From contig CAZNUP010000002.1 in assembly GCA_964576435.1 (NCBI GenBank), positions 42,112 to 106,111 of the forward strand: DNA of 64,000 bases, given 5' to 3'. This DNA comes from an uncultured Gammaproteobacteria bacterium. Lineage in GTDB: Bacteria > Patescibacteriota > Microgenomatia > JAMCZE01. Below, piece after piece: positions 1 through 64,000 of this stretch (positions within the stretch are counted from its first letter, which is position 1; each line of letters opens with the position of its first letter). The translations under genes were made by a program, and so were the position numbers. The notes beneath the pieces are model-generated. The model was given only the letters and a program-made list of their open reading frames with translations. It was not told the origin of the DNA and made no database searches.

Positions 1-1834
<1,834 letters not shown>

Positions 1835-1838
1835 TAAT

Positions 1839-2105
1839 ATGAATCTTCTTGAGGTCCGTGTGATTAGTCCGAGTGGGGAACTTCATAAACTTAGTGCCCG
1901 GTCAGTGTCGTCAAATAATTCGGCAGGTAGATTTGATATTTTGCCGGGACATGCAAATTTTGTCACTTTTATTTCTGGAAAAACAATTGATGTGGTTTTG
2001 GAAGATAAGCAAAATTTTGAGCTCAAATATCCTGTAGCAATCATCGAAGTTAGTAAAGATAAAGTGACTATTTTTGTTGATGTAGAATCTATAAAATCTT
2101 TGTAA
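1839..2105 (+). CDS. atpC: F0F1 ATP synthase epsilon subunit
   Basis: An 88-aa protein with the N-terminal beta-sandwich pattern (LEVRVISPSGELHK...GHANFVTFI), located immediately after atpD. Confidence 0.75.
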   Translation: MNLLEVRVISPSGELHKLSARSVSSNNSAGRFDILPGHANFVTFISGKTIDVVLEDKQNFELKYPVAIIEVSKDKVTIFVDVESIKSL

Positions 2106-2251
2106 ATATTTTTTCTACCTTTTCTAACAATCTATTCTTCATTTTTTAAATTTTCCGCAACTGAAGTGTTAACTTTTTTGGAAAAAGTTTTTTTCAAAAT
2201 GGTTTGATAGTGGTTTTTGAAAAACTCCTTAATTAATATTGATTCTCTCTA

Positions 2252-2290
2252 TTGACACTCCTCCTACTATATTATTAATTATATATATGC
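2252..2290 (+). promoter_or_regulatory. Putative sigma70-like promoter upstream of the giant ORF (TTGACA -35, followed by an AT-rich tatattattaat -10 region)
   Basis: A TTGACA hexamer at 2252-2257 is followed by AT-rich TATATT/TATTAT-like elements. The spacing is ambiguous, so this is a weak call. Confidence 0.2.
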
Positions 2291-2368
2291 AAAATTCCCG
2301 TGACGAGAAATCAAGTTCAAATACTTACTGCAACCTTTATGTTTCACGCAGCCTGAGAGCCTGCATTC

Positions 2369-5300
2369 TTGAACGATAAACTAATTTCAGCTTCGGAATT
2401 AATTAGATTAGCTTCAGAAAGAGGCTTCAGCTTTGGTCGCGGGAACCCGATGAATCGCCTCAGATATTACACAAAGATTGGGCTCATTCCTCATGCTGTA
2501 AGGAAACAGGCTCTTCCTGGACAACCATACACGGTTGGTTATTATCCAGACTACACATTGGATTTGTTACTTAAGATTCAAGGACTTCGCAAGGGTGGGC
2601 AGGATGTCTCTCAGGTTAAAGAACATATGAAGGTTGAGCAGGTTAGAGCTCATGTCAGGTCACAGCTTCCAACAGCTCAAGTTGGTGAAGGCTTAAACTC
2701 AGACAACTTATTGCACGCTTCAGAATATTTGTCCAATAATACACAAAGTTCTAGATCGATATCAAATGATACAGTTTTGGAAACCCAAAATGAAATTACT
2801 GAACTTGGAAATGATTCTGAGAAAAAGAGTGAAAAGAAAATATGGAAGTACGCTATCCCTGTTATACTCCTCTTTTTATTACTTGGTGGATTGGTCATTA
2901 CTGCCTCGAATTCTTTGTGGGGTAAACAATCTTTTTTTCAGATTGCTTCATTGCTAAACAATTCTCACAAGGAAACTGTTGAACTGGCTCAATCTCAAGG
3001 TGAAGTACTTGCGGGCTTTGATGTTAATAAGTTCTTGCAGTTCAATTCGAGGGTGAGATTTCAAAACACGTTTTTGAATCTGTCTGGCGATGAAGTGTCG
3101 ATTGACCAAGATCTGTTGACCACAAGTGAACCAACTTTTGCCACCCTGAACCTAACTGCGGGGACAAATCAGATCGTGCTTGGTGGCAACGGCACATTGG
3201 CTTGGCCAACAATAACAGGTAATCAAACTATATCATTCCCTGATGCTTCTGGAACAGTTTTATTGGCGACGAGCTCAGCAATAACCATCAACACATCGGG
3301 AAATCTTAGTGGTGGAGGAAGTGTGTCGCTTGGGGGGTCAATCACACTCACAGGGAATTCCTCGGGAGTCACAGCCACAACTTCCGCCGGATATATTCCG
3401 ATGATGGAAGCTAATGGTCAATTTGGCAACTCGATGTTGGCACAAAGTGGCGGCAATTTGTATGTGAATGGAACACAAGGCGTGACTTTGCCCAGCGTCT
3501 CCTGTGTTATCACGGAAAACGGCATCGTCACTGGCAGTGCCACATGTCCAACTCTCGGAGTGTCAGGGACACCAAACAGTATTGTTAAGTTTGTGACGTC
3601 GAACACGGTTGGGGATTCGTCAATTTCGGACACAGGAAGTGCAGTGACCATTGCCAATCCATTAACAATTACAACTGGAGGAATCACACTGACTGGATCA
3701 CAAGCTATTGATTCATCCGGAGGAACTTTATCGATTGGAACTAGTGGCCAAACTTCATTGACTCTTGGTAGAAATGCGGCACCAACAATCATTAACGGAG
3801 CGACCATTACTGCGGGACCATTGGTGCTCAACACCACAACCAATGTCGCGACATTTTCGGGACAGGTTGGAGTTGGGGGAGATCTTGATGTGTCAGGTTT
3901 TTATAGAGCAAATGGAGTGCCTGGCGTGAGTTTGGCAACAGCGTCGTGTGTTATTACGACAAACGGAATTGTGACTTCGAGTGCTGCGTGTCCTGGGAGT
4001 GGTTCGGGAGGATCAAAATGGCAACTTAATTCTGGAGTGCTGGCGCCAAATGATGTGACGCAATCATTAGCACTTGGCGGAATTTCCACAGGTTCAGCAC
4101 AAGTTTATTTTAATGCAGTTTCTGGAGATGGGACTTTTGCGGGAGCATTGGCAGCGGCCACACTTAACACAGGGCAAGGAGCAAATGAGCTCTACGCTAT
4201 GAATCAGGATGTCAGAACAAGTGATGCTCCGACGTTTGGAGGTTTGACACTTAGCAATTTAACGACCAACAATGGACTTTTGTACACGAACGGATCGGGA
4301 GTGTTGGCGCAAACCACAGCTGGAACAAGTGGACAATGTTTGGTGGGCAACACTGGGAGTGCACCAAGTTGGAGTGATTGTGGAACAGCAAGTGGAGATG
4401 ATTGGCAAAGAAATGCCGGAGCAATTTCGCCACTTAATGTCACAGACTCTTTGATCATCGGAGGGACGGCAACGAGTTCTGGAAAGTTTCAAATATATGG
4501 AGTCAGTAGCTTGAATCCAGTAGCCAGCATCTCGGCATCTTCTTCAAAAGCCGCCTTTATTGTTGACAACACGGTTGGGGATTTGTTCACAGCTTCTTCA
4601 TCAGGGCTTTCAAGATTTGTGATTAAACAGAATGGTAATATTGGGATTGGGACTAGCAATCCTGGCGGTGCATTTCAGGTTGTTGGAGGAGGAACTTCAT
4701 TTACGTTGAATAGCTCTGGTGTACTTACTTCTCAGTTTAATGTGGCAAACGATATTGTTCCCACAACAGATGCATCTAGGTCTCTGGGTAATAGCAGTAA
4801 TGGTTGGTTTTCCTTATATACTAATCAAATTCATAGCACCAACAGTGAAGATTTGTCTTTAAATTCTTCTGGAACGCAGATTTATGTTTTGGACACGCTA
4901 AATTTTGGTTCTGTATCTACAGATATTATAACTGGTACAAATGAGGATTTGGTCATTACACCGGGAGGAACGGGTAATGTTGGAATAAACACTTCTACAC
5001 CGCAGGCAAAATTCCAAGTTTTTAACTCCTCCAATTCTCAGACCGCTTCAATCTCGGCCGCAAACGGCAAGTCAGCGTTGTTAGTTGATAATACTGTAGG
5101 AGATCTAATCACTGCTTCTTCATCAGGAATAAGTAGATTCACAGTCAAACAAAACGGGGATGTGATCATCAATACTCTTGCCGCGTCAAACGCGGTGACC
5201 TATGTTGACTCCACTGGAAAACTCAATGGAGTGACACCAAATGGATCTTCAATTATGTGTCTAACCCAAGCAACAAGCGGAGCTCCACAATGGAGTGATT

Positions 5301-8300
5301 GTAACTCAGGTGGAGGAATCAGTGGCTCTGGCACTTTGAACTACATTTCTAAATTCACACCTGATGGATCAACACTTGGGAACACTGGACTGTATGAAAC
5401 ATCAGGAGCTCTTGGATATGGAACCATAGCACCACTTGCAAAGCTTGATATTCAAGGTGGAGCAACCACATCTGCAATCGCTTCATTCTCTGGAGCAACT
5501 GGAAAAGCATCTTTGGTGGTGGATAACAGTGTTGGTGATTTGTTCACTGCAAGTTCATCTGGAATGACAAGATTTGTTATTAATCAGAATGGGAACGTCG
5601 GAATTGGAACCAGTAATGCGGCAAACGCACTCGATGTTAAAGGGAATGTTACCGTTCGCGGAAATTCCACAGGAACACCTGGTGGAAGCCAAGGATTGCT
5701 TTTGGGTTACTCCTCCACTGGAAATGTTGGAAGCATTACTTCTATTTATTCAGGGAATTATTTCACCACACTTTCTCTTGTTGCAGCAGAAATAACATTT
5801 AACACTGGAGCAAGTGGTACTGAGCAAATGCGTCTCACTCAGCAGGCAACTCTTGGACTTGGAACAACAGTGCCGCTTGGTAGGCTTGATGTTCGGGGAA
5901 ATTCAACCATTGCCAATTCTGGGACAAATTCAGTGGCGACATTTTCCGGAGCAACGTCGAAAGCAGTTCTTGTTGTTGACAACTCTGGGGTTGGTGACTT
6001 GATTACTGCGTCTTCTTCAGGCATGAGCAGATTCACAGTCAAACAAAATGGTGATGTGATCATTAACTCTCTTGCAGCAGCAAACGCGGTTACCTATGTT
6101 GATTCAACTGGAAAGTTGAATGGAATTACTCCAAATGGCACTGGAACTGCACTGTGTCTGACACAAACATCATCTGGAACTCCAACATGGGCATCGTGTA
6201 ATTCAGGTGGAGGAATTTCTGGTTCAGGAACATTGAATTATATCTCCAAATTCACACCCGATGGATCAACACTTGGGAATTCTTCCATTTTTGACAACGG
6301 GAGTGTGCAAATTGGTGGAGCAACTCCTGTTGCACTGTTCAACATTGGAGCTAACAGTGATGTCAGAATCAATGGAACTGGAGATATCACAGCCAGAACA
6401 TTCAATGGCAACACTATTGCAACTGGATCTGGAAACTTAACGATTTCTGGGACAGCAAATGTTGATCAAGATTTGAGAACCGTTTCTTCACCAACATTTG
6501 CAGGACTGACACTTAGTTCACTGACAACAAACAACGGTCTTTTGTACACCAATGGATCTGGTGTGATTGCTCAAAGCGCTGCTGGTGCAACAGGGGAATG
6601 TTTGATTGGTAACACAGGATCTGCTCCAACATGGAGTTCGTGTTCATCTGCAGCATCTGACGACTGGCAAAGAAACAGTGGGGTACTTTCACCAACAAAC
6701 ATCACTGATTCACTCATTATTGGTGGAACGTCCACTGCTTCTGGAAAGTTCCAGGTTTATGGACTCTCATCACTTAATCCTGTGGCAAGCATCTCAGGTT
6801 CATCAGCAGTCGCTGCTTTAGTTGTTGATAATTCTGCTGGAGATGTGTTCACCGCATCAACATCTGGATTAACTAGATTTGTGGTAAATAAAAATGGAAA
6901 TATTGGAATCGGTACTAGTAACCCAACACGGCCGTTCCATGTTGTGGATGGAAGTTCAGTGATTTACGCTAGCAATAATATTGGCACAACTTTGGCGTAT
7001 GGTACAAGCAGTCTTGATGCCAGGAATGGATTTGTCACTTTAGGAAATAATGCTGGGTCAATAACTTATAACGGCACTGAGTTTTATCCACAAGTTTCGA
7101 ACAATGTAAATATCGGGAGAGCAAGCCTAACTTATAAGAATTTGTATCTAAATAATCTCCAAGTCCTTAACTCAGGAACAACAGCAAATGCTTCTATATC
7201 CGGGTCAACAGCATTTGCTGGTCTTGTTGTTGACAACTCTGGTGTTGGTGACTTGATTACTGCATCTTCTTCAGGGGCCAGTAGATTCACAGTCAAACAA
7301 AATGGTGATGTGGTTATTAATTCTCTTGCAGCAGCAAATGCAGTGACCTATGTTGATTCAACTGGAAAGTTGAATGGAATTACTCCAAATGCAGGAGCCA
7401 TTCAATGTTTGACTCAAACATCTTCTGGAACACCAGTGTGGGCAGCGTGTTCATCTGGTGGAGGATTGTCTGGGTCTGGAACCTTAAACTATATCTCCAA
7501 ATTCACACCAGATGGATCAACACTTGGGAACACTGGGCTGTATGAAACATCAAATGCACTTGGCTATGGAACCATTGCACCTCTAGCTAAACTTGACATT
7601 CAAGGTGGGGCAACAACATCTGCAATTGCTTCGTTCTCTGGATCAACAGGAACAGCTGCTCTGGTTGTTGATAACTCAGTGGGAGATTTATTCACTGCAA
7701 GTTCATCTGGACTTTCTAGGTTTGTGATTAAGCAAAACGGAACTGTTGGGATTGGTTTGAGTGCACCAGGAAACTTACAAATTGGAGTTGATGGTGCCGG
7801 TGCCGCGAACAACTTTACAGCTTATGGAACTACATCTGGAGGAAGGATAGTGATGAATGGAAGCGGCTTATCCAATCCCAGAGGAACTAATAATCTTTGG
7901 CTTAGGGCATCTGATCTGGTCATATCAAACGGAACCATCACTACCGTAAATAGCGATTTAACACTTGCGCCAATGTCAACGTATAACACTGTGATAACTT
8001 CGGGTAATGTGGGCATTGGCAGTGCAACACCCGGAACAACACTCGATATCACTGGGACATTGAGAGCATCAGGAGTCACCACACTTTCCAACTACACCAC
8101 AAACAATGGTCTTTTGTACACCAATGGTTCTGGTGTTGTTGCACAAACTGCAGCGGGATCAACTGGAGAGTGTTTGATTGGCAACACAGGAAGTGCACCA
8201 TCATGGAGTTCGTGTTCATCAGCAGCATCTGATGATTGGCAGAGAAATGCTGGAGTTCTTTCTCCGACAAACATAACTGATTCACTCATTATTGGTGGAA

Positions 8301-11300
8301 CTGCAACGTCTTCTGGAAAGTTTCAAATATATGGAGTCAGTAGTCTGAATCCTGTAGCCAGCATTTCTGCTTCAAGTTCACAAGCTGCATTGGTTATTGA
8401 TAACACAGTCGGAGATTTGTTCACTGCATCTTCGTCTGGACTTACAAGGTTTGTGATTAACCAAAATGGGAACGTTGGAATTGGAACTTCCAACCCAAGT
8501 TATAAACTGGATGTGGTCGGAACGAATATGCAGTTTTGGAATGGTGGGACGGGGAATGGCTTTAATTTTACTACGGCCGCTTCGGGTGGCGATGTAACCT
8601 TAACCGCAACTGGTCCAACTTCAGCTGGAGATTTCATTATTAAACCAGTTAGTACTAGTGGGTCAGATCTGATATTAACTTCGCCAAATGGTATTACCAA
8701 AGTTCGTGGTGGAGACCCGCTCTTAAATATTGAAGAGTCAAATGGCACTTTGCGATATGCTTTCTCGAAAAATACCGCTACTTTTGATTGGGCTGACTAT
8801 CCAGGAGTTTTGACATTTGATACAAATGGAATATCTTACGCTGGGGCGGCTTTGAATTTGGGCACTTCAGATAGCAACTTGGTTGCGTTAAAAACAGGGG
8901 GATCCGAGAGAATGAGAGTTGATACTAATGGCAATATCGGTGTGGGAACTACTGCTCCAATTGGTTTATTAAATGTTTCAAACAAAGCAACCGGAAAGGC
9001 TTTAACTATCCTCAATGAAACTGGAGATCAAAACATTCTTGTTGGCTCAGCTTCAGGAACAACGGAATTTGTGTTTGATCGAACTGGTGGACTGACATTG
9101 ACTGGTCTTGCAGGAAGTGCAAACTCACTAGTGTATGTTGACGCCAATGGAAAACTGACAAACACTGCCGCTGGAACAAGTGGACAGTGTTTGGTGGGAA
9201 ACACAGGAGCACCAGCATCATGGAGTTCGTGCTCAGGAGCAGCTGGAGGACTATTTTGGCAGAGAAATTCTGGAGTGTTAGCACCACAAAACATTTCTGA
9301 ATCACTCGCTATTGGGGGAACTTCCACCAGTTCAGCTCTGGCATATTTTGATGGAGTTAATGGCAATGCACTGCTTCGTGGCGGTCTATCAGTTGCAAGT
9401 TCATCGGGAGCTGCAGCTCTCACAGTTAATCAATCGTCAACTGGAGATATTTTCACAGCAAGTGCAGCGGGAGTTTCAAAATTTGTTATCACAGCGGCTG
9501 GTAACGTCGGGATTGGAACTACAGTCCCTGGGGCAAGCTTGTCCATAAATAATAGCTCAGGAACTAGTGCAGATATTGTTCAACAAGGCACTTCTTTTTA
9601 CGGATTGTTGCGCGGAAATTTAATACGAGGAGGCACCAGCTCCAGTATTTATGGCCAAATCGATCTTTATAACGGCTCCACTGGGGATTTAAATATTATT
9701 CCAAGGGGTTCAAATAACTTTACTGTAGTCACTAATTCTATTGAGCGATTTAGGATTGATGGGAACGGAAATGTCGGAGTGGGAACAACAGTTCCATTGG
9801 CAACATTAAACGTCAAGACAGTTGGAAATACTCAAACAGCTTCTATCTCGGGGACAAGTGGCACAGCAGCACTTCTTGTTGACAATACTGTTGGTGATTT
9901 GTTCACGGCCTCTTCTTCAGGAGCTTCAAGATTCACAGTCAAACAAAATGGTGATGTGATCATTAACTCTCTTGCAGCAGCAAACGCAGTTACTTATGTT
10001 GACTCAACTGGAAAATTGAATGGAATTACTCCAAATGGAACTGGAACTGCACTGTGCCTCACTCAAACTTCAAGTGGAACACCAACATGGGCATCGTGTA
10101 ATTCAGGTGGAGGAATTTCGGGTTCAGGAACACTCAACTATATTTCCAAATTTACTCCAGATGGATCAACACTGGGGAATTCTGGACTGTTTGACACTGG
10201 ATCCGCTCTTTCTTATGGAACAACTAATGCCTTAGCAACTCTGGATATCCGGTCTCAATCAGGTATCACAGGTATTGCGAGTATCTCAGGTAGCACAGCA
10301 CATGCTGCACTGGTTGTCGATAATTCTGGAGTTGGAGATATCTTCACAGCATCCAGTTCTGGTTTGACACGTTTTGTTATACAGCAAAATGGCAATGTGG
10401 CAATTGGTGGGGCAGTGCGACTTGGACAAAATGGCGGAGCAAATGATGTGCTTAATACAGCAGCTGCGATCGGAGCTCCAAGTGGTCAACTCTATTGGGG
10501 TTCACGATATCTGTGCGATTCCACAAACAACTGCGTTGGTGGTGGAGGCGGAGGAGCAATTGGTGGAGGCGGAGTGGCCAACTATATTTCTAAATTTACA
10601 CCTGATGGAAACAATATTGGCAATTCACAACTGTATGACACCGGATCGGCAATTGCCATTGGCACAACATCACCCTTGGCAACTATTGATGTCAGATCTC
10701 AATCAGGTATCACAGGTATTGCGAGTATCTCAGGTAGCACAGCACACGCGGCACTGGTTGTCGATAATTCCGGGGTCGGTGACATTTTCACTGCTTCGTC
10801 AGCGGGACTGGCAAGATTTGTGATTAAGAATAGCGGGAATATTGGAATCGGAACCACAACGACAACTGCTAAATTAACTTTGTTAACTTCAGGTGTAGGT
10901 GATGGATTCACGGCAATTAATTCTTCAACTTTGGGAGCTAATTCTGGAGCCGGGATTGTTGGGAGAACGTCAAGTGATCCAACTGGTGCAGATCAGCGGC
11001 TTGGATTTTATGTATTTGGCAGCAATGGTTCGAACGCAGCTAATTCGGCGGGAATGCTTGGGTATGCTGGCGGAGCCTGGAGTGGCAGTTCAAAACCAGC
11101 ATATTTGACGTTTGAAACAACAGCGGTTGGGTCCACGTCACGGGCAGAACAAATGAGGATTGATGCCAACGGCAACGTTGGAATTAGTAGTTCTGTTCCA
11201 GGAGCGAAACTGGATGTTTTGACCAGCGCAGGAAGCGGACAGACCGCCCTTTTTAGTAATTACGGTACTGGAGTTCCGCTCACGCTAACCAATGGTAGTG

Positions 11301-14300
11301 GATCAACATCAAATGTGTTTTCTGCGACCCGTTTTGGTTCGCAGGTGTTCAGAGTTGGTGGTACCGGCGATTATGCTATGTATGCTTCCCATACGAGTGC
11401 AACCGTTCCTGTTGGATTTATTTATAATTCCGACGTTTCCGGTACTGGGCTAAATATCCTCGGAGCTAATGGGGCTACAGGTAAACTACTTTATGTACAA
11501 TCGTGGGGTTCCACCGATTTACTTACGGTCAAAGGTAATGGGGATGTAATTATGAATGGTGGTAACATTGGAATTGGTTCCGCTTCCCCAATTGGAAAAC
11601 TCAACGTTTCAGGAGCTGCAACTGGAAAAGCTCTCACAATCTTGAATGAAACTGGCGACCAAAACATCCTCGTTGGTTCTGCCTCTGGAGTGACTGAATT
11701 TGTGTTTGACAGATCTGGAGGACTGACTTTGACTGGTCTTTCCGGAAGTGCAAACTCACTTGTGTATGTTGATGCTAATGGGAAACTCACAAACACTGCT
11801 GCGGGAACAAGTGGACAGTGTTTGGTTGGGAACACTGGTTCTCCAGCATCGTGGAGTGATTGTGGAACTGCATCTGGAGATGATTGGCAAAGAAATGCTG
11901 GAGCGTTGTCACCAAAGAATATTTCTGACAGTTTGATCATTGGTGGAACTGCAACATCATCTGGAAAGTTCCAGGTTTATGGAGTCAGTAGTCTGAATCC
12001 TGTAGCCAGCATTTCAGCTTCAAGTTCACAAGCCGCATTGGTTATTGATAATACGGTCGGAGATTTGTTCACGGCAAGTTCGTCTGGACTAACAAGATTT
12101 GTGATCCAGCAGAATGGTAATGTTGGAATTGGATATTCCAATCCTTCAGGTGCAAAATTGGCAATCAATGGAGGGGTCGGAATTGGAACAACAACAGCAA
12201 GTTATGCGCTTGATGTCGAAGGAAATATCAGGTCTAGAAGCACAGGGTATATTGGAACAAATGCAGAAGATCTGGGACTATACTTGGGTCCAGACACTTC
12301 AAGATTTATCTTTGCTCGGTCTGGTGGAACTTTGTCAATTGGTGCAGGTTCTAATGACAGGATAACCCTTCTAAGTGGAGGCAATGTCGGTATCAATTCA
12401 ACAACACCTGGAGCAAATTTTGATGTTACAGGCACAGCACGCATTTCAGGAGTTACAACACTTTCCAACTACACCACAAACAATGGTTTGTTATACACAA
12501 ATGGTTCAGGTGTTATTGCTCAAACTGCTGCTGGTGCAACAGGGGAATGTTTGATTGGCAATACAGGAAGTGCACCATCATGGAGTTCATGTTCAGCAGC
12601 AGCTGGAGGACTATTCTGGCAGAGAAATTCTGGAGTGTTAGCACCACAAAACATTTCTGAATCACTCGCTATTGGGGGAACTTCCACCAGTTCAGCTTTG
12701 GCATATTTTGATGGAGTAAATGGCAATGCACTGCTTCGTGGTGGAGCTTACATTGCATCATCTTCTGGAAAAGCAGCACTTACTGTTAACCAATCATCAA
12801 CTGGAGATTTGTTCACTGCATCTGCAGCAGGCGCATCGAGATTTGTGATTAACAATGTGGGGAACGTTGGAGTGGGAACTAGTAATCCGACCAATAAGTT
12901 GTATGTGGCCGCTGGAGCAATCGCTGCAGGATCAAATGGTGTTTTATTCTCGGGTGATATTTCGGGGGGGAATATGTATTCAGCTCAACTCGGAGTCTTT
13001 AACTCTGGTTCTGCAAATGCTCCAACGAGATTGCAATTTGGAGATTTGACCGCTGGGGAAGGGACAGCTGTTATTGAATCAGCTCGTACCGGCTCACTTA
13101 CTGGCTATTTAGCTTTCCAAACTCGCAACACAAATTATGTTGAAGCAATGAGGATTAATTCTGATGGGAACGTTGGTATTAACACGACACTTCCTGTTAA
13201 TAAACTTGATGTGAGTGGTTCGGCAGCCTTTGGTTCGTATGCGGGAGCTAACTCTGCCCCATCAAATGGCCTAATTGTGAGCGGGAACGTCGGTGTGGGG
13301 ACGACGACACCAGGAGGAATTCTTGAAGTGTCTGGACACCTGACAGGTTGGAATCCGTTTGTATTGTTCGAAGACACAGGTGATCCGGGTGCTGGGGCAA
13401 CGACGCTTGAGATCAAAAATTCTCAGTCTGATTTAAAAATTCGCGCTTACGGTTCAACAGCTCCAAGTTATCTGGCCAATGCGGTTGGTTTGTGGTCCGA
13501 CGCAAACGACATGATTAACGGTGTTGGTTCAGGGAAGAAAATTTATTTGGCTTCAAATGATAATTATGCAAACCCTGAAGTTACAATTGCCGCCGGGAAT
13601 GTTGGAATTGGGAGTGTCACTCCAGGCTTTAAATTTGATGTTAATGGAAACACTAATTCAACGGCATATTATGTTGGTGGAGTGGCTGGTGCAGCAAGTG
13701 TCAGTAACTCATGTGTTAATGTCACAAACGGCATTGTTACATCAGCTGGAACATGCGCATTAGCAGGTAATCAGTGGCAACTCAATTCAGGTGTGATTGC
13801 ACCATATGATGTTACACAAAGTGTTGCTATTGGTGGGACAGCAACAAGTTCAGCACTTGTATATTTCAACGGAGTCAATGGCAATGCACTGCTTCGTGGT
13901 GGACTATCAGTTGCTTCATCATCTGGTGCAGCAGCTCTCACTGTTAACCAATCATCAACAGGGGATATCTTCACAGCTTCTGCTGCTGGAGCTTCAAAGT
14001 TTGTGATTACTGCAGCGGGGAACGTTGGGATTGGCAGCAGTGCTCCTGGCAATAAGTTTGTGGTAAATGGTGGAGCTTTGGTTGATGGGGGATCGGTTGG
14101 AGTTATTAAGGGAGATAATTCCACTGGCAGCTTTACTGCACATCTTAATCTCTTGAATAACGGGACAGCGGGAAATGTAGTTCGACTCGGCTTTGGGGAT
14201 GAAACTGCGGGAGAAGGCGTCGCGGCAATCGAGTCAGCAAGAACCGGGTCACAGCAAGGCTATCTGTCGTTCCGAACAAGAAACGCCACGATGAATGAAG

Positions 14301-17300
14301 TTGGGAGATTTGACCACACGGGCAATTTGGGGATTGGTTACAGCTCAAGTCTTAATGGCAAATTAGTGGTTAACGGCAACGTCGGAATTGGAACTTCAAC
14401 AGCCAATGCGGCACTGGAAGTTGTTGGGACGACTGGCATGCTCCTTAAAGCCAACAGTTCATCAGCCGGCTTCACAATTAAAGATCGGGCATCGGTGCCA
14501 GGAGATCAGTTGATTTTTGAAGGGAATACAGGAAATTACACTGTCTTTAATGTTGGCACCAATGGGGCAACTTCCGGAAGTCCAAAGCAATCTGGTTTTG
14601 CTTTGTGGACAGTTGACCCTGATAGCACTGACGATGCAACTCAGTTCCAAGTGCAGTCTAATCCCACATATGGTGGTGTGGTGTTCACCCAAAAGTTTGG
14701 TTCGGGAGCACAAGGTGACTATCCAATTTCGTTGCAGTCAGTTTGGGATCAAGTCTCGACACCAAGTCAACTTGTGCTCGGAACTGGTGGCAATGTTGGG
14801 GTTGGCAGTTCAAGCCCAGGGAATAAGCTTGATGTCACTGGAACTTTGAGGGCGTCGGGCGTGACCACTTTGTCAAACTACACTACTAATAATGGACTGC
14901 TTTACACCAACGGTTCCGGGGTCATTGCTCAAACTGCCGCCGGCTCAACAGGGCAGTGTTTGGTGGGGGCAACAGGATCTGCACCTTCCTGGGCAGCGTG
15001 TGCAGCTGGATCTAGGTGGCAGTTAAACAGCGGAGTGCTTGCCCCAAATGATGTAACACAATCTTTGGCAATAGGGGGAACGGCAACGGGTTCAGCTCTG
15101 GCATATTTTGATGGAGTGAACGGAAATGCACTTCTTAGAGGTGGACTTTCAGTTGCATCATCTTCTGGAAAAGCAGCTCTCACAGTTAATCAGTCAAGCA
15201 CTGGGGATTTGTTCACAGCAAGTGCAGCAGGTGCATCGAGATTCGTGATTAATAATGCTGGCAACGTCGGAATTGGAACGAGCAACCCAACACAAAAATT
15301 AGTGGTTGGTGGTGCAACAAGTGAACTCGAGCTGTATTCGGATTCGGATTTGGGCACTATTGATTCACGAGCTTTGGGTGGGTCATCGTCAAGATGGCTC
15401 GTTATTAATCCAAGCGGTGGCAACGTCGGCATCGGAACGACGGGAGTTAGCAATTCTAAATTCTTGGTGTATGGCGATAGTGGGGCATCGGCGACAAATA
15501 GTTTGGCCATTTTTGGCGATAACCTTGGCATGAGCACCGATGTTAATCGAGCCAAAGTAACCATTGGCAACACTGATGGAATTTCTGAACTCCTATTAGG
15601 GCAAGACAGCACTCACGGGCTGCTGTTTAATTGGAACTATAACGCAACGGCTGGAAACGCGTATGGCGTTTTGGAAACATATGGTGGCAATAATCCGCTA
15701 GCTTTGCAAACAGCTGGTGGTAATGTTGGCATTGGCAGCATCACGCCGGGCTATAAACTCGATGTGAATGGCAACACCAATTCAACTGGGTATTATGTTG
15801 GTGGAGTGGCTGGAGCATCCGTCACAGGACAGTGTGTCACAACAACAAACGGAATTGTTACAGCCAGTGCAACATGTCCAGCAACTGGCGGATCAAAGTG
15901 GCAGCTTAATTCGGGAGTCCTTGCTCCAAATGATGTGACACAAAGTTTGGCAATTGGTGGAACAGCAACTTCAAGCGCACTCGTTTATTTTGACGGAGTC
16001 AATGGCAATGCACTTCTTCGAGGTGGTCTTTCAGTGGCATCATCATCTGGAAAAGCAGCTTTGACAGTTAATCAATCAAGTACTGGAGATATTTTCACAG
16101 CAAGTGCAGCAGGAGCTTCAAAGTTTGTTATTACTTCAGCTGGGAATGTTGGAGTAAATACTACAAACCCCGCAGCATTGTTGGAGATCCATAGCTCGAA
16201 TAATTATTCTAACAGTGGACTAGTATTGACTAATAATGTGGGAGTAGTTAGTGGAGGGTTATCCCTGGGTGGCAGTGGAGAAGTGATATTTAGTTCATCA
16301 AATCTAAATTATTTGTCTATTCAAGCAGGGGGTTTTGGAATTGCTAACAGTATTAATGATTCTTATAGCGGTTTGCTTCAAGTCCCAAATGGTTTGCAGG
16401 TTAATCCCGCTTCGGCTAGTTCTATCGGACTTTCTGTGTTTGGAGAAAGTGGACAAACAGCTAATTTGTCAAACTGGTATGACTCCTCCAGTAATTTGCT
16501 GTTTTCTGTTAATAATCGTGGGTATATTGCTAATGAAGGCAACATAACTGGGCTAAATAATATTCCTGGTTCATTGTCTGTGAATGACATTTTATCTGTG
16601 GCTGCAACATCCTCTGCTTATCCGGCATTTAGACTTAATGCTACAACGGGGCAAGCAGCGATGGTTATTAATCAAGATGATCCGGGTGGAGATTTGTTCA
16701 CTGCCTCGGCAGCTGGTTCACCAAAAGTGGTCATTAGTAATGTTGGGTTCTTGGGAGTTGGCACTACGACACCAGGTGGAATTGGACATTTTAGACAGGA
16801 TGCTAATGGTGGAGTTAGAGTTTATGTTGACAATGCAAGCAATGGTTCGTCGGCTTCAGTCGGGATCGCGCTTCGTGCAACACTCTTGACTGGTGATGGA
16901 ACATTTAACATCGCTAAATATGGATCAGGCTACAGTGATAACCCAAATTGGACAAATGCAGGAGTTATATCCGCCTGGAACGATGTAGCAGGAATAAGAA
17001 TAAGTTCATTTAATGGCCTGGCTTTTGAGACCGGAAATAATGCAGTGAGAGGTTCTTGGACTAATACTGGAAATTTGGGCATAAACACAACCGCACCTCT
17101 TTCTCTTTTTGATGTGCGCGGGGTGAACGGGACAAATGCATATTCTGGTATTTCCTCGGTGGCAACAATTTCTGGCCAAACTTCATTTGCAACTTTGGTT
17201 GTTGATAATTCTGGGGTGGGAGATTTGTTTACAGCTTCTTCCTCTGGCCTTACAAGATTTGTAATTAATCAGAACGGAAATATTGGTATTGGCACAACAT

Positions 17301-20300
17301 ATCCGACTGCAAAATTAGCTTTTGGAGCAGCAACGACGGCGGCGGGGGGAATTGATTTTGGAGGAGATGTGAGTTTGTATCGTTCAGCTGCCGATATATT
17401 AAAGACCGGAGATACATTTTCAATTAGATCTACGATTGGAATCACTGCAACTGGTCCAGCTCTTATTGTCGGCGGCGACGGATTGTCAGATGGTGTCGGA
17501 AATGTTGGCATTAACAAAGGAAGTATTGAGTATTACAGTAGTGGTTATGGACTTAACCTTGGTAGGCCGAATATTGGACCGATTGAATCTATAATTAGCC
17601 GTTCAACTGATGGTTCAACTGGTTACATTGATATCGGAAATAATACTGGTTGGACCGCAACAACACTGCAAGCTTCTGGTGGCAACGTTGGAATCGGCAC
17701 GACCGTGCCCATGGCAACACTGGATGTCCGAAGAAGCAATGGCACAATTGCGACGGCATCAATTTCCGGAGCAACGAGCTTTGCAGGCCTGGTTGTTGAT
17801 AATTCTGGGGTGGGAGATTTGTTTACAGCTTCTTCATCTGGCCTTACAAGATTTGTAATTAATAATGTTGGAGATGTGTTGCCTGGGACTGATGACGCTC
17901 AAGATCTGGGATCCAACGCACTCAGGTGGAGAGATTTGTATCTCGGATCAGACACGTTGCATATTGGCACGTCAACCTCAGATGAATATACGTTAAGCTA
18001 TAACACTGCATCAAACTATCTTGGGTTTAATGTCAATGGCAGTGGGAATTCGGAAGTGGTTTTTGATGCAAATGGGAATGTTGGAATTGGCAGCATCACA
18101 CCTGGATCAAAACTTGATGTTGCCGGAAGTATATCGATGTCTGGGTCACAAACGTTGACGTCAACAGGGACACTTGGAATTGGAACAGCCAATCAAACAG
18201 CCCTCACACTCGGTCGACCAGGAGCACCAACTGTGATTGATGGGTCGACGATCACAATTAATGGAGCACTTATTAATGGAGGAGGAAGTGCAACAATTTC
18301 AGGGACATTGGGGCTTGGTGGAGATGCTTCGTTCTCAGCAAAACTGACATTGGACTCAACAACACCTCAGATTAATGCAACAAACAACAGACCGCTGCAA
18401 CTTGGATTTATGAATACAGGGTCGGTTCAGTTTATGAATGCTTCTAATTACGTTGATGCAAACAACAATCTTTATATTAATGGTGTATTAATTTCTGGAT
18501 CCGCAGTCCAGGGTCATTGGCAGAGGAATAGTGGGGCTGTGGCACCAACTAATATCACTGACTCGCTGCTTGTTGGTGGGACGTCAACAGCGTCTGCTAA
18601 GTTCCAAGTTTATGGTTTGTCTGCATTGAATCCAGTGGCGTCAATTTCGGGTTCAAGTTCCAAGGCAGCACTTATTGTGGATAATACAGTCGGTGATTTA
18701 TTTGCTGCGAGTTCATCAGGATTGTCAAGGTTTGTCATTAATCAAAATGGCAACGTCGGAATTGGAACGACAAATCCCGCAGCACTTTTTGCAGCTGGGC
18801 AGTCGAATCAGTTTAGAGTTAATTCAGCTGGAACCGCATATATAACAAATGCAGCAGGGTCTATATCGTTAGCATCCTATATCGATGATGAGTGGGGAAC
18901 TTTTATTACGACTATTGGTGGAAGTGGGCAAAATTGGAAAATTTCTCCTAATCCAGGAAATAGAACAGCGATTGCATATAGAAATTTCCAGATCGCAGAT
19001 TCGTATAATCCATTCCAGTTTACTTTTAGAACAACGGTGGAGGATGGCAGCGGTGCAAATAACTTAACATTGTCAAGCTATTTCGAACCGTGGCAAACAA
19101 ATCGAGGTAATATGGCGGCATTATATGTTCCATACACTGTTGACGCAGCTGCCTCGCAAAATGGCATTGTTAGAGGGATTTATGTTGACTCAACTGAAAC
19201 CAGCCTGAACGGGTTTACAAATAATTTGATTGATCTACGCGTTGGTGGGGTGCCAAAGTTTGTTGTTGGAGCATCTGGCACTTCGACTACGGCCACGGTG
19301 TCTGGAACAACCAGTTCTGCAGCACTTGTGGTTGATAACTCGGGAGTTGGGGATGTGTTTAGTGCCAGCGCGGCTGGGGTGTCGAGGTTTGTTGTTACAA
19401 GTGGTGGAAATATTGGAATTGGCACCAACATCCCTGGATATAAACTGCAAGTTGCAAGTGGGCAAATTGCTGTTGCTGATGGGTCTGCTGGAACTCCTTC
19501 ATATAGTTTCTTTAATGATCCTGACAATGGCATGTTTAGACCTGGACCAAACACAATTGGCTTAAGTGCTGGGGGATCACAGGTTTTTTATGGAACGTTG
19601 GGGGGATCAGTGGTTTCAGGCTATATGGTTGGGGATGCAAGCCCGCTAACCCTTGGAAACAATAATGATTGGGGAGTGGGTGAGCAAATGCAGTTTGATT
19701 ATGCTGATGATAGCACTGTGGTTTCTCGAATTGGCTCGAATCAACATGCATCGGGAGATTATAGTTTGGATTTTTACACTACAACTGATGGTGGGTCAAG
19801 TTTGCCAGCGAGACTGCGAATTGGCCATGATGGAAACATTGGCATAAACACAACTGCACCTCTGTCACTATTGGATGTTCGAGGAATAAGTGGAACGAAT
19901 GCTTATTCAGGCATATCCTCGGTGGCAACAGTTTCTGGAAAAACATCGTTTGCAGCAATGGTTGTTGACAACTCAGGAGTAGGAGACCTGTTTACTGCCT
20001 CATCATCAGGCCTGTCTAGGTTTGTGATCTCACAAAATGGGAATATTGGGATTGGGACAACAGTTCCTGATGCTAAGGTTACAATTCTTGGAGGAAATGA
20101 CATTAAATTTACCGGAGTGTCTGCTCAAAATCAGGCATCGTTCATTGGTAGTAATGCCACGGATGATTTCAGTATTTTGGCTGGAATTGGGAACGGCAAG
20201 ACATTGACCATTGGAGCAAACGGCAGTTTGACTTCATTGAATAGAATAATTTTGTCGTCCACGGCGCTGCAAATTTTGCCTGGAAACACCAATGTTGGTA

Positions 20301-21763
20301 TTAACACTTCTGCGCCCGCCGCGGTTGTGGATATCAGAGGTTCTCAAGGATCAAACACCATGTCTGGAATAATTCCTGTGGCATCAATTTCAGGTCAAAC
20401 ATCGTTTGCAGCACTTGTTGTGAACAACAATTTCAGCACTGGAGATATTTTTACGGCATCAGCATCGGGACTTAATAGGTTTGTGATCAAAAATAATGGC
20501 TGGGTGGGGATTGGAACTGCGAACCCGTCAGCGACGTTGGATCTTGTCGGGAACGCAAGCATTTCTGGGCAGCTAGTTTTCCCTGGGTCAACAAACATAA
20601 ATGGAAGCTGGATTCGTGGAGATGGGGGAAATAGTCATTTGGAAATCGGAACTGGTACCATTCAAGATGCAAATGCCCGGCTTTATATTACTTCGGCTGG
20701 AAATATTGGCGTCAATACAACAAATCCAGGTCAGACATTTGATATAAATGGATCACTGAGGGTGAGAACATCGGTTGCTGGGACGGATACAAGGACACTT
20801 TGTGTGCCTGACACAACGGGAGTTGTTGAATTTGTGAACGGAGCTTGTGGAACTTCATCTCTTAGATATAAAGAAAATGTCAAAGATATTGGATATGGTT
20901 TGGATCAAATCAAGCAACTAAAACCAGTCTTCTTCAACTATATTCGAGATTCGGAGGTACCAAATGACTTGGATTTGAAAGACGATAGAACAAAGAGACG
21001 AATCGGTTTTATTGCTGAAGAAATGCAGCAAGTAGTTCCTGAGGTTGTTATTTGGCAAAATGGACAAATTGAGAGCATTGACTATTCCTACTTAACAGCT
21101 CTCTTAACCAAGGGTGTGCAAGACCTGGCAGGCGAGGTTGACGCTTTGAAGGTGGATGTGTCAAACATCGCTCCTGATATTTCCAATCAGTTGTCAGAGA
21201 TTCCGCAAATTAAAGCTGATTTGGCTCAAACTCAGTCAGAAATGGCATCGGTGTCAGCACAACTGGCTGATGTGTCGACAAGACAGGCTTCTGATTCAGC
21301 AAAACTCGCAGAACTTTTGGAGAAGGGGATGGCGACAAACTCTGGAAACATTAATGGAGCGACGGTTTCTGGAGACCTTAAAGTTCTCGGTATTACTGAG
21401 CTTGCTAAGACGGTTATTGGTGGCAAATTGTCAGTTGGACTTGTGATGATCGATGACATTAAAGCGGAGATTTCAAGTTTGACGGGACTTGTCAAAATTG
21501 ATGGCATCTTGTCGATCTTAAAGCTTCGAGTTGATACAGGTGATGTGGCAGCAGCTTCGGCCGGGAAAGCCACGATTTTGTCAGGCGAATCTGAAATTGA
21601 AATCACAACAACAGCGCTGACACCTGATTCGATGATCTTTGCTACACCAGAGGATGTGCCAGTGGCTGTGTCGACGACTAAGACTGGGGGAAATAAATTC
21701 AAGATTAAGCTTGCTAGCCCTGCAGTTTCAGATATTAAGATTAGTTGGTGGATTGTAAATTAG
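2369..21763 (+). CDS. Giant (6464-aa) membrane-anchored repetitive fibre-like protein with an N-terminal MerR-type HTH domain, one TM helix, tandem Gly/Ser/Thr-rich repeat modules and a C-terminal peptidase S74 (intramolecular chaperone auto-processing) domain
   Basis: A single uninterrupted ORF of 19.4 kb. The start is TTG at 2369; an alternative ATG is at 2450. The N-terminus LISASELIRLASERGFS...NRLRYYTKIGLIP...YTLDLLLKIQGLRKGGQDVSQVKEHM fits the MerR HTH pattern. A hydrophobic helix IWKYAIPVILLFLLLGGLVITA lies about 160 aa in. There are more than 15 copies of modules such as ...ALVVDNSGVGDLFTASSSGLTRFVINQNGNVGIGT..., CL(V/I)GNTGSAPSWSxC...WQRN and WQLNSGVLAPNDVTQSLAIGG.... The C-terminus has GTSSLRYKENV...LDQIKQLKPVFFNY...RIGFIAEEMQQVVPEVV...IDYSYLTALLTKGVQDL, which is the S74 ICA-domain signature. 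Confidence 0.85.
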   Translation: MNDKLISASELIRLASERGFSFGRGNPMNRLRYYTKIGLIPHAVRKQALPGQPYTVGYYPDYTLDLLLKIQGLRKGGQDVSQVKEHMKVEQVRAHVRSQLPTAQVGEGLNSDNLLHASEYLSNNTQSSRSISNDTVLETQNEITELGNDSEKKSEKKIWKYAIPVILLFLLLGGLVITASNSLWGKQSFFQIASLLNNSHKETVELAQSQGEVLAGFDVNKFLQFNSRVRFQNTFLNLSGDEVSIDQDLLTTSEPTFATLNLTAGTNQIVLGGNGTLAWPTITGNQTISFPDASGTVLLATSSAITINTSGNLSGGGSVSLGGSITLTGNSSGVTATTSAGYIPMMEANGQFGNSMLAQSGGNLYVNGTQGVTLPSVSCVITENGIVTGSATCPTLGVSGTPNSIVKFVTSNTVGDSSISDTGSAVTIANPLTITTGGITLTGSQAIDSSGGTLSIGTSGQTSLTLGRNAAPTIINGATITAGPLVLNTTTNVATFSGQVGVGGDLDVSGFYRANGVPGVSLATASCVITTNGIVTSSAACPGSGSGGSKWQLNSGVLAPNDVTQSLALGGISTGSAQVYFNAVSGDGTFAGALAAATLNTGQGANELYAMNQDVRTSDAPTFGGLTLSNLTTNNGLLYTNGSGVLAQTTAGTSGQCLVGNTGSAPSWSDCGTASGDDWQRNAGAISPLNVTDSLIIGGTATSSGKFQIYGVSSLNPVASISASSSKAAFIVDNTVGDLFTASSSGLSRFVIKQNGNIGIGTSNPGGAFQVVGGGTSFTLNSSGVLTSQFNVANDIVPTTDASRSLGNSSNGWFSLYTNQIHSTNSEDLSLNSSGTQIYVLDTLNFGSVSTDIITGTNEDLVITPGGTGNVGINTSTPQAKFQVFNSSNSQTASISAANGKSALLVDNTVGDLITASSSGISRFTVKQNGDVIINTLAASNAVTYVDSTGKLNGVTPNGSSIMCLTQATSGAPQWSDCNSGGGISGSGTLNYISKFTPDGSTLGNTGLYETSGALGYGTIAPLAKLDIQGGATTSAIASFSGATGKASLVVDNSVGDLFTASSSGMTRFVINQNGNVGIGTSNAANALDVKGNVTVRGNSTGTPGGSQGLLLGYSSTGNVGSITSIYSGNYFTTLSLVAAEITFNTGASGTEQMRLTQQATLGLGTTVPLGRLDVRGNSTIANSGTNSVATFSGATSKAVLVVDNSGVGDLITASSSGMSRFTVKQNGDVIINSLAAANAVTYVDSTGKLNGITPNGTGTALCLTQTSSGTPTWASCNSGGGISGSGTLNYISKFTPDGSTLGNSSIFDNGSVQIGGATPVALFNIGANSDVRINGTGDITARTFNGNTIATGSGNLTISGTANVDQDLRTVSSPTFAGLTLSSLTTNNGLLYTNGSGVIAQSAAGATGECLIGNTGSAPTWSSCSSAASDDWQRNSGVLSPTNITDSLIIGGTSTASGKFQVYGLSSLNPVASISGSSAVAALVVDNSAGDVFTASTSGLTRFVVNKNGNIGIGTSNPTRPFHVVDGSSVIYASNNIGTTLAYGTSSLDARNGFVTLGNNAGSITYNGTEFYPQVSNNVNIGRASLTYKNLYLNNLQVLNSGTTANASISGSTAFAGLVVDNSGVGDLITASSSGASRFTVKQNGDVVINSLAAANAVTYVDSTGKLNGITPNAGAIQCLTQTSSGTPVWAACSSGGGLSGSGTLNYISKFTPDGSTLGNTGLYETSNALGYGTIAPLAKLDIQGGATTSAIASFSGSTGTAALVVDNSVGDLFTASSSGLSRFVIKQNGTVGIGLSAPGNLQIGVDGAGAANNFTAYGTTSGGRIVMNGSGLSNPRGTNNLWLRASDLVISNGTITTVNSDLTLAPMSTYNTVITSGNVGIGSATPGTTLDITGTLRASGVTTLSNYTTNNGLLYTNGSGVVAQTAAGSTGECLIGNTGSAPSWSSCSSAASDDWQRNAGVLSPTNITDSLIIGGTATSSGKFQIYGVSSLNPVASISASSSQAALVIDNTVGDLFTASSSGLTRFVINQNGNVGIGTSNPSYKLDVVGTNMQFWNGGTGNGFNFTTAASGGDVTLTATGPTSAGDFIIKPVSTSGSDLILTSPNGITKVRGGDPLLNIEESNGTLRYAFSKNTATFDWADYPGVLTFDTNGISYAGAALNLGTSDSNLVALKTGGSERMRVDTNGNIGVGTTAPIGLLNVSNKATGKALTILNETGDQNILVGSASGTTEFVFDRTGGLTLTGLAGSANSLVYVDANGKLTNTAAGTSGQCLVGNTGAPASWSSCSGAAGGLFWQRNSGVLAPQNISESLAIGGTSTSSALAYFDGVNGNALLRGGLSVASSSGAAALTVNQSSTGDIFTASAAGVSKFVITAAGNVGIGTTVPGASLSINNSSGTSADIVQQGTSFYGLLRGNLIRGGTSSSIYGQIDLYNGSTGDLNIIPRGSNNFTVVTNSIERFRIDGNGNVGVGTTVPLATLNVKTVGNTQTASISGTSGTAALLVDNTVGDLFTASSSGASRFTVKQNGDVIINSLAAANAVTYVDSTGKLNGITPNGTGTALCLTQTSSGTPTWASCNSGGGISGSGTLNYISKFTPDGSTLGNSGLFDTGSALSYGTTNALATLDIRSQSGITGIASISGSTAHAALVVDNSGVGDIFTASSSGLTRFVIQQNGNVAIGGAVRLGQNGGANDVLNTAAAIGAPSGQLYWGSRYLCDSTNNCVGGGGGGAIGGGGVANYISKFTPDGNNIGNSQLYDTGSAIAIGTTSPLATIDVRSQSGITGIASISGSTAHAALVVDNSGVGDIFTASSAGLARFVIKNSGNIGIGTTTTTAKLTLLTSGVGDGFTAINSSTLGANSGAGIVGRTSSDPTGADQRLGFYVFGSNGSNAANSAGMLGYAGGAWSGSSKPAYLTFETTAVGSTSRAEQMRIDANGNVGISSSVPGAKLDVLTSAGSGQTALFSNYGTGVPLTLTNGSGSTSNVFSATRFGSQVFRVGGTGDYAMYASHTSATVPVGFIYNSDVSGTGLNILGANGATGKLLYVQSWGSTDLLTVKGNGDVIMNGGNIGIGSASPIGKLNVSGAATGKALTILNETGDQNILVGSASGVTEFVFDRSGGLTLTGLSGSANSLVYVDANGKLTNTAAGTSGQCLVGNTGSPASWSDCGTASGDDWQRNAGALSPKNISDSLIIGGTATSSGKFQVYGVSSLNPVASISASSSQAALVIDNTVGDLFTASSSGLTRFVIQQNGNVGIGYSNPSGAKLAINGGVGIGTTTASYALDVEGNIRSRSTGYIGTNAEDLGLYLGPDTSRFIFARSGGTLSIGAGSNDRITLLSGGNVGINSTTPGANFDVTGTARISGVTTLSNYTTNNGLLYTNGSGVIAQTAAGATGECLIGNTGSAPSWSSCSAAAGGLFWQRNSGVLAPQNISESLAIGGTSTSSALAYFDGVNGNALLRGGAYIASSSGKAALTVNQSSTGDLFTASAAGASRFVINNVGNVGVGTSNPTNKLYVAAGAIAAGSNGVLFSGDISGGNMYSAQLGVFNSGSANAPTRLQFGDLTAGEGTAVIESARTGSLTGYLAFQTRNTNYVEAMRINSDGNVGINTTLPVNKLDVSGSAAFGSYAGANSAPSNGLIVSGNVGVGTTTPGGILEVSGHLTGWNPFVLFEDTGDPGAGATTLEIKNSQSDLKIRAYGSTAPSYLANAVGLWSDANDMINGVGSGKKIYLASNDNYANPEVTIAAGNVGIGSVTPGFKFDVNGNTNSTAYYVGGVAGAASVSNSCVNVTNGIVTSAGTCALAGNQWQLNSGVIAPYDVTQSVAIGGTATSSALVYFNGVNGNALLRGGLSVASSSGAAALTVNQSSTGDIFTASAAGASKFVITAAGNVGIGSSAPGNKFVVNGGALVDGGSVGVIKGDNSTGSFTAHLNLLNNGTAGNVVRLGFGDETAGEGVAAIESARTGSQQGYLSFRTRNATMNEVGRFDHTGNLGIGYSSSLNGKLVVNGNVGIGTSTANAALEVVGTTGMLLKANSSSAGFTIKDRASVPGDQLIFEGNTGNYTVFNVGTNGATSGSPKQSGFALWTVDPDSTDDATQFQVQSNPTYGGVVFTQKFGSGAQGDYPISLQSVWDQVSTPSQLVLGTGGNVGVGSSSPGNKLDVTGTLRASGVTTLSNYTTNNGLLYTNGSGVIAQTAAGSTGQCLVGATGSAPSWAACAAGSRWQLNSGVLAPNDVTQSLAIGGTATGSALAYFDGVNGNALLRGGLSVASSSGKAALTVNQSSTGDLFTASAAGASRFVINNAGNVGIGTSNPTQKLVVGGATSELELYSDSDLGTIDSRALGGSSSRWLVINPSGGNVGIGTTGVSNSKFLVYGDSGASATNSLAIFGDNLGMSTDVNRAKVTIGNTDGISELLLGQDSTHGLLFNWNYNATAGNAYGVLETYGGNNPLALQTAGGNVGIGSITPGYKLDVNGNTNSTGYYVGGVAGASVTGQCVTTTNGIVTASATCPATGGSKWQLNSGVLAPNDVTQSLAIGGTATSSALVYFDGVNGNALLRGGLSVASSSGKAALTVNQSSTGDIFTASAAGASKFVITSAGNVGVNTTNPAALLEIHSSNNYSNSGLVLTNNVGVVSGGLSLGGSGEVIFSSSNLNYLSIQAGGFGIANSINDSYSGLLQVPNGLQVNPASASSIGLSVFGESGQTANLSNWYDSSSNLLFSVNNRGYIANEGNITGLNNIPGSLSVNDILSVAATSSAYPAFRLNATTGQAAMVINQDDPGGDLFTASAAGSPKVVISNVGFLGVGTTTPGGIGHFRQDANGGVRVYVDNASNGSSASVGIALRATLLTGDGTFNIAKYGSGYSDNPNWTNAGVISAWNDVAGIRISSFNGLAFETGNNAVRGSWTNTGNLGINTTAPLSLFDVRGVNGTNAYSGISSVATISGQTSFATLVVDNSGVGDLFTASSSGLTRFVINQNGNIGIGTTYPTAKLAFGAATTAAGGIDFGGDVSLYRSAADILKTGDTFSIRSTIGITATGPALIVGGDGLSDGVGNVGINKGSIEYYSSGYGLNLGRPNIGPIESIISRSTDGSTGYIDIGNNTGWTATTLQASGGNVGIGTTVPMATLDVRRSNGTIATASISGATSFAGLVVDNSGVGDLFTASSSGLTRFVINNVGDVLPGTDDAQDLGSNALRWRDLYLGSDTLHIGTSTSDEYTLSYNTASNYLGFNVNGSGNSEVVFDANGNVGIGSITPGSKLDVAGSISMSGSQTLTSTGTLGIGTANQTALTLGRPGAPTVIDGSTITINGALINGGGSATISGTLGLGGDASFSAKLTLDSTTPQINATNNRPLQLGFMNTGSVQFMNASNYVDANNNLYINGVLISGSAVQGHWQRNSGAVAPTNITDSLLVGGTSTASAKFQVYGLSALNPVASISGSSSKAALIVDNTVGDLFAASSSGLSRFVINQNGNVGIGTTNPAALFAAGQSNQFRVNSAGTAYITNAAGSISLASYIDDEWGTFITTIGGSGQNWKISPNPGNRTAIAYRNFQIADSYNPFQFTFRTTVEDGSGANNLTLSSYFEPWQTNRGNMAALYVPYTVDAAASQNGIVRGIYVDSTETSLNGFTNNLIDLRVGGVPKFVVGASGTSTTATVSGTTSSAALVVDNSGVGDVFSASAAGVSRFVVTSGGNIGIGTNIPGYKLQVASGQIAVADGSAGTPSYSFFNDPDNGMFRPGPNTIGLSAGGSQVFYGTLGGSVVSGYMVGDASPLTLGNNNDWGVGEQMQFDYADDSTVVSRIGSNQHASGDYSLDFYTTTDGGSSLPARLRIGHDGNIGINTTAPLSLLDVRGISGTNAYSGISSVATVSGKTSFAAMVVDNSGVGDLFTASSSGLSRFVISQNGNIGIGTTVPDAKVTILGGNDIKFTGVSAQNQASFIGSNATDDFSILAGIGNGKTLTIGANGSLTSLNRIILSSTALQILPGNTNVGINTSAPAAVVDIRGSQGSNTMSGIIPVASISGQTSFAALVVNNNFSTGDIFTASASGLNRFVIKNNGWVGIGTANPSATLDLVGNASISGQLVFPGSTNINGSWIRGDGGNSHLEIGTGTIQDANARLYITSAGNIGVNTTNPGQTFDINGSLRVRTSVAGTDTRTLCVPDTTGVVEFVNGACGTSSLRYKENVKDIGYGLDQIKQLKPVFFNYIRDSEVPNDLDLKDDRTKRRIGFIAEEMQQVVPEVVIWQNGQIESIDYSYLTALLTKGVQDLAGEVDALKVDVSNIAPDISNQLSEIPQIKADLAQTQSEMASVSAQLADVSTRQASDSAKLAELLEKGMATNSGNINGATVSGDLKVLGITELAKTVIGGKLSVGLVMIDDIKAEISSLTGLVKIDGILSILKLRVDTGDVAAASAGKATILSGESEIEITTTALTPDSMIFATPEDVPVAVSTTKTGGNKFKIKLASPAVSDIKISWWIVN
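5981..6300 (+). repeat. Intragenic DNA repeat unit of about 320 bp inside the giant ORF; a copy at about 92% identity lies at 9899-10218 and diverged copies near 5100 and 7200
   Basis: Direct comparison of the 5981-6300 and 9899-10218 segments shows long identical runs, for example ggtgatgtgatcattaactctcttgcagcagcaaacgc. Confidence 0.8.
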
Positions 21764-21995
21764 CTTAATATCTGGGCTTGAAGTATTAATTAATCAGGTT
21801 TGGAAATAATAGATAATGTTTTTGTAAACGTCTAAGACCTTTAAGTATGAGCTGTGGCTCCTTAATGGGAGGGGTAACGAGCGTTTAAATTAAACTTCAT
21901 GTGGATGTTGCATGGTGATTGGCTCAGATTTAAATAAGGATGATGTCAGTTAAACACTTGGTCTGGGGTTAAAATAGAAGTTGTTGGGGAAATTT

Positions 21996-23750
21996 TTAGA
22001 ACTCGATGATGAGAGGAACTTCTGATATAGGCACCGTTGTTAGACCATCTTTTGTTTCTGCTTGATATTGTTTTCCAGATATTTCAGTTAGTGTAACCGG
22101 CCCTCTAAATTGCAAAACAGACTGTTTTTCGGGTGCGTTTTTATCACGTTTATTAGTCCAGACAATCTCTTTTCTTTTTTGGTTGGGTGCAATAAAAATA
22201 TAACCTTCTATGTATTCAGGATCTGAGGTTTCTATTGATAAGAACTTAGATCCACCAAAGATTTTCTGCATGGTTTTGAAGACGTTGTAGACTGGCAATT
22301 TTTCACCAGTGTTTTCTTTTATGAGGCCGCAATATTCTGAGGTTGCACCGGGTCTTCCGAAAAGAGTGAAATAATTTATGTCCCTAACTGAGTCTTTAGA
22401 GGCTACTTGGGCGAGGGTTTTTGCAACTCGAGTTGGCTGTTCATTCATGGTTGTTGGCCCTGCGCAGTACCCAATTTCACTAAAGACAATAGGTTTGACT
22501 CCGCCATACTGACGCATCAAATCTTCTGTCCATTTTATTTTCCCCCTAACACTTCCACCAGAATAGGGGTCGTTTTGAATCCACACGGGCATTGTTTTTT
22601 GGTCGTCATAATAGTGGATATCCATATAATCGAAGAATGGTTGATTGGCAGACGCTTGCATAACTCTTGTTAAGAAATCAAGTGACTTTGGGCCATAGAG
22701 AGCAAATCTAGATGTCCCCAATTTTACTTCAGGGTTTGTGGTTTTTAGCTTGTCATAGACGATCCTCATCATGGTCACATAGTCAGTGCTATCGATTTGT
22801 TTGTTATTATTTAAATCTTCGTCTGTCCAATAGATGGGGGAGCCACATGCTGGTTTGGCTCCTGGTTTCCTTGTATTTTGTTGATAGTCAATTTCATTAA
22901 AAAGGGTAACATATGCTGCTTTTGGGGCTCCGTTTTTACCGTTATAACGGTTGGCAATTAGATTTACAAAATTTGCTAAGTTGCTGTATTGACTAGGGTC
23001 AATTGGATAAGGGTAATCGTTGTTACAAGTTAGGGGAATTTTTGAAAGTCCTCCTTTAACGGCATAATCTGGAACCCCGCCAATAAAGATCCCGCAGTCG
23101 AGATTTTTATCTCTACATTCAGCCATGTTAGCATCTAAATATCTTCCGACATTGGCAATTATTTGTGAGTCTGACATTTTTTCTTGAGGTTGGGCGGCTG
23201 ACCAGTAAATACCTGGTTGCATAGATTTGACTCCTAGATCGGCTCTTTCAGTTGGTCCTTGCCCACTTCCTAAACCTCCGATACCATAGTTTGTTGGATA
23301 GTTAAATTCTTCTGGGACTGTTAAAGTCTTGACGTTGTAGTAGTTTCTTTCACTGGTTGGATTTTTGGGGTCGGAAATTTGGTTGGCGGTAATTTTAACT
23401 CTTTGACCAACTAATGGCTCAAAGAATTTAGAAGGATCAGTTGGTAGGGTGTATTGCTTTTTTACTCCTTCACTTGGCTTTATCCAAAAATTTTGCCCTT
23501 CTTGGTTGTAGAGTTTGTAACAATAGTTGTAACCGTTAGCTTCATTGCATTTATTGATGCTGCCGCCTGGTTGGATTATGCCGTAAATTTCTATATTTTT
23601 ATTGGGGTTAAGTTCTGCAATTGCTAGAGCTTGTCCTGATATCTGTTTTGAGGACTCTATGAAGAGGATTATAAGCAGGGGAATGGTGACAGATATGATG
23701 AGCGCTAAAAGAAGGGTGATTCTGACTGATCCAATATTTTGTTTTTTCAC
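21996..23750 (-). CDS. Membrane-anchored putative glycoside hydrolase (GH-A clan (beta/alpha)8-like)
   Basis: It has an N-terminal TM anchor. There is an NE motif (VTLFNEID) and a second Glu motif (IVFSEIGY) in the positions expected for the clan GH-A acid/base and nucleophile. The family cannot be assigned. Confidence 0.4.
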   Translation of the reverse strand: MKKQNIGSVRITLLLALIISVTIPLLIILFIESSKQISGQALAIAELNPNKNIEIYGIIQPGGSINKCNEANGYNYCYKLYNQEGQNFWIKPSEGVKKQYTLPTDPSKFFEPLVGQRVKITANQISDPKNPTSERNYYNVKTLTVPEEFNYPTNYGIGGLGSGQGPTERADLGVKSMQPGIYWSAAQPQEKMSDSQIIANVGRYLDANMAECRDKNLDCGIFIGGVPDYAVKGGLSKIPLTCNNDYPYPIDPSQYSNLANFVNLIANRYNGKNGAPKAAYVTLFNEIDYQQNTRKPGAKPACGSPIYWTDEDLNNNKQIDSTDYVTMMRIVYDKLKTTNPEVKLGTSRFALYGPKSLDFLTRVMQASANQPFFDYMDIHYYDDQKTMPVWIQNDPYSGGSVRGKIKWTEDLMRQYGGVKPIVFSEIGYCAGPTTMNEQPTRVAKTLAQVASKDSVRDINYFTLFGRPGATSEYCGLIKENTGEKLPVYNVFKTMQKIFGGSKFLSIETSDPEYIEGYIFIAPNQKRKEIVWTNKRDKNAPEKQSVLQFRGPVTLTEISGKQYQAETKDGLTTVPISEVPLIIEF

Positions 23751-23832
23751 GAATATGTTTTTATCTTAAAGTATTAGATATAAAATTGATATCTATCACT
23801 TTTACACTGTACTAGTAGTTAATATCATTTTA

Positions 23833-23861
23833 TTGCTCTTTGTCAATCCTGACTGTATAAT
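23833..23861 (+). promoter_or_regulatory. Sigma70-type promoter with an extended -10 (TTGCTC N17 TGTATAAT) upstream of the leuS leader
   Basis: TGTATAAT lies at 23854-23861, with TTGCTC 17 nt upstream. Confidence 0.45.
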
Positions 23862-24017
23862 AGTTTATATAAGTTATGATCCCGACTATCTCACCGGGGG
23901 AATTTATCGAAAAGCTTGCGAAAGTAGCTTAGAAATTAAGAAGCAAACAAGGTGGTACCACGGAAGTTTCCGTCCTTGTATACTAAATATTAGTAGTATA
24001 TAGAGGGCGGCTTTTTT
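23862..24017 (+). promoter_or_regulatory. T-box-like leader RNA for leuS (candidate Leu CUC specifier, T-box motif, terminator/sequestrator helix and U-run)
   Basis: AACAAGGUGGUACCACGG at 23946-23963 matches the T-box consensus AGGGUGGNACCGCGG (UGGU would pair with the ACCA end of tRNA-Leu). A long hairpin CCGUCC...GGGCGG at 23970-24010 is followed by UUUUUU directly before the ATG. A candidate specifier CUC-A is at 23890-23893 in a hairpin loop. AGAGGG inside the 3' arm may be a sequestered SD. Confidence 0.5.
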
Positions 24018-26375
24018 ATGGACAAGAAATATAATCCAGCAGAAATTGAGCCTAAATGGCAGGAAGTCTGGGAGAGGGAAAAGCTTTACCAAACCCCAGA
24101 TAGACCTGAAAAGAAAAAATATGTTCTTGATATGTTTCCTTATCCATCAGGGGCAGGACTCCACGTGGGACATATTGAAGGATACACAGGGACTGATATC
24201 ATCTCCAGGTTTTTACGTATGAACGGGCATGGAGTTTTACATCCCATGGGGTGGGATGCGTTTGGGCTGCCTGCTGAAAACTATGCTATTAAGAAGGGAA
24301 TCGAGCCAAATAAGTCGACTCATGACAATATAGCTAACTTTAAGGAGCAAATTAATAGAGCTGGTTTATCTTATGATTGGGACCGGGAAATAGATTCAAG
24401 TAGCCCTAACTACTATAAATATACACAGTGGATCTTTATTCAGCTATTTAAGAATGGTTTAGCTTATAAAAAGAAGGCGCCGGCTAATTGGTGCCCTAAA
24501 GACGAAACTGTGCTTGCCAACGAACAGGTGATTGATGGGAAGTGTGAGAGATGTGGAAGTGAAGTTATTCAGAAAGATTTGGAACAGTGGTTTTTTAAGA
24601 TAACTGACTATGCTGATAGGTTAATAGATGGTTTGATGTATATCGACTGGCCTAAATCAACCAAAATGCAGCAGGAAAACTGGATTGGAAGAAAAGAAGG
24701 GGCAAATATAAAGTTTGGAGATATTAGTGTTTTTACAACTAGACCAGATACAATTTTTGGAGCGACGGCTTTGGTGCTTGCGCCTGAGCATGAAGTGTCT
24801 AAAAAGTTAGCATTGGAGAATAAAAAAGTTTCTGATTATATTTCTTCAGTTAAAAACGAGACACAAATTCAGAGGGAATCGTTGAATAAGGAGAAGACTG
24901 GAATTGATACCGGACTTAAAGTCGTCAATCCGGCAAATGGGGAGGAGATTGCTGTTTGGATTTCTGACTATGTTTTATCTGGAACTGGAACTGGAGCTAT
25001 TATGGCGGTTCCATATCTTGATGAACGAGATAGACAGTTTGCTTTGAAGTTTAATTTGCCAATTAAAGAAATTGAAGTTGACCCTTCGATATTTGGGAAA
25101 CTAGTTGAAAAGGGAGTAGCTTCAAAGCAAGTGAATTATCATCTTAGAGATTGGTTAGTTTCAAGACAAAGGTATTGGGGGGCACCTATTCCAATGATTG
25201 TTTGCGAAAAATGTGGGTGGCAGCCAGTTCCCGAGGAAAATTTACCGGTACTTTTGCCAACAGATGTTGATTTTCAGCCACACGGGGAGTCACCAATTGC
25301 AAGATCAGAGAGCTTTCAAAAAGATGTGGTTTGCCCAAAATGTGGAGGTAGTGCCAAACGAGAAGTAGACACAATGGATACCTTTGTTGATTCCTCGTGG
25401 TATTTTTGGGCATTTACGTTTGCAAATAAAGAACTGATGAGAGATTCTAAATTGGAGAAAAAAGGTGCTGAGAATGTATTTAGTGAGTTTAGAGAAGAAA
25501 TTAAAACTTGGACTCCTGTGGACTTTTATGTAGGTGGAGCTGAGCATACGGTTTTGCATCTTATGTACTCGAGATTCTTCTGGAAAGCATTTATGGATTT
25601 TGGTTTTTTTGATAAATCCTTAGGTGAAGAACCGTTTTTGAAGCTTAGACATCCTGGAACAGTTCTTGGGGAAGATTCACGCAAGATGTCTAAGAGGTGG
25701 GGAAATGTAATTAACCCAACAGATGTAGCTAATCAATATGGGGCTGACACTTTAAGGGTTTATGAGATGTTCATGGGACCATTTGATGCCACTAAACCTT
25801 GGAATACCAAAAGTGTTGCCGGGGTTCACAGGTTTTTGACAAAGATTTTTAAGCTTTTTAATGAAAGCGATATGGAAGTTCCCGCGACTGAAGAGTCAAA
25901 TAGAGCCTTGAATAAGCTTATTTCTAAAGTAACCGCTGATATTTCAGAACTTCACTTTAATACGTGTGTTTCTTCGATGATGGAATTTATGAATTTTGTC
26001 CAAGAAGAGAAAAATATTGGAAAAGATGTCTGGATGAAGTTTTTACTTGTTCTGGCGCCTTTTGCACCATATTTGACTGAAGAACTATATCAAACAATGT
26101 CTGAAAAAAGTCGAGGCAAAAACGAAAAATTTGAGTCAATTCATAAGCAGTCATGGCCTGTGATTGATAACAAATATTTAGTTGATTCTAAAGCCAAAGT
26201 AGCTGTTTCAATAAACGGCAAAACCAGGGGAGTTTTGGAAATTGAGGGCGGAATATCTCAAGAGAAAATTGTTGAAAAGGCAAAGTTAGACGAAAAGATA
26301 TGTAAATATTTGGATAATACCGAAATTAAGAAAGTGGTGTATGTCCCTGGGAAGATTTTGAATTTCGTGGTTTAG
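24018..26375 (+). CDS. leuS: Leucine--tRNA ligase
   Basis: A 785-aa protein with a HIGH motif (PYPSGAGLHVGH), KMSKS (KMSKRWGN) and LeuRS-specific editing/insertion domains. Confidence 0.92.
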   Translation: MDKKYNPAEIEPKWQEVWEREKLYQTPDRPEKKKYVLDMFPYPSGAGLHVGHIEGYTGTDIISRFLRMNGHGVLHPMGWDAFGLPAENYAIKKGIEPNKSTHDNIANFKEQINRAGLSYDWDREIDSSSPNYYKYTQWIFIQLFKNGLAYKKKAPANWCPKDETVLANEQVIDGKCERCGSEVIQKDLEQWFFKITDYADRLIDGLMYIDWPKSTKMQQENWIGRKEGANIKFGDISVFTTRPDTIFGATALVLAPEHEVSKKLALENKKVSDYISSVKNETQIQRESLNKEKTGIDTGLKVVNPANGEEIAVWISDYVLSGTGTGAIMAVPYLDERDRQFALKFNLPIKEIEVDPSIFGKLVEKGVASKQVNYHLRDWLVSRQRYWGAPIPMIVCEKCGWQPVPEENLPVLLPTDVDFQPHGESPIARSESFQKDVVCPKCGGSAKREVDTMDTFVDSSWYFWAFTFANKELMRDSKLEKKGAENVFSEFREEIKTWTPVDFYVGGAEHTVLHLMYSRFFWKAFMDFGFFDKSLGEEPFLKLRHPGTVLGEDSRKMSKRWGNVINPTDVANQYGADTLRVYEMFMGPFDATKPWNTKSVAGVHRFLTKIFKLFNESDMEVPATEESNRALNKLISKVTADISELHFNTCVSSMMEFMNFVQEEKNIGKDVWMKFLLVLAPFAPYLTEELYQTMSEKSRGKNEKFESIHKQSWPVIDNKYLVDSKAKVAVSINGKTRGVLEIEGGISQEKIVEKAKLDEKICKYLDNTEIKKVVYVPGKILNFVV

Positions 26376-26604
26376 GTTTCCCGAAAAATTGTTCTTCCCG
26401 TCTTCGTGATAGCCAGCCTTCTAATTCTTTTCGATCCTTTCTCGATGAAGTGAGGATTTGCCTTTGCACTGCTTTTCCAAGGAGCCGTCGATTTATTGTA
26501 ACCCCTTTTTCCCTTCCCATCTCTAATTCATTTTCAGTTTCTCCTGTGCTCATAGTTCTAGGGTTTATTTTAGCATATCCTATAAATATATTATAGTTTA
26601 ATTC

Positions 26605-26632
26605 TTGACAAAGATTTTTAAAGTGTAAACAT
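26605..26632 (+). promoter_or_regulatory. Putative promoter (TTGACA ... TGTAAACAT) giving a very short or leaderless comEA transcript
   Basis: TTGACA is at 26605-26610, with a TG-TAAACA element 15 nt downstream and the ATG at 26639. Confidence 0.25.
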
Positions 26633-26638
26633 AAAAAT

Positions 26639-27286
26639 ATGAGTTATCCACAGGATGTTGATAAAAATAATGACCTTCAATTTGCGACGCCATGGCGTCG
26701 TTTTTTACCATTCATTGTGGGTGGAGTGGGTGTGGTTTTGATTGGTGCAGGAATATTTGTAAATATGTGGAAACAGCAAGAAAGTGAAAGTGTGGAAACA
26801 AGTGAAGATGTTTCACCACAAGCTACTGAATTTGTGAAAGGCGTGAATAATGTGAAGATTATTAAAGTTGATATTTCTGGCGCCGTCATAAAACCTGGAC
26901 TCGTTGAAATACCAGCTGATTCCCGCGTTCAAGATGTGCTCATTTCCGCAGGTGGGATTGATGCGAAAGCTGACCGAAACTATATATCAAGATCTATCAA
27001 TCTCGCTCAGCCAGTTCAAGATGGAATGAAAATATATATTCCATTTGAAGGTGAGTCTGTTAGTGCCAATACAGAGTCAGGTGGAGGTGCGGGAGGACAG
27101 AGTAGTAGTTTTAATATTAATAGTGCGTCACAGGCTAAGCTTGAAGAACTTCCTGGTGTTGGACCTGTTACAGCTAAGAAGATTATCGATGGACGGCCCT
27201 ATGGTGACGTATCTGAACTTAGTACTAAGAAGGTTGTGTCGAAGGCGGTGTTTGACAAAATTAAAGACCAAGTGGCTACATATTAA
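26639..27286 (+). CDS. comEA: Competence protein ComEA (helix-hairpin-helix DNA-binding/uptake protein)
   Basis: It has an N-terminal TM helix and a C-terminal LEELPGVGPVTAKKIIDGRPYGDVSEL HhH motif. Confidence 0.75.
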   Translation: MSYPQDVDKNNDLQFATPWRRFLPFIVGGVGVVLIGAGIFVNMWKQQESESVETSEDVSPQATEFVKGVNNVKIIKVDISGAVIKPGLVEIPADSRVQDVLISAGGIDAKADRNYISRSINLAQPVQDGMKIYIPFEGESVSANTESGGGAGGQSSSFNINSASQAKLEELPGVGPVTAKKIIDGRPYGDVSELSTKKVVSKAVFDKIKDQVATY

Positions 27287-28459
27287 ATGCTCAAAATATA
27301 TCTGATCCTCTTATGCTTACTCTTAATTCGAGTTTATACCTTTAATAACTTTAACTTCAGTAATAGCGACACTCAGGATATTAGGGGCAGGTTGACCTCT
27401 GAACCCACCGTTTATAAGGGTAACTATATATTAGATGTCGAAGGCAAGAGAGTTTATGTGACTATTAATAATATATATCACTATGGTGACTATGTAGTCA
27501 TAAGAGATCATGAAGCGACCAAAATTCGAACTGGCCAACCTCAAAGTAATATTTTTCTAACATTCAGACAATCTGTGCAAAAGGTTTATAAAACAATTCT
27601 TCGACCTAGAGAGGCAGACATAATTTCTGGAATGGTTCTTGGAGCTGATGATATGGGAGACAAGTTAAAAAATGAGATGGCAAATGCTGGTTTGATACAT
27701 TTAGTAGTAGCATCAGGTATGAACCTTACTTTGGTAGGTGGATTTGTATTTGCTCTTTTCACTGGCCTTCACTTACATCGACGCTCGGTTGTACTGATAG
27801 CTAGTGGTGCGGTAATTTGTTACGCTGCAGTAGCTGGATTTAACCCACCTATTGTCCGGGCCTTGATCATGTTTGAAGCAGTCATGCTGGGAGGACTGGT
27901 GGGTCGAAAGAGTGGTGGCCTATTTGCATTAATAGCAGCAGGATATTTAATGTTATGGGTTAATCCATCACTTACGACAAGCTATTCATTTTTATTGTCT
28001 TTTGCTTCTATGATGGGGCAGATTTTCCTTAGCACTATCAAACTTTCTTTGCCAGCAGTCATTGAAGCCTGTGTCCTTGTAGTTTTACAGAATTTATTGG
28101 CTTTAGTGTTTACAGCACCCATTATTTTGATTGGATTCAGTCGTTTTTCACCGATTTCCATAATTTCTAACCTCTTTATCACTTGGATGGTTGAGCCTCT
28201 AATGATAGTAGGGGGCTTTGCGGGAATTATTGGACTTGGATCGATGGAACTTGCTAGATTCCTACTTATACCAGTCAGTTTATTATTAGAATTTTTCCTT
28301 TTTATTGTTGATGTGTTTGGGGGGAGTGAAAAATATGTCGTCCATGTTGAGGGATTTAATATCTTTATAGCAATTGGTTACTATTTGCTTCTTGGGGCAT
28401 CAATATATAAAATACGGCATCATGGCGAAGAAAACAGTTCAAACACAAATGCCAATTAA
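27287..28459 (+). CDS. comEC: ComEC/Rec2-family competence channel protein (short form, no beta-lactamase domain)
   Basis: Polytopic membrane protein that follows comEA. It has the ComEC DUF4131 / competence-domain-like hydrophobic profile. Confidence 0.55.
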   Translation: MLKIYLILLCLLLIRVYTFNNFNFSNSDTQDIRGRLTSEPTVYKGNYILDVEGKRVYVTINNIYHYGDYVVIRDHEATKIRTGQPQSNIFLTFRQSVQKVYKTILRPREADIISGMVLGADDMGDKLKNEMANAGLIHLVVASGMNLTLVGGFVFALFTGLHLHRRSVVLIASGAVICYAAVAGFNPPIVRALIMFEAVMLGGLVGRKSGGLFALIAAGYLMLWVNPSLTTSYSFLLSFASMMGQIFLSTIKLSLPAVIEACVLVVLQNLLALVFTAPIILIGFSRFSPISIISNLFITWMVEPLMIVGGFAGIIGLGSMELARFLLIPVSLLLEFFLFIVDVFGGSEKYVVHVEGFNIFIAIGYYLLLGASIYKIRHHGEENSSNTNAN

Positions 28460-29504
28460 GGATATTTTAGTAATGGCTGCGGCTGGGCTAATTGTTATTC
28501 TAGGGCTTAGATATATTGCTGCTGATTTGGTAGCACCACTTTTGGTTGCTTTCTTTTTGACGGCAATTTTTAGGCCCTTTTTTAATTTTTTCAGGAATAA
28601 AGGGTTGGGTCGGGGGTTGTCTATGTTTTTAATGGTTGGATCGGTCGCACTTGGGTGTATAGCCACCTTTCTTTTAATTACATGGTCTGTAGACGTTCTC
28701 AGACAGTCATTGTCTCAATATACGGCTGGATTTAATCAGGCTCTTTCTGAGATGAAAGCGGGATCAGAGTTTTCTAGCTTTAACCCTCAGGTGACATTTG
28801 GTTTTCTTCTTGCAATTCTTAGTAATATTGGATATTTAGTGTTGTACTTCTTTATTGTGCCGCTTCTTGCCATCCTGGTTCTTTTACAGCTTGATTCGAT
28901 GCCAAAGGAGACACTTAATCAAATTGTTGCTAACTCTGGAATTGCAGCTCGAATGAGTCGGGTTTCTGAGGCTATGGTTCGCTATGTTGGAGGAAGACTT
29001 AAGGTAAATATAATTTGCGCCTCTCTTTATACGGTTGTGTTTATATTTTTTGGAGTAGATTTTGCATTCCTGTGGGGATTTATGGCAATTATCTTAGGGT
29101 TTGTACCTTATATTGGATTCTTCCTTAGTGGACTTTTCCCAACTCTTATGGCATTTTCCCAGTATGGCCCAGTGGTAGCTTTGATGGTTTTAGGTTCAAT
29201 TCTTTTAATCGCATTCTTTGGAGAAAATGTTATTGATCCTAAAGTTCAAGGACAAAGGAATAAGATTTCGACTGCATCTATGGTGGTCGCTTTAGTATTT
29301 TGGACATGGCTTCTTGGAGCAGTTGGAGCCATTTTGTCGGCTCCCTTAACATTTCTAATTAAGACTATCCTTGCTGATTACCCTGAAACTAGATGGGTGA
29401 GCCAGTTTATGGAAGGTGACTACGCGGCATCTAAGAAAGCAATGAAGAAGTCGAACATTGGAACTAAGCTTAAATCATTTATTCCTTTTAAGAAAAAAGC
29501 TTAA
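28422..29504 (+). CDS. AI-2E family transporter (UPF0118 / PerM-like permease)
   Basis: Polytopic membrane protein whose length and hydrophobic pattern are typical of the AI-2E family. The ATG at 28422 overlaps the comEC end; the ORF track's alternative start is 28374. Confidence 0.55.
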   Translation: MAKKTVQTQMPIKDILVMAAAGLIVILGLRYIAADLVAPLLVAFFLTAIFRPFFNFFRNKGLGRGLSMFLMVGSVALGCIATFLLITWSVDVLRQSLSQYTAGFNQALSEMKAGSEFSSFNPQVTFGFLLAILSNIGYLVLYFFIVPLLAILVLLQLDSMPKETLNQIVANSGIAARMSRVSEAMVRYVGGRLKVNIICASLYTVVFIFFGVDFAFLWGFMAIILGFVPYIGFFLSGLFPTLMAFSQYGPVVALMVLGSILLIAFFGENVIDPKVQGQRNKISTASMVVALVFWTWLLGAVGAILSAPLTFLIKTILADYPETRWVSQFMEGDYAASKKAMKKSNIGTKLKSFIPFKKKA

Positions 29505-29825
29505 GCAGGCGCTAACAATTGAAAGGACAACTGCTCCAAGAACGGCTGGTATAAAACCATCCACTGTGAATCCTGGGACAAACCAAGCGGCTAGAAGAAG
29601 CATAAGGCCGTTTACAATTAAGGCAAAGATACCAAAGGTGATAATTGAAATTGGAAGAGCAATTAGTTGGACAATGGGTCTTATGAGAGCGTTAACTAGG
29701 CCGACCACAATCGCAGCAATTGCTAGGGTTTGAAAATTGTCCACAGAAATACCTGGGATGATCATGGTGATTAGCCAGAGGGCGACCGCATTAATTAAGA
29801 AGGAAACAAGCAGTGAAACAATCAT
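29475..29825 (-). CDS. Phage holin family 4 / DUF360 small membrane protein
   Basis: A 116-aa protein with 3-4 TM segments. LINAVALWLITMIIPGISVDNF...LVNALIRPIV...FVPGFTVDGF matches the Phage_holin_4_2 (YvlD-like) pattern. Confidence 0.65.
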   Translation of the reverse strand: MIVSLLVSFLINAVALWLITMIIPGISVDNFQTLAIAAIVVGLVNALIRPIVQLIALPISIITFGIFALIVNGLMLLLAAWFVPGFTVDGFIPAVLGAVVLSIVSACLSFFLKRNK

Positions 29826-30355
29826 TATTTGTCGAGATATTCCTTGTACTTTAGTGAATAGACCATTTCAGAAAGACCAGTAATTACGATAAAGAGACCG
29901 AACATAATGACTACTAGGCTGACTGTGAACTGTGGAAAAGATAGAAGTGCAAAGCCAACTAAGATTTTGAAGAGACTACTAAAGAGTGTTGAATGGTTGA
30001 CATCGTGATCGTGTTTCGAGAAAACAACCTTTACAACTCCAATTATACCTACTGCAATTGCCCAAATGGCAAACAGTAGGAAGATAACTTCTAACGTTAC
30101 TTGTGGCCAAGACATGATTAAGATTGATGCAACTAAGCCAATGATACCTTCAAAGACTAGAATTCCTGTAGTGCCGTTTTTATCACCTGGCCAGAAGGCG
30201 GCAATAATTAAGAGAACCGATTCAAATAAAAGAAAAGCTCCAACAAACCAAGTCAAAAGCACTAGGGTTTTACCTGGAAGAAGAATGGCAACAAGGCCAA
30301 GAGCAAGTGCAATTAAACCTTGAAGAAAAACTAAGAGCCAGTAGTGTTTTTTCAT
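29825..30355 (-). CDS. HdeD-family (DUF308) membrane protein
   Basis: Repeated GxxxIxxGxxxL hydrophobic helical hairpins. It is a tandem paralogue of the next gene. Confidence 0.55.
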   Translation of the reverse strand: MKKHYWLLVFLQGLIALALGLVAILLPGKTLVLLTWFVGAFLLFESVLLIIAAFWPGDKNGTTGILVFEGIIGLVASILIMSWPQVTLEVIFLLFAIWAIAVGIIGVVKVVFSKHDHDVNHSTLFSSLFKILVGFALLSFPQFTVSLVVIMFGLFIVITGLSEMVYSLKYKEYLDK

Positions 30356-30900
30356 TTAGAATCTTTAAGAGCAAATGAAGCGATGATTGCAGAGATTCCA
30401 CCAATCATTGCTACAAAGGCGAGCACCCAGATTAGTGCGGCGGCATCGGCAATCATTGGTCCACCAAGAAGCATTAGACCTAATATGACGTAGAAGATTC
30501 CAAGAATTAGACCACCCCATGTCCATTTGTGGTCTTTTCCTAGGAAAATGTGAGTAAATCCACTAAAGATAAAGGCGAATGCTACAAAATAGACTAAGAA
30601 TGTAACTGTAAAGACTGTTGAGACTACTGGATTATTGATGATAACTAAACCAGCAATGATTCCAATAACACCACTTGCCAGTTCCCAACCTCTACTTTTT
30701 TCGCCAGTCTTATTAAAGATAGCAAGAATTACGTCAACACTCCCGGCTATTAACCAATAGAGTCCAAGTAGAGTTACTAATGCGAGCGTTGTTAGAGCTG
30801 GAGTAGTTAAAAGGTACCAACCAATAAAGATAAGAAGAACGCCTTGGATAATACCTAGCCACCAATATGGATTTCCCGATTCAACTTTATTTTCAGCCAT
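30352..30900 (-). CDS. HdeD-family (DUF308) membrane protein
   Basis: Same architecture as the adjacent gene, with a 4-nt overlap. Confidence 0.55.
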   Translation of the reverse strand: MAENKVESGNPYWWLGIIQGVLLIFIGWYLLTTPALTTLALVTLLGLYWLIAGSVDVILAIFNKTGEKSRGWELASGVIGIIAGLVIINNPVVSTVFTVTFLVYFVAFAFIFSGFTHIFLGKDHKWTWGGLILGIFYVILGLMLLGGPMIADAAALIWVLAFVAMIGGISAIIASFALKDSK

Positions 30901-30986
30901 GATCTAGATTTATCACCCAGTAAATTTGATGTCAAGGGGTAAATTGGTCCATTTACAATTTTCTTACTTACTGATAAAACTGAAAT

Positions 30987-31865
30987 ATGGCTAAGAGTTC
31001 TGAAAAAGAAGTGAAGACAACACAAACAGTAAGTCCCCAGGGTAATTCTATGGTCGGACCATTATTGCTTTTGTTGGTAGCGGTAGTTTTTGCTTGGTTT
31101 AGTATTACTTCTGCTTGGATTACAAGGACAATTTTCAACCAACAAGTTTTTGTATCAACTGTAACGGCAGCTTTGCAAACTCCAGAATCACGACAAGCAA
31201 TTTCCGAATCAGTTGTTAATAGAGTGCTTGCTGATTACCCAATAATTAGAAGAGCAGTTGGTCCAACGCTTGTTAATACGGTGTCTGGAGTTTTAGCTTC
31301 TCCTCAATTCCAACCAGTTTATGAGAAAGCAGCACAACAAGTGTTCATTCAAATGACAACTGCAAATCCACAAGAAGTATCACTCGATATTAAATCAGCA
31401 ACAGATTTTGCAGCCCCTATTATTGATAGGCTTGATCCACAACTTGGAGCAAGACTTGCCAATGTTCCAGATAAGATTGTGATTATCGGAAAGGGTGAAA
31501 TTCCATCAATTTATGATTTTGGAGCAAAAATTTCTTTCTGGGGACCAGTTCTTGGTTTAGTATCGATTATCATTTTTGGGTTCCTTATGTGGAAAGCTAA
31601 AGGAATGGAAATGAGAGTTAAGCTGGTTGTTTGGACAGCAGTATATTTTGCAGCAATTGCATTCCTTATCTATTTCCTAATTCCATCTCTTGAGATGAGA
31701 GTGATGGCACAGATTAGTAATCAAGCGGCTGTAACAGTTATTAGTCAGCTCTTTGAAACAATGACCGCAAGCTTTATTCAGATGGTGATGTGGATTTTCT
31801 ATGTAAGCATTGCAATAATAATTGGTGGCTTTGCTTTCCTTAAACTTGCTCCAAGAAGAGGATAA
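30987..31865 (+). CDS. Hypothetical membrane protein
   Basis: One N-terminal TM helix plus three C-terminal TM helices; no recognisable motif. Confidence 0.5.
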   Translation: MAKSSEKEVKTTQTVSPQGNSMVGPLLLLLVAVVFAWFSITSAWITRTIFNQQVFVSTVTAALQTPESRQAISESVVNRVLADYPIIRRAVGPTLVNTVSGVLASPQFQPVYEKAAQQVFIQMTTANPQEVSLDIKSATDFAAPIIDRLDPQLGARLANVPDKIVIIGKGEIPSIYDFGAKISFWGPVLGLVSIIIFGFLMWKAKGMEMRVKLVVWTAVYFAAIAFLIYFLIPSLEMRVMAQISNQAAVTVISQLFETMTASFIQMVMWIFYVSIAIIIGGFAFLKLAPRRG

Positions 31866-31900
31866 AATGACAAAATATTTATCTCATAGTATAATGTACT

Positions 31901-33085
31901 ATGGGAAAAAAGAAGGAACAACCTCGTAAGAAAAATACAGCAGCGGAAAGATTTCGTCAGATATTAATTGGAGCGGGAATCGCCATTGGCCTTTTAGGTA
32001 TTGGGGCGGCGGCCCATTTTTCTATAAACAACTCCAAGGCCAATAACATTCCAGAATTCGTAGACGGTGAAGGAAAAACTGAACAGCTTTTAAATGGCCG
32101 TAGATTGAGTTTCGGAAAGATTTTATCGGATCAAGATTTAGTTCTTCAAATCGATAAGTCAGCTGAAGATGGATTATTAGATCAATCTGAAGCCGACCAG
32201 ATTGTTCGCACGGCTATTTATAATTCAATTATTTATTACAGTGGCGATAAATCTATTGCTGACAAACGTCTTGGAAATTTAGCATGGACAGATGATATAG
32301 AATCTGCCTGTATGGGTAGGCCTCTAGCTTGTGTTGTTAATACTAAACAAGGCCTTAGTATCCAAGTTGATCAAAAGTACTACGAACAATATAAACATGA
32401 TCCTAAATGGCTCGCAATTACTCTAGCTAATGCAGCTAGTCATGAGGCGTTTCATGACTTGCCACCTGTTTTAGTGGGCCAGATGGAAGAAGATTATGGG
32501 GTTTTGGGCAGATGTAAAAGGGAGGGGTTTTTCAAAGGTTTTTGGTCAGAGTTTGATGATTGTTCAGGTTTGGCGGCTGATTTAATGCATAAGACTATTG
32601 TGGATAATGGTAGGTTTGGGGTTGTGATTACAGTAGAGGAATTCGTGGCAGAAGCTGGCAGATTTAGTTATATGCTTCATTTGGCCAAAGGGAATACTCA
32701 ATCCGAACTAATAGCTCGCTCCGGATACTATATGGATCAATCTCTTGTCAATACTTTCTATCCAAATCAATCGGCAGATTCAGATTGGAAAAATTTTTGG
32801 AATGAAAAACTAGAAATTGATTCAATAACGAAATATTATTTGAGTTCATACCAAAGGGCTGACTTTTTTGTTGGCTTAGGGCATGCGATTGCCTCGAAGA
32901 ACCAATATCCTACCAACCTATCTGAAGAAAATTATGCAGCCTTGGGACTTGTAGGAGGTACTAGTTATTTCGACTATGAACTTGATCAATATGCTACTTT
33001 AACTAGATTGACTTCCGAACCAATTACACCTGATCTCATTAGTCAGATTGCCCAAGGGCTTAAACTTAGGAAACAAGGCAACTAA
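31901..33085 (+). CDS. Hypothetical membrane-anchored protein with an HExxH motif
   Basis: Lys-rich N-terminus, one TM helix (ILIGAGIAIGLLGIGAAAHF), then an exposed domain containing ANAASHEAFHDL (HExxH). Confidence 0.5.
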   Translation: MGKKKEQPRKKNTAAERFRQILIGAGIAIGLLGIGAAAHFSINNSKANNIPEFVDGEGKTEQLLNGRRLSFGKILSDQDLVLQIDKSAEDGLLDQSEADQIVRTAIYNSIIYYSGDKSIADKRLGNLAWTDDIESACMGRPLACVVNTKQGLSIQVDQKYYEQYKHDPKWLAITLANAASHEAFHDLPPVLVGQMEEDYGVLGRCKREGFFKGFWSEFDDCSGLAADLMHKTIVDNGRFGVVITVEEFVAEAGRFSYMLHLAKGNTQSELIARSGYYMDQSLVNTFYPNQSADSDWKNFWNEKLEIDSITKYYLSSYQRADFFVGLGHAIASKNQYPTNLSEENYAALGLVGGTSYFDYELDQYATLTRLTSEPITPDLISQIAQGLKLRKQGN

Positions 33086-33100
33086 CCTTTGTTTCAAAGG

Positions 33101-33312
33101 CTTTGTGTTAAAATAAATTAGGTTAATTTCGCTGTGAGGTGTTAGAAACACTGAGCGAGTGGGAAGAAAGTAGAAATACAAGTACCACCAGGAAGAGAGA
33201 CTTCCAGAGATAAAAATAAGTGTGGCACCGTGGTTACTTTACACCACCACTTTATAAGATTATCCTTGATGTAGGATAACTTAATAAGTTGGTGGTTTTT
33301 TATTTTTAATTT
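33101..33312 (+). promoter_or_regulatory. Promoter (extended -10 TGTGTTAAAAT) plus T-box-like leader for argS, ending in a terminator hairpin and U-run
   Basis: AAAUAAGUGUGGCACCGUGG at 33214-33233 resembles the T-box motif. A hairpin CCACCACUU...AAGUUGGUGG at 33244-33295 is followed by UUUUUUAUUUUU immediately before the ATG. A GGAAG-AGAGA-CUUCC hairpin at 33191-33205 sits upstream. Confidence 0.4.
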
Positions 33313-35148
33313 ATGGAAAAAACGAATTCAAAAGTGAATATTTCTTATCACTTGAAAGAATTGATTGCTAAGGCTGTTTTGGAAAGCTTTGACAATCTAA
33401 ATTTAACAGCTGAGGCTGTTTCTATTGAACATCCTACGGTAGAAGACTATGGAGATTATTCGTCAAATGTGGCGTTGGTACTTTCCAAACAAATAGGAGG
33501 GAATCCGAGGAAAATAGCAGAGAAAATTGTTGCTGCTTTGGAACAGAATAGATCAGATAGTGCATCAAACAACATCATAGAAAAAATTTCGATCGCTGGG
33601 GCTGGATTTATCAACTTTGAGCTCAAAGAGGAGTTTTTGAAAAATCAGATAAAACAAATCAGTGAGCTTGGAGAAAAATTTGGGAACGGGGATTGGGGAG
33701 AAGGACAAAAAATCGCAATTGAAATTGTTAGTCCCAATATTAATAAACCGTTGCACATTGGCCACCTTAGGAATGCGGCACTTGGTATGAGTCTTTCAGA
33801 GCTTTACAAGGCTTCAGGTTGGCAAGTTGTTCGTGATGAAATTAATAATGATCGTGGACTTCATATTATGAAGGCTGCTTACGGATATTTAATTTTTGGA
33901 AGGAAAGAGAAGAGTAGTGAATATTCTTGGAAGAAGCTTCTTGACAATTGGATTTCAGATACAAGTTCTAATAAAAACTATTCTATACCAGGTCTGGAAA
34001 AAGGAGATGAATTTGTAGGTAAATTTTATGTTCTTGGAGAGAAGTTTTTAGAGGAAAACAAGGATATTGCTGAACCACAACTTACTAGCATGCTTCAAGC
34101 ATGGGAGGACGAAGACAAAGATGTTTGGGCTTTGTGGGAGACAATGAGTGAGTGGGTGCATTCTGGAATTGATCAGACATATAAAAGGATTGGCGTCTTA
34201 CATGACAAAAAATGGTATGAACATGAGCTTTATAAGGAAGGTAGAGATTATGTGTTGGAAGCAGTTAAGGAAGGAAAATTTGAAAAGTTGTCAGATGGTG
34301 CTATTCAGGCAAATTTAGAGTCTTATAAACTTCCAAATAAAATACTCATTAGAAACGATGGCACATCTATTTATGTGACTTTTGATATAGCTTTAACAAA
34401 ACACAAAGTAGAGGAATTTAAAGCTGACAAGTATGTTTGGGTTGTGGGATCAGATCAGGTAGACCATTTTAAAAGATTGTTTGCGATTTTTGAGATCTTG
34501 GGTTTTGGGAAAGTTGATAACTTTTACCATCTAGCTTATGGAATGGTCAGAATGCCTGGAGGAAAGATGAGCAGTAGACTTGGGAATGTAATTTTGGCTG
34601 ACGATCTTATTGACAAAATGGTCGAATCGGCAGGGAAATTGATGATGGATAGAAAGATTGGAATGGATTACTCTGATGAAGAAAAAGCAAAAATTAAAGA
34701 AGCGGTTGGAGTTGGGGCACTCAAATATGCAATGCTTAAGGTGAGTCCACTTTTAGATATAACTTTTGATTTAGACAAGTCAGTATCTCTGGAAGGAGAT
34801 TCAGGACCATATTTGCAATACACTTACGCAAGGGCTAAATCAGTTGTTCGAAAAGCAAGCGAAACAAATAATTCCGGGGACAAATTAGAAGATTCTTTAT
34901 CTCCAGAAGAACGGGCTCTTCTTAGGTGGATTTATAGATTCCCAGAAGTTGTAGAGCTTGCAAGCAAGAATTATGCACCAAACCTAATTGCTACATATTT
35001 ATTTGATTTAGCTAAGAGATTTAATAATTTTTATAATAATCAACAGATTGTAGGGAGCAAATCTAGATTAGACCTTACCAAGGCTACATCGGTCGTTTTA
35101 AAGAATGGTCTTACTTTGTTGGGGATTGAAGCTTTGGAAAGAATGTGA
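33313..35148 (+). CDS. argS: Arginine--tRNA ligase
   Basis: A 611-aa protein with HIGH (NINKPLHIGHLRNAALG), the ArgRS N-terminal Arg_tRNA_synt_N-like domain and a DALR-type anticodon-binding C-terminus. Confidence 0.9.
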   Translation: MEKTNSKVNISYHLKELIAKAVLESFDNLNLTAEAVSIEHPTVEDYGDYSSNVALVLSKQIGGNPRKIAEKIVAALEQNRSDSASNNIIEKISIAGAGFINFELKEEFLKNQIKQISELGEKFGNGDWGEGQKIAIEIVSPNINKPLHIGHLRNAALGMSLSELYKASGWQVVRDEINNDRGLHIMKAAYGYLIFGRKEKSSEYSWKKLLDNWISDTSSNKNYSIPGLEKGDEFVGKFYVLGEKFLEENKDIAEPQLTSMLQAWEDEDKDVWALWETMSEWVHSGIDQTYKRIGVLHDKKWYEHELYKEGRDYVLEAVKEGKFEKLSDGAIQANLESYKLPNKILIRNDGTSIYVTFDIALTKHKVEEFKADKYVWVVGSDQVDHFKRLFAIFEILGFGKVDNFYHLAYGMVRMPGGKMSSRLGNVILADDLIDKMVESAGKLMMDRKIGMDYSDEEKAKIKEAVGVGALKYAMLKVSPLLDITFDLDKSVSLEGDSGPYLQYTYARAKSVVRKASETNNSGDKLEDSLSPEERALLRWIYRFPEVVELASKNYAPNLIATYLFDLAKRFNNFYNNQQIVGSKSRLDLTKATSVVLKNGLTLLGIEALERM

Positions 35149-35176
35149 TGTTATAATTTTTGAGAGGTGAGAAGTT

Positions 35177-35374
35177 ATGGGAATAGACCTATCTGAATTT
35201 AGTACATTAACCCCTGAACAGCAAGACCAATTTTTAGCCGCGGAACGGGCCAAAAAGCAATCTCAAGTTAATAATGGCCAAGGTGAGGGATTTGGTATTA
35301 AAAAAGGCGAGAATCTTACCGAACGGGCAAAATCTGATGAAGAAACAAATCCTTCAAAACCTAATCAAGGTTAA
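35177..35374 (+). CDS. Small hypothetical hydrophilic protein (65 aa)
   Basis: A good SD (GAGAGGTGAGAAGTT) lies 5-8 nt upstream of the ATG. It sits between argS and the M16 gene. Confidence 0.4.
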   Translation: MGIDLSEFSTLTPEQQDQFLAAERAKKQSQVNNGQGEGFGIKKGENLTERAKSDEETNPSKPNQG

Positions 35375-35412
35375 TATGGGACGATTGAGGATTTTCGTGC
35401 TAAAATCTCTTC

Positions 35413-36669
35413 ATGTTTTCTAAGAGTGTACTTCCAAATGGCCTCAGGTATATTTTGGCGCCGATGCCACAAGTGAAATCTGCAACAGTTCTTGTGATGG
35501 TTGAAGCAGGGTCAAGATATGAAGATAAAACGAATAATGGAGTGTCTCATTTTTTGGAACACATGATGTTTAAAGGAACTAAAAAGAGACCTTCCAAAAT
35601 TGAAATATCCAAACTTCTTGATGGAATTGGTGCCTCATTTAATGCCTTTACCTCTAAAGAATATACAGGCTTTTATGTCAAAGCGGCCTCTGAGCACCTG
35701 GACCTTATAACAGATGTAGTATCTGATATGGTTTTGAATTCAACTTACCCTGAAGTTGAGGTTGAAAGAGAAAGAGGGGTCATCATTGAAGAAATTAACA
35801 TGGGTGAGGATGATCCTTCTGGGAAAGTTTTTGAAGTATTTGAAAAGATGATGTTTAAGGGGTCGCCACTTGCAATGACAATTGCCGGAGAAAAAGAAAT
35901 TATTGGCAAAATGAGCCAGAAACAAGTCAAAGATTATGTAGATAAGATGTACCACCCTGGTGCCATGGTTGTTACAATGGCCGGGCAAATTGGGCCGGAA
36001 AACCTTGTTGAGAAATATTTTGGCAAAAGCACTGGCAAATCAGAGAATAAATATCTTCCTGGAGTTGATTTACAAAAAGGCCCACAGGTTTCAGTTTATG
36101 ACAAAAAAACTGAACAAGCGCATTTTGTTCTTGGGGTTAGAGGATATGCACTATCTGATCCAAAAAGACACGCTGCTTCAATTCTTGGAAACATCTTAGG
36201 TGGAAACATGTCTTCAAGGCTATTTCAGGAAGTAAGGGAGAAAAGAGGGCTTGCTTATTATGTTTCAGCTGCAGCTGATGAATACTTAGACACTGGATTT
36301 CTTCTTGCGGGAGCTGGAGTCCGGATTAGTGATTCTGAAGAAGCGGTTAAAGTGGTTTTGGAACAGTTTAACTTAATTAGAGAAAAAGGGGTTACAGAAG
36401 AAGAGTTGGCAATGGCTAAACAATACGCTAAAGGGAAAATGATTCTAGCTTTAGAGGATCCATTTAGAGTGGCGTCATTTTTTGCTGCACAAGAACTTAT
36501 GGAGAAGAAAGTTCTTTTGCCAGATGAAGTTTTAGCAAGGCTTGATAGTGTGACAGCTGAGCAGGTTCAAGATGTTGCACAAGAATTATTCTTGACTGAT
36601 AGATTGAATCTTGCTGTAATTGGACCATTTTCAGATAAGGTAAAGTTTGATAAAATACTTAAATTATGA
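35413..36669 (+). CDS. M16 family zinc peptidase (pitrilysin-like)
   Basis: The HxxEH inverted zinc motif (HFLEHMMFKGT) is near the N-terminus, and the two-domain M16 layout is present. Confidence 0.75.
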   Translation: MFSKSVLPNGLRYILAPMPQVKSATVLVMVEAGSRYEDKTNNGVSHFLEHMMFKGTKKRPSKIEISKLLDGIGASFNAFTSKEYTGFYVKAASEHLDLITDVVSDMVLNSTYPEVEVERERGVIIEEINMGEDDPSGKVFEVFEKMMFKGSPLAMTIAGEKEIIGKMSQKQVKDYVDKMYHPGAMVVTMAGQIGPENLVEKYFGKSTGKSENKYLPGVDLQKGPQVSVYDKKTEQAHFVLGVRGYALSDPKRHAASILGNILGGNMSSRLFQEVREKRGLAYYVSAAADEYLDTGFLLAGAGVRISDSEEAVKVVLEQFNLIREKGVTEEELAMAKQYAKGKMILALEDPFRVASFFAAQELMEKKVLLPDEVLARLDSVTAEQVQDVAQELFLTDRLNLAVIGPFSDKVKFDKILKL

Positions 36670-37295
36670 GCGGGAAACAAAAATTTACAGAAAAAACTTT
36701 AGTAATTTTAAAGCCAGACACAGTTCAAAGAGGACTTATTGGGGAAATTATTACTAGATTTGAGAAAAAAGGTCTTAAGATTGTGGCCTTGAAGATGATT
36801 TGGCCAACTGAAGAGATGGCGAGAAAACATTACGATCAGCCGGAAGAAGCTGCAAGAGGGCTCGGAGAAAAGACAATTGCTACATACAAAGAAAAGAATG
36901 TGCCTCTTTGGACGGATGACCCTATGGAAATTGCTAAAGACATACAAAAAAAACTTGTGAGGTATATGTCTTCTGGTCCAGTAGTTGTGATGGTGGTTGA
37001 AGGAGCTCATGCTGTTGAGCACGTGAGGAAAATTAGAGGCAATACAAGCCCATCAAAAGCAGAAGTCGGGAGTATTACTGCTGATTATACAGTTGACTCC
37101 TACTTCATGTCAGACGAAGACTCAAGAGCACTTAGAAATTTGGTACATGCTTCAGGGACTGTTGAAGAAGCTAATACTGAAATTGATCTTTGGTTTAATG
37201 AAGATGAGATAAGTGATTACACTTTAGCCATTGAAGAAATTTTGTACGAAACAGATTGGGAGAATAAGCACAAGAGGTCTTCAAAGAAAAATTAA
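36666..37295 (+). CDS. ndk: Nucleoside diphosphate kinase (with internal insertions)
   Basis: It has LVILKPDTVQRGLIGEIITRFEKKGLKIVALK and NLVHASGTVEEANTEIDLWF (the catalytic His region). Its 209 aa compare with about 150 aa in typical NDKs. Confidence 0.8.
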   Translation: MSGKQKFTEKTLVILKPDTVQRGLIGEIITRFEKKGLKIVALKMIWPTEEMARKHYDQPEEAARGLGEKTIATYKEKNVPLWTDDPMEIAKDIQKKLVRYMSSGPVVVMVVEGAHAVEHVRKIRGNTSPSKAEVGSITADYTVDSYFMSDEDSRALRNLVHASGTVEEANTEIDLWFNEDEISDYTLAIEEILYETDWENKHKRSSKKN

Positions 37296-37316
37296 ATTTT
37301 CCCTCACTAAAAAATT

Positions 37317-37664
37317 ATGCCAGTTAATCTCAGTGGACGAGTTGAATGTGTTCTCAAAGGCATACGCAAGGGAAAAATACCTATAGATGAGAACCAGGAT
37401 AATGGTGGACATGTTGAGGGTTCTAACAATCTATGTTTTTTTTGTGGGAGGTGCTCTCGAGAGATTAGTGGTTCGCCTGGTGGTCGTGTTGATTTGGTCA
37501 AATTTACTGGCAGAGTATCTAGTGATTCTTGCTTGGAAGAGGATCCACTTGTGATGAAAGTTGATCTTAATCCAATCAAAAGAGGAAGAATTGTTACTGG
37601 ATTTTATTTTAACAATAAATATTTAATTCCAGGCCTTTTTCCGAAAAAACCAAAAAAGGGATGA
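37317..37664 (+). CDS. Questionable hypothetical ORF (115 aa) in the 375-nt gap between ndk and tRNA-Pro
   Basis: ORFs are open on both strands here. There is no SD and no recognisable motif; the region could instead hold an unrecognised ncRNA. Confidence 0.15.
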   Translation: MPVNLSGRVECVLKGIRKGKIPIDENQDNGGHVEGSNNLCFFCGRCSREISGSPGGRVDLVKFTGRVSSDSCLEEDPLVMKVDLNPIKRGRIVTGFYFNNKYLIPGLFPKKPKKG

Positions 37665-37671
37665 GTTTTTG

Positions 37672-37743
37672 TCGGGGTGCAGGGAATTGAACCCTGTGTC
37701 TCACGGTCCCGAACCGTGCGTGTTACCGATGCACCACACCCCG
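37672..37743 (-). tRNA. tRNA-Pro (anticodon CGG)
   Basis: Manual cloverleaf: acceptor CGGGGUG/CACCCCG with C1-G72 and A73 (typical of bacterial tRNA-Pro), anticodon arm CACGG-UUCGGGA-CCGUG, T-arm CAGGG-UUCAAUU-CCCUG. No encoded CCA. Confidence 0.7.
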
Positions 37744-37792
37744 AATAATTTTTTCCATTTTACTGTATTTACTGATAAAATTGGAATGTTTA

Positions 37793-37864
37793 GCCCTCGT
37801 AGCTCAACGGATAGAGCAATCCCGTCCTAAGGGAAAGATAACAGTTCAATTCTGTTCGAGGGTA
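37793..37864 (+). tRNA. tRNA-Arg (anticodon CCU)
   Basis: Manual cloverleaf: acceptor GCCCUCG/CGAGGGU, D-arm GCUC-AACGGAUA-GAGC, anticodon loop GUCCUAA, T-arm AACAG-UUCAAUU-CUGUU, discriminator A. Confidence 0.7.
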
Positions 37865-37868
37865 CTTA

Positions 37869-38516
37869 ATGAATAGGTCAGAATATATCAAAGTCTTTAC
37901 ACTCCGAGTCATCGGAAATTTTTTGTTGCTTTCAGCTTGTGCTGGGGTGTTTTTGACTTTTGCTCCTGCTATTCAAGCGGAAGCAAAGTTTAGATATGAC
38001 GAAATTTTGGGAGTTAAATATGTGGTATCTGATGACAAAGAGCAGGGAAGTTTTGGAAATATTTATCAAGGACTTGAACCAAAATCAAGAGATTTTGGTG
38101 TTGTGATAACTCGAATTGGTGCAAATGCTAATGTGATTCCTAATGTGGATCCCGGAAACGAAAGGGAATATATGGAAGCTTTGCAAGAAGGGGTGGCTCA
38201 CGCAGCAGGAAGCGTTATGCCAGGTGAAAAAGGTAACTCAGTACTGTTTGCTCATTCAGTGGGAAATTTTTGGGAAGTCAATCAGTGGAACGCAGTATTT
38301 TATTTACTTAAGGAACTCGAACCAGGGGACACAATAGATGTGTTTTATAAAGATAAGAGATATGTTTATGAAGTTTATGACAAAACAATTGTTGACCCTG
38401 ATCAGGTAGAATTTTTGAGACCAGAAGCTGATTTTCAGAAACTTACTTTAGAAACATGCTGGCCTCCAGGAACAACACTCAAGAGGCTGTTAGTTTTTGC
38501 AAAACTTAAGGACTAG
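37869..38516 (+). CDS. Sortase family transpeptidase
   Basis: N-terminal TM anchor, a TLxTC active-site motif (LTLETCWPP), a downstream Arg (LKRLLVF) and an upstream His (LFAHS). Confidence 0.6.
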   Translation: MNRSEYIKVFTLRVIGNFLLLSACAGVFLTFAPAIQAEAKFRYDEILGVKYVVSDDKEQGSFGNIYQGLEPKSRDFGVVITRIGANANVIPNVDPGNEREYMEALQEGVAHAAGSVMPGEKGNSVLFAHSVGNFWEVNQWNAVFYLLKELEPGDTIDVFYKDKRYVYEVYDKTIVDPDQVEFLRPEADFQKLTLETCWPPGTTLKRLLVFAKLKD

Positions 38517-39600
38517 ATTTAAGTGCTGTTTTTCTTGTTGCATTAAATTTCCCAATATTAATTCCATTTTTTGCCCATTCGTCGTTTAAGTTGTTTATTT
38601 TCAATATATATAATTCTCTGTTGTCTGGCGTAGAACAAATTAGACCTATTGCCACCTTTTCATTGCTGCCTTCCTCGTCTTCTAAACCAGGTCCTCCACT
38701 ACTGCCATGGTCTTGTGCCTGTTTAAGTATTAAGTAAATGTTTCTAGTTCTGTCGAAGTATATTTGAGGTCTATCGACAGTTTTTCCATAAAGACTTACG
38801 TCAAAATTTGAACCATTGTCTTTAACTGCTTGATAGGGTATCCCCATGTGTGTAATGGGGGAATCGACATTGATCTTGTCATTTTTCTTGAACTTATAGC
38901 CGGGCATATTATCAAATATCTTTTTTGTACCGTCGTTTTTAGGAATAAGTAAAATTACAGCATCGTTAATTCCATCTCTATAGACCCAATCTACAGGAAA
39001 AACTTTTTTTTCTGTTCCTAACCCAACTTGTGTCATTGAGAAATTAGAATTTTCCCAATTATTACCAAGCGAACCATGGTCGGTTGTTGCTACAAAATAA
39101 AACTCATCATCTTCATAATCCATTTTGAAACCTGTAGATCTTTCTTCTAGATTTTGGTTGTTTGGGTTGGTAAAAGTTAGGCTAAATATAGCCTGCTCAC
39201 TTTTCTTTTTTTCAAATTCTGAAAAATTGTTTGTAATGGGCAAAGAAATTTCTTCGTTATTTCCTTGAACGGTTGCATATTCTTGAGCTGTAACTGTTTT
39301 AAAAACAGTTGTGGGAACTTGTTCTGGTCCTTTTTGTGAGATATCTGCTAAGAATTTCGGTGAGGAATAATTCACCTCTGGATATTCTTTTCTGAACTGG
39401 GGAGAATTTGAAGAATAAGATGATATTTGATTCGGATTTGTGTTGATAGTTGAGATTTCAGTTCCTCCGCAAGCTAGGAGAAGTACTGCTGGGGCAACAA
39501 TAGGCAAAGCTTTTGCTAACCTAATTAGGTGTTTGTTAAAGCTTTGTTTGATTTTGTCTTTACTTTTGAGTTCGGGTTCACTTTTGGAATCTGGGTTCAT
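38506..39600 (-). CDS. Lipoprotein, putative trypsin-like (S1-type) serine protease
   Basis: Lipobox LLAC-G after the signal peptide; GSSGGP (a GDSGGP-like motif) in DHGSSGGPGL. Confidence 0.4.
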   Translation of the reverse strand: MNPDSKSEPELKSKDKIKQSFNKHLIRLAKALPIVAPAVLLLACGGTEISTINTNPNQISSYSSNSPQFRKEYPEVNYSSPKFLADISQKGPEQVPTTVFKTVTAQEYATVQGNNEEISLPITNNFSEFEKKKSEQAIFSLTFTNPNNQNLEERSTGFKMDYEDDEFYFVATTDHGSLGNNWENSNFSMTQVGLGTEKKVFPVDWVYRDGINDAVILLIPKNDGTKKIFDNMPGYKFKKNDKINVDSPITHMGIPYQAVKDNGSNFDVSLYGKTVDRPQIYFDRTRNIYLILKQAQDHGSSGGPGLEDEEGSNEKVAIGLICSTPDNRELYILKINNLNDEWAKNGINIGKFNATRKTALKSSP

Positions 39601-39603
39601 GGA

Positions 39604-40806
39604 CTACCTAAGGTTTATGGTGTAGAGATTTTCCCCGTTGCCAGGGCTTAGATTAAGACTAGTCAAAATTACGATTTTTGTCCAGTTGGGCCAGGGGAAA
39701 ATATAGCCGTTGGTGAAGGGACCTGCATAAACTACTGCTTTATTTGTGCCGTCAAAATCAGATACGGCGATTTCTTTATCAGTGTGAGTTAAGAGATGTC
39801 TTGAAGAGGGAAACCAAGAAACATTGGAGCCTTCAATTGGATAGTTTCTATCTTCTTTAATGTCGTAAACATAAAGTTTGCCAGCTTTGATGGTGCGTTC
39901 CTCTGGGGTGGGGTTAGTTCCTGGTAAAGGTGTTTTTAATTGACGTTCAAGAGTAGCTGCTTGAGTTGCTTGGTAAAGTACCTTGCTTTGATCTGGTGGA
40001 AATTCGATGCTAGTGGCATTTTCATTAAAGAATTTTCTTAAGCTAGCTGGAAGTCTACTCATTTGAGCTTTTTCTCTGTCAGCAATTTGTGAATTCCAAT
40101 CGGCAAGGATCTCTGGAAGAGTTGCTGTAACTACTGGTGGGTTTTGATTAATTTGACCTGTATTTAAGAGATAAGCAATCTGACCTGAGGGTGTGGATTC
40201 AAGAGTGAGAGGTTCTCCAAAGTAGGCAATAATTTCTCTGCCATCTGGGGACCATAGATAATTAGCTTCTGAAAAGGGTTCAGAACCTGAGTCAATTTGA
40301 ATTTGGCGAAACTCGGCACTGCCTCCAAGAGGGCCGGGAAGACTTCTTCCCATATCTGCTATCCAGACACCGCTTTTTTCCGCTGAAGCGGAAGAAACTC
40401 CATAAGCAATTCGGCTTTGGTCAAAAGAAAGACTAGGATTTTTAGCACCTGTTAGAGTTAAAGGCCTTAAATCAGGCACTCTTGGGAAAAGGAAAACATT
40501 AGTTTTGAAGACTTCTTCGGGTTTAATCTCTAGGGATTTTTCCCAAGGATAGAATCCATCTAACTGGATCTTAATATCATATTTGCCAGGAGTGAGGTTG
40601 ATAGTGTTGTTGGTGGCGGTTTTTAGTTCGCCATTGATCCAAACTTCGGCGCCATTGGGGTCACTAGTTGCAACTAGGATACCTGTTGGTTTGACTGCTT
40701 TTGTACTTAAATCCAAGGTGTAACCTTTGGCAGCTCCGATTGCAATTGCCGAACCTAGGATAATGATAAATAGGGCAGCTATTATCGCCACCAGGCCTCG
40801 ATTCAT
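39604..40806 (-). CDS. Membrane-anchored PEGA-domain / beta-propeller (TolB-like) protein
   Basis: N-terminal TM helix, then SDPNGAEVWINGELKTATNNTINLTPGKYDIKIQLDGFYPW (a PEGA-like domain), then a WD/TolB-like repeat region. Confidence 0.5.
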   Translation of the reverse strand: MNRGLVAIIAALFIIILGSAIAIGAAKGYTLDLSTKAVKPTGILVATSDPNGAEVWINGELKTATNNTINLTPGKYDIKIQLDGFYPWEKSLEIKPEEVFKTNVFLFPRVPDLRPLTLTGAKNPSLSFDQSRIAYGVSSASAEKSGVWIADMGRSLPGPLGGSAEFRQIQIDSGSEPFSEANYLWSPDGREIIAYFGEPLTLESTPSGQIAYLLNTGQINQNPPVVTATLPEILADWNSQIADREKAQMSRLPASLRKFFNENATSIEFPPDQSKVLYQATQAATLERQLKTPLPGTNPTPEERTIKAGKLYVYDIKEDRNYPIEGSNVSWFPSSRHLLTHTDKEIAVSDFDGTNKAVVYAGPFTNGYIFPWPNWTKIVILTSLNLSPGNGENLYTINLR

Positions 40807-40820
40807 GGTAGAATTTTAAC

Positions 40821-41828
40821 ATGTTTTCAATTGGGAAGCGACTTGGCATTGACCTCGGAACTGCAAACTCACTGGTCTATTTGGTCGGTCAGGGGTTGGT
40901 TTTAAATGAACCTACTGTCGTTGCTGTTGGAGTTGATGATGGGGCAGTGGTTGCTGTGGGAAATGAAGCTAAAGCGATGCTTGGGAGGACTCCGGGAAAC
41001 ATCACTGCTTCAAGACCAATGCGTGAAGGGGTTATCGCTGATTATGAGGTTACGGAAGCCATGCTTCGGTATTTTATTGACAAGGTTTGTGGCTCATCAA
41101 GGCTCTTTAAACCAGAAGTGATGATTTGTGTTCCGGCGGGAGTTACCCAAGTGGAGAGACGAGCGGTTCTTGATGCAACTTTGTCAGCGGGAGCAAAACT
41201 AGCCTATTTAATTGATGAACCACTGGCTGCTGCAATTGGAGCTAGAATTCCAATTGCAAATCCATCGGGGAACATGATTGTTGATATAGGTGGAGGATCG
41301 ACTGAAGCGGCGGTTATATCTTTAGGAGGAGTTGTAACTCATAGATCAGCAAGAGTGGCGGGAAACAAACTGGACGAGGCCATTCAATCTTATGTTAAGA
41401 AGAAGTTTAATCTTCTGATTGGGGAGAATACTGCTGAAGAGATTAAGATTCAAATAGGTTCCGCAGTTCTCTCTGAGAATAAAACAATGGAAGTCCGAGG
41501 AAGAGATGCAGCTACGGGTTTACCTCGGATGATTAATCTTACCTCGGCTGAAGTAGTTGAGGCCATCACACCAGTCTTAAATCAAATTGTCACTGCCCTT
41601 AAGGGAGTGCTAGAAGAAACACCTCCTGAGCTCGCTTCTGACATCATTGATCGAGGGATTGTGCTCAGTGGAGGAACTAGTCTCCTTCGGAATCTTGATA
41701 AGTTGTTCACCCAAACTTTGGGAGTGCCGGCACATGTTGCGGATGATCCACTATTTTGCGTTGTCAAAGGATGTGGGATTGCCATGGAGAACATTGATTT
41801 GTATCGAAAATCAGTTACTAGGAAATAG
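40821..41828 (+). CDS. mreB: Rod shape-determining protein MreB (actin homologue)
   Basis: IGIDLGTANSLVY phosphate-1 motif, MVDIGGGSTE and LSGGTSLLRNL actin-fold motifs; 335 aa. Confidence 0.88.
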   Translation: MFSIGKRLGIDLGTANSLVYLVGQGLVLNEPTVVAVGVDDGAVVAVGNEAKAMLGRTPGNITASRPMREGVIADYEVTEAMLRYFIDKVCGSSRLFKPEVMICVPAGVTQVERRAVLDATLSAGAKLAYLIDEPLAAAIGARIPIANPSGNMIVDIGGGSTEAAVISLGGVVTHRSARVAGNKLDEAIQSYVKKKFNLLIGENTAEEIKIQIGSAVLSENKTMEVRGRDAATGLPRMINLTSAEVVEAITPVLNQIVTALKGVLEETPPELASDIIDRGIVLSGGTSLLRNLDKLFTQTLGVPAHVADDPLFCVVKGCGIAMENIDLYRKSVTRK

Positions 41829-41938
41829 CCTATAAATTTAAAGTCTATTTTAAATAGTGACTCGTATAAAACTCATATTCGAACTGGAAAAATTGTGTTC
41901 AAAAGCAGGTATATAGAAAAATTAAGTATTTAAAATAT

Positions 41939-42643
41939 ATGACTCATAATGTACTTGGTGTAAGAATAGATGATATACCCGAAGGGGAGGTAATTTCAAA
42001 AATTAGTGAGGCTAAGAAAGATTTTTTAGTGTTTACGCCAGGACCTGAGTTTTTAGTGACTGCTTCAAAAGATTCAGAATTCACGAAAGTTCTTAATGAG
42101 TCTAATTTAAATATTCCAGATGGTGTGGGTTTAGGGCTTGCTGGCGTGCGAAATAGAATAACCGGTGTGGATTTGATGATTAAACTTCTTAATTTAGCTG
42201 CAGAAAAGGATTGGAGTGTAGGACTTATTGGAGGAGTTAATGGAGTGAGTGAGAAAGTAGCTAGGAAATTTCCAAAGACAAAGTTTAAATATACTTGGTC
42301 TGACGAAGAGGCAGATAAAATAATGAAGCATTACTTAATAGATAATACTATTAATATATCTTCTGATAATGTAGATCTACTTTTTGTTGGACTGGGGCAC
42401 CCAAAGCAAGAAAAGGTGCTTTTCAATATAGTCAAAGAAAAAAAAGGAATTAAATTTAAAGTTGGAATGGGGGTCGGTGGAAGTTTTGATTTAATTGCAG
42501 GGACAAAAAAGAGAGCACCTAAGTTTATACAGCAAATTGGAATGGAATGGCTTTGGAGGGGATTACAGGACCCCAAACATTTTGTCAGAATTTGGAGAGC
42601 AACGGGAGAATTTGTGTGGGTACTAATTTCTTCAAAAAACTAG
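41939..42643 (+). CDS. WecB/TagA/CpsF family (GT26) glycosyltransferase
   Basis: LLFVGLGHPKQEKVLFN and the C-terminal EWLWRGLQDPKHFVRIWRA are characteristic of the family. Confidence 0.7.
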   Translation: MTHNVLGVRIDDIPEGEVISKISEAKKDFLVFTPGPEFLVTASKDSEFTKVLNESNLNIPDGVGLGLAGVRNRITGVDLMIKLLNLAAEKDWSVGLIGGVNGVSEKVARKFPKTKFKYTWSDEEADKIMKHYLIDNTINISSDNVDLLFVGLGHPKQEKVLFNIVKEKKGIKFKVGMGVGGSFDLIAGTKKRAPKFIQQIGMEWLWRGLQDPKHFVRIWRATGEFVWVLISSKN

Positions 42644-42658
42644 AGGACTGTCTTGTAG

Positions 42659-43219
42659 TTATTTTTGTCGAAAATGTTCTCTAAAGACAACTTCGTATGG
42701 TGGCTCATACAAGTGATCTGGAACAATTTGTCTTTCTACATAGTCCTGGGGATTTAGCACTAGTTGCCTGAGACCTCTATTTCTTACGGTCTTTTCGTGA
42801 ATTAGTTTTAATTCGTCTAAAATTATATTCATTGGTGTACCGCTCACTTCATAATCTTCTTGAGCTAGAATAAAAGGTTTGTTTTCGTTAGCATCTGGAT
42901 AAACATTTATAATCAAATATTTATAGTGATCGTCAGGTTTAATTTTTAAAGCCCCTTTTCTTTGCAAAGCTTCAAAGTGGCTGATAATTTTTTTCTCATT
43001 TCCTGGTTCATAACCAAATATCCCGTAAGACAATAAACTAAATGCTCCTATATCTATTCGACCACTTCGATTAGCTACTCGTTCTGCTTGCCTTACTATT
43101 AAATCATCCAACTCTTGGGGAGGTATTTTTCTTGTATATTTATTTACGCCTAATTGGGCAATACCAATTGTCTTTAATGTATCTCTACAGAGAGAAACCC
43201 AATCAGGTGTCTTGACCAT
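42659..43219 (-). CDS. Hypothetical protein (186 aa), downstream partner of an HTH_17 gene
   Basis: No motif recognised. It begins 15 nt after the HTH gene's stop. Confidence 0.45.
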   Translation of the reverse strand: MVKTPDWVSLCRDTLKTIGIAQLGVNKYTRKIPPQELDDLIVRQAERVANRSGRIDIGAFSLLSYGIFGYEPGNEKKIISHFEALQRKGALKIKPDDHYKYLIINVYPDANENKPFILAQEDYEVSGTPMNIILDELKLIHEKTVRNRGLRQLVLNPQDYVERQIVPDHLYEPPYEVVFREHFRQK

Positions 43220-43233
43220 ATATTGAAGATTAA

Positions 43234-43443
43234 TTACGCGGTCTTTGTTTCAATTCCAAGAAGCCAAAGCACAGCCTCTTTTTTGTAACGTCTGTCGCCT
43301 CTGGAATTAATTCTTAGAGGAACTAACTTGCCGCGTTTACCCCAACGTTTAATTGTTAACACTGACACTCTGAAGATCTGGGCAACCTCTTTTACTGTAA
43401 GAAGATCTGGTAAGTTATCAAGTGATAGATTTTGATCTGCCAT
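43234..43443 (-). CDS. Excisionase-family HTH (HTH_17) DNA-binding protein
   Basis: LLTVKEVAQIFRVSVLTIKRWGKRGKLVPLRI matches the HTH_17 pattern. Confidence 0.6.
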   Translation of the reverse strand: MADQNLSLDNLPDLLTVKEVAQIFRVSVLTIKRWGKRGKLVPLRINSRGDRRYKKEAVLWLLGIETKTA

Positions 43444-43549
43444 ACGCTTGAAACTATGTTTATTTCGTTCTTTATATAACTGAGTATATCACTTGTCAAT
43501 AGATCAATATGAATTAAATTTATTTTTCTTTTATTTTTGGAGCTATATA

Positions 43550-43978
43550 TTAAATAAGCAGAGTGAAGGGGAGAATGCCGTAATAGAATTGAGAGTAGTC
43601 GAAGCTGGCTATTTGGGCAATTTGTTTTTTATCTGAAATTGAATTAACAAGTGCTTGCTCAAAAGTAATTGTTTGGGCAGAACTAGCATTTGCGAGAACC
43701 AATTTTAATGCATTCTTGGTTTCTGCTTCTTCGGGATAGAGAACATCAATGTTTCCAAGAAAAATTGTTCTTATAAAATCTTGAGCTGTACTGAAACCGA
43801 CATTTTTTTGAAGTTCCTCGTGGGTGCTTATAATTTCTGGAAGTGAAGTGAAGAGGTGCATACCTTCTTGGGCAAAGTATCTAAAGAAGGCTTCTGATTG
43901 AGCATGTCTTGGATTACTTCTGTCTATGAAGGCGTAAAAGACGGAACTAGTTACAAAAACTTTTTTACTTCTTGTCAT
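43550..43978 (-). CDS. Hypothetical protein (142 aa), possible PIN-like toxin partner of the upstream HTH_17 gene
   Basis: Size and position (4-nt overlap with the HTH gene) fit a toxin-antitoxin layout. The N-terminal KVFVTSSVF lacks the usual first PIN Asp, so PIN is uncertain. Confidence 0.4.
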   Translation of the reverse strand: MTRSKKVFVTSSVFYAFIDRSNPRHAQSEAFFRYFAQEGMHLFTSLPEIISTHEELQKNVGFSTAQDFIRTIFLGNIDVLYPEEAETKNALKLVLANASSAQTITFEQALVNSISDKKQIAQIASFDYSQFYYGILPFTLLI

Positions 43979-44265
43979 ATTGCTAAGCTCATACCAGAAC
44001 CGTTAAGTTTCCAAAACGGATCGTTAAAGGAAAATGGTTTTTCTGTTTGGGATTTGTTTTTTAGTGGATTGAAGTCTTTTGCGGAATATTCTTTTTGAAA
44101 CTTTAGAAAATCTTCTTCCTTAACACGTACTGCGCCACCAATTTTTACGGCAGAAAGTTTTTTTTCGCGCAAGTAACGCCTCACAGTTAGTGGGTGGACT
44201 TTTAAAATGAAAGCAATTTGTTTGACTGAAAAAAAGTTCTCCATATAGTATGCAAAAGTATACAT
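43975..44265 (-). CDS. Excisionase-family HTH (HTH_17) DNA-binding protein
   Basis: SVKQIAFILKVHPLTVRRYLREKKLSAVKIGGAVRVKEEDFLKF matches the HTH_17 pattern. Confidence 0.55.
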   Translation of the reverse strand: MYTFAYYMENFFSVKQIAFILKVHPLTVRRYLREKKLSAVKIGGAVRVKEEDFLKFQKEYSAKDFNPLKNKSQTEKPFSFNDPFWKLNGSGMSLAI

Positions 44266-44377
44266 CTATATATAAAAGTATGCAAGTCTTGGAAACATTT
44301 GACCCTTATATTTAGGGGTGCTCTAATAAAAACAGTTATTTTTTGATAGTTATTTTTTTGAAGGAGGTGACTCACAA

Positions 44378-44524
44378 ATGTTGTCAGGAATTGGCACACC
44401 CGAACTAGTAGTTGTCGGTATAGTTTTATTAGTTCTCTTTGGAGGTACAAAACTCCCAGAACTCGCAAGAGGTATTGGAGAAACTTTTAAGGAGTTTCGT
44501 AAGGCTGCTGGTGACACAGTTTAA
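44378..44524 (+). CDS. tatA: Sec-independent translocase protein TatA/E (48 aa)
   Basis: Not in the ORF track because it is under 60 aa. There is a strong SD (AAGGAGGTGA) 8 nt upstream. The sequence MLSGIGTPELVVVGIVLLVLFGGTKLPELARGIGETFKEFRKAAG is a canonical TatA. Confidence 0.7.
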   Translation: MLSGIGTPELVVVGIVLLVLFGGTKLPELARGIGETFKEFRKAAGDTV

Positions 44525-44528
44525 ACAT

Positions 44529-46043
44529 ATGGAAAGATCTGCAAAATTTGCCAAAATAGCATTGTTAGCAGTTCTACTAAACGGGGCAGCCTTGGTGTTC
44601 CCTAAGGACACTTGGGCTGCTGATCGTTTAGATTTTCAAGTTGTGAGTCAAGTTTTAGACACGACGTGGAATTTTTCTGACAGGAGCCTAACAACATTTG
44701 GAAACCTTATTGTGAACCCTCAGGAGCCACCTGTCGTGGCACTTCTTCGACCAAAAGCACCAAAGCCTTCAACAATGGCAGTAGTTCTTGAAACCAAGCC
44801 TGAAGCTTCTACCGAAACTATTCCTACCTTAGATAGTAAGATTCTTCAAACTGAAGCAGTTGCTAAAGAACTTTTTGTTTCAACATCTTATGCAAAAAGT
44901 GAAGCAGGACTTTTGGGACTTAAATGGACAGATTATTCTGGACAAGACGCGGCTTCTAAATTTTATGAACTTCAAAAGAAGTTTGGTCAGGAAACAGATT
45001 CTTCCACAAGTGATTCAATTTTTGGACGCGCAAGCTATTTGAGTGGGTCATGGAATTGGAGTTCTACTACTTTAATAGCAGATAGAATGAAAACCATTGG
45101 CAAAATCTTGAATGATCCAGCGGGACTAACTTATGAGAATGTTCAAACGCTTAGCTCTTTGTTTAATGAACTAGATAGTTTAGTTGGGGACACCAGTGAT
45201 CCATCTGAAAAAGCTACACTTCATGGACAATTATCGCAAACCAAAAATTTAGCTTCCTTACTTTCTCAGCAGACTAGTGATTTAGGGATGCTTCTTTCTA
45301 AGTGGGATAGCTATTCACAGGGAGACAAAGAGCAAAAACTTAATGATATAGCTTTGGGAGTTAAGTCTATAAACCAAATTCCTGGACTTGATGATGTGTT
45401 GTCCGCAACACCATCAGGATCAGATAAAGATCTCAAGAATAAAAGTTATGCAGTACTTGGGGTTGCTAATGCAAATAAACAACTTTTGACAGATAAACCA
45501 GGACAACCTCTTAATAGTAGTTGGCTAGAACTCGGGAGTGTTGTCTTTAAAAACCTGATTTTTAATCCATCTAATACAAACACTCAAGAAATGACGGTTG
45601 ATTACTATTTGCCTCCAGAAGTAGTTAAACAGGAAGATGTTATTGAGATTGATCCAAGTCTGGTTGTTCTTTTTGATTCATCAAAAAAACAGTATCATGT
45701 GACAGGGAAGTTTGTTCTTAATCCACAAGAATCGAAGATTGTTTACGTCCGGGTAAATGATCTTTGGATAATTGACCAAAAAGAGATTTCTAAACTTTCA
45801 GAAGAGGCTAGTGAAGCTTATAAACCATTTTCTAAAGTAGCATTTTTACCATACTTTTCTGAAGGAACTGAAATAAAGAGACAGATTGACGAATCCTTAG
45901 ATAAGGCAATGAAATTTGCTAAAGAATCTGAAGGTTCACCTGAAGAAGAAATAAAATCATATAGACTTGCAAACGATGAGATTAGTAAAGCGTCTAATCT
46001 AATTGAGAAATTACAAGAAAAGGGGAAGATAATTCCATTTTAA
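44529..46043 (+). CDS. Secreted hypothetical protein (505 aa)
   Basis: The ATG at 44529 gives MERSAKFAKIALLAVLLNGAALVFPKDTWAADR, a signal peptide with an AxA site. The ORF track's longer version would read through tatA. Confidence 0.55.
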   Translation: MERSAKFAKIALLAVLLNGAALVFPKDTWAADRLDFQVVSQVLDTTWNFSDRSLTTFGNLIVNPQEPPVVALLRPKAPKPSTMAVVLETKPEASTETIPTLDSKILQTEAVAKELFVSTSYAKSEAGLLGLKWTDYSGQDAASKFYELQKKFGQETDSSTSDSIFGRASYLSGSWNWSSTTLIADRMKTIGKILNDPAGLTYENVQTLSSLFNELDSLVGDTSDPSEKATLHGQLSQTKNLASLLSQQTSDLGMLLSKWDSYSQGDKEQKLNDIALGVKSINQIPGLDDVLSATPSGSDKDLKNKSYAVLGVANANKQLLTDKPGQPLNSSWLELGSVVFKNLIFNPSNTNTQEMTVDYYLPPEVVKQEDVIEIDPSLVVLFDSSKKQYHVTGKFVLNPQESKIVYVRVNDLWIIDQKEISKLSEEASEAYKPFSKVAFLPYFSEGTEIKRQIDESLDKAMKFAKESEGSPEEEIKSYRLANDEISKASNLIEKLQEKGKIIPF

Positions 46044-46063
46044 AATAGATCTATATTTTTAGA

Positions 46064-46231
46064 CTATTTTTTATCTTCGTCGTCTTTAATTTGACCGCCT
46101 ATTCCTTCTTTGATGTTTTTAATAGCTTCGCCTAATCCTTTTGCTAGTTCAGGAAGTTTTTTGCCTCCAAAAAGAAGTAGCAAGACTACTGCGACTACGA
46201 TGATTTCAGTTGTTCCAATTTTGTTAAGCAT
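46064..46231 (-). CDS. tatA: Sec-independent translocase protein TatA (55 aa)
   Basis: Not in the ORF track. The sequence is MLNKIGTTEIIVVAVVLLLLFGGKKLPELAKGLGEAIKNIKEGIGG.... Confidence 0.65.
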   Translation of the reverse strand: MLNKIGTTEIIVVAVVLLLLFGGKKLPELAKGLGEAIKNIKEGIGGQIKDDEDKK

Positions 46232-46247
46232 TATTCTTCACCTTCCT

Positions 46248-46973
46248 TCACTTAGATTTAAAAACAAATCTATTTAATATTAAGGTCAATTCGAACAGGA
46301 ATACAAGTGGCAGAAGAAGAAGGGCGTCTGACAAAAGGTCGTTTAAGGGGAGAAGAACTACAAAAATTAAAGCAATAAAGTAAATGATTGCTCTTTGTTT
46401 TGATAGAAACTTGTGAGAAATTACCTTAAATCTGAGAAGGAGGGCAAGAATGATGGGGAACTGGAAGGCGACTCCTAAAAGAGTTGATGTTAGAAGCGTT
46501 TGAGAAAGAAATTGACTAATGTCCAAAAAATTTCCCACACCTAATCCGGTTGTTTGGACATAGAAAAGTTCAACTGTGTAGCGCATGATCAGGATTCCAT
46601 AGGTAAACCCAATCAAGAAAAGGACCAAGCTAACTGGTAGGAGAATTAAAAGTACCCTAAATTCTTTGGGTTTTAGAGCTGGCTTTAGAAAAGCTAGTAA
46701 CTGGAACATTAAAACTGGGAAAACTACCACAAATCCGACCAGAAGACTGGAATTAATTGCTAGGCCTATGAACTGAAATGGGGAAGTGAACACTAAGTTG
46801 ACGCCTTTAAACTCGAAAATACTTAGAACAAAGCTAACAATTTTTTCGTAATAGATAAAACCGATTATTCCTGCTATTAAAAACAGAGAAACTACAAAAA
46901 GAAGCCGCTTTCTAATCTCAATGACGAACGGAAGAAATCTACTGGTGTTGTCTAAAGCTAAATCTTCGAGCAT
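46248..46973 (-). CDS. tatC: Sec-independent translocase protein TatC
   Basis: A 241-aa protein with 6 TM segments in the TatC pattern (N-terminal ...RKRLLFVVSLFLIAGIIGF...). Confidence 0.75.
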   Translation of the reverse strand: MLEDLALDNTSRFLPFVIEIRKRLLFVVSLFLIAGIIGFIYYEKIVSFVLSIFEFKGVNLVFTSPFQFIGLAINSSLLVGFVVVFPVLMFQLLAFLKPALKPKEFRVLLILLPVSLVLFLIGFTYGILIMRYTVELFYVQTTGLGVGNFLDISQFLSQTLLTSTLLGVAFQFPIILALLLRFKVISHKFLSKQRAIIYFIALIFVVLLPLNDLLSDALLLLPLVFLFELTLILNRFVFKSK

Positions 46974-47122
46974 TATTTGTCGTCTTTAGCACCTTTTCTA
47001 AATTCTTTGATGGAATCTCCGAGTCCTTTAAAGAATTCGGGAATTTTCTTTGAACCAAAAAGAAGGATGACAACTGCGGCGATAATTATAATCTCTGTCA
47101 AACCAATATTGAGGCCAAACAT
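46973..47122 (-). CDS. tatA: Sec-independent translocase protein TatA (49 aa)
   Basis: Not in the ORF track. The sequence is [49 protein letters not shown]. Its stop overlaps the tatC start by 1 nt. Confidence 0.65.
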
Positions 47123-47344
47123 TTACGCCACCTCCTTCTCTTTTTCTGAAGTTGAGTCGGACGTAGTGGAATCATTTTCGTTTTCTAAGGCACTTGAAAA
47201 TTCTTTTTTGACCTTTTTAAGTTCTTTACCTGTTTCACCTAAACTTCTAGCCCATTCGGTCATTCTTTTCCCGCCAAAAATTACAAGAAGAACTACACCA
47301 ATGATTATTAATTCTGTTGTGCCAATATTATCTAAGAATGCCAT
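47123..47344 (-). CDS. TatA/TatB-family protein (73 aa, acidic C-terminal tail)
   Basis: MAFLDNIGTTELIIIGVVLLVIFGGKRMTEWARSLGETGKELKK... Its stop codon abuts the next tatA start. Confidence 0.6.
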   Translation of the reverse strand: MAFLDNIGTTELIIIGVVLLVIFGGKRMTEWARSLGETGKELKKVKKEFSSALENENDSTTSDSTSEKEKEVA

Positions 47345-47390
47345 ACAAAATTAATAATAGAAGTGAGTGTGTGAAAAATCAAGTAAGAGT

Positions 47391-47945
47391 TTAGTCAACC
47401 AGAGGGTCCATAGCAACTACATACCAAGCAATTCCGTCCCACATTTCTAGAGATTGGATTTCTGTATTAAAGCCAAGGGTGCCGACTTCTGGTTTTTTAG
47501 GTCTACCGTTTGTGTTCCAGGTGGCAATTCTTGGAAGACCAACCATCACTGACAATCCGCCACCAATTTCAATGTAGGTTGAGGAGTTTTTGGAAAGTTC
47601 TGGCTTGGCGTCGGGATTACTTGGCAGTCTGATATGACCTCCAAGAACAGTGCCTGATCCATCGTTTGCAAATGTTGCACCCAAAACACCCACACCAGTT
47701 GCTTGTTGGATGTCAGTTTCTGTAACTCCAACTCTTTTAAAGGAATCAGCACCATGAGCCGCAAGGGTTAGTTTAAATTTATTACTGCTTGTCCCATGAA
47801 TTAGGAGATTATTTGACCAAGTTCTGGCGTCAGTGCCATGGAAGATGATTGCCGACTTTGATTTAAAAGTGTCTGTCGCATGAAGAACGCCAGTGTCTCT
47901 GGATTTTATTGCGTCAGCGGTGTGAGTAATTAGAATGTTATCCAT
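47391..47945 (-). CDS. Hypothetical protein (184 aa) with N-terminal HxTD repeats and a C-terminal domain shared with the serine-rich repeat protein
   Basis: Repeats ITHTADA / VLHATDT / IFHGTDA / LIHGTSS / AAHGADS lie about 13 aa apart. The C-terminus RIATWNTNGRPKKPEVGTLGFNTEIQSLEMWDGIAWY aligns with [37 protein letters not shown] of the next gene. Confidence 0.55.
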   Translation of the reverse strand: MDNILITHTADAIKSRDTGVLHATDTFKSKSAIIFHGTDARTWSNNLLIHGTSSNKFKLTLAAHGADSFKRVGVTETDIQQATGVGVLGATFANDGSGTVLGGHIRLPSNPDAKPELSKNSSTYIEIGGGLSVMVGLPRIATWNTNGRPKKPEVGTLGFNTEIQSLEMWDGIAWYVVAMDPLVD

Positions 47946-47946
47946 A

Positions 47947-50900
47947 TTAATTTGAATTAGGATTTAAATTCATACGTAAAGTGTACCAGGATTGTCCACC
48001 CCAGAGTTCTAGATTTCCTGTATCTGTATTTAGACCTAGTGTTCCTGATTTTGGTTTCATTGGCCTCGTTGATGTTGTCCAGGTGGCCATTTTGGTTAGG
48101 CCAAGTAGGCCGGAACCTCTTGGGGTAACTTTACCCAGCATTGATGGTTGATACTTTGGAGCAGTTGGCCTATTAACCAACAGTTCTAACTCAGCTGGCG
48201 TTAAATTACCACCCCTTAAGAATGCATCAGTTGTGTTGGAGATTGTATATGAGGGGATTGACGATTCACTGGGACTGGCACTGCCAGTTGGGGAGAAGCT
48301 TAGTGAAATACTAATCGATTGGCTTATTGAACCTGTTGGACTTGCTGAAGCAGATTCAGATGATGATGGAGATGGGGAGAAGCTACTTGATGGTGAAGTA
48401 GATGAAGACTCCGAGAGTGATGAACTTTCAGAAATAGATGTTGAGAGTGAAGCTGATGGTGAAAGACTGGCACTTGGTGAGACTGAAGCAGATGTGCTAC
48501 TTGACTCTGAACCTGATAAAGATTCTGATGCACTTTCTGAAAGTGAGGACGATGGACTTTGGCTAGCACTTTGTGACAAAGAAGAACTTTGTGAGAGTGA
48601 TGAACTTTCAGAAAGAGAAGCGGATGGAGAAAGTGACGCCGAGGTACTTCCTGACGTGGAGCTACTTATAGAAGCTGAGGTGCTTTGGGAAACAGAAGAA
48701 GATTGTGAAATTGATGAGGACTCCGATAAACTACTTGACTGTGAGAGTGAAGATGATTCTGACAAACTAGCTGAAGGTGACAAGCTTGCACTTGGTGAAG
48801 TTGATGCAGAAATACTTGGAGAAATTGAAGAACTTATTGAAGCGGATGTACTTTCTGAAACAGAACTACTTGGAGAAAGTGAACTTGACTGGGAAATAGA
48901 AGCTGATGGTGATTGACTTGCTGATGGTGACAATGAGGATGATTCCGACAAACTTGCTGATGGGGAAATCGAGGCTGACGGAGAAAGAGACGACGATGTA
49001 CTTCTACTAGTTGAGGAACTTGTTGATGCAGAAATACTAGACGAGGTTGACGTGGATGGAGAAACTGATTGTGATTCTGACAAACTACTAGATGGTGAGA
49101 GTGATGAACTTGGTGACAAAGATGCTGATGGAGAAATAGAAGCACTGGGTGAGATTGATGCTGATGGAGATGTGGAAGCTGAAACACTAGCACTAGTTGA
49201 AGCTGAAACTGATGCGGAAGTACTTGCTGATGTTGAGGAACTTGGTGATAGGGATGCCGAACTACTTGCTGAAGCAGATCTTGATGCAGAGGATGAACTA
49301 CTTGCTGAAATTGAAGATGACGGGGAAAGACTTGCGCTTGGTGATATAGAAGATGATGGAGAAAGAGACGCTGATGGTGAAAGGGATGCTGATGGAGAAG
49401 TTGATGATGATGGTGAAAGAGATCTGGAAGCACTGGAACTTGTTGAAGATGAAACTGAAGCAGAAGTGCTTGCTGAAGTTGATGAGCTTGGCGAAATTGA
49501 GGCAGAAGGAGAAGTGGATGATGAAGGAGATAGAGATGACGAAGGTGAAAGGCTTGCACTTGGAGAAAGTGATGCTGACGGAGAAGTAGATGCCGATGGT
49601 GATAGGGAGCGCGATGCACTAGCTGATGTTGAAGCACTTTGTGAAGCCGATGTGCTTGCTGAAGTGGAACTACTTGGTGATTGCGATGCGGATGGTGAGA
49701 GTGATGCAGATGGAGAAGTTGATGATGATGGGGAAAGTGACGCAGATGGTGAGATTGATGCGCTTGGTGATGTTGATGAGCTTGGACTTTGAGATGCAGA
49801 CGCACTGGCACTAGTTGAGGCAGAGGTTGACGCTGAACTACTTGCTGAAACAGACGAACTTGGACTTTGAGAAGCAGATGGAGAAATGGATGATGAGGGT
49901 GAAACACTGGCGCTTGGTGAAAGCGATGCTGATGGTGAAACAGATGCCGATGGTGAGAGAGAGGAAGAAGCACTTGCGCTTGTTGAAGCTGAAACGGAGG
50001 CTGACGAACTTGCTGACACGGATGAACTTGGTGAGACTGAAGCTGACGGAGAAACAGATGATGAAGGTGATAATGACGAACTAGGTGATTGTGATGCTGA
50101 TGGGGAAAGGGATGCACTTGGTGACTGTGAGGCAGAAGGGGAAACTGATGCAGAGCTACTTGCTGATGTTGAAGATGAAACAGATGCAGAACTACTTGCG
50201 GAGGTTGATGATGAGGGTGAAATCGATGCCGATGGGGATAAACTAGAGCTTGGTGAAGTACTAGATGATGGACTTAATGAAGCTGATGGTGAAACTGACG
50301 CTGACGGGGAGACTGAGGCTGATGGTGAAAGAGAACTTGATGCACTAGCTGATGTCGACGCACTTGTTGATGCAGAACTACTGGCAGAAACGGAGGAACT
50401 TGGTGACTGAGAAGAAGAAGGTGAGACTGAAGCAGACGGAGATGTTGATGATGATGGGGAAAGTGATGCAGATGGTGAGATTGATGCACTTGGTGAAATT
50501 GAAGATGATGGCGAAAGGGAACTAGATGTACTGGCACTAGTTGAGGCAGAGGTTGACGCTGAACTACTTGCTGAAACAGACGAACTTGGACTTTGAGAAG
50601 CAGATGGAGAGGTGGAAGAACTTGGCGATGTTGAGGAGGATGGAGATAAACTTGCTGAAGGTGAAAGCGAAGCACTAGGAGAAGTGGATGCAGATGGTGA
50701 CAAAGATGATGATGCACTAGCTGATGTTGAAGCACTTACTGAAGCAGATGTACTTGCTGAAATAGAACTTGAGGGACTTAAACTTGCGGATGGTGAGACA
50801 CTCGAGCTTGGTGATAAAGATGCACTTGGTGACAAACTTGCTGATGGGGAGACACTTGAACTTGGAGATTGTGATGCTGATGCACTGGCACTAGTTGAAG

Positions 50901-51936
50901 CTGAAACTGAAGCTGAACTACTTGCTGAAACAGATGAACTTGGGCTTTGAGAAGCAGATGGGGAGATTGAAGCGGAAGGTGATGTTGAAGCAGATGGAGA
51001 AAGTGATGATGACGGTGACAAACTTGCAGATGGTGAAACAGAAGCTGAAGGTGAGAGTGAACTTGATGCACTGGCTGACATTGAGCTACTAGCTGATGCT
51101 GATGAACTTGCTGATGTTGAAGATGATGGACTTATACTCGCCGATGGTGATGTTGAAGCAGATGGAGAAAGACTTGATGATGGAGAAAGTGAAGCGGAAG
51201 GAGAAAGTGATGCGGAAGCTGATGCAGAAACTGATGATGATGCGGAAGCTGAACTACTTGCGGAGCTTGATGAACTTGGTGACTGCGATGCTGATGGAGA
51301 AGTAGATGACGAAGGTGAAGTTGACGCTGATGGTGAAAGACTGGAACTTGGTGATAACGATGCTGACGGTGAGACTGATGCTGATGGCGAAAGAGAACTT
51401 GATGCACTGGCACTAGTTGAAGCTGACACTGATGCGGAAGTACTTGCTGAAGTTGAAGATGAAGGGCTAGTACTTGCACTTGGTGAAAGACTGGAACTTG
51501 GCGATAGTGATGCTGAGGGTGATATTGATGCGCTTTGAGAAATAGAAGCGGATGGACTTTGAGAGGCTGACACACTTGAGGAAGTTGAAGCACTTACTGA
51601 AGCTGAGGCGCTTTGTGAGGCAGAGGCACTTGGAGAAAGTGATGCTGATGGACTAAGGGAAGCTGAAGTTGAAGCACTTGTTGATGCGGAGGTACTAGAA
51701 CTTGGACTTTGCGAGGCAGAGGTACTTGCTGATGTAGATGCTGATGCTGATTCTGATGGACTTAAGCTGGCACTGCTTGCTGAATAGACAGGATATGGTT
51801 GTCCTGGATAAGGTTGACCAAAATCTGTCGTACCAATACCAGAACCTCCTTGAGGAGATTGTTGTGGTGGGGTAGCATTTGGGTCGTCGTTACCTTGAGC
51901 GGGATATGGGTTACCAAAATAGTTAGAACCGAACAT
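47947..51936 (-). CDS. Serine-rich repeat protein (1329 aa), mucin/SRRP-like, with no signal peptide
   Basis: About 1,100 aa of SAS(T/V/L)S(A/P)S repeats (S[PATLVQ]S[AS]...). The N-terminus is [15 protein letters not shown]... with no hydrophobic segment. The unique C-terminal ~130 aa share a domain with the 47391-47945 protein. Confidence 0.7.
48120..51780 (-). repeat. Degenerate short-period coding repeat (6-12 nt periodicity) encoding the Ser-rich tract
   Basis: This low-complexity DNA produces spurious long ORFs in all other frames (D/E/G-rich on the plus strand, H/Q/L-rich on the minus strand). Confidence 0.8.
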
Positions 51937-52012
51937 AGGATTGAATTCCTTTTAAAAGGCATTGTATTGCCCATCAAATATTGTGCATCTTAAGAGGTGA
52001 AGTTACAAGAAG

Positions 52013-52570
52013 TTATTTTTTAATTAAGACTACTTGAATGTCCATTACAACATTTGTGTAATGCCTGAGTGCAAAGGCTTTGGCTTCTTCACTTCTCATT
52101 GCCCAATCTGGGGTGAAATCATATCCAAAAGAAAAATCAAAATCGCAATGTATTGGATAATGATCTAATTTGTTTTGTACTCTCCAATCTTTGTTGTAAT
52201 AGAGGAACGTGGCTTCGGAAATTACTCTTGTATGTGTGGGATCTTGCCAGGCGCGGACTGAGTTGTAATAGGGTGCACGAATTAAGGCTTTTGCCCCTGG
52301 CTTCATGATTCTATAAAGTTCCTCCATAAACTTTATGATGTCTTTTGTGTGCTCAATATAGTGACTGGAAAAAATTTCATCAACGCTATTGTCTGGAATT
52401 GGCCAGGGAAATTTCTCAAGGTCATAAACCATGTCAACTCCGTCTGACTTAGCAATATCGATGCCAAAGAAACCTGGGGCCTTGTTTTGCCCACAGCCAA
52501 TATCAAGCTTAAATGGTGAGGGAAAATTTAACGGGCTTTCTTTCTTTTTTGTTTTTATGTTTTTGGACAT
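52013..52570 (-). CDS. Class I SAM-dependent methyltransferase
   Basis: Motif I LDIGCGQNKAPG and motif II VDEIFSSHYIEH fit the Methyltransf_11/23-type fold. Confidence 0.65.
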   Translation of the reverse strand: MSKNIKTKKKESPLNFPSPFKLDIGCGQNKAPGFFGIDIAKSDGVDMVYDLEKFPWPIPDNSVDEIFSSHYIEHTKDIIKFMEELYRIMKPGAKALIRAPYYNSVRAWQDPTHTRVISEATFLYYNKDWRVQNKLDHYPIHCDFDFSFGYDFTPDWAMRSEEAKAFALRHYTNVVMDIQVVLIKK

Positions 52571-52582
52571 ATGCGAATTATA

Positions 52583-53299
52583 TTACCAGACTAAATCGTT
52601 TACTAGATCGTAGTTGCCAGCTTTAATTCTTGTATCGCAAGCAACTTTGTATCCAAGTTTTTGAATATTCTCGAAGAAAAAAAGATCAAGCATGTCATCT
52701 GGATTTTTGCCAGGGTGCCTTAAAAAAGGAGTTCTAAACCATGGTCTTGGAACTCTGGGGTCTCTGAAGATGTCCAATTTGAAAAGAGTGTAAGAGGTAG
52801 TTAAACCCAAGCATGGTTGGATGCCGTCAACAACAGAGGAAACGGTTTGAAATGATAAGGGAAAAGAATTTGGATGGCCAAAAATTTGTGGTTTACCTTC
52901 CTCTCCTTTTGACCAAATTAAACCGCCAACAACATCGTATTTGCCAATTGATTCAAAAAGACGAGGTAAGCCGTCCAAAGGTGGAAGGATGGTTTCTTCC
53001 AAAGTTAAAATATATTTAAAAGTACTAAGTCCGGGATTTGTTAGAATTTGTTCGATTGCAGCATTATAGGCAAAGTTTTTTTCAAGATTCATCATCATTA
53101 GGCGCATGAATTTTTGATTCATTTGGCTAATTTGATAGAGCCATCTTTCGGCAACTTTTGCGTGAATCGCTCCTGAGTTTGGGATGATGCAAATTGTTCC
53201 TAAGTCTTTATAGCTTTGGGAAGTATAAAGTCTATTTATAGAGGAATTTAAATCACTATTGTGTTTGCCTTGAAAATCGGGATAAGTCAGATCTACCAT
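52583..53299 (-). CDS. Putative GT-A-like glycosyltransferase (paralogue of the next gene)
   Basis: TICIIPNSG near the N-terminus; conserved DIFRDPRVPRPWF and KVACDTRIK..YD shared with the 53293 gene. Confidence 0.35.
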   Translation of the reverse strand: MVDLTYPDFQGKHNSDLNSSINRLYTSQSYKDLGTICIIPNSGAIHAKVAERWLYQISQMNQKFMRLMMMNLEKNFAYNAAIEQILTNPGLSTFKYILTLEETILPPLDGLPRLFESIGKYDVVGGLIWSKGEEGKPQIFGHPNSFPLSFQTVSSVVDGIQPCLGLTTSYTLFKLDIFRDPRVPRPWFRTPFLRHPGKNPDDMLDLFFFENIQKLGYKVACDTRIKAGNYDLVNDLVW

Positions 53300-54015
53300 A
53301 CAATGTCGTTTTCCGCATCATAGTGGCCGACTTTTATCCTTGTGTCACAAGCCACTTTATAATTAAGTTTTTTGATGTTTTCATAAAAATAGAGGTCTTG
53401 GCTATAGCCTCTAATGCCAACGTTTGGAGCAAATTCCTGGAGTGTTTTAAACCATGGTCTTGGAACTCTGGGGTCTCTGAAGATATCTTTTTTGAAAAGA
53501 TTGAATCCCATTCCTAGTCCATTGCATTCTTGAATGGTTTCCGGAATTGGAACTTGGGGAACAAAATTAATTTCCTCTCTTTTATGGTCGCCATAAATCA
53601 TTGGTTGGCCGGCGTCGCCTTTTGTCCAATATAGACCTCCCACAACATCAAATTTTTCCATACCTTCATAGAGCTTTAAGAGTCCGTCGGGAGGAGGCAT
53701 ATTGTCTTCTTCTAAAGTGAGGATATATTTCCAGGAACGAAGGATAGGATTTTCTAAAATTTGAGTGATTGCTTGAGTGTAGGCGGCGCCAACTTCCATG
53801 CCGATAACAAACATACGCATAAATTTTTGATTCATTGGCACCATTAAACCCCACCAGCTTTGCAAAACTTTGGCTGAAATCATGCCTCTCGTTGGGATAA
53901 TGCAGATGGTTGACAGATCTCTATAAAATTCATTGGTTGATAGTTTTTCAGATAAATCAACTGAAATTTGCGCAGGAGGGTCAAAATGGTCAATCACAAT
54001 TTGTGGTTTCGTCAT
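53293..54015 (-). CDS. Putative GT-A-like glycosyltransferase (paralogue of the previous gene)
   Basis: TICIIPTRG, ILTLEEDN (a DxD-like motif), DIFRDPRVPRPWF; overlaps its neighbour by 7 nt. Confidence 0.35.
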   Translation of the reverse strand: MTKPQIVIDHFDPPAQISVDLSEKLSTNEFYRDLSTICIIPTRGMISAKVLQSWWGLMVPMNQKFMRMFVIGMEVGAAYTQAITQILENPILRSWKYILTLEEDNMPPPDGLLKLYEGMEKFDVVGGLYWTKGDAGQPMIYGDHKREEINFVPQVPIPETIQECNGLGMGFNLFKKDIFRDPRVPRPWFKTLQEFAPNVGIRGYSQDLYFYENIKKLNYKVACDTRIKVGHYDAENDIVW

Positions 54016-54028
54016 AGCAGCGAGTTTA

Positions 54029-55171
54029 TCATGTGGAAACGAAAGTTACCGCTGGTAAAATGGTCGCTGTTGAGCCAGCACCACCTGTTGTTCCTAGTTC
54101 GCTTATGGTAATTGCAGTTGGAATGGCGGTTCCACCAAAACCTGCTCTTCCTGTGTTTGTTAGAAAGCCAACAATGTTTCTGCCCCACCAATTTGTGAAG
54201 GCAGAGTTGCTGGCACTCCAAGCCGTGGAGGCAACACCAATCGGCATCAACGAACCAGAGACCATATTTACCGGATTAATGGGTTGACCAATTATGCCTG
54301 CATTACTTAGGCCAAAGGTTGACCTGGTGTCGCCATTGCTTCTTAATTGCAGTAAGCCAATCCAATAAACACCACCTGTCAAGCTCGTCATATCGGCACC
54401 AAATTGTAAGCCAATAATTCTTGTTCCAGAGATGAATGATGACATAAGTCCTGTTGTTGTTAAGCCTGTGCTGCCATTAGTATTGAATGGTCCATACCCG
54501 TAGCCACTGGTCATGGTTGTCGTTGGAAAATTCCAAGTTACTGAGCGGCTATTTAAAGTTTGAGAAATGCCAAAAGAGTTACTGGTTATTAAACTTAGTG
54601 AGTTGTCATTTCTACTATAGAGTCCAAAATAGGAAAAGTGAGTGTGGCTAGCTGCTCCAATGGCGCTGGTTGCAAGGGACAATGAATTGCCAATTAGAAT
54701 TTGATTAAAGTTAAGGTTCGGGGGAATTGTTACTGGGAAAACAAAAAGCGAATTAGTTCCCGTGACTGAGGTGTAATTTGCAGCAATTGTTTGTAATCCA
54801 GTTTGGCCAGCTCCGGCAATGTGGACTGGAGCCCAGTAGGTGAGAGGGGCACTGGCATCGGTCATGGTTTTTTCGGTGATGGTGGCAGCGATTTGAAAGC
54901 CAACTTGAAAAGATTGGGAAGAAGAGCTTTCTTGGGTTCTTAAAATTGTAAAAGTGTCGACATCAATGTCTGTCACCCGGATAATTTCAGCATTGGTGGA
55001 AATTGGTTGGGTTCCCGATGGCCAGACAGTGGCATTAAAAGGAGGTGGGGGAAATTTTAATCCATCTCCAGCTTGCACTGTTAAAGTTGTTCCTGTCCCA
55101 GGATTTGTTGTGTCACCCTGGTTGGTTCCCCGAATTGTTGAATAGGCAAAGTTTCTATGTGCGTCAGCCAT
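54029..55171 (-). CDS. Tandem-paralogue hypothetical protein 3 of 3 (380 aa); candidate structural/glycan-acceptor protein
   Basis: Shares N-terminal ...FPPPPFNATVWPSGTQPISTNAEIIRVTD...DTFTILRTQE, a mid-region ...GYGYGPFNT... and C-terminal ATILPAVTFVST with the two upstream genes. It has no signal peptide or TM and is S/T/N/G-rich. Confidence 0.55.
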   Translation of the reverse strand: MADAHRNFAYSTIRGTNQGDTTNPGTGTTLTVQAGDGLKFPPPPFNATVWPSGTQPISTNAEIIRVTDIDVDTFTILRTQESSSSQSFQVGFQIAATITEKTMTDASAPLTYWAPVHIAGAGQTGLQTIAANYTSVTGTNSLFVFPVTIPPNLNFNQILIGNSLSLATSAIGAASHTHFSYFGLYSRNDNSLSLITSNSFGISQTLNSRSVTWNFPTTTMTSGYGYGPFNTNGSTGLTTTGLMSSFISGTRIIGLQFGADMTSLTGGVYWIGLLQLRSNGDTRSTFGLSNAGIIGQPINPVNMVSGSLMPIGVASTAWSASNSAFTNWWGRNIVGFLTNTGRAGFGGTAIPTAITISELGTTGGAGSTATILPAVTFVST

Positions 55172-55172
55172 C

Positions 55173-56291
55173 TTAAGTAGACATTACATTAGAATAAAAG
55201 GTAACAGTTGGCAAAATTGTGGCTGTTGAGTTGGCAGCTGAAGCACCAAGAGCTGATAAGTTAATGCTGTCTGGAACTGTGGTGCCACCAAAATTTCCAA
55301 GAGAAGTGGCAGTGACAAAAGCAACCATGTGTCGACCCCACCACTGGGTGCTGTTGCCAACATTTGTTCCGCCCCAAAGCGAAGCCACTGAACCTATGGG
55401 CAAAACACCGCTGACGCTGCCCGCAAGATGGGGAGGGTCAATTATTTGACCAATGACACCAGAGATAATTACTCCTGCTCCACTATTATTTGCTGTGCTT
55501 CTAAGTGACATGAGGCCAAGATAGTATATGCCGTTTGTTAGATGCATTTCACTGCCAAATTGCATCCCCACAGCTCTCGTTCCTGAGATGTAGTTAACAA
55601 TTTGAGCGGTGTTGCTCATTGCTAAAGTGTCATAACCATAACCGCTGGTGTTGGTTGTTGTTGGGAAACTCCAAGTTCGTGAGAGGCCGTTCATGCTTTC
55701 AGCGATTGAAAAAGACCCTGTGGCCATTAAAGACAATGCAGTGCTTGCGTTCATAGTATAGAGGCCAAAATAAGAATAGTATGAATTGCTGCCTTGGGCG
55801 TTACTTGTTGTATATGACATTGAGACTGGAAGAATGGCTTGGTTAAAATAGATATTGTTGTTGACAGTTACTGGAAAAACAAAAAGTGAGCCAGATGATG
55901 ATTGTCCTGAAGCAGAAGCTAAGGTTTGAAGTGAGGTAGCTGCAGCTGAAGAGTAAATAAATGGGGACCAAGTGGCAAATGAATTTTCAGCTTCGACTAA
56001 GGTTTGTGCTGTAATTGCTGCAGAAATTTGGTCACCAACAATAATGTTTTTGGCGTTAGTGTCCTCTTGCGCTCTTTCTACAGTAAATGTGTCAGTAGAT
56101 TTGGATACAACGAGCACTATTTCTGCATTTTCTGATGTGGGTTGTTCGCCTGTGGGCCAAATGGTAGCGTAAAAAGGAGTGTCTGGGAAAAGACTGCCAG
56201 TCCCTGCTGAAACTACTAATGAAGTGCCAGTATTGTTGGGTGTTGGGGCGGTGTCAATTGCTGATATGGCAAAATTATTGAAATTACTCAT
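55173..56291 (-). CDS. Tandem-paralogue hypothetical protein 2 of 3 (372 aa)
   Basis: ...SLFPDTPFYATIWPTGEQPTSENAEIVLVV...TFTVERAQE...; C-terminal TILPTVTFYSNVMST. Confidence 0.55.
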   Translation of the reverse strand: MSNFNNFAISAIDTAPTPNNTGTSLVVSAGTGSLFPDTPFYATIWPTGEQPTSENAEIVLVVSKSTDTFTVERAQEDTNAKNIIVGDQISAAITAQTLVEAENSFATWSPFIYSSAAATSLQTLASASGQSSSGSLFVFPVTVNNNIYFNQAILPVSMSYTTSNAQGSNSYYSYFGLYTMNASTALSLMATGSFSIAESMNGLSRTWSFPTTTNTSGYGYDTLAMSNTAQIVNYISGTRAVGMQFGSEMHLTNGIYYLGLMSLRSTANNSGAGVIISGVIGQIIDPPHLAGSVSGVLPIGSVASLWGGTNVGNSTQWWGRHMVAFVTATSLGNFGGTTVPDSINLSALGASAANSTATILPTVTFYSNVMST

Positions 56292-56295
56292 AATT

Positions 56296-57411
56296 TCATG
56301 TAGAAACCAAGCTTACTATTGGTAGGACCGTAGCAATAGTGTTTGCAGTTTGTAAGTTAGCAAGTTCGATTACGTTTGGTAACCTGGTGCCGCCAAATCC
56401 TTGCTGAGCGGTATTGGTGGCAAAGCCCATTATAAACCGACCATTCCAACCTGAGATTCGATTGTTGCTTTGAGCAAATTCTGCGGCTGCTTGACCTATT
56501 GGGTTCATGCCGCTAACTGAACCGGCCATGTTAATGGGATTTATTACTTGGCCGATAATTCCAGCATGGGAAAAACCTAGTGAAGAAACACTTCCGGCAG
56601 TACTTCTGTAGGTGAGAATTGCAAGCCAATAAATACCGCCTGTAATAGATAACTCAGTGTTAAATTGTAATTGCACTTTTCGGGCTCCTGATATAAGTGA
56701 AACCATTTGAGCTGTTGTGGAAATGTTACCAACTCCGGGAAAAGAAGTGCCATAAGCGTAGCCTGTTGTGGCGGTGCTTGTTGGATAGCTCCATGTTAGG
56801 CTGACACTGTTTAGAGTTTCAAGAATACTAAACGAATTAGAAGTGATGAGTTCCATAGTATTTGATGACATTGAATAGAGTCCAAAATTGGAAAAATAGG
56901 TGTTACTGACTCCGGCACTATTGGTGGTCATATACGACTGTGATTGGGCTATAACTATCTGATTAAAGCGCATGGGGAAGGGGAGAGTCATCGGGAAAAT
57001 AAAAATGGAACCGGTTCCTGTTGTAGAGGAATTTGCGGCAAGAGTCTGAACTCCGGTGCCTGCAGAGGCAGCGATTGTTGGAGCCCAGCTATTTATGTAG
57101 TAGTTTTCTAAATCAGTAAAGGTTTTGGCTGTTAAAGCGGCGGCAATTTGGTAACCTGATTGAAGGTTGATGCTTGCAGAGCCTTCCTGCTGACGGGTTA
57201 TTGTAAAGTTGTCTGATGCAATTCCTGTGACTCTAACTATTTCGGCATTAGTGCTAGTTGGTTGTGTGCCGCTTGGCCAAACAGTGGCATTGAAAGGCGG
57301 GGTTGGGAAAAGTGATCCCTGGCCAGTTTGAACATCTAAAGAAGTGCCACCAGTTCCTGGGGAATTGGCAAGAGTGGAATATGCGAAATTTGCGAATTGA
57401 TCGATTGCCAT
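56296..57411 (-). CDS. Tandem-paralogue hypothetical protein 1 of 3 (371 aa)
   Basis: ...SLFPTPPFNATVWPSGTQPTSTNAEIVRVTG...NFTITRQQE...; C-terminal TVLPIVSLVST. Confidence 0.55.
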   Translation of the reverse strand: MAIDQFANFAYSTLANSPGTGGTSLDVQTGQGSLFPTPPFNATVWPSGTQPTSTNAEIVRVTGIASDNFTITRQQEGSASINLQSGYQIAAALTAKTFTDLENYYINSWAPTIAASAGTGVQTLAANSSTTGTGSIFIFPMTLPFPMRFNQIVIAQSQSYMTTNSAGVSNTYFSNFGLYSMSSNTMELITSNSFSILETLNSVSLTWSYPTSTATTGYAYGTSFPGVGNISTTAQMVSLISGARKVQLQFNTELSITGGIYWLAILTYRSTAGSVSSLGFSHAGIIGQVINPINMAGSVSGMNPIGQAAAEFAQSNNRISGWNGRFIMGFATNTAQQGFGGTRLPNVIELANLQTANTIATVLPIVSLVST

Positions 57412-57421
57412 ATTTTAGAGA

Positions 57422-59167
57422 TTATTTTAGCATTTTTAAACGTCTTTGAGGTCTTGGAATTTCTAGTAATTCTCTTAAATTTTGCCAACCTTCTAGTGAA
57501 TCTATGTTTCCTTCTTGCCAGTTTATGAGGAGTTGTTGGTTTCTAAATTCTTCTTTTTGCCATCTGGCTTTGGTAGCATTTTCCCCGTGTTTGACGTCTA
57601 TATTTGGAAACTCTGATTTCCAGGTTTTTAAAGTGTAGATCGTTTGCCATTTAATTCTTTGGTGGGTCATAGGTTCAAAACCCATGTCAGCCGAGTAGCC
57701 TTGGCTTTTAATAAATGCTACGCGTTCTCTAAAATGAGTAATTAGTTCCTCCCGAAATCCACAAAGGCCCGATAATTGGTTTACATCATAGTGAAGTGTG
57801 TGACCATCGGATTTTCTTAGGAACCAAACATTTTGGTTATAGTAGAAAGAGTTTCTATCGTCTGGCGTAAAGTCAAAGTGGCTGGGATGGTAAAACACAT
57901 CATGTTCGCAAAAGAAAATGATGTCTGACTTGCTATTTTCTAACGCCCCAAGAATTTGAGTAAACATGGCTAAGGGACTTTTCTTAAGAGAGGGGAAACG
58001 AATGTTTTTAACTCCGAAATCCAGTTTTTTGAGAGTTGCGGAAACAATGGGGATGTTTTTTTCTGAACTAATTTTTTGCAATTGATCGCGAACGGGTTTG
58101 GCAATTTTTTCGTCTAGCTCGCTATCTGAATAGTAGATTATGCCTTTGGTTTTAGGGCTAGACATTGGTGATTCCTCAGTTGGTTCAATTTCAGCTGGTT
58201 TTGATTGATCGTTTGAATTCGAAAAGGTAAAAGTGTTGTTTTTTAGTTTTTCTAGATCCTCATTAGTCCAACCTTTAACTGGCCAAAACTTTTCAACAAG
58301 CCATGACAGGGGTTTTTTTTGGAGAGGCCATTTGTTATTAAAGAAAAGGTCTCTGGCATATTTTTTGGCGTATTCTTGATCTTTGCCTGAGATTGGATAG
58401 GGGAAACCAAAGTCACCACCTTGAGTTCTAAACATATGTGCATACCAAGTTTTTTTATTACAAAGAACACGACCACCTGAAAGCCAAGTTTTAACTGCAA
58501 CTTCAATTCCTTGTGAGCCCCAGCTACCAAAAGCTTCATCACAAATACCAAGTTCCCAATATTTTTCTCTAGTTAGCATCCAACAAGACCCTTGGAGAGA
58601 CATGGTTTCTGTTATTTCTCCTTGGCCTTCGGGACGTTTGCTGTAATCGCCGAAATATTGGAAGTGGGGTGTTGAGTCAAAACAATAGGAAATACTTTTT
58701 GGACTTTCTTTTGCTATCCAAACAACATCTCTTGTGGTTGGCTTTCCGCATTCCGTACAAGGACCTGATTTTCCTTGATATCTTCTATGGCCATTTTCGC
58801 AAATCCAATCAAAAGCGTGGAGATTTTTCATTAATGGAACCATAGTCCAATCAGATTGCATCTCACTAGTCATCTTTATATCAAACCCTTTGTCAAACGA
58901 ACAATGTGCATCACATTTCATTAAATATTTAGCTCGAGACAATTGAGCGGCTTCATTGGTTGCGGCTCTTTGACCAATGCTTTCATTGTGGTAAATAAGT
59001 GTCACTCGGTCGTCATCTTGGACCGGGGGATTGGCCCAAATACCATCTAAAACGGCGATTATTTCTGTGTTGCCTTCAATTTTTTCGAGAATATCCTGAA
59101 TTGTCCTTGCCAGGAACATTTCATTTCGGGCAGGGATGAGAATGGAAAGATCTGGGGTATTGGTCAT
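57422..59167 (-). CDS. Two-domain glycosyltransferase; the N-terminal GT-A domain has a D-x-H motif and a WGxxxxE...HMFR motif (GT27 polypeptide-GalNAc-transferase-like / GT2-like)
   Basis: LSILIPARNE, then YLMKCDAHCSFDKGFD (DxH), then WGSQGIEVAVKTWLSGGRVLCNKKTWYAHMFR (compare the ppGalNAc-T motif WGGENLEISFRIWQCGG...HVFR). It has no TM, so it is cytoplasmic. Confidence 0.55.
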   Translation of the reverse strand: MTNTPDLSILIPARNEMFLARTIQDILEKIEGNTEIIAVLDGIWANPPVQDDDRVTLIYHNESIGQRAATNEAAQLSRAKYLMKCDAHCSFDKGFDIKMTSEMQSDWTMVPLMKNLHAFDWICENGHRRYQGKSGPCTECGKPTTRDVVWIAKESPKSISYCFDSTPHFQYFGDYSKRPEGQGEITETMSLQGSCWMLTREKYWELGICDEAFGSWGSQGIEVAVKTWLSGGRVLCNKKTWYAHMFRTQGGDFGFPYPISGKDQEYAKKYARDLFFNNKWPLQKKPLSWLVEKFWPVKGWTNEDLEKLKNNTFTFSNSNDQSKPAEIEPTEESPMSSPKTKGIIYYSDSELDEKIAKPVRDQLQKISSEKNIPIVSATLKKLDFGVKNIRFPSLKKSPLAMFTQILGALENSKSDIIFFCEHDVFYHPSHFDFTPDDRNSFYYNQNVWFLRKSDGHTLHYDVNQLSGLCGFREELITHFRERVAFIKSQGYSADMGFEPMTHQRIKWQTIYTLKTWKSEFPNIDVKHGENATKARWQKEEFRNQQLLINWQEGNIDSLEGWQNLRELLEIPRPQRRLKMLK

Positions 59168-59173
59168 AGAGCT

Positions 59174-60088
59174 TTACCAAAGGAATGTCTTTTCAATTCC
59201 TTGATCTAGGGAAAGAGTTTTTCTCCCAGTTGCTTGGCGAAATTTTTGTGAATCTAGGACAGAATTTTTGAGCCTTAGATTGGATTCAATTGGGCCAAAA
59301 AACTGCTTTAGTGTTACAGGATTTACTTTGTTGGTTGGCACGTTTAGTTTTTTACAAACTTTTTGTGCTAGTTCGTAGGGACTTGCGATTTGACTTCCGG
59401 CAATATGATAAATTCCTTTTGCGCCGACATCCAAAAGTGCAATGGTTCCTTCTGTTAGATCATCAATATGGGTGAAAGCTATTTTTTGATCGGTGACAGC
59501 GTTTGTTTTTCCTTTATAGATAAGGTTGTTAACTATACCTTGAACCATGTTGCTGCCTAAACCTCCTTGGCCATAAGCAACAACGCCTCTAACTATTAGA
59601 AACCTCTTTAATCCTGAGTTTAAAACTAGGTCTTCAGCAATACTTTTTGTCTGGCCATACCAGTTTTTTGGTTCTTTGGTATCAGTTTCTTTGTAGCTAT
59701 CTTTTTCTCCTGAAAAAACGCATTCCGTTGAAAGTAGAACAAGTGTTTTACTATTTTCTTTGCAGTAGTTAATTATATTTTGGGTCCCTACAACATTTAC
59801 TTGCCAAGCCAGACTATCTTGACCTAAATTTTTTTCTAGTTCACATCTATCTATATGAGCATAGGCTGCAGCGTGAATTACTATGTTGGCGTCACTTTTA
59901 AGAGTCATAGGCTTAGTCAGGTCGCGCCTTACATATGTTGTTAATTTGGAAGAGTTTTTGGGTGGGGGAGTTTGGTGGTAAACGCCAAGGACTTTATTCT
60001 TGTCAAGATTATCTAAAAATCTTCTTCCTATAAAACCGGCAACGCCGGTTATTATGTAGCTATCTGATTTTTTGGTCTTTTTCTTCAT
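59174..60088 (-). CDS. NAD-dependent sugar epimerase/dehydratase (SDR family)
   Basis: Rossmann motif TGVAGFIG near the N-terminus; about 300 aa; it sits within the GT/MT cluster. Confidence 0.65.
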   Translation of the reverse strand: MKKKTKKSDSYIITGVAGFIGRRFLDNLDKNKVLGVYHQTPPPKNSSKLTTYVRRDLTKPMTLKSDANIVIHAAAYAHIDRCELEKNLGQDSLAWQVNVVGTQNIINYCKENSKTLVLLSTECVFSGEKDSYKETDTKEPKNWYGQTKSIAEDLVLNSGLKRFLIVRGVVAYGQGGLGSNMVQGIVNNLIYKGKTNAVTDQKIAFTHIDDLTEGTIALLDVGAKGIYHIAGSQIASPYELAQKVCKKLNVPTNKVNPVTLKQFFGPIESNLRLKNSVLDSQKFRQATGRKTLSLDQGIEKTFLW

Positions 60089-60930
60089 AGTGTTTCTTTA
60101 GGTAGGGGAGAGAATTTTTCTACTAACCAAGAAAAGTCGTGAACTCGTTCTTTCCATTTGTTATTTAGCCAGTAGTCAGCAGCAAACTCTCTGCCCTGTT
60201 TAATTCCCTCATTATATGCTCTTTGTTCCTGGTGGGTGAAGCCATAGCCTCTACTATCTCTATGCCAGTGGGCATACCAAGTTTTTTTGTTTACAACGAC
60301 CCTTCCTCCTGAAAGCCAAGCTTTATTGCCAATTTCTTGGGCCTCATTGGCAAAACTTCCGTAAGCTTGGTCATCCATGGGGCCAATTACATCCCAGAAG
60401 AAGTCTTTTTTTAAAAACCAACAGGAACCTTGAAAGGTCATGGTGTCATCGATTAGTATGTCTTTTCTTTCTTCTGCACGTTGTTTCCATTCGTTACCAT
60501 GAAGATAGCCGTCTTTGTTTTCTAGATACATGTAATCAATTGGTGGGCGTCCGTCTTTAATTATTTGCCAATTGTCGGCATCAAGCCTGTATCTTCTTGG
60601 AATTACAACCCAATTATCTGAAGAGTCGGCGATGAGTTTTTGGTCAAACCCTTCATCAAACATGCAATGTTCGTCTGTTTTCATTAGATAGGTTCCTTTA
60701 GCAATTGCCATGCCGGCATTTATGCCAGCGCGCATGCCTTTTCCCATCCCAGGTTTTCCTTGATGAATGACTTTTATTCTTGAATCCGTCCAGTTATATT
60801 CTTTGGGCCAATAGCCATCGAGGACGACAACCACTTCAACATTTCCTTTTGCTTTAGAAAGGATGTCGTCTATGGTTTTTTGCAAATAATCCTCAGTCCG
60901 ACTGGGGATAATAACAGAGAGATCTATCAT
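60085..60930 (-). CDS. GT-A glycosyltransferase with D-x-H and WGxxxxE motifs (GT27-like / GT2-like), paralogue of 57422 and 63293
   Basis: LSVIIPSRTE, YLMKTDEHCMFDEGFD, FANEAQEIGNKAWLSGGRVVVNKKTWYAHWHR. Confidence 0.55.
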   Translation of the reverse strand: MIDLSVIIPSRTEDYLQKTIDDILSKAKGNVEVVVVLDGYWPKEYNWTDSRIKVIHQGKPGMGKGMRAGINAGMAIAKGTYLMKTDEHCMFDEGFDQKLIADSSDNWVVIPRRYRLDADNWQIIKDGRPPIDYMYLENKDGYLHGNEWKQRAEERKDILIDDTMTFQGSCWFLKKDFFWDVIGPMDDQAYGSFANEAQEIGNKAWLSGGRVVVNKKTWYAHWHRDSRGYGFTHQEQRAYNEGIKQGREFAADYWLNNKWKERVHDFSWLVEKFSPLPKETL

Positions 60931-60956
60931 GTGGGTAAGTTTTTAGGGCAGAAGAA

Positions 60957-61481
60957 TTACGTGTTCCATTTTTTGACGAACCACCAGGTGACGTCTTCTT
61001 TTGGATGTGAGGTAACATTTAAACTTAGTGAATGGGATTTGACATAACCATCAACAGCTAAGATTACACTCGAATTATTAGCGGCATTATAGTTATTTCC
61101 AGCAATTATGCCACCCTTTTTTACTTTTTTTGACCAGGCTAGAAGATCTGTTATCACATAATCAAATTTTGGATTAGCATCAATATAGACGAAATCTAGT
61201 GCACCATCTGGAAAACTTCTTAGAGCGTCCATACTGGTTTTTCTGACAAGAGTCGCGTTATATGGGCGAAGTCTTTTTTTGGCAAAATCATATTTTCCAT
61301 ACATGACATGATTTTTTACATTGCCGTTTACCCAAGGATCAATGCCGTAGTATTTTAAACCAGGAATAGCTTTGCAAAGTGTTTCAGCAAAATCTCCTGC
61401 GTAGACACCAATTTCAGCACCAATTTTGAAGCCAAGTTTGTTGAAGTATTTAGCTAGATCGCCTCTGGATTTAACTTCCAT
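60957..61481 (-). CDS. Class I SAM-dependent O-methyltransferase (Methyltransf_24 / TylF-like)
   Basis: EIGVYAGDFAETL (motif I) and LDFVYIDANPKFDYVITDL...GGIIAGNNY. Confidence 0.55.
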   Translation of the reverse strand: MEVKSRGDLAKYFNKLGFKIGAEIGVYAGDFAETLCKAIPGLKYYGIDPWVNGNVKNHVMYGKYDFAKKRLRPYNATLVRKTSMDALRSFPDGALDFVYIDANPKFDYVITDLLAWSKKVKKGGIIAGNNYNAANNSSVILAVDGYVKSHSLSLNVTSHPKEDVTWWFVKKWNT

Positions 61482-61517
61482 ATGTTTCTTACATTTTATG
61501 TTATCACATTTATTTTT

Positions 61518-62165
61518 TTACGTGTTAACAAAAAACCAGGATCTAAATCTATCACGAAGCATTCCAGGTTTTATTTCTTTAGTGCCAACTATGAAGTAGG
61601 GGGTTATTCCATAAGCTCTTACATAAGCATCAAGAGCCCACCTAACATGATTTCTTTTCTTTTGTGGAAAAAAACAATAGTCGTGGCCTGCTACAATGCC
61701 ACCTGCTTTTACCTTTTTCTTCCAGGCGTGGATATCATCAGTTACATTTGGGAACTCGTGATTGCCGTCAATGTAGACAAAATCTAGTGATCCATCTTCA
61801 AAGTCTTTAACTGCTTCAAGAGATTGTTTTCTGATGATTTTAGAATTGTAGTTTGCTAGTCTTTTTGTTGCCTCGTCATAGATATCATCAAATTTTTTTT
61901 GCTCGGTATCGACTCCTGAAATTCCGGGTTCATAGGCAGAAGCTAGCCAAGGATCAATGGAGTAGAGGAGAAGACTCGGATTTTCTTTTAGAAGAACTTC
62001 CGAATAGATACCTCTTTCAACTCCAATTTCAGCACCGTTTGTAAATCCTAGTTCGGCAAAAAGTTTAGCTAAACTGTTTCTATCGATGTTTTCGATTTCA
62101 ATTGGTTGAGCGGATTTTAAATTCAGCTTGTATTTCTTGGAGATGAAATCCAATGTATTAGTCAT
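61518..62165 (-). CDS. Class I SAM-dependent O-methyltransferase (Methyltransf_24 / TylF-like), paralogue
   Basis: EIGVERGIYSEVL and LDFVYIDGNHEFPNVTDDIHAW...GGIVAGHDY. Confidence 0.55.
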   Translation of the reverse strand: MTNTLDFISKKYKLNLKSAQPIEIENIDRNSLAKLFAELGFTNGAEIGVERGIYSEVLLKENPSLLLYSIDPWLASAYEPGISGVDTEQKKFDDIYDEATKRLANYNSKIIRKQSLEAVKDFEDGSLDFVYIDGNHEFPNVTDDIHAWKKKVKAGGIVAGHDYCFFPQKKRNHVRWALDAYVRAYGITPYFIVGTKEIKPGMLRDRFRSWFFVNT

Positions 62166-62166
62166 T

Positions 62167-62808
62167 TTAAACCCAATCTTCTTTAGTTCTTATAAACATC
62201 CAGCCTGGATTATCTGGGCCAAAGGTGGGGTCTTTTATATCATTTGTTAGGACAAAAAGAGGTCTAACATTGTGGGCATAAACATATGCTTGAACGACGT
62301 CTTTTACATTGACAATATATTTTGTGTGGCTTCTTTTGTAGTCATGACCAAAGACAATTCCACCAGGACGGACTTTCTTGGCCCAATCGCAGATGTCGAT
62401 TGCGACGTTTTTAAAGTCATGAGCGGCATCAATGTAGACAAAATCTAGTGAGCCATCTTTGAAATCTTTAGCAGCGTCGCTGCTAAATTTCTTTACAATT
62501 TCGACGTTATAGGGAGCTAGTCGTTCTTTTGCCTGGTTAAAATAGTTGTTAATTCTATCTGTGTATTCGTTGTAGCCTTGATATGGTTCCCAAATATCGA
62601 CTGCAAATAATTTAACACCGGGGTTTTCTTTACAAATGGTTTCCGCGTGCCAACCTTGGGCGACACCGACTTCGGCACCTGTTTTGAATCCGAGTTCGCC
62701 AAGAGTTTTTGCCATTATGGTCCTATTTATTCCATGGATTTCTACTGGATTTTTAGGGTGAATCTCGAGATTAAATTTTTTAACTATGAAATCAAGTGTG
62801 TCTACCAT
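62167..62808 (-). CDS. Class I SAM-dependent O-methyltransferase (Methyltransf_24 / TylF-like), paralogue
   Basis: EVGVAQGWHAETI and LDFVYIDAAHDFKNVAIDICDW...GGIVFGHDY. Confidence 0.55.
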   Translation of the reverse strand: MVDTLDFIVKKFNLEIHPKNPVEIHGINRTIMAKTLGELGFKTGAEVGVAQGWHAETICKENPGVKLFAVDIWEPYQGYNEYTDRINNYFNQAKERLAPYNVEIVKKFSSDAAKDFKDGSLDFVYIDAAHDFKNVAIDICDWAKKVRPGGIVFGHDYKRSHTKYIVNVKDVVQAYVYAHNVRPLFVLTNDIKDPTFGPDNPGWMFIRTKEDWV

Positions 62809-63290
62809 AGATTTTCTAGATCAACTAAATTACTTAATACATCAGTTCTTCTGTTATCTTCTTTCCAAATTTTCCGGTATTTAAAGAGGGGATAGATCTC
62901 GTGGTAGCTATAAGTATGATAATAGGTTTTATTAGTGTCGTGAATCACAATATACTTTGCATAATTTGCTAAGCGTTTGATGTCGACTTTTCTTCTGAAA
63001 TCAGGGGAATGGTCAACAAGAACAACATCCCAGGGCCGTTCAATGTCCGCTTTATCCCAGTCATCAACATAATTTATTTCGTGATAGGGCCCTTTGTAAT
63101 AGTCAACCCAACCATTCCATTCAGCACTGTTGTCATAGGAAACTAATTTTCTTTTATTTAAGAGGCACCAATAGTGGAGGAAGGGAGTACTAAAAACTCC
63201 AGTGCCAAGTTCCAAAACGTCACCATTAGTTAGCGAAAGAGTTCTTATTAGGGCTGGCAGGTGGGTGCCATAATTAACGGAGACTCTCAT
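62802..63290 (-). CDS. Putative SAM-dependent methyltransferase-like protein
   Basis: VLELGTGVFSTPFL (a GxGxG-like motif I) and an acidic VVLVDHSPDF motif; the call is weak. Confidence 0.35.
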   Translation of the reverse strand: MRVSVNYGTHLPALIRTLSLTNGDVLELGTGVFSTPFLHYWCLLNKRKLVSYDNSAEWNGWVDYYKGPYHEINYVDDWDKADIERPWDVVLVDHSPDFRRKVDIKRLANYAKYIVIHDTNKTYYHTYSYHEIYPLFKYRKIWKEDNRRTDVLSNLVDLENLW

Positions 63291-63292
63291 GG

Positions 63293-64000
63293 TTATTTTT
63301 TGTAGCGGCCGTTATCAATTAGCCACTGTTTATAGATTTTTTTCCAATTATCTGGCCAAGTGGGCATGGGCATAAATCTGTCAATTAACCACGATAAGTC
63401 GTTTGACCTATCCTCCCAATGGTTGCCCATCCAAAATCTGGCACACCAGTTGTAGGACTTTTTAATTCGTTCATCGGTTAGTGGCCAACCTCTTGGTCTT
63501 TGACCGCCTTTATGCATGTGGGCATACCAAGTTTTTTTGTTGACCATAACTTTCCCTTTCCATGGGCCGAGCCAGGTTTTTAAACATAACTCGGGAGGTT
63601 CCATGGCATAATTGTCATAGCCTTCAGAACTCATGCCTTTTAGTGAATTCCAGAAATAGTCTTTTGTTACAAACCAACCGGAGCCGTGCATTTGAATGGT
63701 TTCATCAATTAAAAATTCTGGTTTCCCTTCCCTTTCTGCAGTTCGTTCTGGCCAATGGCCTCCTGCTTTAAAACGAAATCCGTGGCGATCTGTAAAGGGG
63801 CAAGAAAGATAGAAATAATCGTAGTGCCTCTCATCTTGCCATTTCCAATTTTCGGCATCTAAAACATAAAATCTTGGGGTGACTAACCAATTGTCTTCCA
63901 TATCTGCTTGAAGTATTTCATCAAAGCCTTCACCAAACATACAATGAGAGTCTGATTTGTAGAGGTATTTTCCGGTGGCCATTCCGGAAAGAAGATTGAC
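63293..64000 (-). CDS. GT-A glycosyltransferase with D-x-H motif (GT27-like / GT2-like), 5'-truncated by the window edge
   Basis: The frame stays open to nt 64000 (...VNLLSGMATGKYLYKSDSHCMFGEGFD). It has WLGPWKGKVMVNKKTWYAHMHK and is a paralogue of 57422 and 60085. Confidence 0.5.
   Translation of the reverse strand, partial: VNLLSGMATGKYLYKSDSHCMFGEGFDEILQADMEDNWLVTPRFYVLDAENWKWQDERHYDYFYLSCPFTDRHGFRFKAGGHWPERTAEREGKPEFLIDETIQMHGSGWFVTKDYFWNSLKGMSSEGYDNYAMEPPELCLKTWLGPWKGKVMVNKKTWYAHMHKGGQRPRGWPLTDERIKKSYNWCARFWMGNHWEDRSNDLSWLIDRFMPMPTWPDNWKKIYKQWLIDNGRYKK

Follow-up and report, generated by a model that had tools for sequence, protein, structure and literature searches.

A C-terminal module shared by two neighbouring proteins of a CPR-type bacterium is related to a trimeric phage tailspike subdomain and is encoded next to tat genes

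In an uncultured CPR/Patescibacteria-type bacterium, two adjacent genes end in a common small domain. What is this domain, and what might it do on two neighbouring proteins? The window analysed here is a stretch of 64,000 nucleotides. A sequence-only reading of it had proposed that both proteins share a C-terminal domain of about 45 aa and that this domain serves docking, sorting or oligomerisation. The two genes and their parts are the following.

47391..47945, minus strand: small-protein gene, 184 aa, with five 14-residue HxTD repeats, a linker and a C-terminal S-type module (ORF list)
47736..47933, minus strand: 14-residue 'HxTD' repeat region of the small protein
47406..47603, minus strand: full S-type module, small-protein residues 115-180, composed of the upstream beta-hairpin plus the core (alignments and AlphaFold)
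47412..47531, minus strand: module core, small-protein residues 139-178, the equivalent of the tailspike D4 beta-prism II (hhalign, Foldseek)
47947..51936, minus strand: Ser-rich protein gene, 1329 aa (ORF list)
48259..51783, minus strand: Ser-rich stalk, 1175 aa, 57% Ser, with (S-x)n and SPS repeats (composition)
47968..48114, minus strand: L-type module, Ser-rich protein residues 1275-1323 (BLASTP; module HMM match at 1279-1323)

The stop codon of the Ser-rich gene and the start codon of the small gene lie 1 nt apart. We take the minus strand to carry the real Ser-rich gene because the C-terminal module reads in frame there.

When the two C-termini are aligned using BLASTP with composition-based statistics, residues 132-180 of the small protein match residues 1275-1323 of the Ser-rich protein without gaps, with 24 of 49 residues identical (49%), 36 of 49 positives and an E-value of 2e-15. 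The similarity lies in conserved columns (W, R-P, P, G, G-F/L-N-T, L-E, W, G and W-Y), so that an explanation by low complexity fails and the domain proposed for both neighbours stands. Its proposed length fits the core, which spans about 40 aa, but not the conserved unit in the small-protein family, which spans about 65 aa; in this family, the core is preceded by a beta-hairpin ('SKNxxxYIxIGxGLSxMxG') that is degenerate in the Ser-rich protein of the window. Across genomes, S-type modules have a mean identity of 55.7%, compared to 49.4% between an S-type module and the adjacent L-type module. By these comparisons, the two types are separate, old paralogous lineages, which rules out a recent duplication or gene conversion between both modules. 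Neither of the two window proteins has a significant family in the Pfam and NCBIfam scans.

The module is related to the C-termini of two tailspike proteins, Shigella phage B2 gp49 and CBA120 TSP3, which its profile matches over 39 columns in hhalign (94.5%, E 8e-8). Using hmmsearch, the profile matches residues 370-406 of 410 of PDB 9d83_D with a borderline E-value of 0.0027; this chain was assigned to B2 gp49 via the gp49 papers and tblastn. The C-terminus of gp49 in turn matches residues 574-625 of TSP3 (E 7e-5). A PDB sequence search with our first profile, built from four sequences, returned only chance-level lectin matches. The AlphaFold monomer model of residues 115-180 has a mean pLDDT of 82.7, with values above 90 in the core, and its strands at 43-46, 51-55 and 60-64 (pLDDT >90) form a three-stranded antiparallel sheet. 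With Foldseek, the model core is placed on 5w6f_A with an rmsd of 1.1 Å over 39 columns (probability 1.0, E 0.19); for so tiny a domain, Foldseek gives only weak E-values against the PDB (0.04-0.2). Further fold matches are trimerisation units, namely the collagen XV/XVIII trimerisation domain and Mtd.

The D4 subdomain of TSP3 is a 39-aa three-stranded sheet, three copies of which form a beta-prism II on a three-fold axis with a core lined by Asn, Trp and Pro (PMC6517402). These residue types are invariant in the module as well: its invariant columns are W, P, G, N, E, G and W, and it contains the pattern R-P-x2-P ... aromatic-(N/D)-T ... W ... (G/N) ... W over about 40 aa. Among the roles that had been suggested, oligomerisation is thus best supported, because the module is homologous to a trimeric beta-prism II tailspike subdomain, whereas docking to three paralogues encoded upstream is unsupported. 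The most likely role of the module would be that of a C-terminal trimer clasp or fibre-end knob. That the window modules form trimers we infer from homology to gp49 and TSP3 at only about 23-26% identity.

Both modules belong to a huge family whose members occur in minor tail proteins and tailspikes of phages and in structural proteins of cyanophages. A profile search of 1.8 billion cluster representatives yielded 922 representatives at E<=1e-3. Further proteins that end in the module, as the sequence-only reading had asked for, do exist: it lies at the exact C-terminus in 49 of the 153 sequences from the search with the best 150 matches listed. The module also occurs as stand-alone proteins of 55-100 aa, in tandem arrays and on unrelated N-terminal parts; it is supported as an independent, portable domain. 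The window proteins match PHROG 1325 (E 5e-7 and 3.7e-6), and 284 phage records match the module, including minor tail proteins of Streptomyces phages and proteins of T4-like cyanophages. Fold matches in BFVD with a probability of 1.0 are phage 'tail fiber' and 'glycine-rich domain' proteins. A word-indexed protein search yielded no more than 2-27 relatives; the probable reasons are the shortness of the module and the mis-calling of the large genes. In public assemblies, the Ser-rich genes are routinely annotated on the wrong strand, and the family is therefore nearly invisible in protein databases.

Upstream of its module, the small protein contains five histidine units (HTAD, HATD, HGTD, HGTS and HGAD), which start with the histidines at residues 8, 22, 36, 50 and 64. 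The five regular HxTD/HGxD units that had been noticed in the sequence are thus real, but their spacing is exactly 14 residues and not about 13. The protein fits an 'HTTD' repeat family in which H-T/S-T-D recurs with a strict period of 14-15 residues and whose consensus, based on 1974 repeats in 80 proteins, is H-T-T-D-A-L-(L/K)-R-K-x-x-T-(V/L)-(T/S). The profile search also retrieves HTTD-repeat giants with up to about 110 units, and the HxTD repeat is also present on viral contigs of IMG/VR. It has no relative in the PDB, Pfam or PHROGs, and the AlphaFold monomer model of the repeat region, which had been likened to a beta-helix with a histidine ladder from the sequence, has a pLDDT below 50. 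Relatives of the small protein (113-326 aa) have the same layout as the 184-aa protein, and in other lineages the small protein is a bare module.

The pair is flanked on the same strand by the following genes.

47123..47344, minus strand: TatA-family gene of the long type, 73 aa (Pfam TatA_B_E, E 4e-12)
46973..47122, minus strand: second, short TatA gene, 49 aa (phmmer match to TatA)
46248..46973, minus strand: tatC (Pfam TatC, E 1.8e-35)
46064..46231, minus strand: third TatA gene, 55 aa (ORF list; phmmer match)
52013..63982, minus strand: upstream same-strand cluster (Pfam, PHROGs, ORF list)

The upstream cluster contains methyltransferases, GT2 glycosyltransferases, an epimerase-like gene, two 240-aa paralogues and three 371-380-aa paralogues whose N-terminus is phage-tail-fibre-like (PHROG 8469). 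Genes of the glycosyltransferase type likewise lie upstream of the Ser-rich gene in the related loci L001, L012 and L021.

In all related bacterial loci (13 of 13), a Ser-rich giant ending in the module is directly followed by a small protein that also ends in it. Twelve loci reach beyond the small gene, and in 11 of these tatA-tatA-tatC come directly after the pair, at a TatC identity between loci of only 45-53%. The long tatA, which lies 46 nt downstream of the small gene in the window, has the same position and type in other loci. The gaps at this linkage measure 43-120 nt, and no terminator-like site was found. Locus L017 has module genes interleaved with tatA genes. In L030, what comes directly after the pair is not a tatA but a 195-aa gene, which has no significant Pfam or PHROG match; the N-terminal heads of the large proteins have none either. 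The pairing in related loci and its linkage to tat are new here; at most, this linkage may suggest that Tat exports the fibres. The linkage might also fit the export tag that had been suggested from the sequence, but no signal-like feature was found, and phages carry the module at N-terminal or internal positions as well.

None of the proteins of these pairs has a signal peptide. The N-terminus of the Ser-rich protein is polar, and the module proteins have no RR in their first 40 aa and no N-terminal hydrophobic segment; indeed, they have no RR motif anywhere. Their maximum 12-residue hydropathy is <=1.9, compared to 2.1-2.8 in signal-bearing controls, and the substrate motif of the twin-arginine pathway (S/T-R-R-x-F-L-K plus a hydrophobic segment) is not found in them. 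A sorting signal of the LPXTG or PEP-CTERM type does not agree with the protein C-termini, which have no terminal hydrophobic helix followed by basic residues ('...AWYVVAMDPLVD' in one protein), or with the absence of a Sec signal. In a related locus (L009, 6663-7874), a classical RR-signal protein is encoded near the tat genes, and the Tat system there thus presumably has ordinary clients.

We propose an explanation of the locus as a whole to which we assign a probability of roughly 60%. The module would be a small all-beta domain of three antiparallel strands, preceded by a hairpin in the copy of the small protein, and three copies would pack round a three-fold axis into a beta-prism II that forms the C-terminal clasp or end-knob of fibrous proteins. 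The Ser-rich protein would be a long stalk that is held as a trimer by its L-type module and to which the upstream glycosyltransferases probably add O-linked sugars. The small protein, as a short HxTD-repeat fibre with an S-type module, might co-assemble with this fibre end as its cap or partner, or help in the assembly there, a role that we purely infer. The putatively co-transcribed TatA/TatA/TatC would offer a candidate route to the cell surface. Tat is the obvious candidate because such fibres lack a signal peptide and would already be folded and oligomeric in the cytoplasm; nonetheless, the Tat step is the least certain part of the explanation. A stronger version seems doubtful to us, if possible: in Microgenomates-type CPR, phage-derived fibres would be folded, trimerised by means of the beta-prism module and glycosylated in the cytoplasm and exported without a signal by a dedicated TatA(long)/TatA/TatC, with the S-type protein as pilot or cap.

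The same linkage could be read to mean that the module itself is the C-terminal recognition element for the co-encoded Tat, or that the S-type protein is a Tat pilot or adaptor, so that signal-less, pre-folded, glycosylated fibres are exported. The order tatA(long)-tatA(short)-tatC is kept after the pair despite the divergence of TatC, module and tatA genes are interleaved in L017, the module is always at the very C-terminus in the bacterial loci, and the proteins look like surface fibres yet have neither a Sec nor a Tat signal. All of this is consistent with recognition by Tat, which we nevertheless regard as unlikely. The proteins contain no RR motif, and the Tat signals known to us are all N-terminal. 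Furthermore, phage proteins, which are never exported, carry the module also N-terminally or internally. The fold of the module is that of a structural trimer unit, and L030 has the pair but no adjacent tatA.

Alternatively, the module might be a carbohydrate- or cell-wall-binding unit (lectin-like beta-prism II or propeller-blade-like) that replaces LPXTG as a non-covalent anchor in the envelope. The beta-prism II is the architecture of the snowdrop lectin (PMC6517402), and tandem arrays of 3-18 modules with a period of about 43-47 aa exist, some of them preceding the pectate-lyase-like domain of a secreted protein (P0051). In addition, there are weak local matches to fucose lectins and to designed Kelch blades of the 'WDGxxWY' type. 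Propellers of the Kelch or lectin type have four-stranded blades, 4-8 of them in one ring; the tandem arrays of the module have 3 to 18 copies, and its single C-terminal copy has only three core strands. The proteins also resemble Gram-positive adhesins in having lectin-like LamG heads at the N-terminus and the conserved end at the C-terminus. However, the lectin and Kelch matches span only 13-22 aligned residues per repeat, with lectin E-values of at least 0.4, and the low Kelch E-value is only the sum of six identical short repeat matches. The sugar-binding motif of lectins is absent from the module, and the Asn, Trp and Pro that are conserved form the lining of the prism core in TSP3 and not of a binding site. 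A wall-binding role would also leave unexplained how proteins without a signal reach the wall; we consider it rather improbable.

Since all building blocks resemble those of phages, from the module and the HxTD repeat to the three paralogues with their tail-fibre-like N-termini, the locus could be a decayed prophage fibre cassette that lies beside the tat genes by inherited synteny, with no function behind this neighbourhood. Podophage-like contigs do contain close relatives that end in '...WNGSAWV', between capsid and adaptor genes. Yet in the bacterial loci, no capsid, terminase or portal was noted in the gene calls over about 10 kb, and the pair and its order have stayed intact, with ORFs of 1300-2400 aa, across the range of TatC identities given above. 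No close relative of the CPR-type module was found in the IMG/VR scan, and the window carries housekeeping genes, which makes this reading very unlikely. That the whole locus is a phage is ruled out by AtpD, LeuRS, ArgRS and ComEC, all encoded in the window. Lastly, docking of both proteins by the module onto the three upstream paralogues, which had been suggested from the sequence, is extremely improbable: the paralogues lie on the same strand within 6-10 kb and have an N-terminal domain of the phage tail-fibre type, but homologues of them are absent from the flanks of the six related loci searched (L001, L009-L012, L016-L021), all of which keep the module pair.

With the clasp or end-knob as its most likely role, a very common, unnamed phage-fibre module (DUF7360-like or in PHROGs of 'unknown function') gains a structural identity and a likely function. 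In CPR bacteria, a conserved chromosomal operon with glycosyltransferases and Tat retains building blocks of phage fibres, namely the module and the HTTD repeat of 14 residues. CPR cells live attached to hosts, and the understanding of their surface appendages is poor. The conserved and probably glycosylated fibre system is a concrete candidate for such an appendage. In the library searched, the literature had nothing relevant on DUF7360/DUF7422, on CPR Tat with serine-rich proteins or on CPR tail fibres.

When comparing the module to known systems, we find that TSP3 D4 (PDB 5W6F / 6NW9; Greenfield et al. 2019, PMC6517402) is likewise a unit of about 39 aa that forms the extreme C-terminus of a trimeric, fibre-like protein, and that it has the pattern R-P-x2-P ... 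aromatic-(D/N)-T ... W-x-(G/N) ... W in common with the module. TSP3 itself is a glycosidase of the virion and contains a beta-helix, whereas the carriers here are encoded in bacterial chromosomes and have a Ser-rich stalk or HxTD repeats; compared to D4, the small-protein module has an additional hairpin at its N-terminal side. In Shigella phage B2 gp49 (PDB 9D83/9D84; Sci Adv 2024, PMC11654681), the module is also C-terminal and belongs to a C3-symmetric tailspike complex; unlike the proteins described here, gp49 makes up a tailspike together with a second protein, gp48, and is its virion-proximal piece, and the module is undescribed in the gp49 paper (PMC11654681). The D4 beta-prism II of the P22/Det7 tailspikes is another system for comparison (PMC6517402). 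Trimerisation domains of collagen XV/XVIII match the module in fold, with a TM of about 0.6 and an rmsd of 2.2-2.7 Å. Like the foldon of T4 fibritin, all of these are small C-terminal beta domains by which the trimer of a long fibrous protein is set and locked. P22/Det7 D4, the foldon and the collagen domains have no sequence relationship to the module and are functional analogies only.

The motif of about 39 aa in Pfam DUF7360 (PF24059) is the same as the module: 16 of 38 module instances match it (E<=1), with a best E-value of 1.6e-5. The window module reaches 15.3 bits (E 0.018, profile positions 3-37 of 39), which is below the gathering threshold of 27.6 bits. PHROGs 1325, 4831, 24138 and 2803 share this motif as well, but near the N-terminus (positions ~40-81). 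DUF7360 and these PHROGs are recorded as 'unknown function'.

For the locus, the counterparts are the SRRP adhesins Fap1, GspB and SraP of Gram-positive bacteria, which use an accessory Sec system. They share with it a very long (S-x)n stalk, nearby glycosyltransferases and a dedicated-looking export operon beside the substrate gene; a stalk of Ser dipeptides with linked glycosyltransferases is found here with 57% Ser over 1175 aa and with GT2 and methyltransferase genes upstream. Further hallmarks of SRRP adhesins are an extended N-terminal signal peptide, a C-terminal LPXTG anchor and an accessory SecA2/SecY2 locus. In contrast, the window protein has neither signal peptide nor LPXTG, no Sec component was found among the neighbours scanned with Pfam, the adjoining translocase is Tat, and the C-terminus is a phage-type module. 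If Tat does export these signal-less fibres, the range of Tat recognition would widen: the locus would be a Tat-based counterpart of the accessory Sec system for serine-rich adhesins, and its proteins would be the first Tat clients recognised via a C-terminal folded domain.

The C-terminal domain that the sequence-only reading had proposed for the adjacent Ser-rich and HxTD-repeat proteins is confirmed, and it is largely explained: this module is a bacterial variant of a phage tailspike end module, with a known fold and an unnamed family. The genes around it in the window are the following.

2369-21763, plus: single 6464-aa ORF
44378-44524, plus; 46064-46231, 46973-47122 and 47123-47344, minus: four TatA-family genes around one tatC
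44529-46043, plus: secreted 504-aa protein, 5 nt past a TatA gene
47391-47945, minus: small protein, 184 aa, starting 1 nt past the stop codon of the Ser-rich ORF
47947-51936, minus: Ser-rich protein, 1329 aa
52583-54015, minus: two adjacent paralogues, 238/240 aa
54029-57411, minus: three tandem paralogues (380, 372 and 371 aa), whose first ~100 residues match phage tail-fibre PHROGs 8469, 30299 and 6427

With BLASTP, residues 132-180 of the small protein align without gaps to residues 1275-1323 of the Ser-rich protein (24/49 identities, 36/49 positives, E 2e-15). A similarity restricted to low-complexity residues is excluded, as both copies share Trp, Arg-Pro, Pro, Gly, Gly-Phe/Leu-Asn-Thr, Leu-Glu, Trp, Gly and Trp-Tyr. 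Conservation extends over ~65 aa in the small-protein family, where a 'SKNxxxYIxIGxGLSxMxG' hairpin comes before the core. The five His units noted earlier are present (starting at residues 8, 22, 36, 50 and 64); their period is exactly 14 and not about 13 residues. The GC skew of ~0.40 and the GC content raised to 0.45-0.46 at 48001-52000 result from the codon bias of the minus-strand Ser-rich gene.

The window is bacterial chromosome (ATP synthase beta subunit, LeuRS, ArgRS, ComEA/ComEC, two tRNAs), most likely that of a CPR bacterium, as the relatives belong to Woesebacteria and other Patescibacteria assemblies. Upstream of the pair, the same strand encodes methyltransferases, GT2 glycosyltransferases, an epimerase-like gene and the two ~240-aa and three 371-380-aa paralogues, neither set having a Pfam family. 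In place of the 238/240-aa pair, two related loci (L001 and L021) have a different unannotated family upstream of the Ser-rich gene, with four or five ~200-aa paralogues in tandem that are possibly glycosyltransferase-like. No terminator-like hairpin was found within 44000-52700, and the 6464-aa ORF has no module match.

By scans of genomes and metagenomes, complemented by contig look-ups, the pair was located at 13 different loci in bacteria (the window, L001, L009/L016, L010, L011, L012, L017, L018, L019/L020, L021, L027-L029, L030 and L031). In all 13, one or two Ser-rich proteins with a terminal module (679-2372 aa where complete) come first, and a small module-ended protein is encoded 1-48 nt further on; this small protein consists of HxTD repeats plus module (113-290 aa) or of the module alone (63-66 aa). 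Several loci have glycosyltransferase-type genes ahead of the Ser-rich gene. The small-protein modules are on average 55.7% alike across genomes and 49.4% alike to the module of the adjacent large protein. The two types (S-type in the small proteins, L-type in the large ones) are thus old paralogues that are conserved separately. Public annotations miss the strand of the Ser-rich genes and instead list D/E/G/L-rich antisense ORFs (e.g. 1106 aa at L001 6584-9904, minus); the true ORFs end in the module. Such calls, which probably hide the module family from protein databases, affect these sites:

L001, 6105-9989, plus
L027, 3-4100, plus
L031, upstream of 1404
window, 48152-50410, shadow ORFs

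The small-protein-family profile, run exhaustively with HMMER, matched 922 cluster representatives (E<=1e-3). When the best matches were re-scanned with a module-only HMM, 49 proteins proved to end exactly with the module. Their N-terminal parts are unrelated and include HxTD repeats, LamG-like domains and 22-residue repeats. The re-scan also revealed stand-alone module proteins (55-100 aa) and tandem arrays of 3-18 copies, for example ahead of a pectate-lyase-like domain.

The HxTD repeat (consensus H-T-T-D-A-L-(L/K)-R-K-x-x-T-(V/L)-(T/S)) has no relatives in Pfam, PHROGs or PDB. It builds giant proteins of up to 4026 aa and ~110 units (P0006-P0015), which are encoded on IMG/VR viral contigs (L022-L025) adjoining tail protein and capsid-like genes. 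Many of these end in a W-rich tail, 'VLVNGxWV...NGxW...(F/Y)DGxxW', like the last strands of the module. Monomer AlphaFold left the repeat unfolded, a behaviour to be expected of the shaft of an oligomeric fibre; a His/Asp metal ladder is a speculative idea for it.

The most interesting outcome is that the conserved pair is linked to Tat genes, which is new here. Of 12 loci reaching beyond the small gene, 11 have tatA genes directly next, and contigs of sufficient length show the order long-type tatA, short tatA, tatC, with gaps of 43-120 nt. As TatC is only 45-53% identical between loci, this linkage is not synteny of close relatives. The sole exception (L030, 1-3063) is a Ser-rich and module-only pair followed by an unknown 195-aa gene, after which the short contig ends. 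At L017 2-1065, HxTD plus module, TatA, module-only (65 aa) and TatA alternate, which looks like a duplicated two-gene unit. In the window, a long TatA-type gene (46-nt gap), a short TatA, TatC and a further TatA follow the pair directly. The first is a distinct long type ('...SGETVKExKKxKKEF') found at the same position in other loci, and possibly TatB-like. On the opposite strand, the fourth TatA gene lies ahead of the secreted 504-aa protein, and L001 and L009/L016 encode homologues of 822-901 aa in the equivalent place. The signal of this secreted protein contains one Arg ('SAKF'/'SARF') and no twin-arginine motif.

This conserved linkage is the sole reason why an export tag, as suggested by the sequence-only reading, is still alive as an explanation. 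Phage fibres fold and trimerise in the cytoplasm. A chromosomal, glycosylated fibre would need an export route for folded proteins, and Tat, to our knowledge the only general one, would be a candidate, which the operon linkage makes attractive. However, the module proteins have neither a twin-arginine motif nor a hydrophobic segment at the N-terminus and score clearly below signal-bearing controls of the same loci, and Tat export of such proteins would be at odds with all known Tat signals. Furthermore, the module position is not fixed in phage proteins, and at least one related genome encodes an ordinary RR-signal protein nearby. This 403-aa protein (L009 6663-7874, equal to L016 6612-7823) carries a canonical twin-arginine signal ('LTRRDFFKVAGAAAAGA'), and its gene is ~4 kb away from the tat genes; ordinary clients are thus probable for that Tat system too. 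Overall, we consider Tat export of the module proteins unlikely. Docking onto the three 371-380-aa paralogues, also suggested before, is not supported, as the six related loci searched for them contain no counterpart.

An oligomerisation domain is the best-supported of the functions proposed earlier, owing to homology to a tailspike end module of known fold. Among the PHROGs, the two window modules hit number 1325 (E 5e-7 and 3.7e-6) as well as several more of unknown function, and in these families the module sits near the N-terminus. With tblastn, 284 phage records contain it, including T4-like cyanophage structural-region proteins and Streptomyces phage minor tail proteins such as Endor2 gp25, where it precedes HxH repeats and an S74 chaperone domain. 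On podophage-like contigs, capsid and adaptor genes flank a subfamily that terminates in '...WNGSAWV'. Pfam matches are all sub-threshold: DUF7360 in 16/38 instances (window module 15.3 bits, cut-off 27.6), and more weakly Mtd_N and DUF7422.

The high-confidence AlphaFold model of the module (core pLDDT above 90) shows a hairpin followed by three short antiparallel strands. In BFVD, this model matches, with probability 1.0 and E 1e-4 to 1e-2, phage proteins of the 'tail fiber' and 'glycine-rich domain' kinds. The module profile matches PDB chain 9d83_D at residues 370-406 of 410, which we identified as gp49 of Shigella phage B2, a member of the C3-symmetric gp48/gp49 tailspike complex. A further match links the gp49 C-terminus to residues 574-625 of the CBA120 tailspike TSP3 (E 7e-5), and profile-profile comparison of the module family with both C-termini gave 94.5% probability (E 8e-8, 39 columns). 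The top Foldseek PDB match is again this TSP3 chain, with 39 columns superposed at rmsd 1.1 Å, and the remaining fold matches are also trimerisation units (collagen XV/XVIII trimerisation domains, Mtd trimer). From these matches and the shared Asn, Trp and Pro residues, we infer that the module is a C-terminal trimer clasp or end-knob, and that this particular sequence would form trimers.

In TSP3, the C-terminal D4 subdomain is a three-stranded antiparallel sheet of 39 residues, three copies of which form a beta-prism II on the three-fold axis, and the P22 and Det7 tailspike ends have the same architecture (PMC6517402). The core of the D4 prism is lined by Asn, Trp and Pro (PMC6517402), and the same three recur among the residues that are invariant in the module described here.

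Follow-up and report, generated by a model that had tools for sequence, protein, structure and literature searches.

A long serine-rich protein with phage fibre modules at both ends in a conserved chromosomal cluster of Patescibacteria

The serine-rich protein encoded at 47947..51936 on the minus strand is, in our best estimate (a probability of roughly 0.55), a modular fibre of phage tail-fibre ancestry, probably O-glycosylated and trimeric, which has been kept on the chromosome and likely serves as a domesticated surface or attachment fibre. This reading is drawn from sequence comparison and gene order across the window (the whole stretch of 64,000 nucleotides that was analysed) and related loci. 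In Patescibacteria, synteny places the gene last among the structural genes of a conserved chromosomal cluster. By motif the protein belongs to a family with an extreme N-terminal NYFGxPY[PF]xQ signature, and by profile its C-terminus is a beta-module of about 45 residues, widespread among fibre-like proteins and in minor tail proteins of phages. The features concerned are as follows.

46064..47344, minus strand: tatA-tatA-tatC-tatA; context only, probably conserved backbone
47391..47945, minus strand: 184-aa gene, basic HxTDxxK repeats and, after them, the C-terminal module once more
47947..51936, minus strand: serine-rich gene, candidate fibre; ORF of 1329 aa including the stop, ATG start
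47950..48183, minus strand: C-terminal module, residues 1252-1329 (core 1282-1321), a predicted small four-strand beta unit
48337..51774, minus strand: (Ser-X)573 spacer (residues 55-1200) with some 18 super-repeats, each about 62 aa long
51775..51936, minus strand: N-terminal 54 residues with two FGxPYPxQ copies, proposed docking peptide; conserved in patescibacterial orthologues and found at phage ORF N-termini
52013..52570, minus strand: MT185, small SAM-dependent methyltransferase (Pfam Methyltransf_11/23; synteny; phage homologues)
52583..54015, minus strand: g238 (52583-53299) and g240 (53293-54015), paralogous small GT-A-like proteins with PHROG glycosyltransferase matches
54029..57411, minus strand: three tail-fibre-like paralogs of 380, 372 and 371 aa
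57422..59167, minus strand: GT27-like glycosyltransferase, 581 aa (Pfam Glycos_transf_2; DAHC at residue 86; WGSQGIEVAVKTWLSGGRVLCNKKTWYAHMFR)
59174..60088, minus strand: RmlD-like NAD-dependent sugar reductase/epimerase (Pfam RmlD_sub_bind, 3e-44)
60085..60930, minus strand: second GT27-like GT-A (GT281), 281 aa, DEHC motif
60957..62808, minus strand: three Methyltransf_24 (TylF-type) methyltransferases (Pfam)
62802..64000, minus strand: 162-aa conserved protein; third GT27-like gene, 3' part only

The serine-rich gene and its repeat

Serine accounts for 683 of the 1329 residues, and over residues 55-1200 Ser-X alternates without a break, giving 573 dipeptides or 1,146 residues. The most frequent unit of this spacer is the hexapeptide S[A/S]S[L/V/I/T/Q]SP; prolines are spaced by three X-positions 80 times, and proline-free SAS[T/V]SAS-type blocks break the hexapeptide series 17 times, producing the super-period of about 62 aa. 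An earlier note on this DNA had described a very long SAS[TV]SAS repeat resembling those of serine-rich repeat proteins (SRRPs). The length and the dipeptide chemistry hold, with 573 consecutive Ser-X pairs, but the pattern as written fits only the proline-free blocks, the hexapeptide being commoner. We propose that the spacer forms an extended stalk and is O-glycosylated.

The gene is real and not an artefact. Its DNA is weakly repetitive (TRF arrays with 67-87% matches), all six Ser codons are in use, and independent assemblies from two sequencing runs agree with the window; it is on these grounds that we regard the gene as confirmed. No exact repeat of 100 nt or longer was found in the gene's DNA. 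The agreement is 100% at 47947-49833 and 50985-52764, which covers both gene ends and 2.8 kb of the 4 kb. The earlier note had allowed for a collapsed low-complexity ORF, and one may extend the suspicion to a chimeric assembly or a non-coding tract open by chance. In favour of such an artefact, the middle 1.15 kb of the repeat (49834-50984) is supported by the window's own assembly alone, short-read contigs break within the Ser-X repeat, the exact protein is absent from 15 billion catalogued proteins, and gene callers run on fragments of the gene picked antisense ORFs. Set against this are the degeneracy of the repeats, the agreement of the assemblies, a conserved module at each end of the 1329-codon ORF, and orthologues whose lengths run from 1445 to beyond 1960 aa, so that we give the artefact a close to negligible chance.

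Homologues in related genomes, to which the earlier note had looked, do exist. Orthologues with the same end modules and the same gene order occur at at least seven other loci, namely L011 (Daviesbacteria), L015, L018, L019, L022, L023 and L024 (Levyibacteriota). Their Ser-X runs span 1106-1602 residues, and some carry globular inserts for which Pfam returned no match.

End modules, cluster and phage relatives

The motif NYFGxPYPxQ occurs twice at the N-terminus of the serine-rich protein, and the pattern G-x-N-[YF]-F-G-x-x-Y-[PF]-[GA]-Q, by which family members are recognised within their first ~15 residues, corresponds to residues 3-14. The NYFG DNA pattern is unique in the window, where 0 matches are expected by chance. 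In IMG/VR the pattern was matched 12 times, 11 of these at an ORF N-terminus, and nine of the 12 loci carry a gene like the tail-fibre-like paralogs (par-like) 0-4 kb upstream. NYFG-headed phage genes lie just downstream of a tail-fibre gene with a GP4-type virion-anchor domain, and the bodies of their products are highly variable, comprising Ser/Thr tracts (75-96% S+T in L193, L197 and L198), SDSITLTE repeats and globular domains. One such contig, L046/L199, is a confirmed phage with genes for portal (3.5e-120), scaffold, major head protein (2e-78) and head-closure protein. Its head genes are followed by a par-like gene of 791 aa, g240, MT185, an NYFG gene of 226 aa and a tailspike, and the order in the window (three par genes, g240/g238, MT185, serine-rich gene) is the same. 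In a further phage contig, L044, the fibre gene is preceded by genes for sugar modification. We found neither the NYFG motif nor its partner characterised in a cultured phage; the NYFG-headed fibre proteins appear to be a family not described so far, whose presence in virions is predicted.

The consensus of the C-terminal module is W-x-T-x-x-R-P...G-x-x-G-[FY]-N-T...L-E-x-W-x-G-x-x-W. Its profile matches the C-terminus of the serine-rich protein, the 184-aa neighbour, the orthologues and 614 representative proteins, while Pfam offers only a sub-threshold match to DUF7360. We propose that the module drives oligomerisation, specifically trimerisation. In L011 and L018 the serine-rich gene is followed by orthologues of the 184-aa gene which are 64-67 aa long and consist of the module only.

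The serine-rich gene ends a syntenic cluster of about 20 kb in at least eight patescibacterial loci. The cluster runs from sugar methyltransferases through GT27-like glycosyltransferases, three tail-fibre-like paralogs, small GT-A and methyltransferase to the serine-rich gene and the small C-module protein; this order, including that of the three paralog groups, holds between lineages of 50-70% protein identity. The N-terminal ~100 residues of the tail-fibre-like paralogs are a phage tail-fibre/tailspike virion-anchor domain, which reaches 79% identity between phage L111 and a Levyibacteriota locus. An identity of this order fits ongoing use in phage particles as well as domestication.

In every case MT185 immediately precedes the serine-rich gene. 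The small GT-A proteins, whose family profile has a single PDB relative (STIV A197 glycosyltransferase, E=0.007), form a pair with MT185 in phages as well as in at least 445 metagenome stretches, although mostly without any Ser-rich ORF. In one MAG (L010/L012/L013) the cluster is present while MT185 and the serine-rich gene are missing. Because of these two observations, the target of glycosylation could instead be the tail-fibre-like paralogs or another protein.

The larger glycosyltransferases resemble GT27 enzymes, which are characterised by a DxH motif and a Gal/GalNAc-T motif with a conserved His (PMC4202792). Four paralogs carry DAHC, DEHC or DSHC at residues 83-90, and the enzymes also show a Gal/GalNAc-T motif including that His; the third gene runs past the window end and has a full length of 308 aa. 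All 14 PDB matches of the 581-aa protein are polypeptide GalNAc-transferases or their relatives (best 1.8e-6), and its segment WGSQGIEVAVKTWLSGGRVLCNKKTWYAHMFR aligns to GalNAc-T7. Pfam assigns only Glycos_transf_2 to these proteins and detects no C-terminal ricin-type lectin domain. To our knowledge, GT27-like enzymes are otherwise a eukaryotic hallmark. The smaller GT281 also resembles GalT1 of the Fap1 pathway in S. parasanguinis. The earlier note had recognised the GT27-like enzymes, and motifs and PDB matches bear this out; they are, however, not immediate neighbours, since the methyltransferase, the two small GT-A-like genes and the three tail-fibre-like paralogs lie directly upstream of the serine-rich gene.

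Export and competing explanations

As the earlier note had stated, signal peptide and anchor are missing. Residues 1-54 contain no K or R, the highest 19-residue hydropathy is 0.59, with no hydrophobic segment, and no LPXTG was found, the C-terminus being a predicted soluble beta-module. An alternative start exposing a Tat (RR) or other export signal, which the note had thought conceivable, does not exist. The protein lacks a twin-arginine motif (S/T-R-R-x-F-L-K) with h-region, and its N-terminus cannot be longer, since an in-frame TAA stands 18 nt 5' of the ATG with no alternative start in between; AAGGA lies 9-14 nt upstream of this ATG. The RR pattern used matched none of the window ORFs of at least 80 aa. 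Likewise, no structural protein of the cluster has a signal peptide or anchor, and a location on the cell surface would therefore need another route of export or release. SecA2/SecY2, asp1-3 and gtfA/gtfB were not detected by Pfam among window ORFs of at least 100 aa (the 6464-aa ORF excepted), in line with the note's own remark on SecA2/SecY2. A sortase gene is present at 37869-38516.

The locus is flanked by a ribosomal-protein operon (rplKAJL) and by tat/mreB. A tatA-tatA-tatC-tatA cluster does follow on the same strand, as the earlier note had observed, yet not immediately, for the 184-aa gene intervenes. Packing is operon-like: the start of that gene overlaps the stop of the serine-rich gene, and there is no terminator-like site before tatA. 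In L018, too, serine-rich gene, small C-module gene, tatA and tatC are neighbours on a single strand; in L015 a tatA stands beside the locus. In L206-L208, the backbone from tat to PrsW/HTH_17/WecG is kept without the serine-rich locus, and unrelated genes, among them ones for other leaderless large proteins, stand directly upstream of tatA. The tat genes are thus probably a conserved backbone beside a variable slot.

These observations bear on the two hypotheses of the earlier note, an SRRP-like glycoprotein exported by Tat and a glycosylated virion-type protein, of which the latter has proved the closer. According to the former, an O-glycosylated adhesin would acquire its fold and its modifications in the cytoplasm and then leave through the neighbouring Tat system in place of accessory Sec. 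The Ser-X dipeptide repeat, the GT27-like enzymes nearby with the GalT1-like GT281, the gene adjacency recurring in L018 and L015, the lack of a terminator-like site before tatA and the leaderless proteins of L206-L208 all speak for it. We nevertheless consider it very improbable, as residues 1-54 offer no signal of the required kind and cannot be extended, phage fibre modules occupy both termini, and the variable slot would explain the adjacency by position; moreover, signal peptide, AST domain, binding region, LPXTG, accessory Sec and GtfA/B are all missing in the window. Identity as an SRRP was accordingly rejected, defining features other than the Ser-X repeat being absent, as was identity as a Tat substrate.

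The virion-type hypothesis may be framed as a tail-fibre and glycosylation cassette whose products equip the particles of a phage, one that infects a patescibacterium or is resident elsewhere in it, be it a prophage, a satellite or an element dependent on a helper. In that case the serine-rich protein would be a glycosylated whisker or distal fibre, assembled in the cytoplasm and released by lysis, for which an export signal is unneeded; the missing signal peptides are thereby explained naturally. Each of the three structural modules is of phage type, a confirmed phage tail module shows the identical gene order, the anchor domain is closely shared with phage L111, and L044 pairs sugar-modifying and fibre genes. 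Virion glycosylation is moreover known from mycobacteriophages, where virion proteins of Che8, Rita and others are O-glycosylated by co-encoded glycosyltransferases, as related in a passage of PMC11256854 citing Freeman et al. 2023. Phage modules and phage-type gene order therefore stand, but what surrounds them is a chromosomal cluster: Pfam and PHROG searches of the window and of 10 kb past its right end returned no portal, capsid, terminase, integrase or lysis genes, the neighbours are the ribosomal-protein operon and tat/mreB, and synteny with conserved paralog order at 50-70% identity is the pattern expected of a vertically kept cellular trait. We judge use in such particles unlikely. A further explanation has the cell keeping phage-compatible fibre proteins, with their conserved virion-anchor domain and NYFG docking motif, so that virions formed during an infection would be loaded with useless giant glyco-fibres and lose infectivity, again within the cytoplasm and without need of export. 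The high identity at which phage-docking modules persist in a locus that is cellular and not a prophage would suit such a decoy, as would the missing export signals. However, we found no precedent and no evidence tying the locus to defence islands, and a large, costly glycan cluster with three conserved paralogs better suits a constitutive structure; the decoy seems highly improbable to us.

We thus favour a cellular role over an active prophage, on the strength of the missing capsid, packaging and lysis genes and of synteny across divergent lineages. In the domesticated fibre that we prefer, the N-terminal motif would dock the serine-rich protein onto the tail-fibre-like paralogs and so form a branched fibre, as gene adjacency suggests, with the (Ser-X)573 tract as its extended stalk. 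The GT27-like enzymes may densely O-glycosylate this stalk in the cytoplasm, in a way resembling the action of polypeptide GalNAc-transferases on mucins, and the sugars would be methylated. Chains would associate through the C-terminal module, trimers being the probable form, and the free-standing copy of the module in the 184-aa protein may take part. Most likely, the fibre would serve the cell as a surface or attachment structure that leaves by a non-classical release route.

Comparison with known systems and meaning for Patescibacteria

SRRPs are defined by a long signal peptide, an AST domain, an SRR1-BR-SRR2 arrangement, LPXTG, SecA2/SecY2/Asp and GtfA/GtfB (PMC6973325). With GspB, Fap1, SraP and the SRRPs of lactobacilli the window protein shares a very long Ser-X repeat with a probable role as glycosylated stalk, and cytoplasmic glycosyltransferases nearby, one of them GalT1-like. 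It differs in having a single Ser-X tract, no long signal peptide, AST domain or LPXTG, GT27-like GT-A enzymes instead of GtfA/GtfB, no SecA2/SecY2/Asp in the window, and a patescibacterial host. GP4-type phage fibres (Ralstonia phage GP4, PDB 8jov; BcepIL02-like phages) are alike in combining a conserved attachment end with a variable body, and in phages the N-motif family lies directly downstream of such genes, in the order of L046/L199; here, by contrast, the fibre genes are chromosomal, triplicated and devoid of other virion genes, and the body is an extreme (Ser-X)573.

Virus-encoded enzymes make the methylated sugars present in the glycans of chlorovirus capsids and of mimivirus fibrils. 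Virion O-glycosylation likewise joins virus-type structural proteins with co-encoded glycosyltransferases, but what it modifies are fibril proteins or the short tails, rich in Ser/Thr, of subunits of the capsid or tail tube, whereas the candidate acceptor here is a dedicated 1,146-residue Ser-X protein encoded with GT27-like enzymes in a cellular genome. Eukaryotic mucin-type O-glycosylation is similar in that GT-A enzymes with DxH(C) and Gal/GalNAc-T motifs are found with a Ser/Pro-rich tandem-repeat polypeptide; the enzymes here, for which sugar transfer is predicted, lack the ricin-type lectin domain and would act in the cytoplasm and not in the Golgi. A precedent of another kind is provided by PblA and PblB of Streptococcus mitis phage SM1, leaderless phage fibres which serve the bacterial surface after lysin-mediated release. 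PblB is an adhesin (PMC4508584). Both belong to a complete prophage and depend on holin and lysin, genes which do not flank the present locus.

Several consequences extend beyond this locus. Two widespread and uncharacterised fibre modules, the NYFG head and the W..RP..GFNT..LExWxG unit, have been defined, as has a very common phage pair of GT-A and methyltransferase, and bacterial and phage relatives of the mucin-initiating enzymes are indicated. Since gene callers miss or invert the serine-rich gene, such proteins are under-counted.

The prevailing view of Patescibacteria is that they live fixed to other cells, although hardly any of their attachment structures is known. A fuller scenario, which we regard as improbable, is that Microgenomates-group Patescibacteria domesticated a tail-fibre module together with mucin-type O-glycosylation and build leaderless, micrometre-scale glyco-fibres for host-cell attachment, with a (Ser-X)500-800 stalk on a paralog heterotrimer and a non-classical route functionally tied to the adjacent multi-tatA Tat system. 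The cluster in itself offers a concrete attachment candidate, combining proteins of phage receptor-binding type, an extreme mucin-like protein and GT27-like enzymes. If this holds true, it would be a clear case of a minimal genome retaining phage structural genes.

The serine-rich gene and its surroundings

The serine-rich gene is a single open reading frame of 1,329 codons with an ATG start (47947-51936, reverse strand), as the earlier note had observed of a long serine-rich repeat gene. Ser-X alternation continues without a break over residues 55-1200, amounting to 573 successive dipeptides in which X is A, P, S, T, L, V, Q or I, and serine accounts for 683 of the 1,329 residues. The hexapeptide S[A/S]S[L/V/I/T/Q]SP is the commonest unit; proline-free blocks of the SAS[T/V]SAS type interrupt its runs 17 times, and the tract comprises about 18 super-repeats of about 62 residues. 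The ATG is preceded at 9-14 nt by an AAGGA box. As an in-frame TAA is found 18 nt before the ATG and no start codon intervenes, the N-terminus cannot be extended, and the search of alternative starts for a Tat (RR) or other export signal, proposed in the earlier note, yielded none. The reported lack of a signal peptide and anchor was confirmed: Lys and Arg are absent from residues 1-54, the peak hydropathy of any 19-residue stretch is 0.59, and the protein contains neither LPXTG nor a twin-arginine pattern. A word-indexed homologue search with its unique C-terminal 117 aa gave no matches.

Low-complexity genes of this kind could reflect a collapsed assembly artefact, as had been cautioned. Both the degeneracy of the repeat DNA and its recovery in independent assemblies speak against this. 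Tandem Repeats Finder detected only short arrays with 67-87% matches, no exact DNA repeat reaches 100 nt, and all six Ser codons occur, at frequencies similar to those in other genes. Two further sequencing runs yielded short-read contigs that match the window with 100% identity at 47947-49833 and 50985-52764, while 49834-50984 is supported by the window's own assembly alone. This is a genuine, unusual gene. On short-read fragments of the repeat, gene callers chose antisense ORFs (calls of 180-250 aa at L001 42-1601, L002 2-1372 and L204 1227-1778), and an exact-sequence look-up of the 1,329-residue product in a collection of 15 billion proteins found nothing. Gene callers thus seem to mis-call the gene routinely, a sign that its family may be systematically mis-annotated.

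Genes flanking the serine-rich gene, all on its strand, from 3' to 5'
3' of the 184-aa gene (-): tatA, tatA, tatC, tatA
47391-47945 (-): 184-aa gene, directly 3' of the serine-rich gene, its start overlapping the serine-rich stop
47947-51936 (-): serine-rich gene
Nearest upstream gene (-): MT185, a small SAM methyltransferase
Next upstream (-): g238 and g240, paralogous, about 240 aa each
Upstream of g238/g240 (-): three paralogous proteins of 371-380 aa
Upstream of the three paralogs (-): 581-aa GT2-type glycosyltransferase (GT)
Upstream of the 581-aa GT (-): RmlD-like enzyme
Upstream of the RmlD-like gene (-): 281-aa GT
Upstream of the 281-aa GT (-): three Methyltransf_24 genes and further genes

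The window also encodes an ATP synthase subunit, LeuRS, ArgRS, ComEA/ComEC, MreB, NDK, an M16 peptidase and a sortase. Such cellular gene content, together with named homologues from Daviesbacteria, Levybacteria, Dojkabacteria, Blackburnbacteria and the 'Microgenomates group', identifies the source as a Patescibacterium (CPR). Overlapping contigs extend the sequence beyond the right edge to two more GTs, an IS200-type transposase and the rplKAJL/nusG operon. Neither the locus nor these contigs contain capsid, portal, terminase, integrase or lysis genes, and we rejected a prophage reading for want of these hallmarks. An Rfam scan of 42-64 kb gave no matches. Elsewhere, an ORF of 6,464 aa (2369-21763, forward strand) is rich in G/S/T/A/N, with an HTH-like segment at the N-terminus and a single transmembrane helix; it is typical of CPR giant surface proteins and may be the real sortase/surface player of the region.

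The cluster in other Patescibacteria and its tat neighbours

A scan with the 371-380-aa paralog family, using one genome per species, returned 20 loci. Wherever sequence continues beyond g240, gene order is constant with one exception: GT27-like GTs and methyltransferases, three paralogs, g240 (sometimes with g238), MT185, and a giant Ser-rich ORF. The exception is one MAG (L010/L012/L013) with the cluster but neither MT185 nor the Ser-rich ORF.

Orthologues of the serine-rich protein
L011 (Daviesbacteria): 1,731 aa
L018: 1,866 aa
L019: 1,962 aa
L015: >1,444 aa, truncated, with globular inserts and a Ser-X run of 374 residues
L022/L023 and L024: Levyibacteriota

Homologues in related genomes, which the earlier note had advised seeking, therefore exist and share both gene order and an N-terminal motif, M-x-G-x-N-Y-F-G-x-x-Y-P-x-Q (the NYFG head), usually in two copies; Ser-X runs span 1,106-1,602 residues in the near-complete L011, L018 and L019. 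A C-terminal beta unit of about 45 residues, the C-module, is common to L011 and L018, while the end of L019 differs. In L011 and L018 the next gene encodes a C-module alone (64-67 aa), followed in L018 by tatA and tatC. Some orthologues carry beta-rich globular inserts between N-motif and Ser tracts (L015 15665-19996; L018 12660-18257; L011 15636-20828; phage relative L041 15901-17382), some duplicated and some LamG-like by eye, which may be the fibres' binding domains. Pfam gave nothing above threshold for these inserts, the serine-rich termini or the 184-aa protein.

The tat genes do lie downstream on the same strand, as first noted, with the 184-aa gene in between. This adjacency recurs in L018, tatA also occurs beside the L015 locus, and a promoter/terminator scan found no terminator-like sites separating the serine-rich gene from the 184-aa gene or the latter from tatA. 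The proposed export of an SRRP-like (serine-rich repeat adhesin) protein through Tat is not supported, since the serine-rich protein has no Tat-signal features and the tat backbone is retained with other upstream genes. Three relatives found via TatC keep the order tatA-tatC-tatA-PrsW ... HTH_17 ... WecG, with the slot 5' of tatA occupied by a leaderless 670-aa protein, a beta-helix protein of about 440 aa and giants that are not Ser-rich. The simplest reading is a variable island beside a conserved tat backbone, a functional link being the less likely alternative.

In these Microgenomates the 670-aa and beta-helix proteins form a conserved pair in place of the serine-rich locus (L206 6246-9586; L207 5956-9360; L208 4111-9053). 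As tblastn against cultured phages gave no matches to either, we do not claim a phage origin for this pair. Four tatA paralogs surround the single tatC in what is a very small genome (44378-44524, forward; 46064-46231, 46973-47122 and 47123-47344, reverse), and L206-L208 show the same multi-tatA arrangement with a PrsW-like protease. A 142-aa ORF between WecG and the tat cluster has an HTH_17 (excisionase/MerR-like) gene on either side (43234-44265, reverse strand), an arrangement kept in L206 which may represent a toxin-antitoxin or regulatory pair.

Sugar-modifying enzymes and phage-type modules

The PDB matches of the 581-aa GT are almost all polypeptide GalNAc-transferases (best E = 1.8e-6), and the alignment spans WGSQGIEVAVKTWLSGGRVLCNKKTWYAHMFR, the Gal/GalNAc-T motif. 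D-x-H-C occurs at residues 83-90 in four GT paralogs of the locus; in GT27 enzymes the metal ligands are a DxH motif and a later His (PMC4202792). The earlier 'GT27-like' label is thus upheld, and by their motifs these four GT-A enzymes are bacterial relatives of GT27 polypeptide GalNAc-transferases. Pfam detected no ricin-type lectin domain in the GT27-like GTs, and a resemblance to GalT1 of the Fap1 pathway was also seen for the 281-aa GT. DxHC and KKTWYAH[MW][FH][RK] motifs lie at 57422-59167, 60085-60930 and 63293-64000 (reverse strand) and at L003 8198-9998, and shorter GT27-like copies are present in all related loci.

The sole PDB relative of the g240 family profile is the STIV A197 glycosyltransferase, whose DED aligns with the EED of g240, which we predict to be a minimal GT-A. 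The g240-MT185 pair (52013-54015, reverse strand; L046 12365-13678; L112-L191) is present in at least 445 metagenome stretches, in most of which no Ser-rich ORF lies nearby, and also in a confirmed phage tail module. For this reason, and because MT185 and the Ser-rich ORF are both absent from the cluster of one MAG, the glycosylation target may be something other than the serine-rich protein.

The three 371-380-aa paralogs are not GTs. Their domain, a GP4-type virion anchor, carries the annotation 'tail fiber' in 62 cultured phages, was recovered in 140 IMG/VR stretches and forms a structural gene of its own in a complete 39-kb phage; an AF2 model of the 371-aa paralog is confident in the N-domain only (overall pLDDT 58).

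The C-module (consensus ATW.T..RP.KP..GTLG.NT....LE.W.G..WY) of the serine-rich protein shares 49% identity with the C-terminal end of its 184-aa neighbour, the copies lying at 47974-48093 and 47424-47540 (reverse strand; others in P0241-P0390, representative proteins). The general form of this unit, W.T..RP..P..G..G[FY]NT....LE.W.G..W, has no Pfam model, and PDB sequence searches with its profile and with the 184-aa protein returned nothing meaningful. The C-module matches PHROG families of unknown function near their N-termini, Streptomyces phage 'minor tail proteins' (50% identity over 46 residues), SPbeta YomG and cyanophage ORFs. An exhaustive profile search located it in 614 representative proteins, in 1-14 copies each, either as a stand-alone protein of 48-100 aa, as in many of them, or as the very last part of fibre-like proteins that have LamG/CBM-like heads and repeats of SDSITLTES or LLDGKxxIKD. 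A two-sequence AF2 model yields a four-strand unit (core pLDDT 84-90) and hints at a trimerisation role. Residues 1-110 of the 184-aa protein consist of basic HxTDxxK repeats of about 13 residues, and a 326-aa relative (P0246) has about 14 of these before its C-module; such repeats might bind cell wall or nucleic acid.

When the NYFG head was searched as a degenerate DNA pattern in 2.9 million viral contigs, 12 matches were obtained, 11 of them at an ORF N-terminus. The bodies behind it vary, from tracts of 75-96% Ser+Thr (420 to >1,249 aa) to ITDSI-type repeats and globular domains, and in 9 of the 12 loci a GP4-type anchor-domain gene lies 0-4 kb upstream on the same strand. IMGVR_UViG_3300037264_002957 reads portal (3.5e-120), scaffold, major head protein (2e-78), head closure, a 791-aa protein resembling the tail-fibre-like paralogs, g240, MT185, NYFG protein and tailspike; here the gene order of the window recurs within a genuine phage tail module. 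Both termini of the serine-rich protein are modules of phage fibres. Literature searches found no prior description of this locus, CPR tail-fibre genes, GT27 in phages, the NYFG head or the C-module.

A proposed domesticated fibre and its phage rival

The family to which the serine-rich gene belongs has phage-type modules at both the N- and the C-terminus. The gene is the last structural one in a conserved patescibacterial cluster that unites tail-fibre-like proteins with GT27-like and other sugar-modifying enzymes. The suggestion of a virion-type structural glycoprotein is partly supported, as regards ancestry and architecture. The main rival is that products of the cluster are mounted on phage particles, which would account for the lack of export signals and for the anchor domain being so highly conserved (as much as 79% identity with a phage protein). 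A domesticated cellular fibre nevertheless seems to us likelier than a part of an active prophage, since the cluster is syntenic among lineages at 50-70% identity, retains three orthologous paralog groups in order and contains no virion-core genes.

In the model inferred for the protein, the NYFG head would dock on the tail-fibre-like paralogs, the (Ser-X)573 tract would form a stalk, densely O-glycosylated in the cytoplasm with methylated sugars, and the C-module would oligomerise the chains, a task in which the 184-aa protein may share. The stalk would work much as those of SRRPs or mucins, although of the features defining SRRPs (PMC6973325) the protein has the repeat and lacks every other. 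The locus also resembles phage virion glycosylation, as touched on in PMC11256854 (citing Freeman et al. 2023), and the protein resembles PblB, a phage fibre serving bacteria (PMC4508584); unlike either, the locus is chromosomal, its product is leaderless and of extreme length, and its enzymes are GT27-like. Phage fibre modules would here be combined with mucin-like O-glycosylation.

Follow-up and report, generated by a model that had tools for sequence, protein, structure and literature searches.

A GT27-like glycosyltransferase and methyltransferase island found in CPR bacteria and their phages is a candidate cytoplasmic protein O-glycosylation system

What is built by a dense array of glycosyltransferase (GT) and methyltransferase genes wrapped around three paralogous proteins, and on which acceptor? 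Such an array occupies the end of the window, that is, the whole stretch of 64,000 nucleotides analyzed here. The sequence-only reading had proposed that it assembles a methylated glycan in the cytoplasm, directly on Ser/Thr or Asn residues of proteins. We favor, with a probability of roughly 0.55, the interpretation that the island encodes a self-contained system for O-glycosylation of proteins, soluble and cytoplasmic, that is common to CPR bacteria and their phages. The module most likely sugar-coats fiber proteins.

Layout and chromosomal setting of the island

All open reading frames (ORFs) from position 47391 to position 64000 lie on the minus strand (Table 1), with gene spacing of -7 to +36 nt; within 52013-64000, the spacings are 12, -7, 13, 1, 4, 10, 6, -4, 26, 36, 1, -7, and 2 nt, bearing out the co-directional, operon-like array with tiny gaps and overlaps described earlier. 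The island is real, but its size, previously put at 12 kb, is ∼18.9 kb, from 47391 to ∼2.3 kb past the window end; the part outside the window contributes a fourth GT gene as well as three small ORFs. Besides the GT-A enzymes, the products of the island include an RmlD-like reductase, five methyltransferases, three paralogs of ∼370 aa, and a 1329-aa protein built of (S-x)n. The island lies in the chromosome of an ultra-small (CPR) bacterium and is conserved, bordered by nusG-rplKAJL at one end and TatC/MreB at the other; an IS200-type transposase lies at the edge on one side, a WecG/TagA gene is located 5 kb away, and no integrase was found with the island.

All island proteins were checked for transmembrane (TM) segments and signal peptides, and none was found to have either. 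The chemistry is placed in the cytoplasm because of this, in line with the earlier proposal of cytoplasmic glycan building; nothing in the analysis points to Asn as the linkage residue.

Table 1. Features of the island within the window
Feature	Coordinates	Strand	Evidence or properties
184-aa protein sharing C-terminal ∼50 aa with the Ser-rich protein	47391..47945	-	BLASTP
1329-aa serine-rich repeat protein, candidate glycan acceptor	47947..51936	-	51% Ser, (S-x)n periodicity
Class I SAM methyltransferase (Methyltransf_11)	52013..52570	-	Pfam PF08241, 4e-9
238-aa paralog, possible GT-A-like	52583..53299	-	ILTLEE(D/T) motif; 49% identical to 53293-54015
240-aa paralog, possible GT-A-like	53293..54015	-	phrog_1574; phrog_12406
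Tail-fiber-like paralog 3 (380 aa)	54029..55171	-	phrog_8469 "tail fiber protein," 2.7e-9, residues 27-108
Tail-fiber-like paralog 2 (372 aa)	55173..56291	-	phrog_6427, 4e-11; phrog_8469, 3e-8
Tail-fiber-like paralog 1 (371 aa): ∼105-aa N-terminal virion-anchor-type domain and C-terminal beta-sandwich	56296..57411	-	
GT27-like GT-A domain and C-terminal ∼225-aa domain (581 aa, "long GT")	57422..59167	-	Pfam PF00535, 2.4e-11
RmlD-like SDR (NDP-4-keto-6-deoxyhexose reductase type)	59174..60088	-	PF04321, 3e-44
GT27-like GT-A glycosyltransferase (281 aa)	60085..60930	-	D86-x-H88 and H221
Methyltransf_24 methyltransferase a (174 aa)	60957..61481	-	PF13578, 1.8e-13
Methyltransf_24 methyltransferase b (215 aa)	61518..62165	-	PF13578, 4.2e-15
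Methyltransf_24 methyltransferase c (213 aa)	62167..62808	-	PF13578, 4.5e-16
162-aa protein, probable class I SAM O-methyltransferase	62802..63290	-	Family profile versus PDB
GT27-like GT-A glycosyltransferase, cut by window end (308 aa in full)	63293..64000	-	

Glycosyltransferases, sugar reductase, and methyltransferases

The three GT-A enzymes in the window had been described as carrying D-x-H, a distal His, and a set of recurrent motifs, and this holds for all three: KYLMKCDAHC...GFD...KKTWYAHMFR in the long GT, TYLMKTDEHC...KKTWYAHWHR in the 281-aa enzyme, and KYLYKSDSHC...KKTWYAHMHK in the enzyme cut by the window end. D86, H88, and H221 are invariant among homologs of the family, the first two having been checked in 35 sequences. 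Two of the GTs match Pfam Glycos_transf_2 (PF00535), which spans the catalytic core of both GT2 and GT27, with 54.7 and 44.3 bits, above the gathering cutoff of 23.3 bits; the third has no Pfam match in its window-truncated form and aligns with the GT family at full length.

Class membership had been posed as a choice between GT27, GT2, and GT7. The best fold match of the family is GT27, by a clear margin, followed by the polysaccharide enzymes GlfT2, chondroitin polymerase, and SpsA. The nearest solved relatives of the island GTs are the eukaryotic GT27 polypeptide GalNAc-transferases (GalNAc-Ts), the starters of mucin glycosylation, with which the GT-A domain aligns over ∼250 residues at 17 to 20% identity. 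In this alignment, D86/H88 coincide with DAHC of the GalNAc-Ts and H221 coincides with the His of GHVFR, and E199, K203, W205, G208, and G209 are conserved. The previously noted likeness to the Gal/GalNAc-T motif stands at these positions but not at the WGGEN signature, which is degenerate, with G(S/P)Fxx(E)xQE in its place. The features shared with GalNAc-T1/T2 and Toxoplasma GalNAc-T3 are the GT-A domain, D-x-H, the distal His of HxFR, and the E/K/W/GG positions; furthermore, the island GTs adjoin low-complexity proteins, rich in S and P, that are reminiscent of mucin domains. In contrast to the eukaryotic enzymes, the island GTs are multicopy, soluble, bacterial or phage proteins, often fused to other domains. 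They lack the ricin-type lectin domain: Pfam gives no Ricin_B match, the proteins stop after a helical extension, and the model spans 281 aa. Nor do they contain a hydrophobic segment that could anchor them as type II membrane proteins, and they are not lumenal. As a general caution, GT-A enzymes with similar folds act on very different acceptors.

The core family consists of multicopy GT-A enzymes of about 280 to 320 aa. The C-terminal domain of the long GT (IYYSD...FFCEHDVFYHPSHF) belongs to a separate family, unrelated to the GT-A part, that stands alone in about 91 proteins and occurs in 113 of 157 loci; no PDB match was found for it. The long GT itself is the last gene of the module in most loci. 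A second pair of GT-like proteins had also been proposed. The 238-aa and 240-aa proteins are indeed paralogs, but their tentative assignment as GTs comes from motif resemblance and one weak PHROG match of the 240-aa protein (phrog_12406, "glycosyltransferase," 0.0043), the other being to a family of unknown function (phrog_1574, 3e-9). An hhalign comparison of the 240-aa protein with GT profiles was not significant, and the 238-aa protein had no match in PDB or Pfam. The pair is kept in loci L160 and L161, and L159 has a single copy.

The short-chain enzyme, formerly read as an epimerase, fits best as an RmlD-type 4-ketoreductase: its top SDR-family match is TIGR01214 (1.6e-43; 148.8 bits versus an equivalog cutoff of 224 bits), and an epimerase is not specifically indicated. 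Likewise, instead of six or more methyltransferases, five are detectable in the window, namely, three Methyltransf_24 enzymes, one Methyltransf_11 enzyme, and the 162-aa protein. The last of these has no Pfam match; its family, present in 50 loci, yields a profile with weak matches to O-methyltransferases in PDB (3ntv, 8k1f, and 3r3h; E values of 6e-4 to 3e-3). Of 157 loci, 121 combine the GT with the Methyltransf_24 family, and the Methyltransf_11 gene follows the 240-aa pair at the identical position in L160, L161, and L162.

Fiber-like and serine-rich proteins in chromosomes and phages

The three paralogous proteins already noticed within the island are 44 to 52% identical to each other and belong to a family of 268 members. 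Judged by sequence, they are phage-tail-fiber-like proteins, a link absent from the earlier reading: their N-terminal ∼100 aa are homologous to the anchor domain of podophage tail fibers of the GP4 type (Ralstonia phage GP4, PDB 8jov), an N-terminal domain that binds the portal/adaptor. Unlike the GP4 fiber, however, each paralog continues as a short beta-sandwich instead of a long fiber, and the genes are chromosomal, forming a conserved triplet; no virion genes were found near the chromosomal fiber-like proteins, and the window copy of the module lacks head genes. These chromosomal proteins have no signal peptide, and their route to the surface and attachment partner are left unexplained by the proposal.

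The 1329-aa protein consists of (S-x)n, where x is A, P, S, L, T, or V and the probability of Ser at i+2 given Ser at i is 0.87, between nonrepetitive N- and C-terminal ends; it contains no TM segment or signal peptide. The C terminus of the adjacent 184-aa protein, with the motif ATWxTxxRPxKPxxGTLGxNTxxxxLExWxGxxWY, matches the C terminus of the Ser-rich protein in BLASTP (49% identity) and that of a 1312-aa Ser-rich protein in L056 (42%); its PHROG matches are to families of unknown function. The C-terminal motif recurs in other Ser-rich proteins, one of them in a viral locus. Of 79 viral loci, 62 encode Ser-rich proteins, chiefly at positions -1, +1, and +2 from the module, and these proteins share the strict (S-x)n periodicity of the window protein; Ser-rich proteins lie inside the fetched flanks of only 19 of 77 genomic loci. 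The earlier suggestion that the Ser-rich protein is a glycan acceptor gains comparative support from this flanking cluster and shared periodicity, and acceptance of the glycan is still a prediction from sequence. The adjacency in phages could merely reflect co-location in the structural block.

Relatives of the GT and Methyltransf_24 module number 513 in IMG/VR. In 30 viral loci, terminase and major head proteins are encoded 2 to 8 genes upstream of the first GT, and never downstream; fiber-size proteins follow downstream of the module. Virion gene blocks of CPR phages include the module as a standard component. Related modules are also present in many CPR lineages, often adjoining TatC, with a similar chromosomal position in 22 loci from several CPR classes. 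The order of long GT, three paralogs, 240-aa protein (usually a pair), and Methyltransf_11 recurs in distant contigs at 45 to 65% identity; the three paralogs come after the long GT in L078, L159, L160, and L161, with the same genes downstream, and, compared between L078 and L160, are orthologs by position. Conservation and synteny of the island in related genomes, which the earlier reading asked to have checked, are borne out. Together, the fiber-like paralogs and the module in phage virion blocks give the purpose of the system a different reading from the one first offered.

A proposed mechanism, its alternatives, and precedents

In the proposed mechanism, the RmlD-like reductase would complete an NDP-6-deoxyhexose donor, the island itself encoding none of the prior Rml-type steps. 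One GT27-like paralog would then transfer the first sugar onto Ser/Thr hydroxyls; candidate sites lie in the (S-x)n tract of the 1329-aa protein and in loops rich in S and T on the three tail-fiber-like paralogs. The other GT27-like paralogs would extend the glycan, together with the C-terminal domain of the long GT and perhaps the 238/240-aa pair. O-methylation of its sugars would fall to all five methyltransferases: the three of the Methyltransf_24 type, the Methyltransf_11 enzyme, and the 162-aa protein. A phage module would thereby yield glycosylated fibers, associated with head and tail, that lysis sets free; the chromosomal module would act on the resident fiber-like proteins. We infer each of the protein acceptors, the sugar identity, the methylation targets, and export from sequence.

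A capsule or O-antigen locus was considered and rejected. No Wzx/Wzy, ABC exporter, or polyprenyl-phosphate priming GT, as expected of capsule, O-antigen, or teichoic acid loci, was found in 156 homologous modules or in the window island, and a capsule or O-antigen locus is excluded because no gene of these modules encodes a polytopic membrane protein: at least four TM segments are predicted for 0 of 1,066 genes inside the modules versus 68 of 1,718 outside. The Wzx/Wzy setting that would have spoken against protein glycosylation is therefore not the one observed.

The alternative that survives best, although we regard it as unlikely, is that the module makes or remodels a nonprotein glycan, such as a cell wall or teichoic acid-like polymer, a soluble oligosaccharide, or a glycolipid; the phage copies would act as an auxiliary "moron" that alters the host surface, and the fiber and Ser-rich genes would be mere neighbors. 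This reading agrees with published surveys, in which CPR-phage GT and rml genes are taken as host cell-surface auxiliary genes, and draws on the generic GT2 domain assigned by Pfam, the polysaccharide enzymes among the next-best folds, the RmlD-like gene, which is typical of rhamnose-containing polysaccharide loci, and the nearby WecG/TagA gene. It is difficult to reconcile with the solubility of all the enzymes, the absence of flippase and polymerase, as well as of polyprenyl-phosphate GT and ABC exporter, from all 156 modules, and a closest fold that belongs to a protein-acceptor GT family. Moreover, the phage module is placed among the structural genes of the virion and outside any moron or lysogeny region, and (S-x)n proteins flank it closely.

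Considerably less probable is that the island is what remains of a prophage in decay, a set of late genes for tail fibers and accessory functions with no present role in the cell. The phage-type fiber domains, the occurrence of the module in phage genomes, the IS200-type transposase, and the lack of integrase and head genes would all suit a remnant. However, all 21 of 21 island ORFs are intact and tightly packed, and this, together with the gene order kept in distant contigs, the positional orthology of the paralogs, and the recurrent position next to TatC, fits selection rather than decay. Finally, hypermodification of phage DNA by glycosylation and methylation of modified bases, as in T-even and other phages, with the chromosomal copies as captured genes, is very improbable: the enzymes are soluble, and GT and methyltransferase sets for this purpose are described in phages (bioRxiv 10.1101/2023.12.21.572611), but the conserved neighbor families include no base-hydroxymethylating enzyme (thymidylate synthase-like or TET/JBP type), the module lies between head and fiber genes and not among replication genes, a DNA-modification system would not be expected to form large, conserved islands with fiber proteins in chromosomes, and the closest fold is GT27.

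Protein O-glycosylation as proposed here resembles the SRRP/aSec systems in that a very long (S-x)n protein is encoded beside soluble, presumably cytoplasmic GTs. Those systems of Gram-positive bacteria (Fap1, GspB) employ a GtfA/GtfB GT-B pair and accessory GTs, SecA2/SecY2/Asp export genes, an atypical N-terminal signal peptide, and an LPXTG anchor. None of the GtfA/GtfB-type pair, SecA2/SecY2/Asp genes, signal peptide, or LPXTG anchor was found in the window island by Pfam and TM/signal checks; in addition, the island differs in that its initiator would be a GT27-like GT-A enzyme, in its five methyltransferases, and in its phage connection.

Virus-encoded glycosylation with methylated sugars is known from chlorovirus PBCV-1 (A064R) and the mimivirus fibril. 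As in virion glycosylation by viruses and phages, the GT and methyltransferase genes of the CPR module lie in the structural block of tailed phages and encode soluble proteins independent of membrane-linked pathways. The GT family is different from that of mycobacteriophages, with no detectable similarity between Corndog gp35-38 and the module (best BLASTP E values of 1.3 to 6); the CPR module further differs in its distinctive flanking Ser-rich repeat proteins and in being also a conserved chromosomal island without head genes. [quoted passage not shown]

A co-directional island in a CPR chromosome

The window lies in a chromosome of the CPR (Patescibacteria), on a contig with a recorded length of 318,946 bp, encoding an ATP-synthase subunit, LeuRS, ComEA/ComEC, ArgRS, NDK, a sortase, MreB, WecG/TagA, and TatC. 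From 47391 to the window end, all genes are on the minus strand, with intergenic spacing of -7 to +36 nt within 52013-64000, in agreement with the co-directional, tightly spaced array described in an earlier, sequence-only reading. Two short-read contigs from the same organism extend the array upstream, past the window end, by a fourth glycosyltransferase (GT) of the GT27-like family and three small open reading frames (ORFs), beyond which lie an IS200-type transposase, a membrane protein, an SH3 protein, and then the nusG-rplKAJL cluster. The island is therefore ∼18.9 kb long, with 21 co-directional genes between housekeeping genes.

Island genes within the window in order of transcription, followed by other features; coordinates are window positions unless a locus code precedes them
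Order	Feature	Coordinates	Strand	Length (aa)
1	GT, cut by the window end	63293->64000	minus	308 (full length)
2	162-aa protein		minus	162
3-5	Three Methyltransf_24 genes		minus	
6	281-aa GT	60085-60930	minus	281
7	RmlD-like SDR	59174-60088	minus	
8	Two-domain (long) GT	57422-59167	minus	581
9-11	Three paralogs	56296-57411, 55173-56291, 54029-55171	minus	∼370 each
12-13	Two paralogs (238/240-aa pair)	52583-54015	minus	∼240 each
14	Methyltransf_11 gene (MT11)	52013-52570	minus	
15	Serine-rich protein	47947-51936	minus	1329
16	184-aa protein, last island gene	47391-47945	minus	184
	Phantom ORF (example)	48834-50117		427
	TatC	46248-46973		
	WecG/TagA-family GT	41939-42643	plus	
	Sortase gene, unannotated 364-aa ORF, PEGA-domain protein (following the tRNA pair)	37869-40806		
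	Divergent tRNA-Pro(CGG)/tRNA-Arg(CCT) pair	37671-37865		
	Giant G/S/T/N-rich ORF	2369-21763	plus	6464
	Membrane protein p261/c6	L164:5459-6244		261
	IS200-type Y1 transposase	L164:6258-6884	opposite to island	
	Ser-rich protein of cluster c10	L114:3305-4180		∼290

The transposase is located about 2.4-3.0 kb past the window end, with the membrane protein on one side and the first gene of the island on the other; related Y1_Tnp+SH3 fusions form a family seen at 18 other genome loci. The WecG/TagA-family enzyme, of the cell-wall glycopolymer type, is separated from the island by 5 kb of unrelated genes and is probably unconnected with it. A scan for promoters and terminators returned no more sites than in shuffled sequence.

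Glycosyltransferases and their accessory enzymes

The likeness of the island GTs to the GT27 polypeptide GalNAc-transferases (ppGalNAc-Ts), proposed in the sequence-only reading, was examined by profile and structure comparison. The motifs originally quoted were confirmed, and residues D86, H88, and H221 (numbered as in the 281-aa GT) are invariant in 35 homologs. A family profile aligns over positions 3-259, that is, the whole catalytic domain, with ppGalNAc-T1, T2, T4, T9, and T12 and with Toxoplasma GalNAc-T3 (E values of 4e-10 to 3e-5), pairing D-x-H with DAHC and H221 with the His of GHVFR. Profile matches to bacterial GT2 structures (GalT1, SpsA, chondroitin and heparosan synthases) are confined to the N-terminal nucleotide-binding half. 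In a Foldseek search of the PDB with the AlphaFold model of the 281-aa GT (pLDDT of 93.8), the first 50 matches were all ppGalNAc-Ts. To the extent that sequence and fold allow a judgment, the island GTs are GT27-like, and the eukaryotic GT27 family is the closest enzyme family; membership in GT27 itself is not established. The island family differs from the ppGalNAc-Ts in showing just 17-20% identity to them, in lacking both the lectin domain and the membrane anchor, and in its degenerate version of the WGGEN signature.

Fusions of two or three GT copies, reaching 1352 aa, occur within the family. In the 581-aa enzyme, the GT domain is followed by a C-terminal domain of ∼225 aa that represents a family of its own and is found standalone in ∼91 proteins. 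Neither this domain nor the 238/240-aa pair yielded a significant match in PDB profile searches or in hhalign comparison with the GT27-like profile. That they are GTs, as had been suggested for the pair, is conjectured from DxD-like motifs and a single weak PHROG match; the pair is GT-like only tentatively. The GT domain of the long GT also contains a Cys/His-rich insertion (CENGHRRYQGKSGPCTECGKP) at residues ∼120-150. A CxxC...CxxC version is present in 20 of 87 long GTs versus 4 of 218 short GTs, and such a Zn-ribbon-like insertion was accordingly rejected as a defining feature of long GTs.

Two assignments of the accessory enzymes were revised. The SDR, previously taken for an NDP-sugar epimerase, is closest to RmlD-type reductases, and the "six or more" methyltransferases are reduced to five detectable ones. 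For the 162-aa protein, the methyltransferase assignment has a single basis, a weak profile match to PDB O-methyltransferases. Against the PDB, the Methyltransf_24 profile gave no more than a short match to 6g7d (E value of 6e-4, 38 residues), too weak to identify these enzymes as sugar O-methyltransferases.

Fiber-like and serine-rich proteins

The three ∼370-aa paralogs are tail-fiber-like. Their first ∼100 residues match PHROG "tail fiber protein" families, and in tblastn, residues 6-98 align at up to 55% identity with annotated tail fibers from phages of Ralstonia, Burkholderia, and other hosts; the C-terminal beta-sandwich can be superposed on both the tail spike of Bxb1 and carbohydrate-binding modules. 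The family consists of 268 members, all of ∼370 aa and typically three per contig. Unrelated contigs share the order long GT, three paralogs, ∼240-aa protein, and MT11, followed by unrelated cellular genes; the ∼240-aa protein is a pair in loci L160 and L161, whereas L159 has one copy and no MT11. When L078 is compared with L160, the paralogs are 61-64% identical on the diagonal versus 45-53% off it, demonstrating positional orthology; therefore, the triplication is old and has been maintained. A loop, YPT(S/T)TAT(S/T)GYGYG, at residues ∼209-221 of the first-transcribed paralog and at equivalent positions of the other two, is nearly invariant in 40 homologs, is predicted with a pLDDT of <50, and might serve as a site of modification or as an interface between subunits.

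The serine-rich protein of the window is 51% Ser, with a strict dipeptide periodicity: the probability of Ser at position i+2 given Ser at i is 0.87. The same architecture was observed in the 129 Ser-rich proteins of the other loci (median periodicity of 0.89). The last ∼50 residues of the window protein recur in the adjoining 184-aa protein and in Ser-rich proteins elsewhere, one of them in a viral locus. Tandem Repeats Finder detected only short 18/36-nt arrays in the gene; the DNA-level repeat is thus degenerate. The many long phantom ORFs in other frames of both strands of this gene, and its strong GC skew (0.40), are repeat artifacts, not genes.

Related modules in phages and CPR genomes

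A degenerate-pattern scan identified 144 relatives in species-representative genomes, nearly all CPR metagenome-assembled genomes (MAGs), and 513 in IMG/VR viral contigs, many of 40-46 kb. Clustering of 2809 ORFs from 156 loci showed that the GT is multicopy (425 proteins in a single-linkage cluster that also draws in the ∼225-aa domain family) and that Methyltransf_24 occurs with it in 121 loci and the 162-aa family in 50. RmlD-like enzymes, UDP-sugar dehydrogenase, DegT aminotransferase, MT11, and other small families are variable companions. Viral loci encode, one after another, a terminase, a portal-sized protein, a scaffold-like protein, the major head protein, the GT module, which ends in a long GT of 520-600 aa, and then large proteins. 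In 30 viral loci, a recognized major head protein precedes the first GT by 2-8 genes, and it never follows the GT; the CPR chromosomal modules have no head genes. The phage link of the GT is seen in metagenomic viral contigs only, the 281-aa GT giving just two N-terminal tblastn matches among GenBank phages. One 44,615-bp contig (L029 = L115) is filed both in a Paceibacterota MAG of the GTDB genome set and as an IMG/VR viral genome, and therefore some "genomic" loci are binned phage contigs. Major-head-protein clusters occur in three genome loci.

Ser-rich proteins, defined by ≥30% Ser in a 100-aa window, are encoded in 62 of 79 viral loci, with concentrations at position -1 relative to the module (17 loci), +1 (21), and +2 (21). 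They make up 21% of genes downstream of the module, 6% upstream, and essentially none inside. Giant ones (800-1650 aa) follow the long GT. In phages, the ∼290-aa protein of cluster c10, in which a globular N-domain is joined to an (S-x)n tail, is encoded straight after the major head gene and before the GT module; this candidate glycosylated head fiber or decoration protein is present in L114 and 22 related viral or genome loci.

These comparisons bear on what the island is. An intact prophage in the window was rejected: nusG-rplKAJL flank one side and TatC, MreB, ArgRS, and others the other, and no terminase, portal, capsid, or integrase was found in the island or its flanks. A decaying prophage remnant is unlikely because the ORFs are intact, conserved, and syntenic. 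Hypermodification of DNA by the island enzymes is likewise unlikely because of the position of the module within the structural block and the conserved chromosomal fiber islands. Neither a transmembrane helix nor a signal peptide was found in any island protein, and a capsule or O-antigen locus was rejected because the island and the 156 related modules alike lack membrane and export proteins. Genes with ≥4 hydrophobic segments number 0 of 1066 inside the modules versus 68 of 1718 outside; thus, the homologous islands do not sit in Wzx/Wzy loci, the setting that would have counted against the sequence-only reading.

The closest systems are serine-rich repeat protein (SRRP) glycosylation and virus-encoded virion glycosylation. 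SRRP glycosylation in Gram-positive bacteria shares the repeat architecture and differs in its enzymes and export. Cluster O mycobacteriophages encode an O-methyltransferase and GTs in the structural block (PMC4351075), but the island enzymes have no sequence similarity to theirs, and orthology with the virion-modification genes of Corndog was rejected for lack of similarity. No description of a GT27-like/Ser-rich module in CPR or CPR phages was found in the literature.

We propose, with roughly 55% confidence for the whole, a mechanism of soluble GTs and methyltransferases. The GT27-like enzymes, with Mn2+ held by D-x-H and His, would move sugars from nucleotide donors to Ser/Thr of (S-x)n tracts and fiber-protein loops, the YPT(S/T)TAT(S/T)GYGYG loop being a candidate glycosylation site. 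Paralogous GTs and accessory GT-like domains would lengthen the glycan, a 6-deoxyhexose would come from the RmlD-like enzyme, and hydroxyls of the sugars would be capped by the five methyltransferases. This model is weakest on what becomes of the chromosomal products, which have no export signal and no virion for docking. TatC adjoins the module in this chromosome and in 22 of 77 related genome loci, these 22 coming from several CPR classes. The conserved p261/c6 membrane protein family, which has transmembrane helices at the N terminus, a twin-arginine-like motif (DRRTFIKLVG...) in the interior, and a small domain at the C terminus, abuts the module in ∼27 genome loci; we note this recurrent neighborhood as an association only.

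GT27 enzymes are regarded as eukaryotic. The present family, closest to GT27, occurs in bacteria and phages beside mucin-like Ser repeats, with 3805 matches in a word-indexed search and 415 representatives (E ≤ 1e-30) in a library clustered at 50% identity. The origin and minimal requirements of mucin-type O-glycosylation thus become experimentally approachable with small soluble enzymes. A wider scenario, which we regard as doubtful, is that the ultra-small CPR episymbionts took a virion-glycosylation/tail-fiber module from phages (or the reverse) to make mucin-like, methyl-sugar-bearing (S-x)n fibers and short fiber proteins that attach to other cells, the GTs being a prokaryotic/viral sister of GT27 that acts on polypeptide Ser/Thr; mucin-type O-glycosylation would then have a bacterial or phage root. 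Surveys of CPR phages report GT and rml genes as common and treat them as host-surface auxiliary genes; differently from that reading, many CPR phages may bear glycosylated fibers decorated with methyl sugars. The conserved chromosomal island may underlie surface or fiber biology in organisms not yet cultured alone. Elsewhere in the window, the giant 6464-aa ORF carries a Peptidase_S74 domain (the intramolecular chaperone of endosialidase and tail fibers) ∼240-300 residues from its C terminus and looks like a cellular giant fiber protein with another phage-fiber-type module.
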